Assembly (NCBI GenBank): GCA_963647095.1 | Contig: CAVIYC010000001.1 | Coordinates: 1-44,024, forward strand | DNA length: 44,024 nt | Direction: 5' to 3' | Origin: Oscillospiraceae bacterium | GTDB taxonomy: Bacteria; Bacillota_I; Bacilli_A; RFN20; CAG-826 | Part shown: positions 1 through 44,024 of the stretch, one piece after another | How the letters are laid out: every line of letters starts with the position of its first letter | Position numbering within the stretch: the first letter of the stretch is position 1 | Translations under genes and position numbers: made by a program | Notes under the pieces: model-generated | What the model was told of the DNA's origin: nothing | Databases searched by the model: none | What the model saw: only the letters and a program-made list of their open reading frames with translations

Positions 1-429
1 ATCCAATATCGGAAGCCCCAATAATTCAAATATCGAGACAACGTGATTGAATCCTCTTTTCTCATCTCGTTCGAAATAACTCGTCGCAGGAACGACAAGA
101 TGTTTTCGAAACATAAATTTAAGAAAATTCGTTTTTTGGTTCAAAAATATCTCCCTGATCTCGAAATCGCCACATCCTTTTAAATAATAAAGGCTATTTC
201 TAAACGATTCGTTATAATCATAAAACCAATAAATATTAAGTCCTTTCCACTTTTCGTTTCTTAATTTGGGTTCCAAGTCGTTTTTGCAGATATCGCAAAG
301 GCAGCTTTTTTGGCCAATATCCGAAATTTGAAGCCTTTTTATCGGTGAAAAACACCGTTTACAAACACTTGTTGCACTCTTTGATACTTTGAATGCATGT
401 ATCGATGCTTTTTGTTCGTTTTCCGGCAT
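1..429 (-). CDS. comFC: ComF family protein (ComFC, phosphoribosyltransferase-like), 3' end cut by window edge
   Basis: Absent from the ORF track because it runs off the window edge. My translation from ATG 429..427 gives MPENEQKASIHAFKVSKSATSVCKRCFSPIKRLQISDIGQKSCLCDICKNDLEP...WFYDYNESFRNSLYYLKGCGDFEIREIF...HLVVPATSYFERDEKRGFNHV. It has two Cys pairs and the VP..S..R...RGFN block typical of ComFC. GGAGG at 439-443 lies 9 nt upstream of the ATG. The gene sits immediately downstream of comFA and overlaps it by 71 nt. Confidence 0.75.
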   Translation of the reverse strand, partial: MPENEQKASIHAFKVSKSATSVCKRCFSPIKRLQISDIGQKSCLCDICKNDLEPKLRNEKWKGLNIYWFYDYNESFRNSLYYLKGCGDFEIREIFLNQKTNFLKFMFRKHLVVPATSYFERDEKRGFNHVVSIFELLGLPILD

Positions 430-1504
430 AAAATATCACCTCCCCTTCTGGTGCGTCCCATTTTCTGCCTACCCTTCCAGATATTTGAACCAATGTGGCG
501 CTATCATAGATCGATTCTTTATCGGCGTTAAAAACCAAAACTTGTAGGTCCTTCACTGTAATTCCACGCTCTAAAATAGATGTGGTAATTAAATATTTAA
601 GTTCGTTTGTTTTAAATTTCTTTATTTTTAATTCTCGGTTTTTGTCTTTGCTATGAACCGAAGTGCCGTTCGGAACGAAAAACCTAACGAATCTATATAG
701 CTTTTCACACTCGGCAATCGTGGGGGCAAAAACGAAAACCGGCTTGTTTTGGGCCAAAAATTCTTTGAGTTTGATAACGAGCTTAACAAAAAGAGAAAGT
801 TTGAACCCGAGAATCACTTTCGGAACAGGAATTTCATGTCTGTGGAACCTGGTTTTCAATTCCAAAACCTCATGACCTTCTTCGCTAAACTCATCAATGA
901 TTTCTTTTGAGGGGGTAGCGGACATCAAAACAACGCGTCCTTTAATCGATTTTTGATAAAAAGCGTGTAGGATGTCGCTTCCTTTGAATGGAAATGCATC
1001 AATTTCATCCATTATCAAAAGATCGAAAAAAGAAGGATATCTATAGATTTGATGGGTCGTTAGAACAATGATATCTCCTACTAAATCACGCGTGTGACCG
1101 CCATAAACGGCGATTACCTTATCTGAGGGGAAAGCTTCTTTCAAACGATAGTAAAGTTCTATTACCACATCTCTTCTTGGCAACGCAAAACCCACGTTTT
1201 TGCCAGATCTTAACGCATCTGCGATAACACCGTAAACAAGTTCGGTTTTCCCGGCCCCGCAAACCGCATATATCAAAGTATCTATTCCTTTTTGGAAGTT
1301 TTCTCGGACCTTATTGGATATAGCCAATTGATCATCAGACAGCTTAAAATTCAAAACTATTGGCGAAAGAGAAGGTTTCCTACACTGTTTTGGCGCTTCT
1401 TCGCCATTAAATCCAACGCAAAGACGGCAATAAGGCCTTCCATTCAAATATCCAATGTAGGTTTGGTTTGAATTTGAACAACGAGGGCATAAAAAATCGC
1501 TCAT
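359..1504 (-). CDS. comFA: Competence protein ComFA-like DEAD/DEAH-box helicase
   Basis: ORF 359..1522. It has an N-terminal 4-Cys zinc ribbon (CPRC...CRLC), Walker A AVCGAGKTE, a DEID box and helicase C-terminal motifs (TTSILERGIT, QISGRVGR). I prefer ATG 1504 (MSDFLCPRC) over the TTG at 1522. Confidence 0.85.
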   Translation of the reverse strand: MSDFLCPRCSNSNQTYIGYLNGRPYCRLCVGFNGEEAPKQCRKPSLSPIVLNFKLSDDQLAISNKVRENFQKGIDTLIYAVCGAGKTELVYGVIADALRSGKNVGFALPRRDVVIELYYRLKEAFPSDKVIAVYGGHTRDLVGDIIVLTTHQIYRYPSFFDLLIMDEIDAFPFKGSDILHAFYQKSIKGRVVLMSATPSKEIIDEFSEEGHEVLELKTRFHRHEIPVPKVILGFKLSLFVKLVIKLKEFLAQNKPVFVFAPTIAECEKLYRFVRFFVPNGTSVHSKDKNRELKIKKFKTNELKYLITTSILERGITVKDLQVLVFNADKESIYDSATLVQISGRVGRKWDAPEGEVIFYAGKRTKSIDTCIQSIKECNKCL

Positions 1505-1539
1505 ACCTATGTATAGACACAAGTTGAGCGAATTTACTT

Positions 1540-1980
1540 TTATTTATCTAATTCAGCTAATAAATCAACGCGCTTTTGATGCCTTCCGCCGGCGAATTCG
1601 GTATTTAAGAAAATGTCCACTCTTCTAAGAACGTCTTCCTTGTTCATGAATCTTGCGCCAAAACCGATGACGTTGGCGTTGTTGTGTTCTCTTAGTAATC
1701 CAGATACCGTGTCGTCATACCCAATTCCGGCCCTTACGCCGTGAATTTTGTTGGCGGCCATAGTGATTCCCTCGCCAGAACCGCAAACAACGATTCCAAA
1801 ATCGGCTTGTTTTGAAGCTACGGCCTTGCCTACAGCCGCGCCATATATGGGATAATCGCATGAATCCTCGCTATTTGTCCCAAAATCGAGGACTTCATAG
1901 CCCTTTTCTTGCAGGTGTTTGATTATTTCTTCTTTGAGAAGATATCCGCCATGATCGGATCCAATCGCAATTTTCTTCAT
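1540..1980 (-). CDS. rpiB: Ribose-5-phosphate isomerase B (RpiB/LacA/LacB family)
   Basis: The protein begins MKKIAIGSDHGGYLLKEEI and contains VCGSGEGI. ATG 1980 is preceded by GGGAG. There is an ATGA overlap with the tsaC stop. The ORF-track start at 1992 is an upstream TTG extension. Confidence 0.9.
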   Translation of the reverse strand: MKKIAIGSDHGGYLLKEEIIKHLQEKGYEVLDFGTNSEDSCDYPIYGAAVGKAVASKQADFGIVVCGSGEGITMAANKIHGVRAGIGYDDTVSGLLREHNNANVIGFGARFMNKEDVLRRVDIFLNTEFAGGRHQKRVDLLAELDK

Positions 1981-2588
1981 AATTTCTCCCAATATTCTTT
2001 AACGGTGTTGAAACTCAATCCGCCTTCACGAATAAGTTTAATATCATCTTTGGTCAAATCGATAATCGTTGAGGCGTGTAAGGAGTTACATTTTCCTTCA
2101 ACAATGACATCAACCACGCCATCAAAGGTTTTCTTTGTTTCTTCAAAAGTCACGGAAGTGGGTTCTCCCGATATATTCGCGGACGTGACCAAGCAAGGTT
2201 TCCCAACCTTATCGATCAAATTCCTAACCAAAGAGGAATCCGGAACCCTAATGCCGATTATGCCGGTTCCCAAAGTGACGTGAGACGGCAAATCTTGTCG
2301 GCTTTTCACTAAAAACGTTATTTCACCAGGTAAGAAACGTTCAAAAAGCTTCTTTTGCTTATCGTTTAAATCAACGTAGCCAAAAGCCATTTCTACGCTC
2401 GAACACATCAAGGCAAAAGGTTTGTCTGGAGAACGATGCTTAGCCGTAACCAAATCGTCGAAAGCCTTCTTTGAATCATATATAACCCCGATCCCGTATA
2501 CGGTTTCGGTCGGAAAACAAACGACATTCCCGACTTTTAGGCTTTTTGCGGCCACGTCCAAATTGTCTTCTTTAACGAACTTAGTCAT
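1977..2588 (-). CDS. tsaC: L-threonylcarbamoyladenylate synthase (YrdC/YwlC/TsaC domain only)
   Basis: 203 aa with FPTETVYGIG and SANISGEP motifs of the YrdC/Sua5 fold. Its start overlaps the prmC stop by 8 nt. Confidence 0.85.
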   Translation of the reverse strand: MTKFVKEDNLDVAAKSLKVGNVVCFPTETVYGIGVIYDSKKAFDDLVTAKHRSPDKPFALMCSSVEMAFGYVDLNDKQKKLFERFLPGEITFLVKSRQDLPSHVTLGTGIIGIRVPDSSLVRNLIDKVGKPCLVTSANISGEPTSVTFEETKKTFDGVVDVIVEGKCNSLHASTIIDLTKDDIKLIREGGLSFNTVKEYWEKL

Positions 2589-3441
2589 TTTCTTCGTCCT
2601 TTAGATAAACGAACAAGAATCTGTCAAAACCGGAAAGGTCTTTGATATATTCGCATTCGTAATCATGCAAATATGTGTCCATCAATCCATTTAAATGTTC
2701 GATTAAATCTGGAGATATTTCAAATACCAAAAGCAATGCGCCTTTTTTCACCTTATAGACGTTTTTGAAGATTTTTTCGTAAACGTCATTCTCTTTGGTG
2801 AGCCATAAAGCAGAATCCGGTTCGTAATCGATTACCGATTGCTGAGCGTCTTCTTTGTGCAAGATATATGGGGGGTTAGAAATCAAAATATCGAACTTTG
2901 TGTCTTTTTTGATCCACGGATCCAACGCATCGCCGAGTTCGGTATCAACTTGAATCGAATACCTGTCAAAGTTCTTTTTGGCGACGTTCAAGGCTTCTTC
3001 TTTGATATCCGATGCGGCGCATACCCAATTTGGGAACAAGGATTTGACTCCCAAGATAATCGCCCCGCTGCCGGTGCCGATATCCCCAACCATAAGATAG
3101 TTTCTGGGGTCGAAATACGACGATATCTTCTGCGATAAGATGGAAATCAGTTCTTCGGTCTCGTTCCTTGGGATCAAAACGTTCTTATCAACGTAAAGAT
3201 TCATCCCCAAAAATTGGGATTCGTTGATGATATATTCAACCGGCTCGCCTTTTCTCAATCGCTCGCATTGGGAAATGAAAAGAGACGGGTGCTTCATTTC
3301 GTCTTCTTGATGGTAGATAACGTCTATTTGTTGTTCGAAGCCTTCGTTATGGGCGATGAGGATGCGCAAATCCGCGGACAAAACATCGTATGGTTTGCAT
3401 AGTCTATATTGTTCTTTGTACAATTCGCCGATTTTGGGCAT
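2581..3441 (-). CDS. prmC: Release-factor glutamine N5-methyltransferase PrmC/HemK
   Basis: 286 aa with SAM motif DIGTGSGAI and catalytic NPPY. It lies directly downstream of prfA with a TAATG junction. Confidence 0.9.
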   Translation of the reverse strand: MPKIGELYKEQYRLCKPYDVLSADLRILIAHNEGFEQQIDVIYHQEDEMKHPSLFISQCERLRKGEPVEYIINESQFLGMNLYVDKNVLIPRNETEELISILSQKISSYFDPRNYLMVGDIGTGSGAIILGVKSLFPNWVCAASDIKEEALNVAKKNFDRYSIQVDTELGDALDPWIKKDTKFDILISNPPYILHKEDAQQSVIDYEPDSALWLTKENDVYEKIFKNVYKVKKGALLLVFEISPDLIEHLNGLMDTYLHDYECEYIKDLSGFDRFLFVYLKDEEND

Positions 3442-4523
3442 TATTTTTGGCTCTCCTCAAGCAATCTCTGCTCTTGATCGAAGTGAATCAAGGCATTGAT
3501 GATGTCATCCAGTTTTCCTTCCATTACTCGGTCCAAGGTGTTGGTGGTGAAACCGATTCTATGATCGGTAACGCGGTTTTGCGGGTAATTATAGGTGCGG
3601 ATTTTTTCCGAACGTTCGCCGGTCCCAACCTTCAATTTCCTTTCAGAAGCCCTGGCGGAATCTTCCTTTTCTTGATAGAAAGCCTGAACTTTGGCACGGA
3701 TCATCCTCATGCAGATTTCTTTGTTTTGGAGCTGGGCTTTCTCGGTCTGGCAAGAAACCACGATTCCGGTAGGGATATGAGTGACGCGAACCGCGGATTC
3801 GGTCTTGTTGACGTTTTGTCCGCCAGCGCCTTGGGATCTATAAGTATCGACCTTTAGGTCGGCGGGATTTATCTTAACGTCGATTTCTTCGGCTTCGGGC
3901 ATAACCAAAACCGTGGCGGTAGAGGTATGGATGCGGCCGGACGCCTCGGTCTTCGGAACGCGTTGGACGCGATGGGCGCCGGATTCGAATTTCAATTTGG
4001 AATAGACGTTCTCGCCTTTGACCATGAAGGATACGTAGGAATATCCGCCGGCCGTGCCTTCTTCTCCATCCAAGAATTGGACTTTCCAACCCTGTTCTTC
4101 GGCGTAATGCTGATACATGCGGAGCAAGTCGCCGGCAAAGATGTTGGCTTCGTCTCCGCCTACCGCGCCTCTGATTTCGACGATGATGTTTTTGGAATCG
4201 TTGGGGTCTTGCGGCAAAAGCAGCGTTTTTAAGTCGGATTCGAGCTCTTCTATCTTTTTTTCGTCTTCTTTTCTCTGCTCTCTGGCGAATTCCGAAAGCT
4301 CGGGATCTCCCGAATCGATCATCTCGTTCGCGTCTTTTATCTCTTGTTCCAATTTGAGGTAAGTCTCATAAGCTTCGTAAGCTTGGCGGAGAGACGCTTG
4401 CTCTTTGGACAATTCGGTCAAGGCGTTGATGTTGGAAGAAAAATCCCCTTCGGACAATTCTTTGTCGATTTCCTCGTATCTGGCCTTTGTGGCGGCAAGC
4501 CTTTTCCTCATGCTCTCATCCAT
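3441..4523 (-). CDS. prfA: Peptide chain release factor 1
   Basis: 360 aa with the GGQ motif (SQGAGGQNVNKTESAVRVTHIPTG) and the RF1-type block PQDPND...EIRGAVGGDEA. GGGAG Shine-Dalgarno lies upstream of ATG 4523. Confidence 0.97.
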   Translation of the reverse strand: MDESMRKRLAATKARYEEIDKELSEGDFSSNINALTELSKEQASLRQAYEAYETYLKLEQEIKDANEMIDSGDPELSEFAREQRKEDEKKIEELESDLKTLLLPQDPNDSKNIIVEIRGAVGGDEANIFAGDLLRMYQHYAEEQGWKVQFLDGEEGTAGGYSYVSFMVKGENVYSKLKFESGAHRVQRVPKTEASGRIHTSTATVLVMPEAEEIDVKINPADLKVDTYRSQGAGGQNVNKTESAVRVTHIPTGIVVSCQTEKAQLQNKEICMRMIRAKVQAFYQEKEDSARASERKLKVGTGERSEKIRTYNYPQNRVTDHRIGFTTNTLDRVMEGKLDDIINALIHFDQEQRLLEESQK

Positions 4524-4548
4524 AAACGTTTCTCCCGATTGCTGCTAG

Positions 4549-4557
4549 ATTATATCA
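4549..4557 (-). promoter_or_regulatory. Extended -10 promoter element TGATATAAT for prfA operon
   Basis: The minus strand reads aaagTGaTATAATctagcagcaatcGGGAGaaacgtttATG. The -35 is weak. The identical 9-mer recurs upstream of mnmE and the HAD gene. Confidence 0.5.
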
Positions 4558-4580
4558 CTTTAAGGCTTATTGACCACATG

Positions 4581-4596
4581 TTCTCACTAGTGAGAA
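4581..4596. repeat. Perfect 16-bp palindrome TTCTCACTAGTGAGAA in the prfA/dnaX divergent control region
   Basis: Read directly from the sequence. It lies between TTGACC (4570-4575) and TATAAT (4611-4616), overlapping candidate dnaX promoter elements. Confidence 0.9.
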
Positions 4597-4626
4597 TAAA
4601 GGATAATGGCTATAATGAACAAAGTT

Positions 4627-6345
4627 ATGTCATATCGCTCCTTATATCTAACATATCGCCCCCAAACCTTTGAAGAGGTCGCGGGCCAAAAGACTATCGT
4701 AAGAACATTGAAGAATGCTTTGAAAAACGACAAGATAGGCCACTCTTATCTATTTACCGGACCGAGAGGCACCGGAAAGACCACGATGGCTCGTCTTTTT
4801 GCCAAGGCCATCAACTGCGAAGAAGGGATAGGGCATCAATGCTGCCATTGTTCCAATTGCTTGGCGGTCGCGGATTCTTCTCACCCAGACGTCATCGAAA
4901 TAGACGCCGCATCCAATAATGGCGTTGAGCAAGTCAGAGACTTGATCGATCGCGTCAAATACGCCCCCATCAAGGGACGCATGAAGATTTATATCATCGA
5001 CGAAGTGCACATGATGACTCCGGGCGCTTTCAACGCTTTGCTAAAAACCTTGGAAGAACCTCCCGAGGACGTGGTCTTCATCCTTTGCACCACCGAACCC
5101 CAGAAAGTCATCCCGACCATCGTTTCCAGATGCCAAAGGTATGATTTCTTCAAAGTCGGCGAAGAGGACATGAAGAAAAAACTCATCGAAATCCTAAATG
5201 AAGAACATGCGGATTTCGAAGAAAGCGGGATTGATGAGATAATCGCTTTGGCCGATGGCGGCATGCGCGACGCTTTGTCCATATTGGATCAGGTATTGGC
5301 TTATAGCGACAATTCCTTGCGTCAAAACGACGTCTTGGAATTGTTCGGATTAACTTCCGTCGAACAAAAGATAAGCATTATCGAAGACATAGAAAAAGGC
5401 GATATAGCCTCATTGAAAAGGAAATTTGATTCTTTTGTTTCCGGAGGGGTCGACCTCAAGCGTTTGGCAAACGATTTGATAGCCTTAGGAAAAGACGGAT
5501 TGATATATGCCTCCGCCAAAGACGCCTCGTTAGTCAAATCGATGAGCGAGGAGCAAGCCCAGAGGTTATTGGCCTCCGCCTCATCTTCCGAACTAAAGAA
5601 GATAACTTACGGCTTGGTCGAAATGCAGAATGACTTCCGTTCCGCCTCCGACATTCGCTCCCTCTTCGAACTCCGGTTGCTTGGACTGGCAACTTCCGAC
5701 AACAAGGCTCCTTCTCCTGCTCCGAAAGCCCAAACCGTCGCCCAAACCCCGACCATAAAGAAGGAAGAGCCAAAACCGGTTGAAAAGCCAAAAGAAAGCA
5801 AAATACCGGCCTTCCTATTGGAAGACGACGAACCGTTATTCGAAGAAAAGAAGGAAGAACCGGCCAAAGTCGAGCCAAAGAAAGAAGCCCCGACCTTCGA
5901 TTTCTCAAAGATCGAAAAACCCAATATCGCCACCTCTGGCGATAAATACCATTTGGAAGACCAAGAAATCTTCAAAATCCAGCTTTTGGCCGACAAAGCC
6001 GAAAGACAAAAACTATTGGACAGCTGGGCTGAGCTATCAAAGCTCAAAGCCGACCCGAAAATCGGCAACTTGGCCACTTTGCTGAGCCAAGGAAATCCAT
6101 TCTGCCTCTCCAAAGACGCCTTGATATTGAGTTTTGCCTTCTCCAGCTTGAGAGACAAAGCCAACATCAAAGAAAATCAGAAACCCATTCAGGAATTGGT
6201 ATCTCAGTTCTTGGGAAGAAAAGTATTCGTATACGCCATAGATGGCGCCGATAGGGTTCGCACCATCAAATATTACACAAGCCAAGCCCAATTGGGATTA
6301 TTGCCCAGCAAAAAGGACATCGTCCTCAACCTGCCAACCGACTAA
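4627..6345 (+). CDS. dnaX: DNA polymerase III subunit gamma/tau
   Basis: ORF 4606..6345. The canonical N-terminus MSYRSLYLTYRPQTFEEVAGQ begins at ATG 4627; 4606 is an alternative start. It has Walker A GPRGTGKTT, a Zn module CEEGIGHQCCHCSNC, an SRC motif (IVSRCQ) and a K/E/P-rich linker. Confidence 0.95.
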   Translation: MSYRSLYLTYRPQTFEEVAGQKTIVRTLKNALKNDKIGHSYLFTGPRGTGKTTMARLFAKAINCEEGIGHQCCHCSNCLAVADSSHPDVIEIDAASNNGVEQVRDLIDRVKYAPIKGRMKIYIIDEVHMMTPGAFNALLKTLEEPPEDVVFILCTTEPQKVIPTIVSRCQRYDFFKVGEEDMKKKLIEILNEEHADFEESGIDEIIALADGGMRDALSILDQVLAYSDNSLRQNDVLELFGLTSVEQKISIIEDIEKGDIASLKRKFDSFVSGGVDLKRLANDLIALGKDGLIYASAKDASLVKSMSEEQAQRLLASASSSELKKITYGLVEMQNDFRSASDIRSLFELRLLGLATSDNKAPSPAPKAQTVAQTPTIKKEEPKPVEKPKESKIPAFLLEDDEPLFEEKKEEPAKVEPKKEAPTFDFSKIEKPNIATSGDKYHLEDQEIFKIQLLADKAERQKLLDSWAELSKLKADPKIGNLATLLSQGNPFCLSKDALILSFAFSSLRDKANIKENQKPIQELVSQFLGRKVFVYAIDGADRVRTIKYYTSQAQLGLLPSKKDIVLNLPTD

Positions 6346-6357
6346 AGGAGAAAAATT

Positions 6358-6663
6358 ATGAACCAAATGCAAGAAATGCTCATGCGCGCCCAAAAGATGC
6401 AGCGCGAATTGGCCAAAGCCCAAGCCGCTTTGGCCGAAACCGAATTCACCGTTAACAAAGCCGGCATCGTCGAGGTGGTCCTTAAGGGCGATAAATCGGT
6501 CAAATCCATCACTTTGGACAAAGACGCTTTGGATCCCGAAAACAAGGACATGATCGAAGAAAGCATCGTCATGGCCATCAACGAAGGATTGGAAAAAATC
6601 GCCGCCGAGGAAGAAAAGACCCAAGAAAAGATAACCGGCGTTCGCGGAGGAATGCCTTTCTAA
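6358..6663 (+). CDS. ybaB: Nucleoid-associated protein YbaB/EbfC
   Basis: 101 aa starting MNQMQEMLMRAQKMQRELAKAQ. It occupies the conserved dnaX-ybaB-recR position. AAGGAG Shine-Dalgarno is present. Confidence 0.9.
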   Translation: MNQMQEMLMRAQKMQRELAKAQAALAETEFTVNKAGIVEVVLKGDKSVKSITLDKDALDPENKDMIEESIVMAINEGLEKIAAEEEKTQEKITGVRGGMPF

Positions 6664-7259
6664 TGAAAGAGCTCCCGTCGATAACCAATTTAACCGATTG
6701 CTTTGCCAAACTTCCCGGGGTGGGCGTCAAGTCCGCCGAAAGAATGGCATACGCCGTTTTAAACATGGATAACGACGACAAAGAAGCCTTCTCGTCCGCC
6801 ATCACATTGGTTGGGAAGAAGGTGCGCCGCTGCCCGATATGCGGCTTATACACCGAAGAAGACAAATGCGAAATATGCGACAGCCCCGATAGGGACAAAT
6901 CGATGATCGCGGTTATCGCCGAGCCAAAGGACGCCTTGGCCATCGAAAAGACCCAATCGTATTTCGGCCTTTATCACGTTCTGGGCGGACTAATAAGCGC
7001 CGGCAGGGGCATAGGCCCCAACGACATTGCCTTGGATTCCCTTTTGGAAAGGGTGAGAAATGGCAACGTGAAAGAGGTCATCATCGCCACATCGGCGACG
7101 ATAGAAGGCCAAACCACGGCCTTATTCATAGCCAAGATTTTGGAACCGCTAAACGTGAACGTCACGCGTTTGGCCACGGGATTGCCTGCCGGAGGCTCGC
7201 TGGATTACGCGGATTCTCTGACTTTGACGAGAGCCTTTGAGGGGAGGAAAAAATTATGA
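6663..7259 (+). CDS. recR: Recombination protein RecR
   Basis: 198 aa with an HhH N-terminus (LPGVGVKSAERMA), a C4 zinc finger (CPICG...CEIC) and a Toprim domain. A TAATG junction links it to ybaB. Confidence 0.95.
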   Translation: MKELPSITNLTDCFAKLPGVGVKSAERMAYAVLNMDNDDKEAFSSAITLVGKKVRRCPICGLYTEEDKCEICDSPDRDKSMIAVIAEPKDALAIEKTQSYFGLYHVLGGLISAGRGIGPNDIALDSLLERVRNGNVKEVIIATSATIEGQTTALFIAKILEPLNVNVTRLATGLPAGGSLDYADSLTLTRAFEGRKKL

Positions 7260-7879
7260 GTTTGTTCGTTACTTTCGAAGGCGGGGAAGGCTCTGGGAAG
7301 TCCACCGCGATCAAATCGTTGGTCGAAAAGCTCCAAAACGAAGGATATGACATCCTTTTGACCAGGGAACCTGGCGGAACGCCGATTTCCGAGCAAATAA
7401 GAGAAGTCATATTGAACAAAGAAAACACCGAAATGGATCCGGTCACCGAGGCTTTTTTGTATGCGGCCTCGAGACGCCAGCACGTCGTTGAGAAAGTCAA
7501 GCCGGCCCTAAAAGAGGGGAAAATCGTTTTATGCGACCGTTTCTTGGATTCTTCCTTGGCTTACCAAGGAGGGGCCAGAGGCTTGGGTTTCGACATGATT
7601 CTGGAAATCAACAAGCACGCGATTGACGGATTGTTCCCGGACGTGACCGTCTTTTTCGATTTGAAGCCGGAAATAGGCTTGGCTCGCATAAGCGCCAACT
7701 CCGGAAGGGAAGTCAACAGATTGGACGTCGAGAAAATGGAATTCCACGAGAAAGTGAGAAACGCTTTCTTGACGTTGGCCAAGATGTATCCGAACCGTTA
7801 TGTGATAATCGACGCCTCAAAGACTCCCAAAGAGGTGCTGGAAGAGACTTACAACGCCATAAAAGCGAAATTGAGATAA
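7256..7879 (+). CDS. tmk: Thymidylate kinase
   Basis: 207 aa with P-loop FEGGEGSGKST, and the TREPGGT and DRF motifs. ATGA overlap with recR. Confidence 0.95.
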   Translation: MSLFVTFEGGEGSGKSTAIKSLVEKLQNEGYDILLTREPGGTPISEQIREVILNKENTEMDPVTEAFLYAASRRQHVVEKVKPALKEGKIVLCDRFLDSSLAYQGGARGLGFDMILEINKHAIDGLFPDVTVFFDLKPEIGLARISANSGREVNRLDVEKMEFHEKVRNAFLTLAKMYPNRYVIIDASKTPKEVLEETYNAIKAKLR

Positions 7880-8865
7880 TGCAGATAGAGAAGTATTTAA
7901 AAGAACACCAAGAGATTTGCTACCGCGTCTTCAGCCGTTCCTTAAAAGAAGGAAGGCTAAGCCACGCTTATTTGCTTTCGGGCGAAAAAGGCGTTCCTTT
8001 GAAGGAAATCGCTTTGTATTTGGCCAAATCCATAGTCTGCGACCACCCTTCTCCCTTGGCGGACGATGCTTGCGTCACTTGCCATAGGATAGACGATGGA
8101 AACTACACGGATTTGATCGTGTTGGACGGAGAAGAAGAAAGCATCAAAAAGGGCGATATCACCGAATTGACCGCTTCCTTTTCCAAAACTTCGATGGAAG
8201 GCAAGGGCGTGATGATTTACATCATCAATTTGGCGGAGAACATGATTTCCAACGCCACGAACGCTTTGCTTAAATTCCTTGAAGAACCAACGCCCGGAAC
8301 TTATGCCATATTGACCACCAGGAACTCTTCGAAGATATTGCCCACCATCATCTCTCGTTGCGAAGTCATCCGCTTGGACGCGATGCCGCACGACGAAATA
8401 TTAAAGGGCTGCAAAGAGCTTGGGTTGGACGAAAAGAAATCGGAACTCCTCTCTTTCTTCTACGGGGCGCCGGAACTCGTCAAAGAAAAAACGGAAGACG
8501 AAGAAGCCCCGAACATCGAAGGCTTGATGGAAGAGGTCTGCTTCGCCCTTGGCTCAAACCATAAGAAAGCCTTATTCACCTTCCAATCGCAGATAATCCC
8601 GGCTTGGAACAACAAGGCTAAGGCCGGAATATTGATAGACTTATTGATTGTGATATACAAAGAATTGCTAAACCTCTCTTATGGGTTTGAGCCGACCTTG
8701 CCAAATCACAAAGGCCTTTTGGAACCATTATTAGAAGACAAAAACGTCATCTCGGGCAAATTGGATTTCTTGCTTAACGCCAAATCGGAGTTGGAGACGA
8801 ATATAAACGTCTCCTTGCTCCTCGACCATATAATCATCAACCTGACAAAGGAGGAAAGACGATGA
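7879..8865 (+). CDS. holB: DNA polymerase III delta' subunit
   Basis: 328 aa. AAA+ clamp-loader-like features include HAYLLSGEKG, a Cys cluster C..C..C and SRC (ISRCEV). It follows tmk directly via a TAATG junction. Confidence 0.85.
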   Translation: MQIEKYLKEHQEICYRVFSRSLKEGRLSHAYLLSGEKGVPLKEIALYLAKSIVCDHPSPLADDACVTCHRIDDGNYTDLIVLDGEEESIKKGDITELTASFSKTSMEGKGVMIYIINLAENMISNATNALLKFLEEPTPGTYAILTTRNSSKILPTIISRCEVIRLDAMPHDEILKGCKELGLDEKKSELLSFFYGAPELVKEKTEDEEAPNIEGLMEEVCFALGSNHKKALFTFQSQIIPAWNNKAKAGILIDLLIVIYKELLNLSYGFEPTLPNHKGLLEPLLEDKNVISGKLDFLLNAKSELETNINVSLLLDHIIINLTKEERR

Positions 8866-9701
8866 ACGAACACAATTACTTTGTGGCCATACATTTCGAA
8901 GGCGCCGCCAAATCTTATTATTTCTCGACCGACATACCCGATTTGAAACCCGGGGATTTCGTCATCGTCGATTCTTTGGGCGGATATGAGATGGCCATCG
9001 TCACCTCCTCTCCCCAAATGATGAACGATTATCATTCTAAGCTCAGCTTAAAGCCGGTTATCAGACGCCCTTCCGCCTCGGACTTGTCGGTTTACCAATA
9101 TAACATCGAACAAGCCAAGACCGCGTTGGAAGTGGCCAGGAAAGAAGCCTCCAGATTGGGCTTGGAAATGAATTTTTTGGACGCCAAATATTCCTTGGAC
9201 GGATCTAAGATAACCATTACCTACACCGCGGACGGCAGGGTGGATTTCAGAGAGTTGCTAAAATCTCTGGCCCCTCAGCTCCATTGCCGCATCGAATTAA
9301 GGCAAATCGCCCCCAGAGACAAAGCCAAATTGATAGGCGGAATCGGAACCTGCGGTTTGCCTTTATGCTGCAATACCTTCCTAAACGAATTCGACGGAAT
9401 AGCCATCTCAAGAGCCAAGAACCAGATGCTTACCTTGAACATCCCCAAGCTTTCCGGGCCGTGCGGGAAGCTCATTTGCTGCTTGCTTTACGAAGACGAT
9501 ATGTACACCGAAGCCAAGAAACATTTCCCAACCATCGGAACGCACGTCATTTATGACGGCCACGATTACACCGTCACGGGATTGAACGTTTTAAGCAACA
9601 CGGTGAAATTGGAAAACCCTTTGACAATCAAAAACATCCCGTTGGATGAATTCAACGGTTTGGAAAAGGTGGAGAAAAATGAGTCTGAAAAGGGAGAATA
9701 A
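8862..9701 (+). CDS. ricT: PSP1-domain regulatory iron-sulfur protein RicT/YaaT
   Basis: 279 aa with TADGRVDFRELLKSLAPQLHCRIELRQI and Cys clusters GTCGLPLCC and GPCGKLICC, as in B. subtilis YaaT. Conserved position after holB. Confidence 0.85.
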   Translation: MNEHNYFVAIHFEGAAKSYYFSTDIPDLKPGDFVIVDSLGGYEMAIVTSSPQMMNDYHSKLSLKPVIRRPSASDLSVYQYNIEQAKTALEVARKEASRLGLEMNFLDAKYSLDGSKITITYTADGRVDFRELLKSLAPQLHCRIELRQIAPRDKAKLIGGIGTCGLPLCCNTFLNEFDGIAISRAKNQMLTLNIPKLSGPCGKLICCLLYEDDMYTEAKKHFPTIGTHVIYDGHDYTVTGLNVLSNTVKLENPLTIKNIPLDEFNGLEKVEKNESEKGE

Positions 9702-10536
9702 CTACGAGGGGGATTCGCCTCTTCTTTATTTGGTCGCCACCCCGATCGGCAACAAAGAAGAATTCACGCCCAGAGCCATAAACGTCTTGAAAGAGATGGA
9801 TTACATCGCTTGCGAGGACACCAGAAACTCTGGCTTGCTGTTTTCCAAATTCGACATCAAAAAGCACCTTATTTCTTGTCGGGAATTCAACGAAAACGAA
9901 AAAGCGGAGGAAATAATATCCTTGCTTAAAGAAGGCAAGAAAGTCGCTTATGTTTCCGACGCCGGGTATCCGGGGATTTCGGATCCCGGGCAAAAGCTGG
10001 TCTCCAAAGCTTTGGAAGCCGACATCAAAGTCGCCGTCATAAACGGCCCGAACGCCGGATTGTGCGCCCTATTGGCCTCTGGGTTGGACACCACGCACTT
10101 TACCTTCGAAGGCTTTTTGCCATCCAAGGATTCTTTGGCCAAAAAACGTTTGGAAGAGCTAAAGAATTGGCCTCATACCTTGATTTTCTACGAAGCCCCC
10201 CATCGCATAGAAAGAACCTTATCGATGATGAAGGACGCTTTTGGGGGAGATAGGAAAGCCTGCTTGGCCAGAGAATTGACCAAATTGCACGAAGAATACA
10301 TCCGAGGGACTTTTTCCGAATTGCTGAACGAAGATCCCGAAACCCTCAGGGGAGAAATGGTCATCTGCGTCGAAGGGAAAGAAATGACAAACGAAATCTC
10401 CGACGACGACATCGAAGAAAATCTCAATAAAGCCCTAAAGAGCCTTTCTTCCAAAGAGGCCGTAAAGAAAGTCTCAGCCGATTTGAAAGTCGGAAAAAAC
10501 AAGGTCTACAACGTTTATTTAGAGCGTTTCAAATAA
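9679..10536 (+). CDS. rsmI: 16S rRNA (cytidine1402-2'-O)-methyltransferase RsmI
   Basis: Tetrapyrrole-methylase fold with LYLVATPIGN, CEDTR, SDAGYPGISDPG and FYEAPHR. ATG 9679 is preceded by GGTGGAG. The ORF-track start at 9646 is probably an extension. Confidence 0.9.
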   Translation: MSLKRENNYEGDSPLLYLVATPIGNKEEFTPRAINVLKEMDYIACEDTRNSGLLFSKFDIKKHLISCREFNENEKAEEIISLLKEGKKVAYVSDAGYPGISDPGQKLVSKALEADIKVAVINGPNAGLCALLASGLDTTHFTFEGFLPSKDSLAKKRLEELKNWPHTLIFYEAPHRIERTLSMMKDAFGGDRKACLARELTKLHEEYIRGTFSELLNEDPETLRGEMVICVEGKEMTNEISDDDIEENLNKALKSLSSKEAVKKVSADLKVGKNKVYNVYLERFK

Positions 10537-13500
10537 TTCTTTTCTGCGTTTCTTGGCCCTAACGGCAAAGACGGTGATTTCATACGTGGCGAAAATAACG
10601 ACTGCCGCGCCGCTTAACGCCGCGCCCATCTTTAGATATGGGGTAACGTAGGTGAAAACATATTCCACTTCGCCTTCCGGCGCGAAGAACCCGACCAATC
10701 CGCCATCCATTTTGACGGTCTTCAATTCGGTCTCGATATATTCGCCGGATTCGCCTTTGGTTCTGGCCACCACTTTCCATCCGGCGTCATATCCCAAAGT
10801 CGTTACCACGGCTTTTTGCTTGCTGAAATTGGATTTGGCTTCGAAATGGTCGGAATTGATGTATTTGACGTCCGTCAGAAGATGGTCTTCGTCCGTAATG
10901 GAGGCGTATTTCGCATCAAAATCCTTTCTTTCCTGCATGAGCAAGAATGGGATGGGGGCTTCGCCTTCTTCCCCGTTTTTCTTGGAGAAGACTATTTGCC
11001 TGACCCTTCCTTCCGCGTATATGCCAAATAGGCCGCTGTAGTTGCCGGATATCTGGCTATTGACGTTGTCGAAGGAATGGAATTCGTAATTCAATATGGT
11101 GTTTTCTTTCTTTAAAGAACCATCCTCGTTGAAGGTGTCGCCAATCATATAAACCCTGGAAATATTGCTGTGGTTATAAGCAAAGAGGAAATAAGCCCCG
11201 TTTGGGTCTTCGTTCATATATGGATCGCCCGTCCCCAAAGACCAAACGAGTTTCCCGTCTTCGAGGTTATTTGCCCCATAATAGGTTCCTTTGAAGATTT
11301 GCCCAGAATAGGCGTTGGTGTACGAGCTGACGTAAGTGTTCTTGCTGGAATCCACCAAAAATGACGCGGGGTCTTCGTAATTGAAGCCATATCCCGGCAC
11401 GTTTTCGAATACCCTGGATTTCAATTGGCCGGACAAATCGGTGAATTTGACGTCGCTGAAACTGGGAGAGGAAAGTATTTCGATTCCCTCTGGAACGTCC
11501 ACGTCGTCTTTGATTATCGCCCCGTTGAGATAGGCCTCCTCATTCTTGGCTATTTCCTTAAAGCCGTTGGAGTAATAGGAATTATGGTAGAAGTCCGAAT
11601 AATTGAGGTGGTCGGTGTCCAAAGTCCCGTCTTCCAGGTATTTGTCCCAGGCGTTTTCCCTATAAACCCCGTCCACGGCTCTGCCGAGTTCGATGTGGTA
11701 TGGATTTTCGTATATTCTGAATTTGTTGTTCTTATAGACGCATTTGGAACCGAAAGGAACGTTGTATTTGAAATCGTCGTCGTCCCATAAATCGCCCATC
11801 CCGGTATCTTCGGAAACGATCGCGTAATATTTGATTCCCGTCAACAAATCGAAGGAAAAACGCTTGTTGTTGTAATAGCCGGCCCAACGGGAAGAAACGT
11901 TCTTTTGGCCATATGGCGTGCCGTTCGCGTATTCGTTTTCGATGATATGGGAATAATGGCTCAAATCGATGACTTCGTAGTTGAACAGGGAAGACCATGG
12001 GGTGGTCCCGTTATAACCCATCGCGTAATTCATGTTCTTTTGGGCGGGATAATCCGCATAAGCCCTATACAAAGTGTCCGTGTCGTATTCTTTGGTGACG
12101 TAGGCGAAGGCCTCGGTCAATTGGGTTCCGGTCGTATATTGGTAATTCTTGTTGTCGTAACCGCCGTTAAAGGATCTCCCATAGCTATATGAAGAGCCAT
12201 ATAAGAAAGATATGTTGCCGCATACGATGACTTCCGCGGCCACGAAAGCCGTGACCATGTTTTTGAAGAACTTTTTCTTGGAGAAGAAAATGATGAACGC
12301 GGACTCTACGACCACCAAACCCATTTGGTAGATCGAAAGCCACAAAGTCGAATATTTTTCTCCGCCCCTAAGTACGTAAGCCGGGATGTTGTAAACGGAT
12401 TGCCAATAGGTCATGAAGTTGCTGTTGGTGAAGGTTTTTCCATTTAAGACCCAGCGAACCATGAAGAAAGTCAGCAAAGTCGCGACCGCCACCAAGCCCG
12501 TAGCCAACGGCAACTGGTATTTGGGCGCTTCTTTACGATGGTCCATTCCCCTGCACGCTTGCCTGATAAGCAAGGGAATCAAGACGATGTACCATCTTCC
12601 GTAGCCATCCCCCGTAAAGGCGAAGCTGAAGAAATACGCAAAGATGGTAAACACGCAATAAGAACACAAAGCGAAGGAAATCAAATGCTCCCAATCCTTG
12701 GTTCTGACGTTGTTTATGAGCTCGAACATGAAGAAGATGATCATCGGAGTGTAGATGAACAAAGACGAAGTCCAAGCGTCATATCCGGTTGAGATCCCTC
12801 CGCCATAAAGCGGGAGCCACAAATAGTTGCAGGTGGGGAAGAAGAAAGACACCAAACCCATCATTTCCCTGCCGGGGTGATCGCCAACCATCTCAAACAA
12901 TCTGGCGAAAACGGTCTTGACGTCGAACGTTTTCAAAGCGTTCAGCAAGTCTTGGAGATATAGGTAACCGATGGAATGCCCCCTACCGGACAAGGCTGAT
13001 TGCCTAATGGAGGGAAGCAAGGACCACGAACATAGCATCAAACCCAGAGCAAAGCTTAAAACCCCCAAACCCAAAACGGCCCACGAATCTTTTCCTTTGC
13101 GGCTCTTGATGGTCCAAAAGAACCTCCATAAAGCGTATAAAACCCCCCAAATGCACATGACCACCAAAAAGAAGAAGGAGACGATTCCGAGCATGGCCAA
13201 AGACCAAGTCAAAGTCCCTATCTTTTTCTCTTTGATTACCTTTTCGATGCCCAAAAGGATGAGCGGAATGAATACGACCGCCGAAACGAAGGACGGGAAG
13301 CCGACGAAGAAGTTGACGAAACCGGAGAAGGCGTAGGCCAAAGCCCCCACCCTCGCGCTGGATTCCCTAACTCCCATGTATTTGAGGTAGGCTCTCATCG
13401 CAAATCCCGCGCAAGTCGCCTTCAAGACGGTGAATATGGCCGTCATCTGAGGGACCCAACCGCGAGGGAACAAGACGTTTAAAAACACAAATGGATCGAA

Positions 13501-13851
13501 TAATCCGTAATAAGACATCGAGCCGATGTTGTCCCCGCCCAAATATATGGCCGGGTCATACATCGTGAAATGCCCCGTTTTGAAAAACTCATGCCAAACG
13601 TCCCAATAGTGATAATAGAATTCGACGTATTGGCTCATATAATCCCAACCATAAAGCTGGGTGCCGTAGTTTCTGATGAGCGAATAGCCCATCCAGCAGA
13701 AACCGACGATGACCAAAAGCAGACCGAAATAGAACAAAGACGTCCAATCAAAAAGGTAAGGCATATGCTTCCTAAACCATTCGGAAGCCTTGTTTTTTGC
13801 CTTTTGCTTTCTAAGTTCGCCCAAAGACGTGGTCTGTTGGTCTTCCATCAT
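10519..13851 (-). CDS. YfhO-family-like polytopic membrane protein (putative glycopolymer glycosyltransferase), 1110 aa
   Basis: The N-terminal ~560 aa carry many TM helices. A ~500-aa Asn/Tyr/Asp-rich extracytoplasmic region follows, then a single C-terminal TM and an RAKKRRK tail. This matches YfhO topology. The start overlaps the stop of the PII-like gene. Confidence 0.65.
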   Translation of the reverse strand: MMEDQQTTSLGELRKQKAKNKASEWFRKHMPYLFDWTSLFYFGLLLVIVGFCWMGYSLIRNYGTQLYGWDYMSQYVEFYYHYWDVWHEFFKTGHFTMYDPAIYLGGDNIGSMSYYGLFDPFVFLNVLFPRGWVPQMTAIFTVLKATCAGFAMRAYLKYMGVRESSARVGALAYAFSGFVNFFVGFPSFVSAVVFIPLILLGIEKVIKEKKIGTLTWSLAMLGIVSFFFLVVMCIWGVLYALWRFFWTIKSRKGKDSWAVLGLGVLSFALGLMLCSWSLLPSIRQSALSGRGHSIGYLYLQDLLNALKTFDVKTVFARLFEMVGDHPGREMMGLVSFFFPTCNYLWLPLYGGGISTGYDAWTSSLFIYTPMIIFFMFELINNVRTKDWEHLISFALCSYCVFTIFAYFFSFAFTGDGYGRWYIVLIPLLIRQACRGMDHRKEAPKYQLPLATGLVAVATLLTFFMVRWVLNGKTFTNSNFMTYWQSVYNIPAYVLRGGEKYSTLWLSIYQMGLVVVESAFIIFFSKKKFFKNMVTAFVAAEVIVCGNISFLYGSSYSYGRSFNGGYDNKNYQYTTGTQLTEAFAYVTKEYDTDTLYRAYADYPAQKNMNYAMGYNGTTPWSSLFNYEVIDLSHYSHIIENEYANGTPYGQKNVSSRWAGYYNNKRFSFDLLTGIKYYAIVSEDTGMGDLWDDDDFKYNVPFGSKCVYKNNKFRIYENPYHIELGRAVDGVYRENAWDKYLEDGTLDTDHLNYSDFYHNSYYSNGFKEIAKNEEAYLNGAIIKDDVDVPEGIEILSSPSFSDVKFTDLSGQLKSRVFENVPGYGFNYEDPASFLVDSSKNTYVSSYTNAYSGQIFKGTYYGANNLEDGKLVWSLGTGDPYMNEDPNGAYFLFAYNHSNISRVYMIGDTFNEDGSLKKENTILNYEFHSFDNVNSQISGNYSGLFGIYAEGRVRQIVFSKKNGEEGEAPIPFLLMQERKDFDAKYASITDEDHLLTDVKYINSDHFEAKSNFSKQKAVVTTLGYDAGWKVVARTKGESGEYIETELKTVKMDGGLVGFFAPEGEVEYVFTYVTPYLKMGAALSGAAVVIFATYEITVFAVRAKKRRKELFETL

Positions 13852-14627
13852 TTGTTTCCTTGTTCTTCGATTTCTTTCTCTTCTTCGTCGCTGGGATTGC
13901 TGATTCCCACGACGTCAGTCAAAGGCAAGGAGAAGGCGATGCCTTGTCCTTTGGTGCCAAAGCCGACGGCGTTGTTGATGGCCACCAAGACATCGTCTCT
14001 GATCTCTTTCGGGACCAAAATCATCACCATTTTCTTCTCAGGGGTAATGACTATTCCGTAGAACTGCTCGATTTCCTTATTGCCGGTTCCGTGGCCGTTG
14101 ATGATGGTGCCGCCTCTGGCTCCGGCTTCCCTGGAAGCGGACACGACCAAATCGGTATATCCGTCGTTGACGATGGCGAATATCGCCTCATAACCATTGT
14201 TTTGTTCCATATTCACTTCCTCCGTGTTGGTTGTTCCTGCGTTATTGGCGTAGGTTAGATATTTGTAAGCGGATAGTCCCGCCATTTTGGTTAATGGAGC
14301 CATCCAGGCGATGCCAGAAGACAACTTGCTGGTTTTGAATCTCTCCTTAAGTTCCAATTTGAGATCGTTCCATTTGCTCAATTTCACAAAGGAGCAGACG
14401 ATGTCTTTCTTTTCGTCTCCGACGCCAAGGACGTTATAGAAGTCGTTGGTGTAGGTGCCTTTGCCGCTGATGATAAAGGACGTCGCGCATTCGTTTTTGT
14501 TATATATCCCAACGATCGAACTGGCCAATCCATGATTGACGACCGCCATGGTGAAGGCCAATGGCATAGCGCCTTTCATGATTTTGGTTTCAGGTTCCGC
14601 GACCGCGTTTTTCTTTTTGCTGCTCAT
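13848..14627 (-). CDS. Tandem PII (GlnB)-like signal-transduction protein, 259 aa
   Basis: The C-terminal half reads YEAIFAIVNDG...GARGGTIINGHGTG...MVMILVPKE...GTKGQGIAFSLPLTDVVGI, matching the PII beta-alpha-beta pattern and the GDGKIFV..V..V.RI box. The N-terminal half (LAFTMAVVNHG...IISGKGT...GIAWMAPL) is a degenerate copy. GGAGG Shine-Dalgarno is present, and ATGA overlaps occur on both sides. Confidence 0.65.
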   Translation of the reverse strand: MSSKKKNAVAEPETKIMKGAMPLAFTMAVVNHGLASSIVGIYNKNECATSFIISGKGTYTNDFYNVLGVGDEKKDIVCSFVKLSKWNDLKLELKERFKTSKLSSGIAWMAPLTKMAGLSAYKYLTYANNAGTTNTEEVNMEQNNGYEAIFAIVNDGYTDLVVSASREAGARGGTIINGHGTGNKEIEQFYGIVITPEKKMVMILVPKEIRDDVLVAINNAVGFGTKGQGIAFSLPLTDVVGISNPSDEEEKEIEEQGNK

Positions 14628-16246
14628 TCCGTCACCTCCGTGAAATCGATCAAGACATCATCATTCTCAGCAATGAAGTTCTTTCTGGCTTTGCTATAGA
14701 TAACCATTCTCTTGATGCCGGCATACAAGCCCATCAATTGAACGACGATCAAAGGCATCAAGGCGATCATCGCCACCGAGCCAAAGGCTGAAGCGTATAC
14801 GTAATCCGCGCCTTTCTCGGCGAAAGTGAATCCCGTGCAGAAAGGCATGACGAAAGTGGAGGCCATCGGACCAGAGGCGACGCCGCCGGAGTCGAAAGCC
14901 ATGGCGAAATACATCTTCGGGACAATGAAGGAGAGTCCCAAAGCGATGAAATATCCGGGAATCAGATAATAAAGGACGCTGAATCCATAATGCGCGCGGA
15001 CAATGGCCAAAGCCACGCCGCCGCCGACCGCCAAGGCCAAAACGGCCAAAACGGCTTTGGATTTCACGGTTCCTTCGGAAACCTTTTCAACCTGGCTTAC
15101 CAACGAATGGACGGCCGGTTCGGCCAAGGCGCCGAACATGCCGAACAAGAATCCGACCAAAACCGCATAAGGGAACAAGTCTCTTTCGGGGTTGCCGAAG
15201 CATTTGCCCAATTCCTGGGCCACCGGCATGAAGCCTATTTCGACGAAAGTCATAAAAACGGCCAAACCGATATAGGCGTAAATCAAACCAATAAGGATCT
15301 TGAACAATTCCCTCTTCGGCAAACGGACGAAGACGAAATTATAAAACAGGAAGAACGCCGTAATCGGCAATATGGCGATGGCCGCATTCTTCAATTGGGA
15401 GACTATACCGTGTCCCAGCATGTTCAAATAGAACGGCCAAACCGTTTCCCAAGCGTTGTAATTGAGAGCGTCGGCTTCCGATATGGATGGAGACCAAGTC
15501 ATTGAATCGACGTCTACGAACAAGCCCATGATCATGACGGCGATGATCGGCCCGACGGAGGCTAAGGCCGTAAGACCGAAGCCATCTTCCCCGTTGCGGT
15601 CGCCGGTGGATTTGGAAGACGCCAAACCGACGCCGAAGGCCATGATGAACGGAACGGTGACCGGCCCGGTAGTGACGCCACCGGAGTCAAAAGCCACCGG
15701 CAAGAATTTCGGGTTAACGATTCCCGCCAAAGCGAAAACCATTCCATAGAAAGCCAAGAACAAAACATTGAGCCTTCCGCCGCGCAACGTGCGGATAACG
15801 CCGATGACAACGAAGATTCCGACGCCCAACGCGATGCTTATGATAAGCACCCATTCGTTCATGCCGATTTGGGAGGCCATGGCTTTTAAATCCGGTTCGG
15901 CGATGGTTACCAAAACGCCGATGATGAAAGTCATGGCGATTACCAACCACATCTTTTTCTTATGGAACAAAGTCTGTCCGACGACTTCGCCGATTCTGCT
16001 CATGGAATTGGTGACGCCGGCGTTAAACAGGGCCAAGCCGACGATAAGGCCCGCCGCAGAGATAACGAAAGTGACCAATAACTGAGGCGAGAATTCATCC
16101 CTTGGCAATACGCCGGTTAGATATATGACAACGATGACCGCGACGATCGGCAATACGGCCAACGAGCTTTCCAAGAATCCTTTGGCTATCTGCTTAATGA
16201 CGGCCAACCATTCTCTTCTTGGCTTTGGATTTGCGCTTTTTGTCAT
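14624..16246 (-). CDS. Fused double DUF1538-family integral membrane protein, 540 aa
   Basis: Two homologous halves each carry AEP(D/A) and (V/M)AFDSGGV(T/A)(T/S)GP motifs with ~6 TM segments each. A strong AAGGAGG Shine-Dalgarno lies 5 nt upstream of ATG 16246. Confidence 0.7.
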   Translation of the reverse strand: MTKSANPKPRREWLAVIKQIAKGFLESSLAVLPIVAVIVVIYLTGVLPRDEFSPQLLVTFVISAAGLIVGLALFNAGVTNSMSRIGEVVGQTLFHKKKMWLVIAMTFIIGVLVTIAEPDLKAMASQIGMNEWVLIISIALGVGIFVVIGVIRTLRGGRLNVLFLAFYGMVFALAGIVNPKFLPVAFDSGGVTTGPVTVPFIMAFGVGLASSKSTGDRNGEDGFGLTALASVGPIIAVMIMGLFVDVDSMTWSPSISEADALNYNAWETVWPFYLNMLGHGIVSQLKNAAIAILPITAFFLFYNFVFVRLPKRELFKILIGLIYAYIGLAVFMTFVEIGFMPVAQELGKCFGNPERDLFPYAVLVGFLFGMFGALAEPAVHSLVSQVEKVSEGTVKSKAVLAVLALAVGGGVALAIVRAHYGFSVLYYLIPGYFIALGLSFIVPKMYFAMAFDSGGVASGPMASTFVMPFCTGFTFAEKGADYVYASAFGSVAMIALMPLIVVQLMGLYAGIKRMVIYSKARKNFIAENDDVLIDFTEVTE

Positions 16247-17222
16247 AGGTCCTCCTTTCTGGAACTTTGGGTTTGGCGATGTATTCTGGTTTGGGATTCC
16301 TCACCTTCCAGAACAGCGATTTCATCGAGGTGGGCATCTCGGTTTTGAAATCGTAGGTTTTCCCGTTCAAGGGATTCGTCAACGTCAGTTGATAAGCGTG
16401 TAGCCCCAATCTCTTTATCGGATTCGCGGGCTCTCCGTATTTGTCGTCCCCGATGACATAATGCCCTCGGTAACCGAATTGAACCCTTATCTGGTTCTTT
16501 CTTCCGGTTTCTATGTCGACGTCGAGAAGGGTGAGCCCGTTCTTTTCTTCCATCTTTTTGAAGTTGGTGACGCAGAGCTTGCCTTCTTTTTTGTTTTTGG
16601 TGACATAAACGAGATGGAGGCTGTTTTCGGCTAGGTAATCTTCGTATCTTCCGCTTTCTGGTAGGCCCTCTCCCTCGACAATCGCGTAATATCCGCGTTT
16701 GGTGACTATGTCGTTCCAATTGTTTTGGAGGGCTTCTCGAACTTCGAAGTTCTTGGCGAATATCAATACGCCGGAAGTGTCTTCGTCCAAACGATGAACG
16801 ACGAATATGCGGGCGTTTTTGTCTTTGGCAGTCAGATAATCGGACACGAAGCGATAGGCGGTGTGTCCTTTTTCTCTGTCCGAAGCGATAGAGAGCAATC
16901 CCGATGGCTTATTGATGGCGATTATGTCATCGTCCTCATAGATAATGTCCAATTGATGGGCGTTACGTTTCTTGATTCGGTTATGGGAGAGCAATACTTC
17001 GTCTTCGGGGTATAGCTTGAAATTGAATAAGGTGACCGGTGCTCCTCCGACGGAAACCTGCTGGCTGGAAATGACGTGCCTGGCGATCGTATTGGAAAGA
17101 TTGGCTTTTTCCATCAAAAAAGGAAGCAACGTAGTTTCTTCCTTAACCAAAAAGACCCTCACCTTGTTTGGGTCGATGAGGCCTTTTTGAGTACGATGTT
17201 TCTTTGCGTCGTTCCTATTCAT
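16194..17222 (-). CDS. RluA-family pseudouridine synthase with N-terminal S4-like domain and basic C-terminal tail
   Basis: 342 aa with the HRLDEDTSGVLIF catalytic motif, and the KNQIRVQ and YGLHAYQL-type blocks. The Lys/Arg-rich tail is encoded in the 53-nt overlap with the DUF1538 gene. Confidence 0.85.
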   Translation of the reverse strand: MNRNDAKKHRTQKGLIDPNKVRVFLVKEETTLLPFLMEKANLSNTIARHVISSQQVSVGGAPVTLFNFKLYPEDEVLLSHNRIKKRNAHQLDIIYEDDDIIAINKPSGLLSIASDREKGHTAYRFVSDYLTAKDKNARIFVVHRLDEDTSGVLIFAKNFEVREALQNNWNDIVTKRGYYAIVEGEGLPESGRYEDYLAENSLHLVYVTKNKKEGKLCVTNFKKMEEKNGLTLLDVDIETGRKNQIRVQFGYRGHYVIGDDKYGEPANPIKRLGLHAYQLTLTNPLNGKTYDFKTEMPTSMKSLFWKVRNPKPEYIAKPKVPERRTYDKKRKSKAKKRMVGRH

Positions 17223-17228
17223 GGCGTG

Positions 17229-17234
17229 ATTATA
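17229..17234 (-). promoter_or_regulatory. -10 hexamer TATAAT 6 nt upstream of the rluA-family ATG (leaderless-type)
   Basis: The minus strand reads ttttTATAATcacgccATG. There is no Shine-Dalgarno sequence and no good -35. Confidence 0.4.
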
Positions 17235-17261
17235 AAATAATCAGCCTCTTTAATCACTCTT

Positions 17262-18113
17262 TTAATCGGATAAAAGATATTTTTTGAGTTCGTCTAATCT
17301 CTTTTTGGCGGTCTCAACGCCCAAATCATAAGCTTTTTTCAACACTTCCGTGTCTTGGGAAGTCGGGAATATTTCTAATGAATATGGGGGATAAAACACG
17401 AAAACGTTGCCTTTGTCTTCCTCTTCTTCGAGGATGCGGAGGTGTTCGTGATAGGTGATGTGGCTGTATTGGTGGCCGTTGATGAAGTTTGGATAATCCT
17501 TGAATCTCTTTTCGACCATCGGTTCGTTGGCTTCGTGCAAATCTTTGAACCTGAAGCCTCTTTCGCGGTTAGAAACCACGACGATTTTCTTTCCTTCCGC
17601 CAACGGGCGCAAGAAAGGTATGCGTTCGACGTATCCGCCATCCAAAGTCGGGATGTCTCCGACCATTTTCGGTTTCTTGGTGAAGGCGGTCAAAGAACAG
17701 CTCCCTTCGCAACCGTCATAGAAATTTGGATCTTCCTTGGCGATATAGATTGGGGTGCAGGTATTCAAATTGGTGGCTACGGCGTAGAATTCGGTCTCGC
17801 TTTCGGCGATGGCTTTCTTATCCAAATCTTTGTTTTTCTTTTCGTCGAAATAATGTCTGAAATCAATCAAAGACCCACCTTTCAAGAAATCCAAAGGGGC
17901 TATGACATCTTTCATTTTGGTGTCCAAAAACAATCGGGAAGCCGCTCCTTTTTTCTTTTGGACGTAATTTAAGCCAACCCAGGTGCCGGCCGAACAGCCA
18001 TAAGCTTCGGTTGCGAACAATCCTTCTTCGATCAATACGTCGACGACTCCGCAGGCGAATATGGCGCGCTGGCCTCCGCCTTGAATCGACAATACCCATT
18101 CTTTGTTGCTCAT
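17262..18113 (-). CDS. Patatin-like phospholipase
   Basis: 283 aa with oxyanion motif GGGQRAIFACG, nucleophile elbow GCSAGT and a catalytic Asp in LDGGY. ATGA overlap with the HAD gene. Confidence 0.8.
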   Translation of the reverse strand: MSNKEWVLSIQGGGQRAIFACGVVDVLIEEGLFATEAYGCSAGTWVGLNYVQKKKGAASRLFLDTKMKDVIAPLDFLKGGSLIDFRHYFDEKKNKDLDKKAIAESETEFYAVATNLNTCTPIYIAKEDPNFYDGCEGSCSLTAFTKKPKMVGDIPTLDGGYVERIPFLRPLAEGKKIVVVSNRERGFRFKDLHEANEPMVEKRFKDYPNFINGHQYSHITYHEHLRILEEEEDKGNVFVFYPPYSLEIFPTSQDTEVLKKAYDLGVETAKKRLDELKKYLLSD

Positions 18114-18898
18114 AATCTCCCTCCAAGTAAGCCATAATGTTTTAAGCCTTCATACACTCCGTCTTCTGACACGGAGCTTGTGACGTAATTGGCTTTTTCT
18201 TTCACTTCGCTTTTGCCTTGTCCCATGCAAACCAGATAATTAGCGGCATTGAGCATATCAATATCGGGTATATCGTCCCCAAAGGCAATGGCTTCTTCCT
18301 TTTTGATGTTTAATTTTTCAAGAATCGCCAACATCCCGTCGCTTTTACGGTGCTTCTTTTCCATAACGTCGAAGGCGGTTGGTATATATTCGTTGATAAA
18401 CAGTTCCGGGAAGTCCTTCTTGTATATTTCCCCGGCCTTGGATGGCGCGAAGAAGTTTATGGTTACGACGTCTTCTCCGTCATATTCTCCCAATGGGGCC
18501 AGAGACTCATTGAAGAACTGATAGAAATTCCTCGATTCCTCGGTTTGGGGAAACAACAAGGTTCTCTTATAAACCCCAACGATTTCCATGGTATAGCCAT
18601 CTTTCTCGCATCTAGAGATGAAACGGCGAACCAAGTTCTCGCTTACCTTTGATAGGAACACTATCTCGTCATTCAAAGTCGCGACTCCTCCGCAACTTCC
18701 GATCCATCCATCATAAATAACGCCTTGATCGAACGTTCCGAGCTTAAGCATCGAATGATAAGGCCTAGAAGAGCAAAGTACGCATTTTATCCCTCTTTTT
18801 TGGGCTTCTTTGATGCCTTCTAATGACTTAGATTTCCATTCTTGGTTCTTGTTGTCGTATAAGGTCCCGTCTATGTCGAAAAAAGCGATCTTAATCAT
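18110..18898 (-). CDS. Cof-type HAD-IIB family hydrolase (sugar phosphatase-like)
   Basis: 262 aa with FFDIDGTL (motif I), CSSRP and GDDIPDIDML (motif IV). Confidence 0.85.
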   Translation of the reverse strand: MIKIAFFDIDGTLYDNKNQEWKSKSLEGIKEAQKRGIKCVLCSSRPYHSMLKLGTFDQGVIYDGWIGSCGGVATLNDEIVFLSKVSENLVRRFISRCEKDGYTMEIVGVYKRTLLFPQTEESRNFYQFFNESLAPLGEYDGEDVVTINFFAPSKAGEIYKKDFPELFINEYIPTAFDVMEKKHRKSDGMLAILEKLNIKKEEAIAFGDDIPDIDMLNAANYLVCMGQGKSEVKEKANYVTSSVSEDGVYEGLKHYGLLGGRL

Positions 18899-18905
18899 GG
18901 GTTTG

Positions 18906-18914
18906 ATTATATCA
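18906..18914 (-). promoter_or_regulatory. Extended -10 TGATATAAT 7 nt upstream of the HAD ATG (leaderless-type)
   Basis: The minus strand reads TAAatctcttcttattttTGATATAATcaaacccATG. No Shine-Dalgarno sequence. Confidence 0.45.
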
Positions 18915-18929
18915 AAAATAAGAAGAGAT

Positions 18930-20639
18930 TTAACGCCAGGTCTTTTCGAAGGCCTCGTATAGGGCGGAATTGAGTTTTGAAAAACCCTCTGGATTAACCT
19001 TGATGGCTTCTCGGTCGTAGGTTACTAAGCCGTTAATCTCTCCCTCGACGTCGCTCCATTGGGTGAGAACCGCCACGGAAAGTCCTTCGTTTTCGATTAA
19101 CGGAACCAAATTTTCCAAATAGGTCTTTTCGTAAGCTTTCATTAACTTGTCGGCATTCCCGTATTTGGCATATCCAAACCTCTTTCCGGAAGGAGAATGT
19201 CCCTCCACCGGATATGAGAATCCGCCGAATTCGGAAAGGGAAAGGATTCTCCCTTTTTCGTTCTTCAAATTGGGTTTCTTGAAATAAACGTGATGGCTGG
19301 AGAAATCCCCCGAGCCGGTATCGAACCAGCCGGAGGTGGAATCGATTAGCCTGGTGTCGTCCAACACCCTCAAAGCTTCGGTCAACCTAACCGAGTCGAA
19401 TTGGCCCCAACCTTCGTTGAACAAAGTCCAAGCGATGATGGAAGGGTGCTTGTCCAACAACTTAACCGTTTTGCTTAAGTCCGCCTCGAACATTTCTCTC
19501 GACGCTTTGTTTCCTCTTTGCATCTTGTCATGAACCGTGTCGTCGTATTTGAGTTTCAAAAACGGCGCGGCGGCCAATCTGAAAAGAGGTATCTTCCCGC
19601 CGGAATTGATCATGTCTTGAATGATTAAAACGCCCAAGCGATCGCATTCGTAATACCAACGAGGGGATTCTATCTTTATGTGTTTTCTTAACGCATTGAA
19701 GCCAAACGATTTTATGAGATTCAATTCTTTCTCAATGTCTTCTTGGCTTGCCGGTGTCATGCCGGATTTCTCAGACCAATATCCTTGGTCCAACAAAGCG
19801 CTCAAGAACAAAGGCTTTTCGTTCAAAGCGATTAGGCTCTTGCCTCTTTTTTCGATTTTTTCGATTTTCCTAACGCCGAAAATCGAATGGATGACGTCTT
19901 TTCCTTTCGAAACCGTGACTTGGTATAAGTTCGGTTCTTCCAAAGACCAAGGATAGAAATAATCTTTGAGGTTGATCAAAGCTTCGCCGTAGGTGTCGGT
20001 CTTGCCTTTGATTATTTCTCCTTTTGGGGTGGTCACTTCGATTTTGGCGTCCGAGACGTTATGCCCCAAATCGATGATCAATCTTCTCCTATCGTAATTG
20101 GCGTTGATCTCGATTTTGTCGAATCTGAATCCTTCCGGAAGGTATTCGACATATACGTTTCCCCAAATACCCGAAGTCCCTTTATACCAAATGGTCCCGG
20201 GATTAAGGGATTGCTTTCCTCTGGCAAACACATCGGACGAAGTGTCGTCTTTTGCTTTGACTTCGATAACGTCTCCTTTTTTAAGATGGGGAACGATTAT
20301 CGAAAACGGCCAATAACCGCCTTCGTGATGCGCCACGAAAGAGCCATTCCAATAAACGTCGCATATTTGGTCCACGGCTTCGAAATGTATTTTGGCTTCT
20401 TGCTCAAAATATTCGTTATCTTCCTCGATTAAGAGGCGATAATGCATCGTTTGGTTTGGATAAACGGTGGCGTTTATCCCGCTTAGTTCGGTTTCCGGGG
20501 CAAACGGAACCAAAATCTTTTTGTCATATTCGGGTTCTTCTCCATTATTCAAGGCGAAGTCCCATAAGCCATTTAGGGAATAAACGCTGTCTCTTGCGAA
20601 ATATGGATCGAAGGCTTTGTCTAACGAAATCTTATTCAT
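18930..20639 (-). CDS. Glycoside hydrolase family 2-like enzyme (specificity unknown)
   Basis: 569 aa. An N-terminal sugar-binding/Ig-like region is followed by a TIM-barrel part. WTLFNEGWG is the candidate acid/base NE, and LSEFGGFSY is the candidate nucleophile Glu. Confidence 0.7.
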   Translation of the reverse strand: MNKISLDKAFDPYFARDSVYSLNGLWDFALNNGEEPEYDKKILVPFAPETELSGINATVYPNQTMHYRLLIEEDNEYFEQEAKIHFEAVDQICDVYWNGSFVAHHEGGYWPFSIIVPHLKKGDVIEVKAKDDTSSDVFARGKQSLNPGTIWYKGTSGIWGNVYVEYLPEGFRFDKIEINANYDRRRLIIDLGHNVSDAKIEVTTPKGEIIKGKTDTYGEALINLKDYFYPWSLEEPNLYQVTVSKGKDVIHSIFGVRKIEKIEKRGKSLIALNEKPLFLSALLDQGYWSEKSGMTPASQEDIEKELNLIKSFGFNALRKHIKIESPRWYYECDRLGVLIIQDMINSGGKIPLFRLAAAPFLKLKYDDTVHDKMQRGNKASREMFEADLSKTVKLLDKHPSIIAWTLFNEGWGQFDSVRLTEALRVLDDTRLIDSTSGWFDTGSGDFSSHHVYFKKPNLKNEKGRILSLSEFGGFSYPVEGHSPSGKRFGYAKYGNADKLMKAYEKTYLENLVPLIENEGLSVAVLTQWSDVEGEINGLVTYDREAIKVNPEGFSKLNSALYEAFEKTWR

Positions 20640-20645
20640 GGGATA

Positions 20646-20651
20646 ATCATA
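20646..20651 (-). promoter_or_regulatory. -10-like TATGAT 6 nt upstream of the GH2 ATG (leaderless-type)
   Basis: The minus strand reads aaagtagTATGATtatcccATG. No Shine-Dalgarno sequence. Confidence 0.35.
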
Positions 20652-20694
20652 CTACTTTGGCTTATTGGAGTAGAATACTCCCGAGGACGAAATT

Positions 20695-21870
20695 ATGAAT
20701 CAGATAGAAACAGCAAAAAATTATCTAAAAGAAAAAGGGTTGGATGCCTGGGTGTTGGTTGATTATGAGAACCGCAACCCGGCTTTTGTCAGTTTCTTGG
20801 GAAGGAAGATGCTGACCAGGAAAATATTCTTGATCGTTCCAAAAGAAGGGAAACCCTATTTGATTTGCCATTCCATCGACACCGTTTTCCTAAAAGGCCA
20901 AAACGATTTCGATTTGAAGGTTTATAAGACTTGGCAAGAGATGCTAGCTTTGGAAAAGGAATGCTTTTCGTCTTACAAAAAGATTTGCATGGACATCTCT
21001 GGCGACGGCTTGTTGCCTAGAGTCTCTTTGGCGGATTATGGCTCGGTCGAATATATAAAGAATTTGGGAATTGAGATCGTTTCTTCCGCAAATATCCTCC
21101 AAAAATTGACCGCTACCTTGGATGACGAAGCCAAAGAATTGCAAAGAGAAGCCAACGAAAAAGTGTTGGCCATCAAAGACGAGGCCTTCAAAAAGATTGC
21201 CGCGGATATCAAAAAGAGAGGAAAATCCAACGAATACGAAGTCCAACAATATATTTGTGCTCGCTTCAAAGAAGAAGGAATGGCTTGGGACGACGACCCA
21301 ATCGTGGCTATTGGCCCCAACGCCTCAAACCCCCATTATGGCCCAACCAAAGATAATAACAGCGACATCCACGAGGACGATTTGGTTTTGATTGACATGT
21401 GGGCGAAGATGGACGCGCCGAAAGGCGTATATTCCGACATCACCTGGATGGGGTATGTAGGAGAAACCGTCCCAGAAGTTTACGAAAACAGATTCCAAAT
21501 ATTGAAAAAAGACGTGGATTTATGCGTCAAATTCCTCAATAAAAACATCGCAGTCCGCCCGGTTTACGGATATGAAGTCGACGACGTCTCCAGAAAATAC
21601 ATCAACGAACAAGGATATGGAGATTATTACACCCACCGCGTCGGCCATAGCATCGCCATCGACGTTGGCCCTCACGGCTGCGGGGTCAACATGGACAACT
21701 ACGAAACCCATGATTTCAGAGAGATCATTCCCAATGTTTGTTTCTCCTTGGAGCCGGGAATATATGCGCCAGACTTTGGGATGAGGAGCGAAACCAACGT
21801 TTTGATCGATAATGGCAAAGTCGTGGTCGTGGCCGGAAGGCAAGATAAGATAATCCCGATTCTCAAATAG
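20695..21870 (+). CDS. M24-family Xaa-Pro aminopeptidase/dipeptidase
   Basis: 391 aa with pita-bread metal ligands in context: LIDMWA, DITWM, HRVGHSIAID, SLEPGIY, SETNVLI. GAGGA Shine-Dalgarno lies 7 nt upstream. Confidence 0.85.
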   Translation: MNQIETAKNYLKEKGLDAWVLVDYENRNPAFVSFLGRKMLTRKIFLIVPKEGKPYLICHSIDTVFLKGQNDFDLKVYKTWQEMLALEKECFSSYKKICMDISGDGLLPRVSLADYGSVEYIKNLGIEIVSSANILQKLTATLDDEAKELQREANEKVLAIKDEAFKKIAADIKKRGKSNEYEVQQYICARFKEEGMAWDDDPIVAIGPNASNPHYGPTKDNNSDIHEDDLVLIDMWAKMDAPKGVYSDITWMGYVGETVPEVYENRFQILKKDVDLCVKFLNKNIAVRPVYGYEVDDVSRKYINEQGYGDYYTHRVGHSIAIDVGPHGCGVNMDNYETHDFREIIPNVCFSLEPGIYAPDFGMRSETNVLIDNGKVVVVAGRQDKIIPILK

Positions 21871-21882
21871 CTTTAAGAACAG

Positions 21883-21922
21883 AAAAAGTGAGAGCCGGCA
21901 GTGGCTCTCACTTTTCCTTTTT
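21883..21922. terminator. Bidirectional rho-independent terminator between the convergent M24 peptidase and hsp20 genes
   Basis: A 13-bp stem pairs AAAAGTGAGAGCC with GGCTCTCACTTTT around a 6-nt loop (ggcagt). It is flanked by an A-run and a T-run, so a U-tract follows on either strand. Confidence 0.8.
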
Positions 21923-21944
21923 AAGGGGAGAGGATGGGAAGATG

Positions 21945-22337
21945 CTATTTGATTTCGATGCGATGAGAGGCTTCGATCTTTGATTGATCTTTGGGGAACC
22001 TGATGGCAAGGACGCCGTTTTCGAAGTTCGCCTTGATGCTTCTCTCGTCGACTTCTCCGACGTGGTAGCTGCGGGAGCTATTGACGTATCTGCGTTCTCT
22101 GAGCATGTATTTCTTGTTGTTCTCGGTTTCTTTGAGAGAGACGCTGACGGTGAGGTATTCGTTTTTGTATTCGATGCTCACGTCTTCTTTCTTGACTCCC
22201 GGGAGTTCGATGTCGATGGCGTATTCGTCTCCATCAACATATATGTCGCTTCTCATTTGGAGAGCGCCTTCGTCAGAGAATAGTTCGCGGAATAAATCGT
22301 GGGGTAAATAAGAATCGTTTCTAGTGGTGATATACAT
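21945..22337 (-). CDS. Hsp20/alpha-crystallin family small heat-shock protein
   Basis: Alpha-crystallin domain DIYVDGDEYAIDIELPGVKKEDVSIEY...ANFENGVLAIRFPK. ATG 22337 has AAAGGAGATAATT upstream. The ORF-track start at 22361 would lie inside CIRCE-1. Confidence 0.9.
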   Translation of the reverse strand: MYITTRNDSYLPHDLFRELFSDEGALQMRSDIYVDGDEYAIDIELPGVKKEDVSIEYKNEYLTVSVSLKETENNKKYMLRERRYVNSSRSYHVGEVDERSIKANFENGVLAIRFPKDQSKIEASHRIEIK

Positions 22338-22354
22338 AATTATCTCCTTTCGTT

Positions 22355-22381
22355 TTAGCACTCTTTGTTCCCAAGTGCTAA
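22355..22381. promoter_or_regulatory. CIRCE operator 1 (HrcA-type inverted repeat)
   Basis: TTAGCACTC-tttgttccc-AAGTGCTAA compared with the consensus TTAGCACTC-N9-GAGTGCTAA. It sits between the predicted -10 and the hsp20 Shine-Dalgarno sequence. Confidence 0.8.
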
Positions 22382-22385
22382 GTAT

Positions 22386-22413
22386 ATTCTAACCACTCTT
22401 TTAGCACTGTCAA
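22386..22413 (-). promoter_or_regulatory. SigA-type promoter of hsp20: TTGACA-16 nt-TAGAAT
   Basis: The minus strand reads taatgTTGACAgtgctaaaagagtggtTAGAATatac. The -35 (22408-22413) lies inside CIRCE-2. The -10 (22386-22391) lies between the two CIRCE elements. Confidence 0.55.
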
Positions 22414-22427
22414 CATTAAAGTGCTAA
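22401..22427. promoter_or_regulatory. CIRCE operator 2 (HrcA-type inverted repeat)
   Basis: TTAGCACTG-tcaacatta-AAGTGCTAA. The 8-bp arms TTAGCACT/AGTGCTAA are perfect. It overlaps the -35. Confidence 0.75.
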
Positions 22428-22433
22428 TTTTTT

Positions 22434-22754
22434 TCAAATAATTTTTCTAAGCTTTTTTATCTCTGTTTCTATCTCCCTTCTATGCGCGAAAACATCAGGT
22501 GATATCGCGATATTTTTATTACTACCCCTATAGTATCCCTCCCATAGTTCGTTGGTTTTCAGAAGCAATGAGTCCATTTTTTCTTTTTGTTTTTCGCTTC
22601 CGAAGGCCATAAACGCTTCAATTAAATGGCTTTCCAATTCCTTGCCGTTGAACTCTCCGGCCCGGCATCTCCTGAATGGATCCATCCACTCGGCGAGTTT
22701 GCGTTCGTAAAAGGTAACGAACTCGAATTGCTTGTTTTGTTTTGTATCGCTCAT
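22434..22754 (-). CDS. Hypothetical 106-aa cytoplasmic protein
   Basis: Intact ORF MSDTKQNKQFEFVTFYERKLAEWMDPF... with no motif I recognise. It is AT-rich. Upstream is TTGTAA-18-TATAAG, then 5 nt, then ATG. Confidence 0.5.
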   Translation of the reverse strand: MSDTKQNKQFEFVTFYERKLAEWMDPFRRCRAGEFNGKELESHLIEAFMAFGSEKQKEKMDSLLLKTNELWEGYYRGSNKNIAISPDVFAHRREIETEIKKLRKII

Positions 22755-22785
22755 ACCTTCTTATAGACATGCGTGTGCGCGATTT

Positions 22786-22813
22786 ACAAAAAACCGCCCA
22801 ATTGAGGACGGTT
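22786..22813 (-). terminator. Rho-independent terminator after the 167-aa membrane protein gene
   Basis: The minus strand reads AACCGTCC-tcaatt-GGGCGGTT followed by TTTTTTG. The stem is 8 bp including one G-U pair that forms only in the minus-strand RNA. Confidence 0.65.
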
Positions 22814-22835
22814 TGATTTGGATTAATAACTCAGC

Positions 22836-23339
22836 TTATTTCTTGGAGTAGCTTAAGACGGCGGCGCCAAAGGAGAGAGCGGCGGCCACTAAGCCGGCGG
22901 CGCCAGAGATGATGGTTCCGGCTCCCAATTTCAAGTTGTACAAGGAACCGAGGGTATCTTTCAATCCGGTCGTGGAGATGGCGCAAAGGAAGATGATGGC
23001 GAAGATCATTTCCATGATTCCGCCCAAGAAGAACAAGAATCCGGAGAATTTCTTAGAACCGTTGGGGTTAGGGAAAAGCAAGATGGTAGCGATGGTCTGG
23101 AACACGACGCCGATGACCAATAAGGTGAAGGCGGCGATGTTCGCGGACGACGCGGAACTGATATAGGAGTTGGCTTTGTTGCCGAAGATGACGGTATAAC
23201 CGCTCCACTCCAATTCGGAGATGGAAGTCCCGGCTTCTTTGAGGCTGGCGTGTATTCCACATCCAACCGGGGCAACGAACACGGCAATCGCCAACGCGAA
23301 GATGACGAGACCGAGGATATTGACTATTTTCTTATTCAT
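22836..23339 (-). CDS. Hypothetical 4-TM membrane protein, 167 aa
   Basis: Four hydrophobic segments: ILGLVIFALAIAVFVAPV, IAAFTLLVIGVVFQTIATILLF, FSGFLFFLGGIMEMIFAIIFLCAI, GAGTIISGAAGLVAAALSFGAAVL. AAGGA lies upstream. Confidence 0.6.
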   Translation of the reverse strand: MNKKIVNILGLVIFALAIAVFVAPVGCGIHASLKEAGTSISELEWSGYTVIFGNKANSYISSASSANIAAFTLLVIGVVFQTIATILLFPNPNGSKKFSGFLFFLGGIMEMIFAIIFLCAISTTGLKDTLGSLYNLKLGAGTIISGAAGLVAAALSFGAAVLSYSKK

Positions 23340-23370
23340 GTTTCAACAATCCTTTCTGGATACGCTACAT

Positions 23371-23399
23371 ATCTTAATTTAGCGAGGTGTCTTAATCAA
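23371..23399 (-). promoter_or_regulatory. Candidate promoter TTGATT-17 nt-TAAGAT for the 4-TM protein gene
   Basis: The minus strand reads cTTGATTaagacacctcgctaaatTAAGATatg. It begins right after the stop of the lipoprotein gene. Confidence 0.35.
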
Positions 23400-23401
23400 G
23401 A

Positions 23402-25072
23402 TTAAGCCTTTGAAATCTGGAGAACGGCTTTTTCGGCGGATGTCGATGTGACCGTAACGCTCCAAGGGAGGCTAGTCCCGTCGTTCATCACGCTCTTGTA
23501 GTTGTTGTAATAGGCCGGGAAGGATTTCGCATACAGAGAATAGGAGAACGTTGTGCCGGCGGTAAACAAAGAAGTGTTCGAACAAACCAAGGCTTGGCCC
23601 GCCTTATCGCATTCCGTGTCGTAGTTTTTCTTGCTCGTGCAATCGATCAATTGGATGAGTCTGTGAGACAAATCCCCGACCGTGCCTTTGCTATTAACGT
23701 AGTTATAGGCGGCCGTGTTGGAATTCACCACATATACGGTTTCGTCGTCATCGAATGAATCGACATACGCGTTAAGGTCGTCTCCGGCGCTATTCAAATT
23801 GGCCAACCTGGCGTCGATATGATAGATGCGGATGCCTCTGTTGGTCATTCCTTGTATGCCGTTGGAATAAACTTCGTCGCTATCGGATTCGTTCAATCCT
23901 TCCGGCGTGTAATATTCAAGGAGCATGTATTCGTCAAAAGCCATGCCGTTCCATCCGCCGGAAGTCGGGAGAATGACGAATTCCCCGGAAGTGCTGGCGG
24001 GTTTTAGTTCGATTGTGCAGCTTGAGGTTGGGACATACGGGTTAACCCAACCCAAAGCGAATTTGGAGAATGAGTTGTGGTCGATGACGTTGGCATCCAT
24101 CATATCAACCCATCCGGTAGGGCCATAATTCTTGCTATATTCGTCGCAATCCGCGGAAACGTAGTAATCATCCAACCCCAAAAGGTGTCCGGTTTCGTGA
24201 ATGTAGGTATGGGCGTCTCTGCTCTTCGTGCCATAACCTTCGTACATGAAATCATACGAAGCCCAAGCATAGTGGTAACCGACGGGGCTTGTCTTGTATT
24301 TCTCGATATCGCCATATGTTTTGCCATTTACCACCGAAGTGTCGAAATAGGTGTAAGCCCAATATGTGTTGGAGTCCATCGTTTTGTTGTTGGAAGCGTT
24401 GGGGGCGCCATAAACGAGCCAAACGGCATCGAAGAAACCGTCGTGGTTGGTATCGAAAGAAACGCCTTTGTCGCTATAAGCGGTCTTATACCAGTTGACG
24501 GCGTTTTCCAAAATCGTCCAGGTCGGATCGTATCCTTCCGTCGAAGACGACAAATTGGCCAATTGCTTGGAGTTGTAACCGCAGTCGTACCAATCGGTGA
24601 CGGCGCCTTGGATATTCAATTTTCCAAAGGAAGATTTGTAATAGAAAGAAGACACCGATTGCCAACCGGTTTCCTCCGGTTTCCCAAAGAAGGTTTTGTA
24701 TATGTCGGTTCTTATATCAGCTGTGGCGTATTTGCTAAAATCCGACAATTTGACGGGGATAACCAAAATCCTCGGAGAGCCAACGGACGGAAGGTTGGTG
24801 GTCCATGAGGTTTGGCCAACCCTGTCGTAGGTGTCCTTGCTGTTTGTTTTTAATTCGACCCCTTGGGCGGTGTAACTCGGATCGTTCGCGTCGCATCCGA
24901 ATTCCGTGCCATCGTTGTTATAAACGTAAAGCCCTTTGTCCGTCGGTATCTCTTCATCGGAAATGCTGGAGTCTCCTCCGGTGATTTTGTCTAATATGTC
25001 CAAAATGGAACAGCTGGCCAACGCAAATGCCGAGACAGCGGCCATAACAACCAACAATTTGCGATTCTTCAT
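23402..25072 (-). CDS. Secreted lipoprotein, M6 (immune inhibitor A)-like zinc metalloprotease
   Basis: Lipoprotein signal MKNRKLLVVMAAVSAFALASC (lipobox LASC). HExxH appears in IHETGHLLGLDDYY, and a DGFFDAVWLVYGAPN block resembles M6/InhA. GGAGG lies 8 nt upstream of ATG 25072. The ORF-track TTG at 25087 falls within the Shine-Dalgarno sequence. Confidence 0.72.
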   Translation of the reverse strand: MKNRKLLVVMAAVSAFALASCSILDILDKITGGDSSISDEEIPTDKGLYVYNNDGTEFGCDANDPSYTAQGVELKTNSKDTYDRVGQTSWTTNLPSVGSPRILVIPVKLSDFSKYATADIRTDIYKTFFGKPEETGWQSVSSFYYKSSFGKLNIQGAVTDWYDCGYNSKQLANLSSSTEGYDPTWTILENAVNWYKTAYSDKGVSFDTNHDGFFDAVWLVYGAPNASNNKTMDSNTYWAYTYFDTSVVNGKTYGDIEKYKTSPVGYHYAWASYDFMYEGYGTKSRDAHTYIHETGHLLGLDDYYVSADCDEYSKNYGPTGWVDMMDANVIDHNSFSKFALGWVNPYVPTSSCTIELKPASTSGEFVILPTSGGWNGMAFDEYMLLEYYTPEGLNESDSDEVYSNGIQGMTNRGIRIYHIDARLANLNSAGDDLNAYVDSFDDDETVYVVNSNTAAYNYVNSKGTVGDLSHRLIQLIDCTSKKNYDTECDKAGQALVCSNTSLFTAGTTFSYSLYAKSFPAYYNNYKSVMNDGTSLPWSVTVTSTSAEKAVLQISKA

Positions 25073-25097
25073 ACTAACGACCTCCAAAGAGCAAGAT

Positions 25098-25103
25098 ATT
25101 ATA
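25098..25103 (-). promoter_or_regulatory. -10 TATAAT upstream of the lipoprotein gene (leadered, with Shine-Dalgarno)
   Basis: The minus strand reads gagatTATAATatcttgctctttGGAGGtcgttagtATG. Confidence 0.4.
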
Positions 25104-25117
25104 ATCTCACATTCTTT

Positions 25118-25149
25118 GAAAAAGAAAAAACTCCACTTTAATGGAGTTT
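25118..25149 (-). terminator. Rho-independent terminator after the PIN/KEP-rich gene
   Basis: The minus strand reads AAACTCCA-ttaaag-TGGAGTTT followed by TTTCTTTTTC. Confidence 0.7.
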
Positions 25150-25154
25150 CTTCG

Positions 25155-26657
25155 TTAGAGAATTTCTCTTTGTTGCTTTAAGAATTCGACGTCCAATTTG
25201 ATCTGTTTCTTTTCTTCTTCGCTCAATTTGTCGTAGAGCTTGAAGAACGAATCGATGTCTTTGGATTTCTTCTCTTTCGGATAGTTGGGGTTGGAAACGT
25301 TGGCGGAAAGCCTCTTTTCGAGAGCTTGGGTCTTCTCCAAAGGAGTTTTCTTTGGAGCGGCCGGTTTCTTTTCTTCGGCTTTCTTTGGAGTGGGTTTGGC
25401 TTCGGTTTTCTTGCTCGTGGCTTTTTTGGCTACGGGGTTTTTCTCTTCGGCCTTTTTAACTTCAACTTTCTTTGCGGTCTTAACCTCGGATTTGGCCTTT
25501 GGTTTGGCCTCGGCCTTAGCTACGGGTTTTTCCTTCTTTTCGGAAACGGGTTTTTTCTCCGTTTCTTTGGCTTTGACTTCGATTGGCTTGGAAACCGGCT
25601 TGTTTTCAGGTTGATTAACCTCTTTTTCCGTTTCCTTTATTTGAGGTTTTGCTTTCTGAATCGGGGCGGTTTCTTGCTTTTGGGGCAAAGGCTCCAAGGA
25701 AGTCGTGGCCTTGAAGTCGCGTTCGGTTTTTTCGACCACCATCTTCAAGCCTTTGACGTTGATGGAAAAGCTATCGCCGGTTTTGGCCAAAGCGTTGTTC
25801 GGCAATTTGGATAGCAAGACGTCTTTGGTGACGTCGACCGGTCCATGGATTCCTTTGACATATGGAATGGACGCGTCGTCGCGAATCAATACGTTAAGGC
25901 GTTTCGCCGAAGCGATTACGGCATCGACCGGGGTAGACCCAAAATCATAAAACGGTTTGTTTTGTTTTGGCTCGGCCGGCTTTTCTTCTTTCTTTGGAAG
26001 ATTGGCTTTGGCGGGTTTCTGCTCGATTTTCGGAACGGAAATTGGCTTAACTTCAATCTTTTTGATTTCTTTTTTCTCCACCTTCAAGGCGGGGGCTTTC
26101 TCTTTCTTGGCTTCTATCTTCTTAAACTCTTTGGGCTTATTCAAAGAATGTCCTTCCAGCTGACCTCCGGCGTTAATTTTCATAACGGCCAAAAATCTTC
26201 CGTTTTGGGAGCCTAGGCTGTTTAGTTTATCGAGATCGTAGGCAAGGTTTTTGTCTTGGGTGATGACTAGGACTCTGTAATGGATTCTGAGAACGGTTGC
26301 GGTTGCTAAGATGGATGGATCTGCGAAGGTGTCGCCTTTTCTCTGCTGCCTTTTCGCCACTTGGATTACGTGATGTCTTCTTTGCGCGTCTTTCAATATG
26401 TTGAGCGCTCTAACTGCATCGATACGAGCTTCGCTATAATGCCAATCCTTGTTGGCGGCGTGTTTCTCAAGCTCCTCGATACATTCTTTCAAGGTGATGA
26501 CTTCCAATCCGTCTTTCCAATATCTCTTCGAACCAACCAAGGCGTCCATGAATAACGGGAATCCCTCATCCATCAAGGCGCAGGTATCGATGATGACCCT
26601 GTCGTAATTCGATAAGACTTTTGCCAATGAAGAGAACGTTTTCTCTTGGCTATACAT
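25155..26657 (-). CDS. PIN-domain protein with long Lys/Glu/Pro-rich (histone H1-like) tracts, 500 aa
   Basis: The N-terminal ~165 aa carry a PIN-type acidic tetrad in context: D24 (VIIDTCAL), E61 (ECIEELE), D113 (FADPSI), D135 (ITQDKNL). Two KEP-rich low-complexity tracts flank a ~90-aa ordered segment (PFYDFGSTPVDAVIASAKRLNVLIRDD...). The C-terminus is helical. GGAGG Shine-Dalgarno is present. Confidence 0.6.
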   Translation of the reverse strand: MYSQEKTFSSLAKVLSNYDRVIIDTCALMDEGFPLFMDALVGSKRYWKDGLEVITLKECIEELEKHAANKDWHYSEARIDAVRALNILKDAQRRHHVIQVAKRQQRKGDTFADPSILATATVLRIHYRVLVITQDKNLAYDLDKLNSLGSQNGRFLAVMKINAGGQLEGHSLNKPKEFKKIEAKKEKAPALKVEKKEIKKIEVKPISVPKIEQKPAKANLPKKEEKPAEPKQNKPFYDFGSTPVDAVIASAKRLNVLIRDDASIPYVKGIHGPVDVTKDVLLSKLPNNALAKTGDSFSINVKGLKMVVEKTERDFKATTSLEPLPQKQETAPIQKAKPQIKETEKEVNQPENKPVSKPIEVKAKETEKKPVSEKKEKPVAKAEAKPKAKSEVKTAKKVEVKKAEEKNPVAKKATSKKTEAKPTPKKAEEKKPAAPKKTPLEKTQALEKRLSANVSNPNYPKEKKSKDIDSFFKLYDKLSEEEKKQIKLDVEFLKQQREIL

Positions 26658-26720
26658 TAAATAACCTCCTTATGGATTGTATTTTACTCCCATAAACAAA
26701 TATTGACCACTTAACAAAAA

Positions 26721-27152
26721 TCAGCGATCTTGGCCAATTTGCTTAAGGTATCTATTTAAGATCACTCCCGCTGCGGCGGAGTCGATGTTGCTCTTTTGCT
26801 GTTTGCTGCTTTTTCCGGATTCATGAAGGAAAGCCGAGGCTTCCACCGTGGAATTCCTTTCGTCGACTTTGACAATGTCGACATTAGGAAACGTTACTTC
26901 CAATTTTTTGATAAATAATTCGACTACCGGCGTCATTTCGCATGGATCGCCGGACGGAAACAAAGGCCAACCGATGGCTAAATGTTCTATCGTTTCGCCT
27001 TCGATGACGGATTTTAATCCCTCTATCGCTTCGTCGTAGCAACCGGCGTGAAATCTGAGGTTCTTTAGCAATGTTACGAAAATGCCGCTCCTGGAAATAG
27101 CGATTCCCAAGCTTCCTTTTCCCAAATCCAACGCCAGAATGTTTTTTTGCAT
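26721..27152 (-). CDS. ruvX: Holliday-junction-resolvase-like pre-16S rRNA nuclease RuvX/YqgF
   Basis: 143 aa with ILALDLGKGSLGIAIS, VDERNST and DSAAAGVIL motifs. Confidence 0.9.
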   Translation of the reverse strand: MQKNILALDLGKGSLGIAISRSGIFVTLLKNLRFHAGCYDEAIEGLKSVIEGETIEHLAIGWPLFPSGDPCEMTPVVELFIKKLEVTFPNVDIVKVDERNSTVEASAFLHESGKSSKQQKSNIDSAAAGVILNRYLKQIGQDR

Positions 27153-27234
27153 AAATAGACAAATGGATAATATAACTTTGACCGGGGTTTTTCCACTTAT
27201 CTCTTTTTATGACTCGCCCATAACGCGAGTTAGA

Positions 27235-27262
27235 TTGCTTTATTTTCAATAACGGATATAAT
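27235..27262 (+). promoter_or_regulatory. Candidate promoter TTGCTT-16 nt-TATAAT for the O-antigen-ligase-like gene
   Basis: The sequence reads gaTTGCTTtattttcaataacggaTATAATcgag and lies 22 nt upstream of ATG 27285. Confidence 0.45.
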
Positions 27263-27284
27263 CGAGAAACTTGAATTGAGTTAT

Positions 27285-29369
27285 ATGGTTGACGAAGAAG
27301 CAAGGCAAGGCCGACTAAAGAAATTGATAGCCAGCGGTTTTTCCAGAAGATACGTATTGGTTTTCGTTTTGCTTATCCTTTATATCGCCTTCACGGCCTT
27401 CACCACCGAAAGTTTGTCTATCTTCAATGGCGAAGTTTCGAACATGAATGACTTGGAATTCTATTTGATGGCTTCCGCCTCGTTGTTATTAGGGGCGGGG
27501 ATCATTATTTTCGCGTTTAAGTCATTCAACGCCAAATTCAATCGGCCGTTATTCGTTATTTGCGCGGTTTTATTGGTCATTGACATAGTCGCCGTTTCGA
27601 CTTTTCCCGAAACCATCAGCGCCAATTGGATGACTTATACGATCCATAATAACGAAAGAATCAGATATATCTTCAATTGGTTGGTCGCGGATGTCGGAAT
27701 TTATATATTCATCGGAATCGTTCCTTATATCTTCAAATCCCATACCGGCGTGGATTTTTGGCTTTGGGTCGGAATCTTCGTCGGGGTTCTTTTGACCGTT
27801 GCCTCATTGATAACCGAGCAAGAGGCTTGGAAAAGCATGTTTTCTGGCGGTAATTTTGAAGGCTTAAAATCATTGACCAACAACAAGAACACTTTTGGAT
27901 TCGCCATTCTTTGGTCTTTTAATTGCTCGCTCATCCTTTATGCCAAATATCACAAACCCTATTTCCTCGCTTTCTGCATATTCTTCGTTTTGATGACGGT
28001 GGCCACGGTTTGCAAAACCAGCATAGCCACCTTGGGAATAGAGGTTTTGTTAACCATGATCGTGTTCCCGATAATCTCTTGGAAGAAACGAAAGAAGGGC
28101 CAAATAATCTTCCTTTCGATAATGGCCGTTTGTATCGCCATAGTCCTTTTGATTGCTTATGTTCCCATCGAACCGTTGAAAGGATTAAGCAAACTCTTGA
28201 AAGACGAGTTGAATTTAATCTTCCATTTGAGTGGGGGGACGATGACCGGCAGGACCGATATTTGGAAAGGCATTTTCGCCGGCTTTAAGGCAAAGCCGAC
28301 CGTTTTGCTCTTTGGAGCCGGGGATTCCGTTTTCGAATATTTCGTCGGGGTGTACGCCGCGGACGGGATGACCGCAAAATTGGCCGCCCACAATGGCTTT
28401 CTCTACGTCTGGGGTCGTTTGGGAATCGTTGGTTTGTTGGTATATGTCTTCTTTATCGGCTACATCATTTATAACGTTATCCGCGCGATCAAAGTAAGAA
28501 AAGAAACCTGGATGGCGGTTTTGTTCATAGTTTTGTTCGGCTTCTTATGCCACTCGATGGCCGAGGATGACGCTTTGTTGGACATGAGATTGAAAGGAAT
28601 GATGTTCTTGGGAATCATTTGGTGGCCGATAGGCGTCTCTAACAGGGATTATAAATTGTCCATCTGCAAAGAAGCCCAAAAAGAAAAAGTCAAAATCACG
28701 ACCTTGGAGAAAATCACTTCTTTGGACGTTTTGAAGACTTCCTACATGATTTCGATGGTTCTATTCGTTGTTTTCGTGGGATTGGCCCCGTTGTTTGAAA
28801 CGGCGTTTGGGTCATGTTTGTTCAATAACAAATATTCATTGTCGGGATTGACGGTTTTGTTCCTGGTCGGACCTTTGTTGTTCTACGAAGCCAAGGAACT
28901 CAAAGATTCAGGCAATAAAATTTGTTTCATAATGCATACGATATTATCGGCGTTTGTTGTGGTCATTGGCGTTGTCGTTGGCGCCACAATCAATTCGTTG
29001 TCTTATCCAATCGCAATGACTTTCGTTTTGTTGTTCGTTTTGACGGAAGGCGCTATCGGAGCCAAATTCCAAAAGCTCTCTATAAAGGATGTTTACCCTT
29101 TATTGATAAAAGTCTTTGTCGCCGTGTTGGTCGTTGGTCTGTCTCATTGCCTTAACGCCGGCTTGCCTGCGGAAACAATGAAAACGTGCTTGGTGGCTAT
29201 GCTTTGCTTGTATGTTTCATTGGAAATGTTGGTGTTGTCCATATTCCCGAAAGAAAAGTTTTATAACGGCGCGGCAGGCTTTTTGGAAGCCAACTTCGAA
29301 AGCAAACACGAAACATTCGCCGATAGAATCGAAATAGAAGTAAACGAAAGAATGAATTCTACTTACTGA
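27285..29369 (+). CDS. O-antigen ligase/polymerase (Wzy_C)-like polytopic membrane protein with extra C-terminal TM domain
   Basis: ORF 27276..29369 starts at TTG; I prefer ATG 27285. A Wzy_C-like block AAHNGFLYVWGRLGIVGLLVYVFFIGY is present. An additional ~230 aa with 6 or more TM segments follows residue ~470. Confidence 0.6.
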   Translation: MVDEEARQGRLKKLIASGFSRRYVLVFVLLILYIAFTAFTTESLSIFNGEVSNMNDLEFYLMASASLLLGAGIIIFAFKSFNAKFNRPLFVICAVLLVIDIVAVSTFPETISANWMTYTIHNNERIRYIFNWLVADVGIYIFIGIVPYIFKSHTGVDFWLWVGIFVGVLLTVASLITEQEAWKSMFSGGNFEGLKSLTNNKNTFGFAILWSFNCSLILYAKYHKPYFLAFCIFFVLMTVATVCKTSIATLGIEVLLTMIVFPIISWKKRKKGQIIFLSIMAVCIAIVLLIAYVPIEPLKGLSKLLKDELNLIFHLSGGTMTGRTDIWKGIFAGFKAKPTVLLFGAGDSVFEYFVGVYAADGMTAKLAAHNGFLYVWGRLGIVGLLVYVFFIGYIIYNVIRAIKVRKETWMAVLFIVLFGFLCHSMAEDDALLDMRLKGMMFLGIIWWPIGVSNRDYKLSICKEAQKEKVKITTLEKITSLDVLKTSYMISMVLFVVFVGLAPLFETAFGSCLFNNKYSLSGLTVLFLVGPLLFYEAKELKDSGNKICFIMHTILSAFVVVIGVVVGATINSLSYPIAMTFVLLFVLTEGAIGAKFQKLSIKDVYPLLIKVFVAVLVVGLSHCLNAGLPAETMKTCLVAMLCLYVSLEMLVLSIFPKEKFYNGAAGFLEANFESKHETFADRIEIEVNERMNSTY

Positions 29370-30249
29370 ATTCTTTGATGGCGCCGACTTTGCCGGAATA
29401 AACGCGATAGCCTTCTTCCAACAACGTGAGCTCGGCGTTCAAGATAGCTTTTCTGTCCCTGCTTAAAGCAAAGAACGCCGATCCAGAACCAGTCATGGAA
29501 ACTATTTCGGCTCCAAGGGCTCTGACTTTGTCCATTTCCTTTTCTAAATCAGGATAAAGCGACAAGGCCGCCGGATACAATTCATTGACCACGCCGTTGA
29601 TGACATTGGCTTCGTTTCCTTCCGCCAAATCTTTGATCAATTGATCGGAAGTCCCTTGTTCTATGCTCATCGTATCATAAGCGGCATATACGTCTTTGGT
29701 AGCCAAACCCTTTTTTGGGGCTATAAGCAAAATGTAATAATCTTTGGCTACGGTAATCGGTTCCAAACTTTCTCCGACGCCGGTTAATCTAACGGGTTGG
29801 GGTTTGATGAAGAACGGTACGTCCGCTCCCAATTCCAAACCGATTTTTCTCAATTCGTCGTCGGTGGCGTTCAATTTGAGCAATTTGTTGATGGCTCTGA
29901 TGACGCAGGCGGCGTTGGAAGATCCACCTCCCATTCCGGCGGCGACCGGAATAAGTTTATGGATCCTGATTTCGAAATTTTCCTCAAAGCCATAATGGGC
30001 GCGCATGACATCCACCGCTTTTTGGCAGATGTTATGGTGGTTTCTCTGCAAAAAAGGAAGATCGCAAACAACGGTCGTGCTCTTGGCGTATCTATTTACG
30101 ATAACTTCGACCACATCGTGGATGGTCGTTGGCAAAACAACGGAATCCAAATAATGATATCCGTCTTCCCTAACGCCTTTGACGTGCAAAGACAAATTTA
30201 TTTTGGCATATGACTTCAATGTCACCGAATGCAATCTGAACAATTTCAT
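29359..30249 (-). CDS. ispE: 4-diphosphocytidyl-2-C-methyl-D-erythritol kinase
   Basis: 296 aa with AKINLSLHV and the GHMP kinase motif PVAAGMGGGSSNAA. Its stop overlaps the convergent upstream gene by 11 nt. Confidence 0.9.
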   Translation of the reverse strand: MKLFRLHSVTLKSYAKINLSLHVKGVREDGYHYLDSVVLPTTIHDVVEVIVNRYAKSTTVVCDLPFLQRNHHNICQKAVDVMRAHYGFEENFEIRIHKLIPVAAGMGGGSSNAACVIRAINKLLKLNATDDELRKIGLELGADVPFFIKPQPVRLTGVGESLEPITVAKDYYILLIAPKKGLATKDVYAAYDTMSIEQGTSDQLIKDLAEGNEANVINGVVNELYPAALSLYPDLEKEMDKVRALGAEIVSMTGSGSAFFALSRDRKAILNAELTLLEEGYRVYSGKVGAIKEFSK

Positions 30250-30255
30250 ATAGCG

Positions 30256-30261
30256 ATAATA
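30256..30261 (-). promoter_or_regulatory. -10-like TATTAT 6 nt upstream of the ispE ATG (leaderless-type)
   Basis: The minus strand reads gagtaTATTATcgctatATG. No Shine-Dalgarno sequence. Confidence 0.3.
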
Positions 30262-30296
30262 TACTCTTAGGCGCCTTTTAATAAAACGCAGTTTTG

Positions 30297-31109
30297 TTAA
30301 TCTTTGTCTTCCACGGCGTCCAACAATCTCAAATAGTCGTCCAAAGTCAATGTTTCAGGCCTGGCTTTTAAAGATATGTTGGCTTTTTCCAACGCGGCTT
30401 CAGACTTGTCCGCATCGTTTAAAACGTACTGAAGATTATTGAAAATGGTTTTGCGGCGATGTGAAAACATCTTCGTGACGAAGCCATATAAACGCGAAGC
30501 TTTGTCCAAGTCTCTGTCACGCTTGAATTCCAGGCTAAAGACTATGGAGTCGATGTGCGGAGCCGGAACAAATGAATCCCTCGGCACCAAGAATTCTCTT
30601 TTGACGTTAGCCACATAACTAAGCAAAATCGGCAAAGGTCCATAATCTTCCGTGCCAACTTTGGCGGAAAGCCTTAAGAACGCTTCTTTTTGAACCATTA
30701 AAACGGCTTTCCTACATGATTTCGATTCCAAAACGATCTTTTCGATCAAACTTGAGGTGATGTAATAAGGAAGGTTTCCAAGAACCAAATCATAGTTGGA
30801 AAAATCCGCCTTTAAGGCGTTTTGGAGAATCGGGTGAATATGTGGGTAATCTTTAAAATCTTCTTTTAGCTTCGTTACCAAGCCTTCATCGATGTCTAAT
30901 AACGTCGCTTCCGCATTATAATCCGCCAAAAACACGGAAAGAGAGCCTGCTCCAGGGCCGATTTCCAAAACTTTGTCTCCGTCTTTGATATCCAACAAAG
31001 CCACGATACGTCCTGCGTCTTTTTCGGAAATGAGGAAATTTTGGCCAACTTCGTGTTTGGCTAGCAACTTATATTCTTTTACCTTCTCGAAATATTTGCT
31101 TTTATCCAT
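30297..31109 (-). CDS. rsmA: 16S rRNA (adenine1518/1519-N6)-dimethyltransferase RsmA/KsgA
   Basis: 270 aa with GQNFL, SAM motif EIGPGAGSLS and GNLPYYITS. Confidence 0.93.
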   Translation of the reverse strand: MDKSKYFEKVKEYKLLAKHEVGQNFLISEKDAGRIVALLDIKDGDKVLEIGPGAGSLSVFLADYNAEATLLDIDEGLVTKLKEDFKDYPHIHPILQNALKADFSNYDLVLGNLPYYITSSLIEKIVLESKSCRKAVLMVQKEAFLRLSAKVGTEDYGPLPILLSYVANVKREFLVPRDSFVPAPHIDSIVFSLEFKRDRDLDKASRLYGFVTKMFSHRRKTIFNNLQYVLNDADKSEAALEKANISLKARPETLTLDDYLRLLDAVEDKD

Positions 31110-31635
31110 TTATCATTCCCTCCAGCTGCGAATACGTAATACCTAAGGCATTCGCCCTCTTTAAGAACGTTTTGCCATTGGTTATTCCGATATTTAACTT
31201 ACTTCCGACGCGTTTTCTCAATTCCGCCGAACTATCCAAACCAACCAAACCAAGATTATAGAGGTCGGCCATAGTCAATGAAGCATTCGGGGCTTTCTTT
31301 TCCGGAACTAGATGAGACAAAGCCTCTAAAATCGTGTCTTTGTCACATTCCGCCACTCCGACTTTGTGTTTCTTTATAGATTTTTCTTTGGGCACGAAAG
31401 CGTGTTTTGCCGAAGGCACCCTTTGAGAAATCGTATCTCTTATCTTTTTGCCCGGAGAGTCCGGATCCAACAAAAGGATTATGTCTCTGGTTTTGGCGGC
31501 CTCTTCTATATATCTCAACGTTTCTTCCGATATCGCCGAACCGTTGGTCGTAACGATATCCGCGTCGATAAAAGAAGAAAGCAAGGCTTCGTCCATCTTT
31601 CCTTCAACTACGATTATCGCATCTATTCTTTTCAT
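31102..31635 (-). CDS. rnmV: Ribonuclease M5 (Toprim)
   Basis: 177 aa with IIVVEGKMDE and LLDPDSPGKKIR Toprim motifs. Conserved tatD-rnmV-rsmA order. Confidence 0.88.
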   Translation of the reverse strand: MKRIDAIIVVEGKMDEALLSSFIDADIVTTNGSAISEETLRYIEEAAKTRDIILLLDPDSPGKKIRDTISQRVPSAKHAFVPKEKSIKKHKVGVAECDKDTILEALSHLVPEKKAPNASLTMADLYNLGLVGLDSSAELRKRVGSKLNIGITNGKTFLKRANALGITYSQLEGMING

Positions 31636-32405
31636 CTCTTCACCTTAAAAAGTCTTTCGAAGTTCGCGTTCAAGCGTTCTTTCAATTCTTCTTCGCTTTC
31701 ATTCCTTAGTAAAACCATTTGATCGAATATTTCTTTTATATAGGCCGGCTGGTTTTGCTTGCCGCGATACGGAACCGGCGGCAAATACGGGGAATCGGTC
31801 TCAATAAGCAATCTGTCAATGTCGCATTTTTTGACGCATTCCTTCGGAGTTACCGCGTTCTTGTAGGTGATTGGCCCGTCAAATCCGAAATAAGCGCCCA
31901 ATTTCTCGAATCGGCCCATCATCTCTTCGGAGCCGGAATAGCAATGGAGAACAAAACCGTTCTCAATCGGATTGTCTTTGATTATTTGATAAACGTCGTT
32001 TGAGGCGTCTCTGGCGTGTATCGAAACCGGAAGCTTCAATTTATTCGCCAACCTTATTTGCTTTATGAACCATTCTTTTTGTTCTTTTTTGGTTTCTTCG
32101 TCGTTTTTCCAATGGTAGTCGAGGCCGATTTCTCCTATCGCCACGACTTTGTCGGATTTAGCCAAGTCTTCTAGCTTCTCCAACGATCCGTCGTTCTCGT
32201 CTTCATAGTTTTCAGGGTGTATTCCCACCGCCGCGTAAACCCCATCATATTCATTAGCCAATTCAACGGCTTTTTTTGAGCTTTCCAAATTCCAACCAAC
32301 AACCAAAAACGCGTCGATTCCGCGCTTTTTTGCATTTTCTATCGCTTCTTTGGCGTTTATTCCGTCATCGTTTAGATGGCAATGGCTATCAAATAGGTTC
32401 TTCAT
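31632..32405 (-). CDS. tatD: TatD-family metal-dependent hydrolase/DNase (YabD-like)
   Basis: 257 aa with FDSHCHL, GEIGLDY, SIHARDA and ETDSPYL motifs. Confidence 0.9.
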   Translation of the reverse strand: MKNLFDSHCHLNDDGINAKEAIENAKKRGIDAFLVVGWNLESSKKAVELANEYDGVYAAVGIHPENYEDENDGSLEKLEDLAKSDKVVAIGEIGLDYHWKNDEETKKEQKEWFIKQIRLANKLKLPVSIHARDASNDVYQIIKDNPIENGFVLHCYSGSEEMMGRFEKLGAYFGFDGPITYKNAVTPKECVKKCDIDRLLIETDSPYLPPVPYRGKQNQPAYIKEIFDQMVLLRNESEEELKERLNANFERLFKVKR

Positions 32406-33737
32406 TTATTTACCCACGCAGAAACGAGAGAAAATCTCGTCGGTCAAATCGTTGGTGGCCTCTTCTCCGAGAAGTTCCCTGACACAGTTATAGGCGGCCA
32501 TCAAATTCACGGAAACAAAGTCGATCGGGGCGTTGGACACGCAATCGATTTTGGCTTGGGCCAAAGATGAATCTATTTGCCTTAAAAGACCAAGTTCGCG
32601 CACATTGGACAACGAAGGGTTCTTATACGCTTCTTTGGTTAATCCCAAACATTCGTATAAGGCGTCTTCCAAAGGCTTCAATTCGCCTTTTGCCGCCGAA
32701 ATATACAGTTTTCCGTCTTCTTTGTTCTTTAATTCGTCTTCTTTGTTATAACAAACGATCAATTTCTTGTCTTTCGCCAATTCTTCGATTTCTTTTTCTT
32801 TCTCGCCGAATCCGTTTGTCGCATCGACGACCAAAACGACGATATCCGCTTCTTCTATGGCTTTTTTGGAACGTTCCACGCCTATGGCTTCGACTACGTC
32901 CGCTTCCTCTCTTATGCCGGCGGTGTCTAAGAAGGTGACAGGCACGCCTTTGAGGTTATAGCTTCCTTCTATGACGTCTCTGGTTGTTCCGGGTATGTCG
33001 GTGACGATGGCTTTGTTCTCTTTGAGCAAAGCGTTTAGAATCGATGATTTTCCAACGTTTGGCTGGCCGACCAAGGCGACTTTCACGCCATAACGGACTA
33101 TCTTTCCTTTTTCTCCGCCATCTATCAAAGAAGAAATGTTCTTTCTGATCTCATCTATTTTGGAAACGATGATTTGTTCGTTCATTTCCTCGATGTCTTC
33201 ATATTCCGGGAAGTCTATGTTCACTTCCACGGACGATAGCAATTCCGCCAAAGAATCCCTTAATGGCTTAATCAAATTCGATGTCTCGCCTTTATAGGAA
33301 AGCAACGATAGATTCTTGGCTTCTTTGGTGGTCGCGCTTATCAAATCGTTGATTGATTCCGCTTCGAGCAAATCCATCTTCCCGTTATAAAACCCGCGAG
33401 AGGAGAATTCCCCTCTTTCCGCGTATCTCGCGCCCGACGAAATATAGGCTTCAATGATTTCGTTAACGATAACCATCGATCCGTGGGAAAAGATTTCCAC
33501 CACATCCTCTCCGGTAAAGGAATTCGGATGGGGATAAGCCAGCAAAACGACGTTGTCGATCAATTCGCCGTTATAGGAAATATCGCCGACGAAAGACGTT
33601 CTTTTGCTTATTGGGGAAATTTCTTTCGAAAACAATTTGTCGGTCAACAAGAAAGCGTCGTCTCCCGAGACTCTTATTACGGCGAGGGCGCTCATTAAGG
33701 GCGGCGTGGCCAATGCGACGATGGTGTTGCTTTTCAT
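32406..33737 (-). CDS. mnmE: tRNA modification GTPase MnmE/TrmE
   Basis: 443 aa with G1 GQPNVGKSSILNAL, G3 DTAGIRE, NK.D (YNKED) and the C-terminal CVGK tetrapeptide. Confidence 0.95.
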   Translation of the reverse strand: MKSNTIVALATPPLMSALAVIRVSGDDAFLLTDKLFSKEISPISKRTSFVGDISYNGELIDNVVLLAYPHPNSFTGEDVVEIFSHGSMVIVNEIIEAYISSGARYAERGEFSSRGFYNGKMDLLEAESINDLISATTKEAKNLSLLSYKGETSNLIKPLRDSLAELLSSVEVNIDFPEYEDIEEMNEQIIVSKIDEIRKNISSLIDGGEKGKIVRYGVKVALVGQPNVGKSSILNALLKENKAIVTDIPGTTRDVIEGSYNLKGVPVTFLDTAGIREEADVVEAIGVERSKKAIEEADIVVLVVDATNGFGEKEKEIEELAKDKKLIVCYNKEDELKNKEDGKLYISAAKGELKPLEDALYECLGLTKEAYKNPSLSNVRELGLLRQIDSSLAQAKIDCVSNAPIDFVSVNLMAAYNCVRELLGEEATNDLTDEIFSRFCVGK

Positions 33738-33746
33738 AACGAAATC

Positions 33747-33755
33747 ATTATATCA
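33747..33755 (-). promoter_or_regulatory. Extended -10 TGATATAAT 9 nt upstream of the mnmE ATG (near-leaderless)
   Basis: The minus strand reads cttttTGATATAATgatttcgttATG. No Shine-Dalgarno sequence. Confidence 0.45.
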
Positions 33756-33778
33756 AAAAGAAAAGGGCTTAAGCCCTT
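33756..33778 (-). terminator. Rho-independent terminator after jag (perfect palindrome AAGGGCTTAAGCCCTT)
   Basis: The 16-nt perfect palindrome at 33763-33778 overlaps the jag stop codon. On the minus strand it is followed by TTCTTTTTG. Confidence 0.6.
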
Positions 33779-34373
33779 ATTCTACATAGAAGATGTTGAC
33801 GGCCCTTTCGTTGCCTTCGCCGGAAGATTCGGTTTTGATGTTCTTCCAACCGGTCAAGGTGTTATGGACGATTCTTCTTTCGTCCGGGGTCATCGGATCC
33901 AATTGGACCGGATATTTGGTCTTGATGACCTCTTCCGCGGCGCGCTTGGCTAAGTAGGCTATGCGGGAATATCTGTCTTCCTTATAACCTCCGACGTCGA
34001 GAAGGATTCTATAGCGGTGGCGGAATTTGTTGGAGACGGCAAGCCTTACCAATTCATTCAAAGCTTGCAGGGTTCGGCCTCCTTTGCCGATTAAGACCGG
34101 ATTTCTCTTGGAATCGATATTTAAGCGGATAAGGCCGTCATCGATGGTGGCGGAGGTGGTTATCTCGACTCCCATCGCCCCCAAAACGTCTTTCAGATAA
34201 GATTCGGCGTAAGAAACCGCGTCCTCTTCGGTATAAACCTCGATGCGGGCTTTCTTGAACAATCCGCCTTTTTCTTCGACGACTTTATAAAGCAAACGAT
34301 TGGTTGGAATTCCAAGTTCCAAGCAAGCGTTGTTGACGCATTCGTCAACGGTTTTGCTCACGTATTCTTTCAT
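33777..34373 (-). CDS. jag: Jag/KhpB RNA-binding protein (Jag_N-KH-R3H)
   Basis: Starts MKEYVSKTVDECVNNA, with a KH-like LIGKGGRTLQALN and an R3H segment LDPMTPDERRIVHNTL. ATG 34373 forms an ATGA overlap with the yidC stop. The ORF-track start at 34466 is an extension inside yidC. Confidence 0.88.
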   Translation of the reverse strand: MKEYVSKTVDECVNNACLELGIPTNRLLYKVVEEKGGLFKKARIEVYTEEDAVSYAESYLKDVLGAMGVEITTSATIDDGLIRLNIDSKRNPVLIGKGGRTLQALNELVRLAVSNKFRHRYRILLDVGGYKEDRYSRIAYLAKRAAEEVIKTKYPVQLDPMTPDERRIVHNTLTGWKNIKTESSGEGNERAVNIFYVE

Positions 34374-35956
34374 GCTTGTTTCTTCTTTCCTTTGTTTTTG
34401 CGGGCCTTCATGATGGCTTGGATGACCAAAGTCTGGATGATGGAGATTATGGCGCCGATTGCCCAATAAGCACCCATGGCGCTAGGCAAAGACAAACCTA
34501 AGATCGCGGTGAAGATAAACATGACCCAAGCGATGGTTTTGCTTTGGCTTTGTTGTTTATCCCCAGCTGGATTGGCGGTCAATTTCTCGATTTTGTCAGC
34601 CTTTTTCTTATTTATCCATTGCGGCAATTTCATGGAAACGAACTGGAATCCGATCATCAAGATATAAAGGACCAAAGCCGTCCACCAGCCATTTCCATTG
34701 GTGGTGAAGTTGCCTTTCGGTTGGGTGATGACGCTCAAGATGGTGTCGCTTAAATGCAACCCCAAGAAGGAACCGGTGCTTAAAGCGGCGGATCCGCGGA
34801 AGGCGCCCCAAACGCCCATGAATAACGGGAGTTGGATAATCAAGGTGATGATGGATGAGAACGGGCTAACCTTATTCCTCTTATAAAGAGCTTGGGTTTC
34901 CTGGGCCAAACGCTGTTTTTGGGCTTGGTTCTCGTTGCTGTTTGGATATTTCTGCTGGATGCGGGCGACATCTCCTTGGAGAGCCTGCATCTTTTGCTGG
35001 TCGATGGTTCCTTTCATCGTGACGAGCATCAAGAAGATACGGACGATGAAGGTGACGATGACCAAGGACAATATCTGTCCAACGCCGGACAAAGAAGGAT
35101 CGATGGCGTTGGCGAAATAGTCGGTCAGATAAGCGACCGGATAGGAGATCAAACCAGCGATGAAGCCTTGCTTCCAAGCATAAGCCCAAGTCTTGTTCTC
35201 GATATCGACGGTCCAGTCTTTGTTATCGCCATAGGCTCCGTATTGAGAGCCGGAGATGGTGGAAATACAAGAGGTGTTGGCGTTGATTTGCTTGGTGATG
35301 GAGCTTTCGTAGGCGCTCAGGAATTCGGTGGTTGGCGCGCCGGTGATGCCCATTCCCTGTTCGGTGGAGTATTTGGCTTCTTGGACCCACTTCTCGATAT
35401 TGGCGAACAAAGTGAGTTCCCCTTCGGAATCGGTTCCCAAGAATTTGAGATAGCCGTATTTGCGAAGGATGGAATCTTTGTTGATGGTGGTTCCTTCTCC
35501 GCCGACGGAATCCGCGACGTCATAAGGGTTGATCATGGCGGCGGTGACGCTACTAGTCGAAACGCCGCTGGCGGCGATGGCCGTATCTAAAACCTTTTGG
35601 TCTAAGGTGATCCAGAATTTTTGCGACGGCACCGCATATTTGTTGGTGGTCGCCGAGGAGATGATGGAGTTTAGGTTGCTCGCTTTTTTGGCAGCGAAAT
35701 TCCCGGAAGTATCGACGGGGACATAGGCATAAAGAGTGTCGTTGTCGTCGTAAACTTTCCAAGAAAGGCCTTCGCCCTGATATTCGGTTGGAACAGCGTC
35801 TTTGTCGCAATAAATGGTGACGCCTTGCTCATAAGGATAAGCGATGTGCGCTTTATCGGTCACTGAGCAGAAATCGGCATTGCACCCGCTTAAAAGAACA
35901 GCTCCCGCCAATAAGGCCATGGAACCGAGTAGGGTCTTTTTCGTGCTCTGTTTCAA
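34370..35956 (-). CDS. yidC: Membrane protein insertase YidC/OxaA, lipoprotein type with large N-terminal ectodomain
   Basis: 528 aa with lipobox LLSGC at residues ~21-25, a ~270-aa soluble region, then the YidC core (LSLVIVTFIVRIFL, QKMQALQGDVARIQQKY, PLFMGVW) and a basic tail. The TTG start at 35956 has GGAGA 8 nt upstream. Confidence 0.9.
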   Translation of the reverse strand: MKQSTKKTLLGSMALLAGAVLLSGCNADFCSVTDKAHIAYPYEQGVTIYCDKDAVPTEYQGEGLSWKVYDDNDTLYAYVPVDTSGNFAAKKASNLNSIISSATTNKYAVPSQKFWITLDQKVLDTAIAASGVSTSSVTAAMINPYDVADSVGGEGTTINKDSILRKYGYLKFLGTDSEGELTLFANIEKWVQEAKYSTEQGMGITGAPTTEFLSAYESSITKQINANTSCISTISGSQYGAYGDNKDWTVDIENKTWAYAWKQGFIAGLISYPVAYLTDYFANAIDPSLSGVGQILSLVIVTFIVRIFLMLVTMKGTIDQQKMQALQGDVARIQQKYPNSNENQAQKQRLAQETQALYKRNKVSPFSSIITLIIQLPLFMGVWGAFRGSAALSTGSFLGLHLSDTILSVITQPKGNFTTNGNGWWTALVLYILMIGFQFVSMKLPQWINKKKADKIEKLTANPAGDKQQSQSKTIAWVMFIFTAILGLSLPSAMGAYWAIGAIISIIQTLVIQAIMKARKNKGKKKQA

Positions 35957-35960
35957 TTTT

Positions 35961-36287
35961 TTAATCTCCGATTGTGGTGAGGGCGCGTTTTAGTTCCTCC
36001 CGGATCTCGTTGCGATTCTCGGGTTTGTAGTTCGGCCTCACTATGATAATTAAGTCGAATGGGTAGTCGGTGCTGAATATCTCGTCGCAGATAGCGCGAA
36101 CTTGTCGCTTTATGCGCACCCTTTGCACCGCTCCGCCGTTTTTCTTCCCAACGCTGATTCCGATTCGGATCGATGGGGTTTCTTTTTTCACCCAATATAT
36201 GGTGGAGAATTCGCCCCTAACGCAGTTGTGTTTGTGGATTATTTCGGAAAATTCTTCGTGGGAATGGACGCGGTTTGTCTTCTTCAT
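35961..36287 (-). CDS. rnpA: Ribonuclease P protein component
   Basis: 108 aa with the basic RNR-like block GISVGKKNGGAVQRVRIKRQVR. Conserved rpmH-rnpA order. Confidence 0.9.
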   Translation of the reverse strand: MKKTNRVHSHEEFSEIIHKHNCVRGEFSTIYWVKKETPSIRIGISVGKKNGGAVQRVRIKRQVRAICDEIFSTDYPFDLIIIVRPNYKPENRNEIREELKRALTTIGD

Positions 36288-36294
36288 TCAAAAA

Positions 36295-36429
36295 TTAGGC
36301 GGCGATTTGGGCTCTGCCTTTGGCACGGCGACGGGCAAGGACTTTGCGGCCGTTGTTGGTTTTCATGCGAGCGCGGAATCCGGCTTTGTGGGCGTGTTTG
36401 ATTTTGGATGGCTGGTAAGTCTTTTTCAT
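36295..36429 (-). CDS. rpmH: 50S ribosomal protein L34
   Basis: Absent from the ORF track (44 aa). My translation is [49 protein letters not shown] lies 8 nt upstream of the ATG. Confidence 0.95.
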
Positions 36430-36466
36430 ATTGTTTTCCTCCGAGGTGTACTAACTATGCTTGGGA

Positions 36467-36495
36467 ATTATATAGACAAAGGCGGGCATAAGCAA
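36467..36495 (-). promoter_or_regulatory. rpmH promoter TTGCTT-17 nt-TATAAT
   Basis: The minus strand reads gtgtTTGCTTatgcccgcctttgtctaTATAATtccc. Confidence 0.55.
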
Positions 36496-36590
36496 ACACA
36501 AAAGCGCGTGAGGGTGCGTGTGTGAGAGGGCTTTTTGTTTGCTTGGAAGGTGATTTCGCCAAGAATTGTTACACTGTCAAAAATAAAAAC

Positions 36591-36791
36591 TTATCCACAT
36601 TCGGCGTTTCCGTTCGTCCACCTCCAATTAAAGAACATCGATTGTTGTCAATTTCGTGTTGATAATGTGGATAAGTGGCAAAAATAGTTGGCTTTCGATG
36701 GTTTTAGACTTTATTTTATGTGGAAAAGTTTGTTCAAAAAGCGTTCTCAACATAAATCGTAAAGACTGAGATTTATTAAAAGTTTTCCACT
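36591..36791. other. oriC part 1: DnaA-box cluster upstream of dnaA
   Basis: TTATCCACA at 36591-36599 is a perfect box. TGTGGATAA at 36666-36674 is perfect in inverted orientation. TGTGGAAAA at 36719-36727 matches 8/9. TTTTCCACT at 36783-36791 matches 7/9. All lie in the 374-nt (36430-36803) AT-rich rpmH-dnaA spacer. Confidence 0.75.
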
Positions 36792-36860
36792 TTTACCATT
36801 ATTTTGAGTGTTGAAAACCTATTGTCGCACATTGCGCGTCGTGATAATATTTCGGACGTT

Positions 36861-38231
36861 ATGGCACAAAGCATTTCCAAAATGGTGGCGGTTTGGGACA
36901 ACGCCCTTAAAACAATCAAGTCCCAAATGAACGACAGACAAGCTTTCGACACGTTTTTCGGAGGCACTTACGTTGACAAAATAACCGATAGAGAAATGGT
37001 TGTTGTTGCCAGCACGAATTTGGCTTGCTCGCTTTTAAAAGAAAATTTCATGAAGCTCATTCGCAAAGCTTTGGAAGGGCAAGTCCCCGAATCAACCGAA
37101 ATAACCTTCATTTGCAAATCTGATGAGCAAAAATCCGAAGAATCGGCAAAACCGCAAACCAGATCATTCTTCGCAGATTCTAAAATTAATAGGAAATACA
37201 CTTTTGATAATTTTATTAACGGACCATCAAATAAAGCGGCATATCAAGCGGCAATTTTCGTGGCGTCGAACCCGGGTGCTTTATACAATCCTTTGCTTAT
37301 TTTCGGTGGATCCGGACTTGGAAAAACGCATTTGTTGCACGCGATCGGAAACCAAATCAGAGAAAAGAATCCTTGGGCCAATGTTTTGTACGTGACCACC
37401 CAAGACTTCTTTGACGAATATGTCCATTATGTCAGAGGAGAGCAAGAAGGCGAATCTCTCAAAGCGTTCTTCAAACGTTCTGTCGACGTTTTGTTGGTTG
37501 ACGATATTCAGTTCTTGGTTGGCAAGAGGGGGACCGAAGAAATGTTCTTCTCCGTCTTTCAAGCTTTGTATGTCGCCGGAAAGCAAATCGTCATCACCTG
37601 CGATCAATTGCCTTCCAAATTGCAGGGTTTGGACGAACGTCTCAGAACCCGTTTTGAGCAAGGTTTGCCAGTTTCGGTGGGGAAACCGACCAAAGAAACC
37701 TGCGAAGCCATCGTAAAGAACAAAATCATCGATGCCGGCTTGGATGTTTCGTGTTTGGACCCGGAGGTTTTGTCTTATTTCAGCTCCCGTTTCAATTCCA
37801 ACGTCAGAGAATTGGAAGGCGCGGTAAACCGTTTGGTCTTCTATGTGCAAAACATCGAAAACAAAGATTACATCGACTTAAAAACCGCGATTGATTCGGT
37901 GAGAAGCTTAGTGGATGGAAAATCCGACGAAAACGCCGCCTCAATCCAAAAAGTCATAGATGTCGTGGCGGAATACTATCATTTGCCCAGCGAGCAATTG
38001 ATATCCAAGTCGAGAACCGCCCAAATCGCCTTGGCAAGACACGTCGCCATGTATTTGTGCAGGGTTTTGCTGGACTCTCCATATAAGAAAATAGGCGAGG
38101 CTTTTGGCGGCAGAGACCACGCGACTGTTATCAACGGCATCAAGAATGTGGAAACGATGTTGAAAGAAACCCCGTCTCTCCAAGCCGTTTTGGATGACTT
38201 ATCGGCGAAAATAAAACCAAACGATAAGTAA
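36861..38231 (+). CDS. dnaA: Chromosomal replication initiator DnaA
   Basis: ORF 36804..38231 starts at TTG. I prefer ATG 36861 (MAQSISKMVAVWDNALKTIK) because the Trp position matches other DnaA N-termini and TGATAATAT (36842-36850) lies 10 nt upstream. It has Walker A GGSGLGKTHLLHAIG, box VII and the C-terminal DNA-binding segment DHATVINGIKNVE. Confidence 0.95.
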   Translation: MAQSISKMVAVWDNALKTIKSQMNDRQAFDTFFGGTYVDKITDREMVVVASTNLACSLLKENFMKLIRKALEGQVPESTEITFICKSDEQKSEESAKPQTRSFFADSKINRKYTFDNFINGPSNKAAYQAAIFVASNPGALYNPLLIFGGSGLGKTHLLHAIGNQIREKNPWANVLYVTTQDFFDEYVHYVRGEQEGESLKAFFKRSVDVLLVDDIQFLVGKRGTEEMFFSVFQALYVAGKQIVITCDQLPSKLQGLDERLRTRFEQGLPVSVGKPTKETCEAIVKNKIIDAGLDVSCLDPEVLSYFSSRFNSNVRELEGAVNRLVFYVQNIENKDYIDLKTAIDSVRSLVDGKSDENAASIQKVIDVVAEYYHLPSEQLISKSRTAQIALARHVAMYLCRVLLDSPYKKIGEAFGGRDHATVINGIKNVETMLKETPSLQAVLDDLSAKIKPNDK

Positions 38232-38291
38232 ACCTATCAATAGATAGGTGGGTATGTTAAAATACATCATCGTCAAAAACGGTTCGTGATG

Positions 38292-38331
38292 TTATCAACA
38301 TATCCACACGACCTTATTATTAGTCTTATTT
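38292..38331. other. oriC part 2: two DnaA boxes, GC spacer and trinucleotide (DnaA-trio-like) repeats
   Basis: TTATCAACA (38292-38300) and ATATCCACA (38300-38308) each match 8/9. CGACC follows, then TTA TTA TTA GTC TTA TTT (38314-38331), which reads 3'-AAT AAT AAT CAG AAT AAA-5' on the other strand. An AT/purine-rich run extends to the dnaN Shine-Dalgarno sequence. Confidence 0.6.
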
Positions 38332-38365
38332 CTTTGAAAAGAGAAAAAGAAGAAAGGAAATATAG

Positions 38366-39487
38366 ATGCGCTTCACGATTGACAAAGAATCATTTTTGAA
38401 AGGATTGGGAATTGCCAGCCACGCCATAGGGGGCAAAAACGCCAATCCGATACTTCTGTATTTCAAATTAGAGATAACCAATGATGGATTGAACATCGTG
38501 GGATACAACCAAGAAATCGGCATTTCCACCTCAATTCCATTCGAGAGTGACGGAAAAACGCTCATCCGCGATTATTCGTTGGGCGCGACGTTGTTGCAGG
38601 CTAAATTGCTCAACGACGTTTCCCGCAGAATGGAAGGAAATGAAATATCGATAGAAATCATCGACGGATCCATTGCGAAAATCGATGATGGCAAATCCAG
38701 TTTCAAACTTTATTGCTTGGGCGCCGAAGAATACCCTGACGTGGATTTCACCTCCTCGTCCTCGGCCTTCGAGATCCCTGCCGCAACCCTCGCCCAATTG
38801 GTGGAACAAACCGCCTTTGCCGCGATGGCCAAAGACGGCAAACCCATCTTGGCCGCCATCAACCTCAAGCAAGAAAACGGTGAAATCGTGGCCACGGCCA
38901 CCGATGCGGCCAGACTTTCCCGCAAATCCGCGGAATTGGACGGAGTTTCCGTGCTGTCCGCCAATTTGCCGGCCAAAATCCTTTCCGATATCGTCCGCTT
39001 GCCCGATCCTCGCGACGTCATCCAAGTGTCCTTGAACACAGATTCCGTCATCTTCGAATTCGGCACCACCGCGGTGTCTTCGAGGCTCATCCCCGGACAA
39101 TATCCGGTTTCCGGCGCCATCATCCCGCACAACTTCAACCATTTCCTCGAAGTCAACGCCAAAGAGATGCTCTCGGCCATCGATCGTTTGTCGGTTTTGT
39201 GCCAAGGGGCGGCACCGGTCGTCAAACTCACCATGTCCGAACACGGCGTAGAAGTGTCTGGCGCCAACGCTCAGACCGGTTCCGGCGTCGAACGCATAAA
39301 CACTTATCAATATTCCGGCGACCGCCTGGAGATAGCCTTTAATAGCGTCTTCGTCTGCGATGCCATAAAAGCCTTGGGTTCGGAAGACGTGAACTTCAAT
39401 TTCGTCGGAGAAATGAAGCCGTTCGTCATCAAAAACCCCAACGACGACTCCATCGTCGAGCTCATCACCCCGATGAGAACCAGGTAA
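38366..39487 (+). CDS. dnaN: DNA polymerase III beta sliding clamp
   Basis: 373 aa starting MRFTIDKESFLKGL, with a three-domain clamp length and the C-terminal block ...KPFVIKNPNDDSIVELITPMRTR. Position is immediately after dnaA. Confidence 0.95.
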   Translation: MRFTIDKESFLKGLGIASHAIGGKNANPILLYFKLEITNDGLNIVGYNQEIGISTSIPFESDGKTLIRDYSLGATLLQAKLLNDVSRRMEGNEISIEIIDGSIAKIDDGKSSFKLYCLGAEEYPDVDFTSSSSAFEIPAATLAQLVEQTAFAAMAKDGKPILAAINLKQENGEIVATATDAARLSRKSAELDGVSVLSANLPAKILSDIVRLPDPRDVIQVSLNTDSVIFEFGTTAVSSRLIPGQYPVSGAIIPHNFNHFLEVNAKEMLSAIDRLSVLCQGAAPVVKLTMSEHGVEVSGANAQTGSGVERINTYQYSGDRLEIAFNSVFVCDAIKALGSEDVNFNFVGEMKPFVIKNPNDDSIVELITPMRTR

Positions 39488-39502
39488 GGTTAAAAATAAG
39501 CC

Positions 39503-39533
39503 AAAAAGGAGTGCTTAGGGCATTCCTTTTTTT
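39503..39533 (+). terminator. Rho-independent terminator after dnaN
   Basis: AAAAAGGAGTGC-ttagg-GCATTCCTTTTT has one G-U pair and is followed by further T residues. Confidence 0.7.
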
Positions 39534-39583
39534 ACTACTTAGTAGTAAACTATACCCAAGGCGTTTAAGGCCTATTTTGAGTT

Positions 39584-39799
39584 ATGGAAAGAAAAATATC
39601 TATCACGACCGATTACATCACCTTAGGGCAGCTTCTAAAGCTCTCTGACGTGATTTCTCAAGGAGGTGAAGCGAAGTCTTTCCTGCTCAGCCACGAAATC
39701 TTGGTCAACGGCGAGACCGACAACAGACGAGGAAGGAAAATCAGAACGGGCGACGAAGTGAAAATCCCCGATCTGAATCTGGCCATCAAGCTCGTATGA
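39584..39799 (+). CDS. yaaA: S4-domain RNA-binding protein YaaA
   Basis: 71 aa with ITLGQLLKLSDVISQGGEAKSFL...VNGE..RRGRKIRTGDEV. Conserved position between dnaN and recF. Confidence 0.8.
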   Translation: MERKISITTDYITLGQLLKLSDVISQGGEAKSFLLSHEILVNGETDNRRGRKIRTGDEVKIPDLNLAIKLV

Positions 39800-40869
39800 T
39801 TCTCACCGAACTGACATTGGTCAATTGGCGAAACCACGGGAAGCTGACCATTAGGCCAAAAGACGGGATGAACGCAATCGTCGGAGAAAACGGATCCGGC
39901 AAGACGAACTTGGCCGAATCCATTTATTACCTCTCGTTCGGAAGAACCTGGAGGGGGCTAAGCAACGACGAGCTCATCAAAGATGGCGAAAGCGAGGCTT
40001 ATCTCTCCGCCACGCTGAAAGACGGCGGAAGCGTTAAGAAAATCGACGTCGCCCTGAGCAAAGGCCATAGGACCATCTCGCTAAACGGCAAGCCGATAAG
40101 ACGACTCAGCGACTTGTCCAAAGCCGCCAACGTCATCGCCTTCTCTCCGAAAGACACGACCATCTTCTCCGGCCCGCCCGCCGAAAGAAGGGCGTTCTTG
40201 GACAAAGCGATAGCCAAAGAGGATCCGAGTCACATCCAAAGCCTCAACGACTTCGCCAAGATCCTAACCGAGAGAAACGCCTTGCTGAAAGATGAGTGTC
40301 GGGACGAAAGGTATCTATCCGTTCTGACCGAAAGCCTCATCGAAACGGAAATCCCCATCTTGGAACGCCGAAAAAGCTACATCGAAAAGCTTGAGCCAAC
40401 CTTGAAAGAGGTGGCCAAAGCGATATTCGGCGCGGAAAGGGGGGTATCCGTTAGCTACAACCCCTTCGTCGATGAATTCGCGAAAGACGCGATATCGTCG
40501 ATGTATCAAGAATCGTTGCCGCTAGACAAGATTCGGGGATCCACCACCAAAGGCATCCACAAAGACGACTTCACCGTCACTTTGGACGGAAGGGAAGTCG
40601 GAACCTACGGAAGCCAAGGAGAGAACAGGATATTGTCTCTCTCAATGCACCTATCGCCTTACTTCTTGGCCAAAGAAAAAGGCAAAGAACCAATCGTGGT
40701 TCTGGACGACGTTTACAGCGAGTTGGACGAAAAACACGCGAAAAACCTGACCGAATTGCTGAAACATATGGGTCAGACGTTCGTCACCACCACGGACAAA
40801 CAAATCGAAAACGCCTCGATAATCGAGGTTGCGAGCTACCATAAGGAGGAAACATATGGCAGACAATAA
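39796..40869 (+). CDS. recF: DNA replication and repair protein RecF
   Basis: 357 aa with Walker A GENGSGKTNLAESIYY, signature GSQGENR and Walker B VVLDDVYSELD. Confidence 0.93.
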   Translation: MILTELTLVNWRNHGKLTIRPKDGMNAIVGENGSGKTNLAESIYYLSFGRTWRGLSNDELIKDGESEAYLSATLKDGGSVKKIDVALSKGHRTISLNGKPIRRLSDLSKAANVIAFSPKDTTIFSGPPAERRAFLDKAIAKEDPSHIQSLNDFAKILTERNALLKDECRDERYLSVLTESLIETEIPILERRKSYIEKLEPTLKEVAKAIFGAERGVSVSYNPFVDEFAKDAISSMYQESLPLDKIRGSTTKGIHKDDFTVTLDGREVGTYGSQGENRILSLSMHLSPYFLAKEKGKEPIVVLDDVYSELDEKHAKNLTELLKHMGQTFVTTTDKQIENASIIEVASYHKEETYGRQ

Positions 40870-42934
40870 GAACGAGGAACTGCTTCAGGCGGCGGCCGAA
40901 AGCGGGGTCTCCAAACTCTCATTGGAAGAAGAAGACAAATTCCAATACGAAAACCTCAAGCTAGGCGGAGATCAAAAGATAGAAAAAGCCAACGCTGAGT
41001 ACACCGCCGAAAACATCCAGGTTTTGGAGGGTCTCGAGGCTGTCAGGAAGCGTCCTGGCATGTACATCGGAACCACGGCCGGACCCGGTTTGCACCACTT
41101 GGTTTGGGAAATAGTCGACAACTCCATCGACGAAGCTTTGGCTGGCTATTGCACCCACATCGAAGTGTCCATCAACCCCGACAATTCCATCACCGTTTCG
41201 GACGATGGCCGCGGCATTCCCGTCGACATCGTCAAAAAATCCGGTTTATCTGGCGTCGAAACGGCTTATACCATCCTTCACGCCGGCGGAAAATTCGGCG
41301 AAGGCGGCGGCTATAAAGTCTCCGGCGGCTTGCACGGCGTCGGCGCTTCGGTCGTCAACGCCTTGTCTTCCAAGTGCGAAGTCACCGTCAAAAAGAACGG
41401 CGGCGTCTATTTCGTCGAATTCGAAAACGGCGGGCATATCAAAAACCATTTGAAGAGAATCGGCGATTGCCCCGAAAGCGAACACGGAACCTCCGTTTCC
41501 TTCTTGCCGGACCCCGAAATATTCACCGAGACCACGGTTTTCAACTTCGAAACCATCAAGAACCATTTGCGTCAAATGGCCTTCCTTAACGGCGGCGTGA
41601 AAATCTCTCTGACCGACTTGCGTCCGGAAGCCCCCGTTACCGAAACGTTCCAATTCGACGGCGGAATCAGAGAATACGTCACCTTCATCAATTCCCACAA
41701 ACTTCCGGTGAATACCGAAGCCATCTATTGCTCCGGCGCCGAAGAAGTCACCTTGATCAACGGCACCAAAGAAAAGATCCACGCCGAAATCGCCTTGCAA
41801 TGGACTGATAGCTATAGCACCGACGGCGTTTATAGCTTCTGCAACAACATTTCCACCAAAGAAGGCGGAACCCACGTCGAGGGCTTTAATTTGGCTTTGA
41901 ACAGAACCATCAACGACTACGCCCGCTCCTTCAAGCTGTTGGACGAAAAAGATTCCAACTTCTCCACGGACGACTGCCGCGAAGGCTTGACTTGCGTCAT
42001 CTCCGTCAAACACCCGAACCCCCAATACGAAGGACAGACCAAAACCAAACTCGGAAACTCCGAAGTCAGAAAGATCGTCTCCACGATCGTGGGCGCCCAA
42101 TTGAAGGATTATTTCCTCGAGCACCCGAGCGAAGCCAAAGCCATCATCGAAAAGGTTCGCTTGGCCAACAAGAGCCGCATCGCCGCTCAAGTCGCTCGCG
42201 AAAAGACCAGAAAATCCCCACTCGATATCACCACCCTTCCGGGAAAATTGGCGGATTGCTCCTCCAAAGACCCGGCCAAGTGCGAGCTTTACATCGTTGA
42301 GGGTAACTCAGCCGGCGGCTCTGCCAAAAACGGCCGCGACCGCGAAACCCAAGCCATCCTTCCTTTGCGCGGCAAGATCTTGAACGTCGAGAAAGCCAGG
42401 GAAGAGAGAATCTTCAAGAACGCCGAAATCGGCAACATGATCACCGCCATCGGAGCCGGAATCAGAGACAACTTCGACGTTTCCAAAATCCGTTACCACA
42501 AAATCGTCATCATGACCGATGCCGACGTCGACGGCGACCACATCAGAATCTTGCTATTGACCTTCTTCTATAGGTTCATGAGACCGCTCGTAGACCAAGG
42601 CTACATCTACATCGCCCAACCCCCTCTTTATAAGATTGAATACAAAGGCCAGCCGTATTACGCCTACAACGACGAACAGTTGGAGAAGCTAAAGAAACAG
42701 CTGAACCTCAAGGCCGGATATCCGTTCCAGCGTTATAAAGGTCTTGGCGAAATGGACGCCCAACAACTTTGGGAAACCACCATGGATCCGAACGCCAGAA
42801 AGATGATCCGCATCACCAACGAAGACGCGGCCGAAGCCGAAAAAGCCTTCACCGATTTGATGGGAGACGAAGTCGAGCCCCGCAAGGTCTTCATCTCCGA
42901 GAACGCCAAGTTCGTTCAAAACCTCGATATCTAA
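40856..42934 (+). CDS. gyrB: DNA gyrase subunit B
   Basis: ATG 40856 is preceded by AAGGAGGA. Motifs: IQVLEGLEAVRKRPGMYIG, GHKL ATPase motifs, Toprim EGNSAGGSAK and PLRGKILNVEKA, and DADVDGDHI. The ORF-track start at 40829 is an extension inside recF. Confidence 0.97.
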   Translation: MADNKNEELLQAAAESGVSKLSLEEEDKFQYENLKLGGDQKIEKANAEYTAENIQVLEGLEAVRKRPGMYIGTTAGPGLHHLVWEIVDNSIDEALAGYCTHIEVSINPDNSITVSDDGRGIPVDIVKKSGLSGVETAYTILHAGGKFGEGGGYKVSGGLHGVGASVVNALSSKCEVTVKKNGGVYFVEFENGGHIKNHLKRIGDCPESEHGTSVSFLPDPEIFTETTVFNFETIKNHLRQMAFLNGGVKISLTDLRPEAPVTETFQFDGGIREYVTFINSHKLPVNTEAIYCSGAEEVTLINGTKEKIHAEIALQWTDSYSTDGVYSFCNNISTKEGGTHVEGFNLALNRTINDYARSFKLLDEKDSNFSTDDCREGLTCVISVKHPNPQYEGQTKTKLGNSEVRKIVSTIVGAQLKDYFLEHPSEAKAIIEKVRLANKSRIAAQVAREKTRKSPLDITTLPGKLADCSSKDPAKCELYIVEGNSAGGSAKNGRDRETQAILPLRGKILNVEKAREERIFKNAEIGNMITAIGAGIRDNFDVSKIRYHKIVIMTDADVDGDHIRILLLTFFYRFMRPLVDQGYIYIAQPPLYKIEYKGQPYYAYNDEQLEKLKKQLNLKAGYPFQRYKGLGEMDAQQLWETTMDPNARKMIRITNEDAAEAEKAFTDLMGDEVEPRKVFISENAKFVQNLDI

Positions 42935-42949
42935 CGAAAGGAGCAGAAA

Positions 42950-44024
42950 ATGGAAAACGAAGAAAAGAAAATCCAAGACGCGACCGAAGAGTCCGTCAAT
43001 GACGAAGTCGACACTTCTGCTACCGCCGGCATCGTCGCCGGTTTGATCGAAAGAGACGTCACGGACGAAGTCAAAACCGCCTTCTTGTCCTACTCGATGT
43101 CGGTCATCGTATCTCGTGCCATCCCTGATGTCAGAGACGGTTTGAAACCCGTTCAGCGCCGAATAATCTACGGCATGGACGAATCGGGAATGCAACCCAA
43201 CAAACCTTATAAGAAATCCGCCCGTATCGTCGGCGACGTCATGGGTAAATACCACCCTCACGGCGATAGCGCCCTTTATCTCACTTTGGTACGTTTGGCC
43301 CAGCCCTTCTCCTTGCGTTATACCTTGGTAGACGGACACGGAAACTTCGGCTCCATCGACGGAGACGAACCGGCCGCCATGCGTTATACCGAAGCCAGAA
43401 TGAACAAATTGGCGGTGGAAATGGTCCGCGACATCGACCAGAACGCCGTTGATTTCATCGATAACTACGACGGCACCGAGAAAGAGCCGGCCGTATTGCC
43501 GTCCCGTTTCCCGAACTTGATCGTCAACGGTTCCGAAGGCATCGCCGTCGGCATGGCCACCAACATGGCTCCGCACAACTTGACCGAAACCATCAACGCC
43601 ACCATTGCCTTGGCCAAGAATCCGGAACTCACCCCCGCCGAAATCATGGCCAATTACCTTTCCGGCCCCGACTTCCCTACCGGAGGCACCATTTTGGGCC
43701 GCAAAGGAATTTTGGACGCCTATACCACCGGCACCGGATCCATCACCATCCGTTCCAAGTACCATATCGAAGATATGGATAACGGCAAATCCAGAATCAT
43801 CGTCACCGAAATCCCCTATCAGGTAAACAAAGCCTCGATGATCGAAAACATCGCCCAATTGGTCCGCGACAAAGAAATCGAAGGCATCACCGACATCCGC
43901 GACGAATCCAACAAAGAAGGCATCCGCGTCGTCATCGAAATCAGACGCGATTGCATCCCTGAAGTCGTCGCCAACAACCTCTTGAAGAGAACCCAATTGC
44001 AGATCAACTTCGGCGTCATCAACC
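42950..44024 (+). CDS. gyrA: DNA gyrase subunit A (N-terminal 358 codons; continues beyond the window)
   Basis: Absent from the ORF track because no stop falls in the window. My translation is [15 protein letters not shown]...[32 protein letters not shown]...[16 protein letters not shown]...[14 protein letters not shown] Shine-Dalgarno lies 8 nt upstream. Confidence 0.97.

Follow-up and report, generated by a model that had tools for sequence, protein, structure and literature searches.

The window analyzed here, a 44,024-nucleotide stretch of DNA from an Oscillospiraceae bacterium, carries three minus-strand open reading frames (ORFs) that encode a fused double-DUF1538 membrane protein, a tandem PII-like protein, and a YfhO-family membrane protein, with RluA-family and patatin-like genes upstream (Table 1). 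The initial annotation had described the three genes as tightly coupled through two start/stop overlaps, and all three ORFs were found where it placed them, with both junctions formed by ATGA overlaps. A Shine-Dalgarno sequence, GGAGGTGA, lies 7 nt ahead of the PII start codon, and 53 nt are shared between the 3′ end of the RluA gene and the start of the DUF1538 gene. The assignments to DUF1538, PII, and YfhO held in Pfam profile searches, all above the gathering score, and the motifs quoted for these proteins (AEPD, AEPA, FDSGGVTTGP, FDSGGVASGP, GHGTG, and GQGIAFSLPLTDVVGI) were located at verified coordinates. The gene overlaps, duplications, and motifs are not a chance pattern. The slot between tmk and holB, described earlier as empty, is so: the tmk stop and the holB start share one base at position 7879 (TAATG), which leaves no gene between them. 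Neither an Rfam scan nor a tRNA scan of the window returned a match, the Rfam result thus offering no riboswitch clue, and a promoter and terminator scan of the window found sites no more numerous than in shuffled sequence.

Table 1. Features of the DUF1538-PII locus and its neighbors in the window
Feature	Position	Strand	Basis or remark
Patatin-like phospholipase, first gene of conserved co-directional block	17262..18113	minus	ORF; Pfam Patatin on orthologs
RluA-family pseudouridine synthase	16194..17222	minus	Pfam PseudoU_synth_2, E 2e-29
Fused double-DUF1538 membrane protein, 540 aa	14624..16246	minus	ORF; Pfam DUF1538, two matches
A-type half	15461..16246	minus	N-half groups with A-type split subunits
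AEPD motif, A-half residues 116-119	15890..15901	minus	At helix break; coordinates verified
FDSGGVTTGP motif, A-half residues 186-195	15662..15691	minus	Spans helix break
B-type half	14627..15460	minus	C-half groups with B-type split subunits
AEPA motif, B-half residues 375-378	15113..15124	minus	Conservation, AF2 model; coordinates verified
FDSGGVASGP motif, B-half residues 451-460	14867..14896	minus	Conservation, AF2 model; coordinates verified
ATGA overlap, DUF1538 stop/PII start	14624..14627	minus	
Tandem PII-like protein, 259 aa	13848..14627	minus	ORF; Pfam P-II on C-half
N-type PII-like domain, residues 20-125	14253..14570	minus	Diverged paralog; GARGGT replaced by ECATSF
C-type PII-like domain, residues 143-246	13890..14201	minus	Pfam P-II, 35.6 bits (cutoff 25)
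T-loop region of C-type domain, residues 178-198, GHGTGNKEIEQFYGIVITPEK	14034..14096	minus	Ends in clade-specific P-E-K
ATGA overlap, PII stop/YfhO start	13848..13851	minus	
YfhO-family membrane protein, 1110 aa	10519..13851	minus	Pfam YfhO

The 540-amino-acid (aa) protein matched the Pfam DUF1538 profile (PF07556) over two stretches with 370.4 bits (cutoff, 22.6; E = 2.6e-111), and its halves are homologous to each other (25% identity; E = 2e-16, half versus half). In a confident AF2 model (pLDDT, 86.9; pTM, 0.87), the conserved motifs sit at helix breaks, with the AEPD motif of the A-type half at the break between helices H99-115 and H118-127 as assigned by DSSP. This motif is invariant across 56 fused homologs, and the E-P of the AEP motif is invariant in both A and B types among Proteobacteria and the window; E117 is an invariant carboxylate that probably lies within the membrane. 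The C-tail of the protein (residues 521 to 535) is also conserved. Judged by K+R bias, A-type halves and subunits are oriented N-in in 51 of 51 cases. The B-type bias is opposite to the A-type in all 13 fused proteins and in 26 of 39 split subunits, with the reverse in 4 split subunits; for the window, this assignment combined the AF2 helices with our own reading of seven membrane passes per half. The opposite bias of the two types indicates an antiparallel 7+7 unit. A PDB sequence search with DUF1538 was empty, and ClC, PPase, and EAAT were rejected as candidate folds, Foldseek having returned only noise (E of 1e-2 or worse; TM of ≤0.19); nothing similar to the DUF1538 fold occurs among solved structures. 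The fusion of the two halves, initially thought unusual, proved to be commonplace: the best 120 of at least 8,000 homolog candidates were all fused (484 to 574 aa), and fusion is the normal state in Bacillota.

The 259-aa protein matched Pfam P-II over residues 149 to 242 (33.1 bits; cutoff, 25; E = 7.3e-8), its halves are homologous (27% identity; E = 2e-6), and its AF2 model (pLDDT, 73.7) contains two beta-alpha-beta-beta-alpha-beta units by DSSP, one per half. Foldseek matched the model to GlnK and GlnB with a probability of 1.0 and a target-normalized TM of up to 0.80, so that, at the level of the predicted structure, the PII fold is confirmed. Full-length matches to sulfur oxygenase reductase, PduT, and chlorite dismutase (TM of ∼0.2 to 0.3) were set aside as generic tandem ferredoxin-like similarity. 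The N-type domain had no match to Pfam P-II; N-halves are monophyletic (11 of 11), and the domain occurs as a stand-alone gene in two loci (L062 and L063), where it scores 118 to 122 bits against our own N-half HMM. The single PIIs of modules with split DUF1538 subunits scored higher against the C-half HMM than against the N-half HMM in 43 of 43 cases (medians, 86.6 and 31.7 bits, respectively), and by these sequence comparisons the C-type domain is their ortholog.

The T-loop is among the protein's most conserved segments: in the T-loop region of the C-type domain, G180, G182, G191, P196, E197, and K198 are invariant, and T181, N183, K184, E187, F189, I194, and T195 show conservation of 90% or more. 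Members of this PII-like clade scored 17 to 38 bits against Pfam P-II, which places the clade at the edge of that family, and NCBIfam has no model for it. The initial annotation had called one half canonical, a description that did not survive closer comparison, given that the C-half clears the Pfam P-II cutoff by a small margin only and has no equivalents of GlnB K58, K90, R101, and R103. In an HMM alignment with Arabidopsis PII 2o66, the equivalents of K90, R101, and R103 are I, G, and A in the C-half, and clade-wide, relative to Escherichia coli GlnB, K58 is replaced by E, K90 by L or I, R101 by G, and R103 by V or S. The set of canonical MgATP/2-oxoglutarate contacts tested (GlnB Q39, K58, K90, R101, and R103) is not preserved; the clade has lost canonical ATP and 2-oxoglutarate contact residues.

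That a transporter is paired here with a PII-type regulator was the central idea of the initial annotation, and tabulated gene neighborhoods bear it out, as they do the conservation of the adjacency. DUF1538 was the sole criterion for choosing loci, and in 55 of 55 informative ones it is directly followed by one or more PII-like genes; the loci were drawn from a plasmid tblastn search, direct look-ups, and a genome scan that used a B-type-only alignment with two peptide patterns and samples part of the DUF1538 family. Two other loci (L014 and L040) have no PII gene but stop at a contig edge and are outside the 55. The loci span about ten phyla, including archaea, with bacterial representatives in Alpha- and Gammaproteobacteria, Acidobacteriota, Planctomycetota, Chloroflexota, Bacteroidota, Spirochaetota, and Bacillota and archaeal ones in three lineages. 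Spacing between the two genes at inspected junctions ranged from a 20-nt overlap to a 14-nt gap. Each of 43 split (A+B) modules has one PII, and the 19 fused modules have either a tandem PII (17 modules) or two PII genes (2 modules). We rejected this correlation of fused with tandem forms as evidence of coevolution: the N-halves form one clade, so the correlation may reflect a single event, and L062 and L063 have two separate PII genes. In the literature on DUF1538, UmpAB, and PII-like proteins, we found no study of the DUF1538-PII pairing. Two genes rather than three make up the functional unit, and DUF1538 and the PII-like protein are likely a transporter and its PII regulator.

The statement that DUF1538 is without an experimentally assigned substrate had been overtaken by published work: a 2017 study demonstrated Na+(Li+,K+)/H+ antiport by UmpAB, a DUF1538 pair from Halomonas zhaodongensis (PMC5484666), and NCBIfam includes UmpA and UmpB models. 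UmpAB is a heterodimer encoded by translationally coupled genes, UmpA and UmpB each being predicted to have 7 TMS (PMC5484666). The window locus shares with it the Pfam family, translationally coupled genes, and two homologous 7-TMS units, seen here in the homologous halves and the AF2 helices, whereas UmpAB consists of two separate subunits and the window protein is an A-B fusion. No PII partner of UmpAB was cloned or discussed, and the clone from which UmpAB was active in E. coli stopped at umpB and so supplied no PII protein (PMC5484666), which fits a PII partner that is regulatory and not essential. One laboratory only has assayed the family, in the KNabc complementation system. Against the UmpA and UmpB models (NF041627 and NF041628), the window protein scored 161.6 and 118.8 bits, respectively, with equivalog cutoffs of 490 and 500, and its single halves scored 51 to 100 bits. 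It is therefore a distant relative within the UmpAB family and not an ortholog, and because the scores fall so far below the cutoffs, transfer of the substrate from UmpAB is weak. A monovalent cation exchanged for H+ is nonetheless a plausible substrate of the window transporter, to which we give slightly less than even credence.

Few signal integrators in biology are as widespread as PII proteins. The best-known partners of PII and PII-like proteins are AmtB, a transporter for ammonium, and SbtA, a transporter for bicarbonate; to our knowledge, these are the only two transporter partners that are well understood. As in GlnK-AmtB, the PII-fold gene in the window adjoins and is co-transcribed with a membrane transporter gene, and the T-loop is conserved. 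However, the AmtB fold is unrelated to DUF1538, and relative to GlnK, the window clade lacks, in addition to the contact residues named above, the uridylylation-site motif and has a T-loop shorter by about 5 residues. SbtB-SbtA joins a non-canonical PII-like protein to a Na+-coupled Na+/bicarbonate symporter of inverted-repeat build, a likeness in both partners, although no sequence or fold relation between SbtA and DUF1538 was detectable in PDB searches. NifI1/NifI2 offers a parallel for the regulator, being a pair of distinct, jointly encoded PII paralogs that presumably form a heteromer, as the N-type and C-type domains are here encoded together, fused or as two genes; however, the NifI1/NifI2 target is nitrogenase and not, as proposed here, a membrane transporter, and the N-type domain is too diverged for detection by Pfam P-II.

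By analogy with GlnK-AmtB and SbtB-SbtA, we lean toward a PII-gated DUF1538 cation/proton transporter. In this model, A-type and B-type 7-helix halves in opposite orientation would form one antiparallel 7+7 unit of a DUF1538/UmpAB-family secondary transporter, and the invariant carboxylates that each half carries at helix breaks, in its AEP and FDSGG motifs, would lie inside the membrane, with monovalent cation/proton exchange as the most likely activity. The PII-like protein would act as a cytoplasmic regulator that binds the cytoplasmic face of the transporter via its conserved T-loop and gates transport on a small-molecule signal, probably bound in a mode other than that of canonical MgATP/2-oxoglutarate. 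In Bacillota, the regulator would consist of N-type and C-type paralogous domains, usually fused and sometimes encoded by separate genes, and the presence of two distinct paralogs implies a heteromeric PII assembly. The broadest form of the proposal, of which we are more doubtful and which we offer tentatively, is a third ancient PII-transporter system, present in Bacteria and Archaea, that combines cation/proton exchange, an antiparallel 7+7 fold with paired carboxylates at helix breaks, a non-canonical PII signal, and the N-type/C-type heteromer of Bacillota. If true, PII control extends to ion and pH homeostasis, and a poorly studied antiporter family gains a regulator. The pairing may also point to a new PII ligand, and because the DUF1538 fold has no solved relative, solving the complex would itself yield something new.

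A wider reading would join DUF1538, PII, and YfhO, with RluA upstream, in one system that links ion transport or signaling to envelope glycosylation. The 4-nt overlap between the PII stop and the YfhO start in the window is consistent with it, and 9 distinct loci, with DUF1538 identity as low as 47%, keep the order DUF1538-PII-YfhO, so that YfhO is not confined to very close relatives (YfhO lies 3′ of the PII gene in the window, L001, L002, L006, L056, L057, and L060 to L063). The 1110-aa protein scored 171.9 bits against Pfam YfhO (PF09586; cutoff, 28.5; E = 3e-50); it is longer than the 835-position model, and its best match (residues 45 to 380; model positions 5 to 325) covers the N-terminal third only. 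It also has weak NCBIfam matches to the Streptococcus glycosyltransferases PgfM1 and PgfM2. Against a single system, all 43 split modules and six fused ones (L003, L004, L007, L010, L054, and L059) lack YfhO, a 170-nt gap precedes YfhO in L061, and the surrounding rsmI, PSP1, holB, tmk, and recR genes are equally conserved in those genomes, which indicates general synteny. RluA is placed as in the window in L001, L006, and L061 to L063, and Pfam Patatin was found on the orthologous genes of L001, L006, L060, L062, and L063. The arrangement of YfhO and RluA, first seen as special to the module, is instead part of a synteny block of one Bacilli lineage (patatin-RluA-DUF1538-PII-YfhO, convergent with rsmI) and is missing from the other fused modules sampled and from every split one. 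Homologs with names such as Bacilli bacterium and Erysipelotrichaceae bacterium place the organism in Bacillota, probably in class Bacilli. YfhO is a lineage-specific neighbor outside the core module, and both it and the gene fusions are ordinary for the lineage of this organism; we consider one three-gene system very unlikely.

Two other readings keep the DUF1538-PII pair and change what it does. A PII-gated DUF1538 transporter might carry something other than a monovalent cation, whether an anion (bicarbonate, for instance), a divalent metal, or a small metabolite, in which case the UmpAB activity would be a side activity or subfamily specific. The family-level similarity to UmpAB leaves room for this, as do the ammonium and bicarbonate carried by the best-known PII-like partners, the absence of cation-related neighbors around the fused Bacillota modules examined, and the lack of a solved DUF1538 relative to constrain the chemistry. 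However, neighbors enriched around split modules are P2-type cation ATPases (13 ORFs), Usp (8), CPA exchangers (3), and AI-2E (3), together with CBS, BON, and Mrp, and the invariant carboxylates found at helix breaks are a typical feature of sites for cations or protons. Furthermore, the sole experiments on the family showed Na+(Li+,K+)/H+ antiport (PMC5484666), and optimal growth pH is predicted by a set of ion-transport features that includes DUF1538 (PMC13255231). We therefore regard a non-cation substrate as rather unlikely. It is more improbable still that the DUF1538 protein serves mainly as a sensor or anchor that sequesters the PII-like protein, with the true PII target elsewhere. Canonical PII biology provides a precedent, in that AmtB sequesters GlnK to control other enzymes, and the two distinct PII domains of Bacillota could serve two partners; yet no third partner is conserved over about 60 loci, and UmpAB is active in transport on its own (PMC5484666). 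The gated transporter that we favor lends itself to experiment: carriers of the module include Xanthobacter autotrophicus DSM 431, Methylocystis, Paraclostridium bifermentans, and Methanolobus, and tractable hosts that carry it make the hypothesis directly testable.

Pairing of a DUF1538 membrane protein with a PII-like protein extends well beyond the window. Comparison loci came by four routes: the PII protein served as a query, the DUF1538 protein was run with tblastn over annotated plasmids, genomes were scanned with an alignment of B-type DUF1538 (one of two paralogs, A and B; 49 loci), and fused DUF1538 proteins picked regardless of PII were looked up directly. Every ORF was scored with HMMs built in this analysis. 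Among 57 loci selected via DUF1538 alone, two end at a contig edge and are uninformative; in 55/55 informative loci, one or more PII-like genes lie immediately downstream of DUF1538; at the junctions inspected, the neighbours overlap by up to 20 nt or stand up to 14 nt apart. Record titles span Alpha- and Gammaproteobacteria, Vicinamibacterales, Solibacteraceae, Pirellulales, Dehalococcoidales, Prolixibacteraceae, Spirochaetaceae, and several Clostridia and Bacilli, as well as the archaeal Methanomassiliicoccales, Methanosarcinaceae, and Methanolobus. In PGAP annotation the partners already bear the names “DUF1538 domain-containing protein” and “P-II family nitrogen regulator”; our literature search found no paper that discusses the pairing. 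The core idea of the initial annotation, an uncharacterised transporter-regulator pair to be checked by conserved adjacency, thus holds and is far more general than that annotation had recognised.

In the window, the three minus-strand ORFs lie exactly where they had been placed, with 4-nt ATGA start/stop overlaps at both junctions. A strong AGGAGG stands 6 nt upstream of the DUF1538 start codon, and a GGAGGTGA ribosome-binding site precedes the PII-like gene. All three proposed families were matched: Pfam assigns DUF1538 twice in the membrane protein (E 2.6e-111), P-II to residues 149-242 of the PII-like protein (E 7.3e-8; 33 bits versus a cutoff of 25), and YfhO to the third protein (E 3e-50). 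The quoted motifs were likewise all present at verified coordinates. The two halves share 25% identity in the DUF1538 protein (E 2e-16) and 27% in the PII-like protein (E 2e-6). Since tmk and holB overlap by a single base, the slot between them is vacant in this window, as claimed. The gene upstream of DUF1538 encodes an RluA-family pseudouridine synthase by profile matches. The RluA and DUF1538 ORFs overlap in the window; in a relative 87% identical by PII identity (L002) the annotated DUF1538 start is later (527 aa), and in more distant relatives (L006, L061-L063) the overlap is 4-nt to 52-nt. We found no convincing intrinsic terminator between the YfhO gene and rsmI, and no Rfam family at gathering score or tRNA gene in the whole window (1-44024).

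Features of the module and its surroundings in the window and in comparison loci (L handles)
Feature	Position	Strand	Basis
DUF1538 membrane protein, 540 aa	16246..14624	-	ORF call
PII-like protein, 259 aa	14627..13848	-	ORF call
YfhO protein, 1110 aa	13851..10519	-	ORF call
RluA ORF overlap (53 nt) with DUF1538 ORF as called from ATG 16246	16194-16246
Conserved DUF1538 C-terminal tail, residues 516-540	14627-14701
Convergent overlap (18 nt) of YfhO gene (-) and rsmI (+)	10519-10536
Two overlapping PII genes: N-type ORF, 139 aa (no Pfam match), then C-type P-II, 122 aa	L062:6581-7358
Two overlapping PII genes: N-type ORF, 135 aa (no Pfam match), then C-type P-II, 128 aa	L063:6577-7367
PII gene, then two large co-directional ORFs, 918 and 522 aa (fused module without YfhO)	L003:9015-13342

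DUF1538 had been thought to lack an experimentally assigned substrate, which is wrong: UmpAB of Halomonas zhaodongensis, a DUF1538 pair of 254 and 271 aa with seven TMS predicted in each, has been established by experiment as a heterodimeric Na+(Li+,K+)/H+ antiporter whose activity depends on pH (PMC5484666). The assayed clone stops directly after umpB (PMC5484666), so any PII gene lay outside the assay. UmpAB consists of two separate proteins, whereas the window protein is a fusion. Against the NCBIfam equivalog models for UmpA and UmpB, the fusion scores 161.6 and 118.8 bits, far below their cutoffs of 490 and 500; its halves and all split subunits tested reach only 51-131 bits. These scores make it a relative of UmpAB at the level of the family, not an ortholog. 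PII-type gating of a cation/proton exchanger would be the most likely mechanism; our analysis demonstrates the pairing, the topology, and the residue patterns, from which we infer the binding of PII to the transporter, the PII ligand, and the transport substrate.

Fusion and tandem PII, initially presented as unusual, are ordinary for this lineage. The best 120 of at least 8000 DUF1538 homolog candidates are all fused (484-574 aa) and come from Bacilli and Erysipelotrichaceae-type genomes. Split modules, with separate A and B genes (n=43), carry one PII each of about 108-132 aa; fused modules (n=19) carry a tandem PII of 197-284 aa in 17 cases and two separate overlapping PII genes in two (L062 and L063). 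The window N-half is A-type (AEPD, GGVTTG, SVGPI) and the C-half B-type (EPAV, GGVA[ST]GPMA), so the A/B paralogy is, on motif typing, older than the fusion. Single PIIs score higher with the HMM of the second PII domain (C-half) than with that of the first (N-half) in 43/43 cases (median 86.6 versus 31.7 bits), which identifies the C-half as their ortholog and the N-half as a diverged duplicate. Because stand-alone N-type genes (118-122 bits versus the N HMM) exist in L062 and L063, the N-type domain is a maintained paralog. The N-halves form one clade (11/11) in a neighbour-joining tree; the PII duplication was probably a single event, and the correlation of fusion with tandem PII is then not independent evidence of co-evolution.

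In the confident AF2 model of the fused protein (pLDDT 86.9, pTM 0.87), helices are interrupted at both invariant motifs, AEP(D/A) and FDSGGV..GP. With loop boundaries taken from this model, read as seven membrane passes per half, K+R counts make A-type domains N-in in 51/51; B-type domains are opposite in 13/13 fused proteins and in 26/39 split ones, with four the other way. Seven passes and opposite bias give a predicted antiparallel 7+7 inverted-repeat unit, and split A and B subunits would insert in opposite orientations. Neither sequence search nor fold search (best E 1e-2, TM 0.19 or less) found a solved relative. The cytoplasmic C-terminal tail has the consensus RARKRF.EEND.QIIHF, in which R521, D529, I533, and F535 reach 90% conservation or more across 56 homologs; the PII-like partner may dock on this tail.

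Both PII halves adopt a beta-alpha-beta-beta-alpha-beta fold in the structure model, which matches GlnK and GlnB domains at probability 1.0 (target-normalised TM up to 0.80). Scores of 17-38 bits versus a cutoff of 25 put the clade on the margin of Pfam P-II, which leaves the N-type domain undetected, and we found no NCBIfam model for the clade. Its signature is AGA.GGT, GRG.G, EPEKE, and G.G[IL]AF, and its conserved T-loop is about 5 residues shorter than that of GlnB. Canonical ligand contacts are substituted clade-wide (K58 to E, K90 to I/L, R101 to G, R103 to V/S/A), as read from an HMM alignment to Arabidopsis PII and an alignment with E. coli GlnB. Calling the C-half canonical was therefore too strong.

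Coupling to YfhO and RluA is real in the window; the arrangement, described as unfamiliar, is ordinary for the lineage and absent from the other sampled modules. The order patatin-RluA-DUF1538-PII-YfhO, convergent with rsmI-PSP1-holB-tmk-recR, recurs in comparison loci L001, L002, L006, L056, L057, and L060-L063 and is kept down to 47% DUF1538 identity, with a 170-nt gap ahead of YfhO in L061. YfhO is absent from six fused-module loci (L003, L004, L007, L010, L054, L059) and all split modules. A functional link of the pair with YfhO or RluA is conceivable, but because the surrounding housekeeping genes are equally conserved, we read the linkage as lineage synteny with operon compaction, not a functional triad. 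The two large ORFs 3' of PII in L003 had no Pfam match.

Several families are over-represented among the ORFs that flank split modules: P2-type cation ATPases (13 ORFs), universal stress proteins (8), CPA Na+/H+ exchangers (3), AI-2E/UPF0118 transporters (3), CBS, BON, and Mrp. These counts are not independent, as many loci are related Hyphomicrobiales. In the sampled fused Bacillota modules, no cation-related neighbour recurs. P2-type cation ATPase and universal stress genes often adjoin Proteobacteria split modules, as with the ORFs of about 840-990 aa beside the module in L016, L018, L020, L023, L024, L028, L031, L032, L034, L035, L037, L038, L041, and L046. Several of these modules are plasmid-borne or have transposases nearby (L008, L009), which suggests that they form a mobile island for cation and stress homeostasis. 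In a machine-learning study, DUF1538 is one of the ion-transport genes from which optimal growth pH is predicted (PMC13255231), and UmpAB homologs serve as salinity-adaptation markers in cable-bacteria papers. L057, titled “Alistipes shahii” (on the L002 contig, CAVBUY010000001.1), has a module that shares 87% identity with that of the window, and the Bacillota-type order recR-tmk-holB-PSP1-rsmI, and its bin label is probably wrong; bins titled “Bifidobacteriaceae” (L027) and “Paceibacterota” (L050), with modules closely resembling Proteobacteria and Dehalococcoidales ones, may be mis-binned.

Follow-up and report, generated by a model that had tools for sequence, protein, structure and literature searches.

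A multi-module PIN-domain protein with lysine-rich linkers from uncultured RFN20 Bacilli, a candidate housekeeping endoribonuclease

A 500-aa PIN-domain protein encoded in the analysed window (the whole stretch of DNA studied, 44,024 nucleotides of contig CAVIYC010000001.1) is best explained, with a probability that we put at about 0.5, as a cytoplasmic, stand-alone and vertically inherited endonuclease, namely a housekeeping endoribonuclease that its cationic linkers would keep on RNA. The protein combines a PIN fold carrying an intact and conserved acidic tetrad with two further folded modules, and the three modules are joined by linkers of positive charge. The family to which it belongs is restricted in its distribution, no partner gene accompanies it, and its chromosomal position is stable.

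The coordinates of the gene, its expression signals and its domains are collected in Table 1. Only four sense codons precede the ATG and the N-terminal sequence MYS[QE]E is kept throughout the family, so the start codon was taken to be correctly assigned. The Shine-Dalgarno sequence and the terminator that the sequence-only reading had ascribed to the gene itself were both found at its ends. A weak promoter candidate lies in the gap between ruvX and the PIN gene; since sigma-70-like sites in the region were no commoner than shuffled expectation, co-transcription with ruvX is possible. RFN20 includes clades in which AGG is reassigned to Met and CGG to Trp (PMC8629427). The reading frame contains no CGG or CGA codons, and its AGG codon 449 corresponds to a conserved Arg; the translation therefore stands, and a genetic-code artefact was ruled out. 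A secreted or surface protein was also considered, as K/E/P-rich regions occur in Gram-positive surface proteins, and was rejected on account of the polar N-terminus, which has neither a signal peptide nor a membrane helix.

Table 1. Positions of the PIN gene, its signals, its encoded modules and selected neighbours in the window
Feature	Positions	Strand	Basis or remark
PIN gene, ATG to TAA, 500 aa	25155..26657	minus	
Shine-Dalgarno sequence AAGGAGG	26665..26671	minus	7-nt spacer to ATG; read from sequence
Weak sigma-70-like promoter candidate, TGGTCA-17 nt-TAAAAT	26681..26709	minus	Consensus scan, 9/12 matches
PIN nuclease domain, residues 1-172	26142..26657	minus	Pfam PIN_4, AlphaFold2, Foldseek, conservation
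Disordered linker 1, residues 173-231	25965..26141	minus	pLDDT below 50; K/E/P-rich
Central family-specific alpha/beta (His-Gly) domain, residues 232-322, 91 aa	25692..25964	minus	AlphaFold2, conservation
Disordered linker 2, residues 323-435	25353..25691	minus	pLDDT 45-57; K/E/A/P-rich
Helical NPNYP module, residues 436-500, 65 aa	25158..25352	minus	AlphaFold2, family repeats
Intrinsic-terminator-like hairpin, 13 pairs, then T-run	25124..25153	minus	Directly past the TAA stop
ruvX	26721..27152		Pfam RuvX, E = 1.6e-26; 63-nt gap to the PIN gene
dnaA	36804..38231		
DnaA-box clusters	36233..36727 and 38292..38308		

The N-terminal region is a genuine PIN domain, beyond chance. PIN_4 was the sole Pfam model above its gathering threshold (E = 4.6e-6; the whole protein scored 27.4 bits and residues 1-178 scored 29.3 bits, with the gathering score at 21.9). 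The AlphaFold2 model of the domain (pLDDT about 95) showed the alternating beta/alpha layout of PIN proteins, with strands at residues 20-23, 52-56, 98-101, 129-132 and 156-161, and fitted the Rossmann-like alpha/beta/alpha fold of the superfamily with its central parallel sheet. When this model was compared with the PDB using Foldseek, every match with E < 6e-3 was a PIN domain. The top matches were PINA (5f4h), AF0591 (1o4w), SMG6 (2hwx/2hww), EST1A (2dok), TTHA0540 (3ix7), Utp24 (5yz4) and Utp23 (4mj7); E-values for PINA, AF0591, SMG6, EST1A, Utp24 and Utp23 ranged from 7e-5 to 5e-3, PINA being the best, and VapC toxins matched weakly (E about 0.2). Both the profile and the structure searches, which bore directly on whether the fold was PIN/NYN-like, thus returned PIN, as the sequence-only reading had proposed for a nuclease-type domain. 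Only 16 of 58 family members reached PIN_4 at E ≤ 0.01, with PIN_12 matched instead in four, so the family sits at the edge of the PIN_4 model. A search for wider relatives with a PIN-only profile retrieved only fragments and one stand-alone relative of 181 aa.

The domain opens with a conserved helix (MYSxExKxSSLAKxL, residues 2-15), and its putative catalytic residues are D24, E62, D113 and D135. Three acidic positions had already been placed correctly, in VIIDTCAL, FADPSI and ITQDKNL; the fourth, given earlier as E61, had to be moved by one residue, the conserved Glu of KECIEELEKH being E62. Over about 193 relatives, the tetrad was conserved at 99% (D24), 99% (E62), 100% (D113) and 100% (D135), T25, T133 and D141 were conserved to the same degree (99-100%), and N146, S150 and G153 were conserved as well. 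In the VapC-like group of the PIN domain-like superfamily, site A is formed by four conserved Asp/Glu residues (Matelska et al., 2017; PMC5499597), and with the site-A numbering of SMG6 and Utp24 taken from the same work, the family PIN profile aligned E62, D113 and D135 with the catalytic Glu, Asp and Asp of Fcf1/Utp24. The 500-aa protein is accordingly predicted to be, probably, a metal-dependent nuclease, and its catalytic activity is putative.

The central module had been noticed in the sequence-only reading as an ordered segment of about 90 aa. Such a segment is present, with pLDDT above 90; that the segment is a domain peculiar to this family, and that its His-Gly pair is invariant, had escaped that reading. 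Its motif is [FIV]RDxS[VI]PYxxxxHGPxDLT, in which H271 and G272 were 100% conserved and R259, Y266 and D275 were conserved at 93-94%, and the domain modelled in isolation with AlphaFold2 gave a pLDDT of 94.8 and a pTM of 0.86. Among 1.84 billion representative proteins just 94 matches to it were found, and all the complete ones share the same architecture. Foldseek returned no significant match in the PDB (best E = 0.2) or in BFVD (best E = 0.12), and Pfam gave no match for the domain here and no recurrent family when all members were scanned. A PAS/GAF or roadblock/longin assignment was rejected, the resemblance being vague and the best PDB match that same E of 0.2; a likeness to the "PYNPQSHG" stretch of retroviral integrase in a PDB profile search (E = 0.07, non-significant) was taken as chance.

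The C-terminal module was predicted with pLDDT 92-95 and helices at residues 439-453, 461-476, 480-483 and 490-499. A helical C-terminus had been described before; that the module is repeated, most relatives having two copies, had been missed. Its consensus is DxRLxANLxNPNYPxxxKxxDIxxQLxxLxxL..., with N456 and Y459 about 95% conserved, and 366 copies were counted in about 195 family proteins, mostly two in each. In most relatives a first copy is held within linker 1, and this copy is absent from the window protein. No significant PDB sequence match and no Pfam match were obtained for the module; uL29 (E = 0.02) and Elongin_A (E = 0.017-0.025) were rejected as non-significant.

The linkers are K/E/P/A polyampholytes. 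Linker 1, with its composition taken over residues 173-234, contained 34% Lys, 16% Glu and 13% Pro and had a net charge of about +11; linker 2, taken over residues 326-440, contained 30% Lys, 16% Glu, 13% Ala and 12% Pro with a net charge of about +17, and the most cationic stretch of its region comprised residues 371-437. The K/E/P/A peptides quoted in the earlier reading are present in the open reading frame, and among all the window's reading frames of 100 codons or more, this one alone has such tracts. DNA tandem repeats were not detected in linker 2, and the idea that the linkers were built from such repeats was rejected. The linkers were net positive in all 119 members (median +26, minimum +4), and their acidic content (Asp+Glu) was 16% here and 12% as the family median. 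Linker sequences could not be aligned between members, so composition rather than sequence is under selection.

The tracts are real, but the description of some 330 aa as mostly low complexity overstated them, about 175 aa being disordered linker and about 155 aa folded. The comparison with histone H1 also stands only in part: it is a loose compositional analogy and not homology, given the acidic residues and the lack of any linker-histone or Hc1 Pfam profile match at E ≤ 10. Histone H1, Hc1 and HU-extension tails are likewise Lys/Pro/Ala-rich, disordered and net cationic; H1 tails, however, are almost free of acidic residues, whereas the linkers hold 16% Asp+Glu and are internal rather than terminal. 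With a net positive charge in every member, it is plausible that the linkers tether the protein to nucleic acid, a role that we regard as putative. Given their acidic residues, they could instead be entropic spacers rather than binders.

The family is confined to uncultured Bacilli of the gut and rumen, and its sole taxonomically anchored carrier falls within the order RFN20 rather than RF39 (PMC8035907). A genome scan with a single peptide pattern retrieved 105 species, and the genome loci listed each bear a different assembly accession, as judged by eye. Members measure 430-780 aa, and a GATLLVG motif occurs in relatives. Some members are labelled "rRNA-processing protein FCF1" by JGI, and seven NCBI-derived clusters carried no protein name. 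The full-length architecture had no NCBIfam match, and Pfam recognised nothing in it beyond PIN_4, which bears out the view that the architecture cannot be assigned to a described family.

The genes surrounding the PIN gene in the window are core genes (tatD, rnmV, ksgA, ispE, mnmE, jag, yidC, dnaA, dnaN, recF and gyrB), and dnaA and the DnaA-box clusters lie about 9.6-11.6 kb from it, in keeping with the position some 10 kb from oriC given in the sequence-only reading. The neighbour directly upstream is ruvX; the gap on the other side, towards a gene for a 561-aa lipoprotein, is 67 nt. The adjacency to ruvX to which attention had been drawn holds in the window, but co-occurrence does not: when the window neighbours were compared by tblastn with 80 related loci, RuvX was upstream in 2 of the 76 whose upstream sequence extended over 1 kb or more, namely in L001 and L002, the two closest relatives. 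The adjacency is thus incidental, and a functional link between the two genes was rejected. Proximity to rnmV and ksgA was similarly found only in the window and these two relatives. Extraction and clustering of flanking ORFs across the 80 loci gave a heterogeneous set with no conserved operon partner, other upstream neighbours including an XRE regulator, a ROK kinase, a MutY-like protein and glycosyltransferases. In 34 of 66 loci a co-directional HSP20 gene was located downstream, and the two proteins diverge comparably at the loci (about 45% identity for PIN and 40% for HSP20). Profiles from PADLOC and PHROGs gave no match to the protein at E ≤ 1, and a defence or phage origin was rejected on this basis. 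The gene's own Shine-Dalgarno sequence and terminator, the lack of a conserved partner and of PADLOC or PHROGs matches, the linkage to HSP20 at comparable divergence and the core-gene surroundings together argue for a housekeeping rather than a mobile gene.

Among known systems, the PIN_4 group (PF13638; SMG6/EST1A, Swt1 and bacterial PhoH2) has the fold and the four-residue acidic site A in common with the window protein, and SMG6 and EST1A were among the best structural matches. As in SMG6, the PIN domain is part of a larger protein of several domains that is not a toxin; the accessory modules, however, all differ, and a PhoH ATPase, a 14-3-3-like or TPR region and a eukaryotic nonsense-mediated-decay context are absent. 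In particular, Pfam and NCBIfam gave no PhoH/AAA match that would indicate a PhoH2-type C-terminal P-loop ATPase, and the model past residue 172 contained no Rossmann-like or P-loop-like domain. Fcf1/Utp24 (COG1412, PF04900) and archaeal PIN_9 (AF0591, 1o4w) were the nearest PDB sequences by profile, with the ELxK, [FY]AD and T[QN]D motifs aligned. Their structural match by Foldseek was strong (target-normalised TM-scores 0.59-0.65); the sequence similarity of the family PIN profile to these PDB entries was non-significant (E = 0.19-0.35), and no PF04900 match was found at E ≤ 10. Fcf1/Utp24 proteins are eukaryotic and archaeal single-domain subunits of the small-subunit processome, and they have no Lys-rich linkers, His-Gly domain or NPNYP modules.

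Bacterial PIN-TRAM proteins are a further non-toxin group, represented by the Thermus thermophilus structure 3ix7 (E = 1.1e-3, target-normalised TM-score 0.65) and the Methanocaldococcus structure 3i8o, both of which we take to be of the YacL type. Neither a TRAM match nor N-terminal membrane helices were found in the window protein, whose N-terminus is a polar amphipathic helix. VapC toxins belong to the same superfamily and have the acidic active site in common, but they match poorly in structure and measure about 130-150 aa against 500 aa here. The sequence-only reading had held that the gene is not a VapBC-type module, there being no adjacent antitoxin, and the data agree with it: the flanking gaps leave no room for an antitoxin, and the gene keeps a stable place at a core-gene locus. 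In about 20 related loci a divergent XRE-type helix-turn-helix gene lies upstream, at gaps of 90-660 nt; as an antitoxin it was rejected on account of this divergent orientation, the membrane domain in its product of about 209 aa and its absence from the window. RNase E and RNase Y, which have the established layout of a catalytic head and a disordered scaffold, offer a functional analogy in their charged disordered regions with short conserved modules; their catalytic fold is unrelated to that of the PIN protein, and no homology is implied.

We considered that the protein would function as follows. The tetrad would bind Mg2+ or Mn2+ for the cleavage of single-stranded nucleic acid, most probably RNA, as in the nearest structural relatives SMG6 and Fcf1/Utp24. 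This preference over DNA is predicted by analogy, because the characterised PIN_4 and Fcf1 members (SMG6, Swt1, PhoH2 and Utp24) are endoribonucleases (PMC5499597). The net-positive linkers would tether the enzyme electrostatically and without specificity to polyanionic RNA or ribonucleoprotein, thereby raising the local substrate concentration, and the His-Gly domain and the NPNYP module would serve specific docking, self-association or regulation, roles that are putative for both.

A wider role is conceivable for the same layout, in which an assembly for RNA decay or ribosome maturation, of the RNase E or RNase Y kind, would have the PIN domain as its catalytic head, and the linkers and modules (His-Gly, NPNYP and GATLLVG) would bring in partner proteins or ribosomes, or promote RNA-dependent condensates. 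The layout kept across the family, with the catalytic domain first and then long stretches, charged and disordered, that are interspersed with short conserved modules, is consistent with this, as are the strong selection on H271/G272 and N456/Y459, the pre-rRNA processing function of Fcf1/Utp24, the nearest by sequence profile, and the FCF1 label from JGI. The Rrp6 C-terminal domain is a precedent, being a Lys-rich RNA-binding tail reported to activate a nuclease (PMC5314766). However, no conserved gene neighbourhood ties the family to genes of RNA decay or of the ribosome, rnmV and ksgA being near only where noted above, and we consider this role unlikely. It refines the best explanation rather than contradicting it. 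Its boldest form, a decided long shot, would make the family the catalytic organiser of a lineage-specific RFN20 machine for RNA processing or decay, a PIN-based analogue of RNase E or RNase Y in which the linkers would trap RNA or promote condensation, the His-Gly domain, whose His is invariant and whose Arg and Asp are conserved, would have a new fold that carries a second activity or senses RNA ends or ligands, and the duplicated NPNYP modules would bring in partners or ribosomes. A DNA-directed or nucleoid-associated nuclease, whose linkers would bind chromosomal DNA like H1, Hc1 or HU extensions and whose PIN domain would process flaps or junctions in connection with ruvX, is rather improbable. 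There are PIN-like enzymes that cut DNA, Lys-rich tails bind to DNA just as well as to RNA, the cationic linkers would bind DNA, and the gene lies near oriC with ruvX directly upstream. The top Foldseek match lies in PINA, an archaeal Holliday-junction helicase; we take this to be a DNA-repair protein whose PIN domain, the part matched, is structural. Yet ruvX gives way to unrelated neighbours in all but two of the informative loci, and the PINA alignment is meaningful over the PIN core only (TM-score about 0.2 and rmsd about 19 Å over 331 columns). FEN-type DNA nucleases scored worse (T5 D15, E = 0.13 by Foldseek), the model has no helical arch or H3TH element, and the acidic content of the linkers and the absent histone-like Pfam match set them apart from H1/Hc1 tails.

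That the PIN fold might serve only RNA binding or oligomerisation, as a catalytically inert scaffold in the manner of Utp23, SMG5 and PINA, was judged very improbable. PINA and Utp23 are among the Foldseek matches, and inactive PIN domains such as Utp23 and SMG5 are well documented in the same groups, but they typically lose at least one site-A residue (PMC5499597), whereas all four site-A acids, together with T25, T133 and D141, are kept here over deep divergence. The least probable reading that we weighed is a VapC-like toxin or defence nuclease, whose restraint would come from an intramolecular module (for example, NPNYP folded over the active site) or from an antitoxin at an unlinked locus. 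Prokaryotic PIN proteins are mostly toxins of toxin-antitoxin systems (PMC5499597), and the XRE-type gene accompanies about 20 loci; against this stand the lack of space for an antitoxin-sized ORF, the size, orientation and membrane domain of the XRE product, the empty PADLOC and PHROGs searches, VapC matches that are weak beside those of SMG6 and Utp24, a stable syntenic place among core genes with divergence similar to that of the neighbours, and the different assembly accession of each listed locus.

PIN is among the commonest prokaryotic nuclease folds. To our knowledge, characterised bacterial PIN proteins are almost all small VapC toxins or PhoH2/YacL-type fusions. The present protein, being stand-alone, vertically inherited and multi-module, looks like a housekeeping enzyme and not a toxin. 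What is new here are two confidently folded modules without a Pfam, PDB or BFVD match, of which the His-Gly module is confined to the family. The practical impact is limited: the host bacteria are uncultured, and standard annotation already picks out the catalytic domain. If the preferred reading is true, and the protein serves as an enzyme of RNA processing or decay in RFN20, a gut order that is uncultured and genome-reduced, it would represent a new bacterial ribonuclease architecture and a test case for cationic disordered linkers in nuclease targeting, and two new domain families would be defined.

Sequence and modeled structure both identify the N-terminal part of the window protein as a PIN nuclease domain whose active site is intact. 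Pfam PIN_4 matched residues 22-138 with 27.4 bits, exceeding the gathering score of 21.9. In the AlphaFold2 model, for which a 58-sequence family alignment served as input, residues 1-172 had a pLDDT of about 95, with strands and helices alternating as in the PIN fold. A Foldseek comparison with the PDB returned PIN domains exclusively at E < 6e-3, among them archaeal PINA (5f4h), AF0591 (1o4w), human SMG6/EST1A (2hwx, 2hww, and 2dok), 3i8o, 3ix7, Utp24 (5yz4), and Utp23 (4mj7); VapC toxins appeared only at E of about 0.2. When a profile built from the PIN part of the family was compared with PDB sequences, the nearest entries were Fcf1/Utp24, which were not significant (E = 0.19-0.35), and the profile alignment placed the ELxK, FAD, and TQD motifs of the family on the catalytic Glu, Asp, and Asp of Utp24, whose roles are taken from PMC5499597. 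The acidic tetrad was almost invariant in about 193 family members (D24 99%, E62 99%, D113 100%, and D135 100%), and T25, T133, D141, N146, S150, and G153 were 98-100% conserved. The PIN-type N-terminus put forward in the sequence-only reading is therefore upheld by the PIN_4 score, the exclusively PIN Foldseek matches, and the tetrad, of which D24, D113, and D135 were correctly placed, while the glutamate given as E61 should read E62.

The ORF itself was present as described and contained every peptide quoted from it. Its ATG is correct, since the N-terminus MYS[QE]E is kept in all relatives and the frame extends just four sense codons further upstream. A strong Shine-Dalgarno sequence and a terminator had been claimed for the gene, and both were located, as was ruvX directly upstream (Pfam RuvX, E = 1.6e-26). 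Because the 63-nt gap between the two genes holds a single, weak promoter-like site (9/12 matches) and the number of such sites in the region is not above shuffled expectation, transcription of the PIN gene independently of ruvX is rated as possible. The proposed distance of about 10 kb from oriC is right, given the position of dnaA between clusters of DnaA boxes. RFN20 includes a clade in which CGG is reassigned to Trp and one in which AGG is reassigned to Met (PMC8629427). Standard translation of the PIN ORF nevertheless holds, as the ORF contains neither CGG nor CGA and the AGG at codon 449 corresponds to the conserved Arg of the DxRL motif.

Features of the window and segments of its PIN protein
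Feature	Position	Strand	Remarks
PIN gene	25155-26657	-	ATG, 500 codons, TAA
Shine-Dalgarno AAGGAGG	26665-26671	-	7 nt 5' of the ATG, read from sequence
Hairpin, 13 pairs, then T-run	25153-25124	-	3' of the stop codon
Predicted lipoprotein, 561 aa	23402-25087	-	directly downstream of PIN gene; LASC lipobox-like near N-terminus
tatD-rnmV-ksgA-ispE block adjoining ruvX	within 26721-33737	-	
Wzy/O-antigen-ligase-like membrane protein	27276-29369	+	in-frame CGG, codon 90
jag/khpB-like ORF	33777-34466	-	in-frame CGG, codon 4
YidC-like ORF	34370-35956	-	528 aa from TTG start
dnaA	36804-38231		DnaA-box clusters on both sides
DnaA-box clusters	36233-36727 and 38292-38308		include the window's only two perfect boxes
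ORF	4606-6345	+	in-frame CGG, codon 357
ORF	9646-10536	+	in-frame CGG, codon 79
recF	39796-40869	+	in-frame CGG, codons 169 and 247
Linker 1	residues 173-231		34% K, 16% E, 13% P; net charge about +11
Central (His-Gly) domain	residues 232-322		
Linker 2	residues 323-435		30% K, 16% E, 13% A, 12% P; net charge about +17
NPNYP module	residues 436-500		C-terminal

Several observations concern the surroundings of the gene. The divergent Wzy/O-antigen-ligase-like gene separates ruvX from the tatD-rnmV-ksgA-ispE block, an arrangement common only to the window and its two closest relatives (loci L001 and L002). In the YidC-like ORF, Pfam 60KD_IMP spans residues 296-513 only, and the ORF overlaps the downstream jag/khpB-like ORF by 97 nt; either the N-terminus of this YidC is extended over a long stretch or the TTG start listed for one of the two ORFs is incorrect. 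The 561-aa predicted lipoprotein carries a zinc-protease-like HETGH (HExxH) motif and had no Pfam match at E <= 1e-3; tblastn found homologs of it, on either strand, in the PIN-gene flanks of 29 of 80 related loci. In-frame CGG was almost absent from the window: the 35 main ORFs, with 13,226 codons in total, contain 496 Arg codons, of which 6 are CGG, and eight housekeeping genes contain none. As a trinucleotide on the plus strand, it was commoner than base composition predicts (764 occurrences versus about 541 expected).

Beyond the PIN domain, the protein had been described as low-complexity sequence with H1-like tracts. Two disordered linkers fit this description, but low complexity is not uniform: the full-length model showed three confident modules interspersed with the two linkers, whose pLDDT was mostly below 55. 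The likeness to H1 is compositional and not one of homology, as linker-histone and Hc1 profiles did not match the window protein and its linkers, in contrast to histone H1/Hc1 tails, contain 16% acidic residues and sit internally. Among the other reading frames of 100 codons or more in the 44-kb window, none held a tract of this kind, and no tandem repeats were detected in the linker-coding DNA. The linkers were net positive in 119 of 119 family members (median +26, range +4 to +49); their sequences could not be aligned, so that composition and charge are conserved, not sequence. A short hydrophobic motif, VPxGATLLVG(x)P, was conserved inside linker 2 of 62 of the 119 relatives (for example at residue 535 of homolog P0012 and residue 445 of P0027) and could serve as a short linear motif for interaction; neither the window protein nor its nearest clade has it.

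Modeled alone, the central domain reached a pLDDT of 94.8 and a pTM of 0.86, with the predicted element order beta-alpha-loop-alpha-alpha-beta-beta-beta. H271 and G272 were invariant, and R259, Y266, and D275 were 93-94% conserved. Neither Pfam, against which all 38 aligned members were scanned, nor PDB sequences gave a significant match, and the best structural matches (PDB, E = 0.2; BFVD, E = 0.12) were not significant. When 1.84 billion representative proteins were searched exhaustively by profile, no more than 94 matched. Of these, 93 were genuine; most were 430-780 aa long, and in most the domain fell between about residues 230 and 450. The domain is specific to this architecture, because 74 of the 77 previously unseen matches carried the family PIN, two were N-terminally truncated fragments, and one was spurious and weak. 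In some relatives, the variant S[VI]PYNPQFHGPxDLT of the motif around residues 262-275 resembles a stretch of the retroviral integrase catalytic core, PYNPQSQGVVES; the match (Pol protein, 6rwo) was not significant in the PDB profile search (E = 0.07), and we take it as chance since an RNase-H-like core would not fit into a domain of this size, whose predicted topology also differs.

The C-terminal module was helical (pLDDT 92-95) with the signature DxRLxANLxNPNYP...K..DI..Q, and neither PDB sequences nor Pfam offered a significant match to it. Most relatives have a second copy between the PIN and central domains (two copies in 91 and one in 26 of 119 members; 366 copies in about 195 proteins altogether); the first copy is lost in the window's clade.

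A word-indexed search yielded 118 homologs of 471-761 aa, almost all unnamed; a few were labeled "rRNA-processing protein FCF1" by JGI and one "hypothetical protein [Bacilli bacterium]", and seven NCBI-derived clusters carried no protein name. One genome per GTDB species was scanned with a single peptide pattern; the 105 species in which the gene turned up are therefore a minimum. Sensibly labeled carriers were gut MAGs (human, ruminant, horse, and chicken) of uncultured Bacilli, "Mollicutes", "Erysipelotrichaceae", and Candidatus Enteromonas, the last placed in GTDB order RFN20 (PMC8035907); the "cleanbin" records of one submitter bore implausible names such as E. coli or Bacteroides. A stand-alone 181-aa distant PIN relative (P0204, locus L082, 4001-4546; E = 4e-14, 27% identity) keeps the motifs IIDTSS, ELNRF, ADAYI, and VITQD in an unrelated context, with a 725-aa Ser/Thr protein kinase gene upstream and a 53-aa ORF in between.

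Co-occurrence with ruvX was not borne out: among the 76 loci for which upstream sequence was available, it lay upstream in only two, those of the closest relatives. Other upstream neighbors were unrelated (ROK kinase, MutY-like protein, glycosyltransferases), and in 20 loci (L003, L004, L005, L012-L015, L017, L033, L038, L044-L047, L049, L056, L063, L075, L077, and L080) a divergent gene for a membrane-anchored XRE regulator was found. This gene, on the minus strand 90-660 nt upstream, encodes a protein of about 203-247 aa (mostly 206-211) that begins with a helix-turn-helix and whose C-terminal half is hydrophobic and made of several helices; the window has no homolog. Downstream neighbors also varied. 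At 34 of the 66 informative loci, however, a same-strand HSP20 gene lay no more than a few kb away, and an M24 peptidase gene often came next. Identity across loci was about 45% for PIN, 40% for HSP20, and 62% for M24, and this synteny at comparable divergence marks the gene as chromosomal and vertically inherited rather than as part of a mobile toxin or defense island.

We consider the window protein most likely to be a cytoplasmic, metal-dependent endoribonuclease. The PIN active site would carry out the chemistry, the cationic linkers would make non-specific, high-avidity contact with RNA or ribonucleoprotein, and the His-Gly domain and NPNYP modules would serve specific docking, self-association, or regulation. 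What the analysis establishes is the anatomy, the conservation, and the stand-alone, vertically inherited character of the protein. We infer the preference for RNA because the characterized enzymes closest in fold and motif, SMG6, Swt1, PhoH2, and Utp24, are endoribonucleases (PMC5499597). A nuclease directed at DNA or the nucleoid is a weakened alternative, since ruvX is not a conserved neighbor and the linkers are partly acidic. Context, size, and library searches, in which PHROGs and PADLOC models gave no match to the window protein, contradict a toxin or defense nuclease, and the fully conserved tetrad contradicts an inert scaffold. An RNase-E-like or RNase-Y-like organizer would be an attractive but less probable refinement of the endoribonuclease reading; that the protein is a PIN-based organizer of RNA decay or processing with a new sensor or catalytic domain we regard as improbable.

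In fold, the protein is a member of the VapC-like structural group of the PIN-like superfamily and would work like it. It stands at the edge of Pfam PIN_4, which 16 of 58 family members reach, 4 of 58 reaching PIN_12 instead. Comparison with narrower families placed it outside Fcf1/Utp24 (no significant profile match), PhoH2 (no ATPase), YacL-type PIN-TRAM proteins (no TRAM, no membrane helices), and, as the sequence-only reading had stated, VapBC (no antitoxin, wrong size). A literature search found no paper describing this PIN protein. The catalytic domain is already known, and standard annotation picks it up. The novelty lies in the conserved architecture, in which conserved cationic linkers are combined with two folded orphan modules, one of them having an invariant His-Gly and no relative that could be detected anywhere searched, in a stand-alone PIN protein that is confined to an uncultured gut lineage and apparently has a housekeeping role there.
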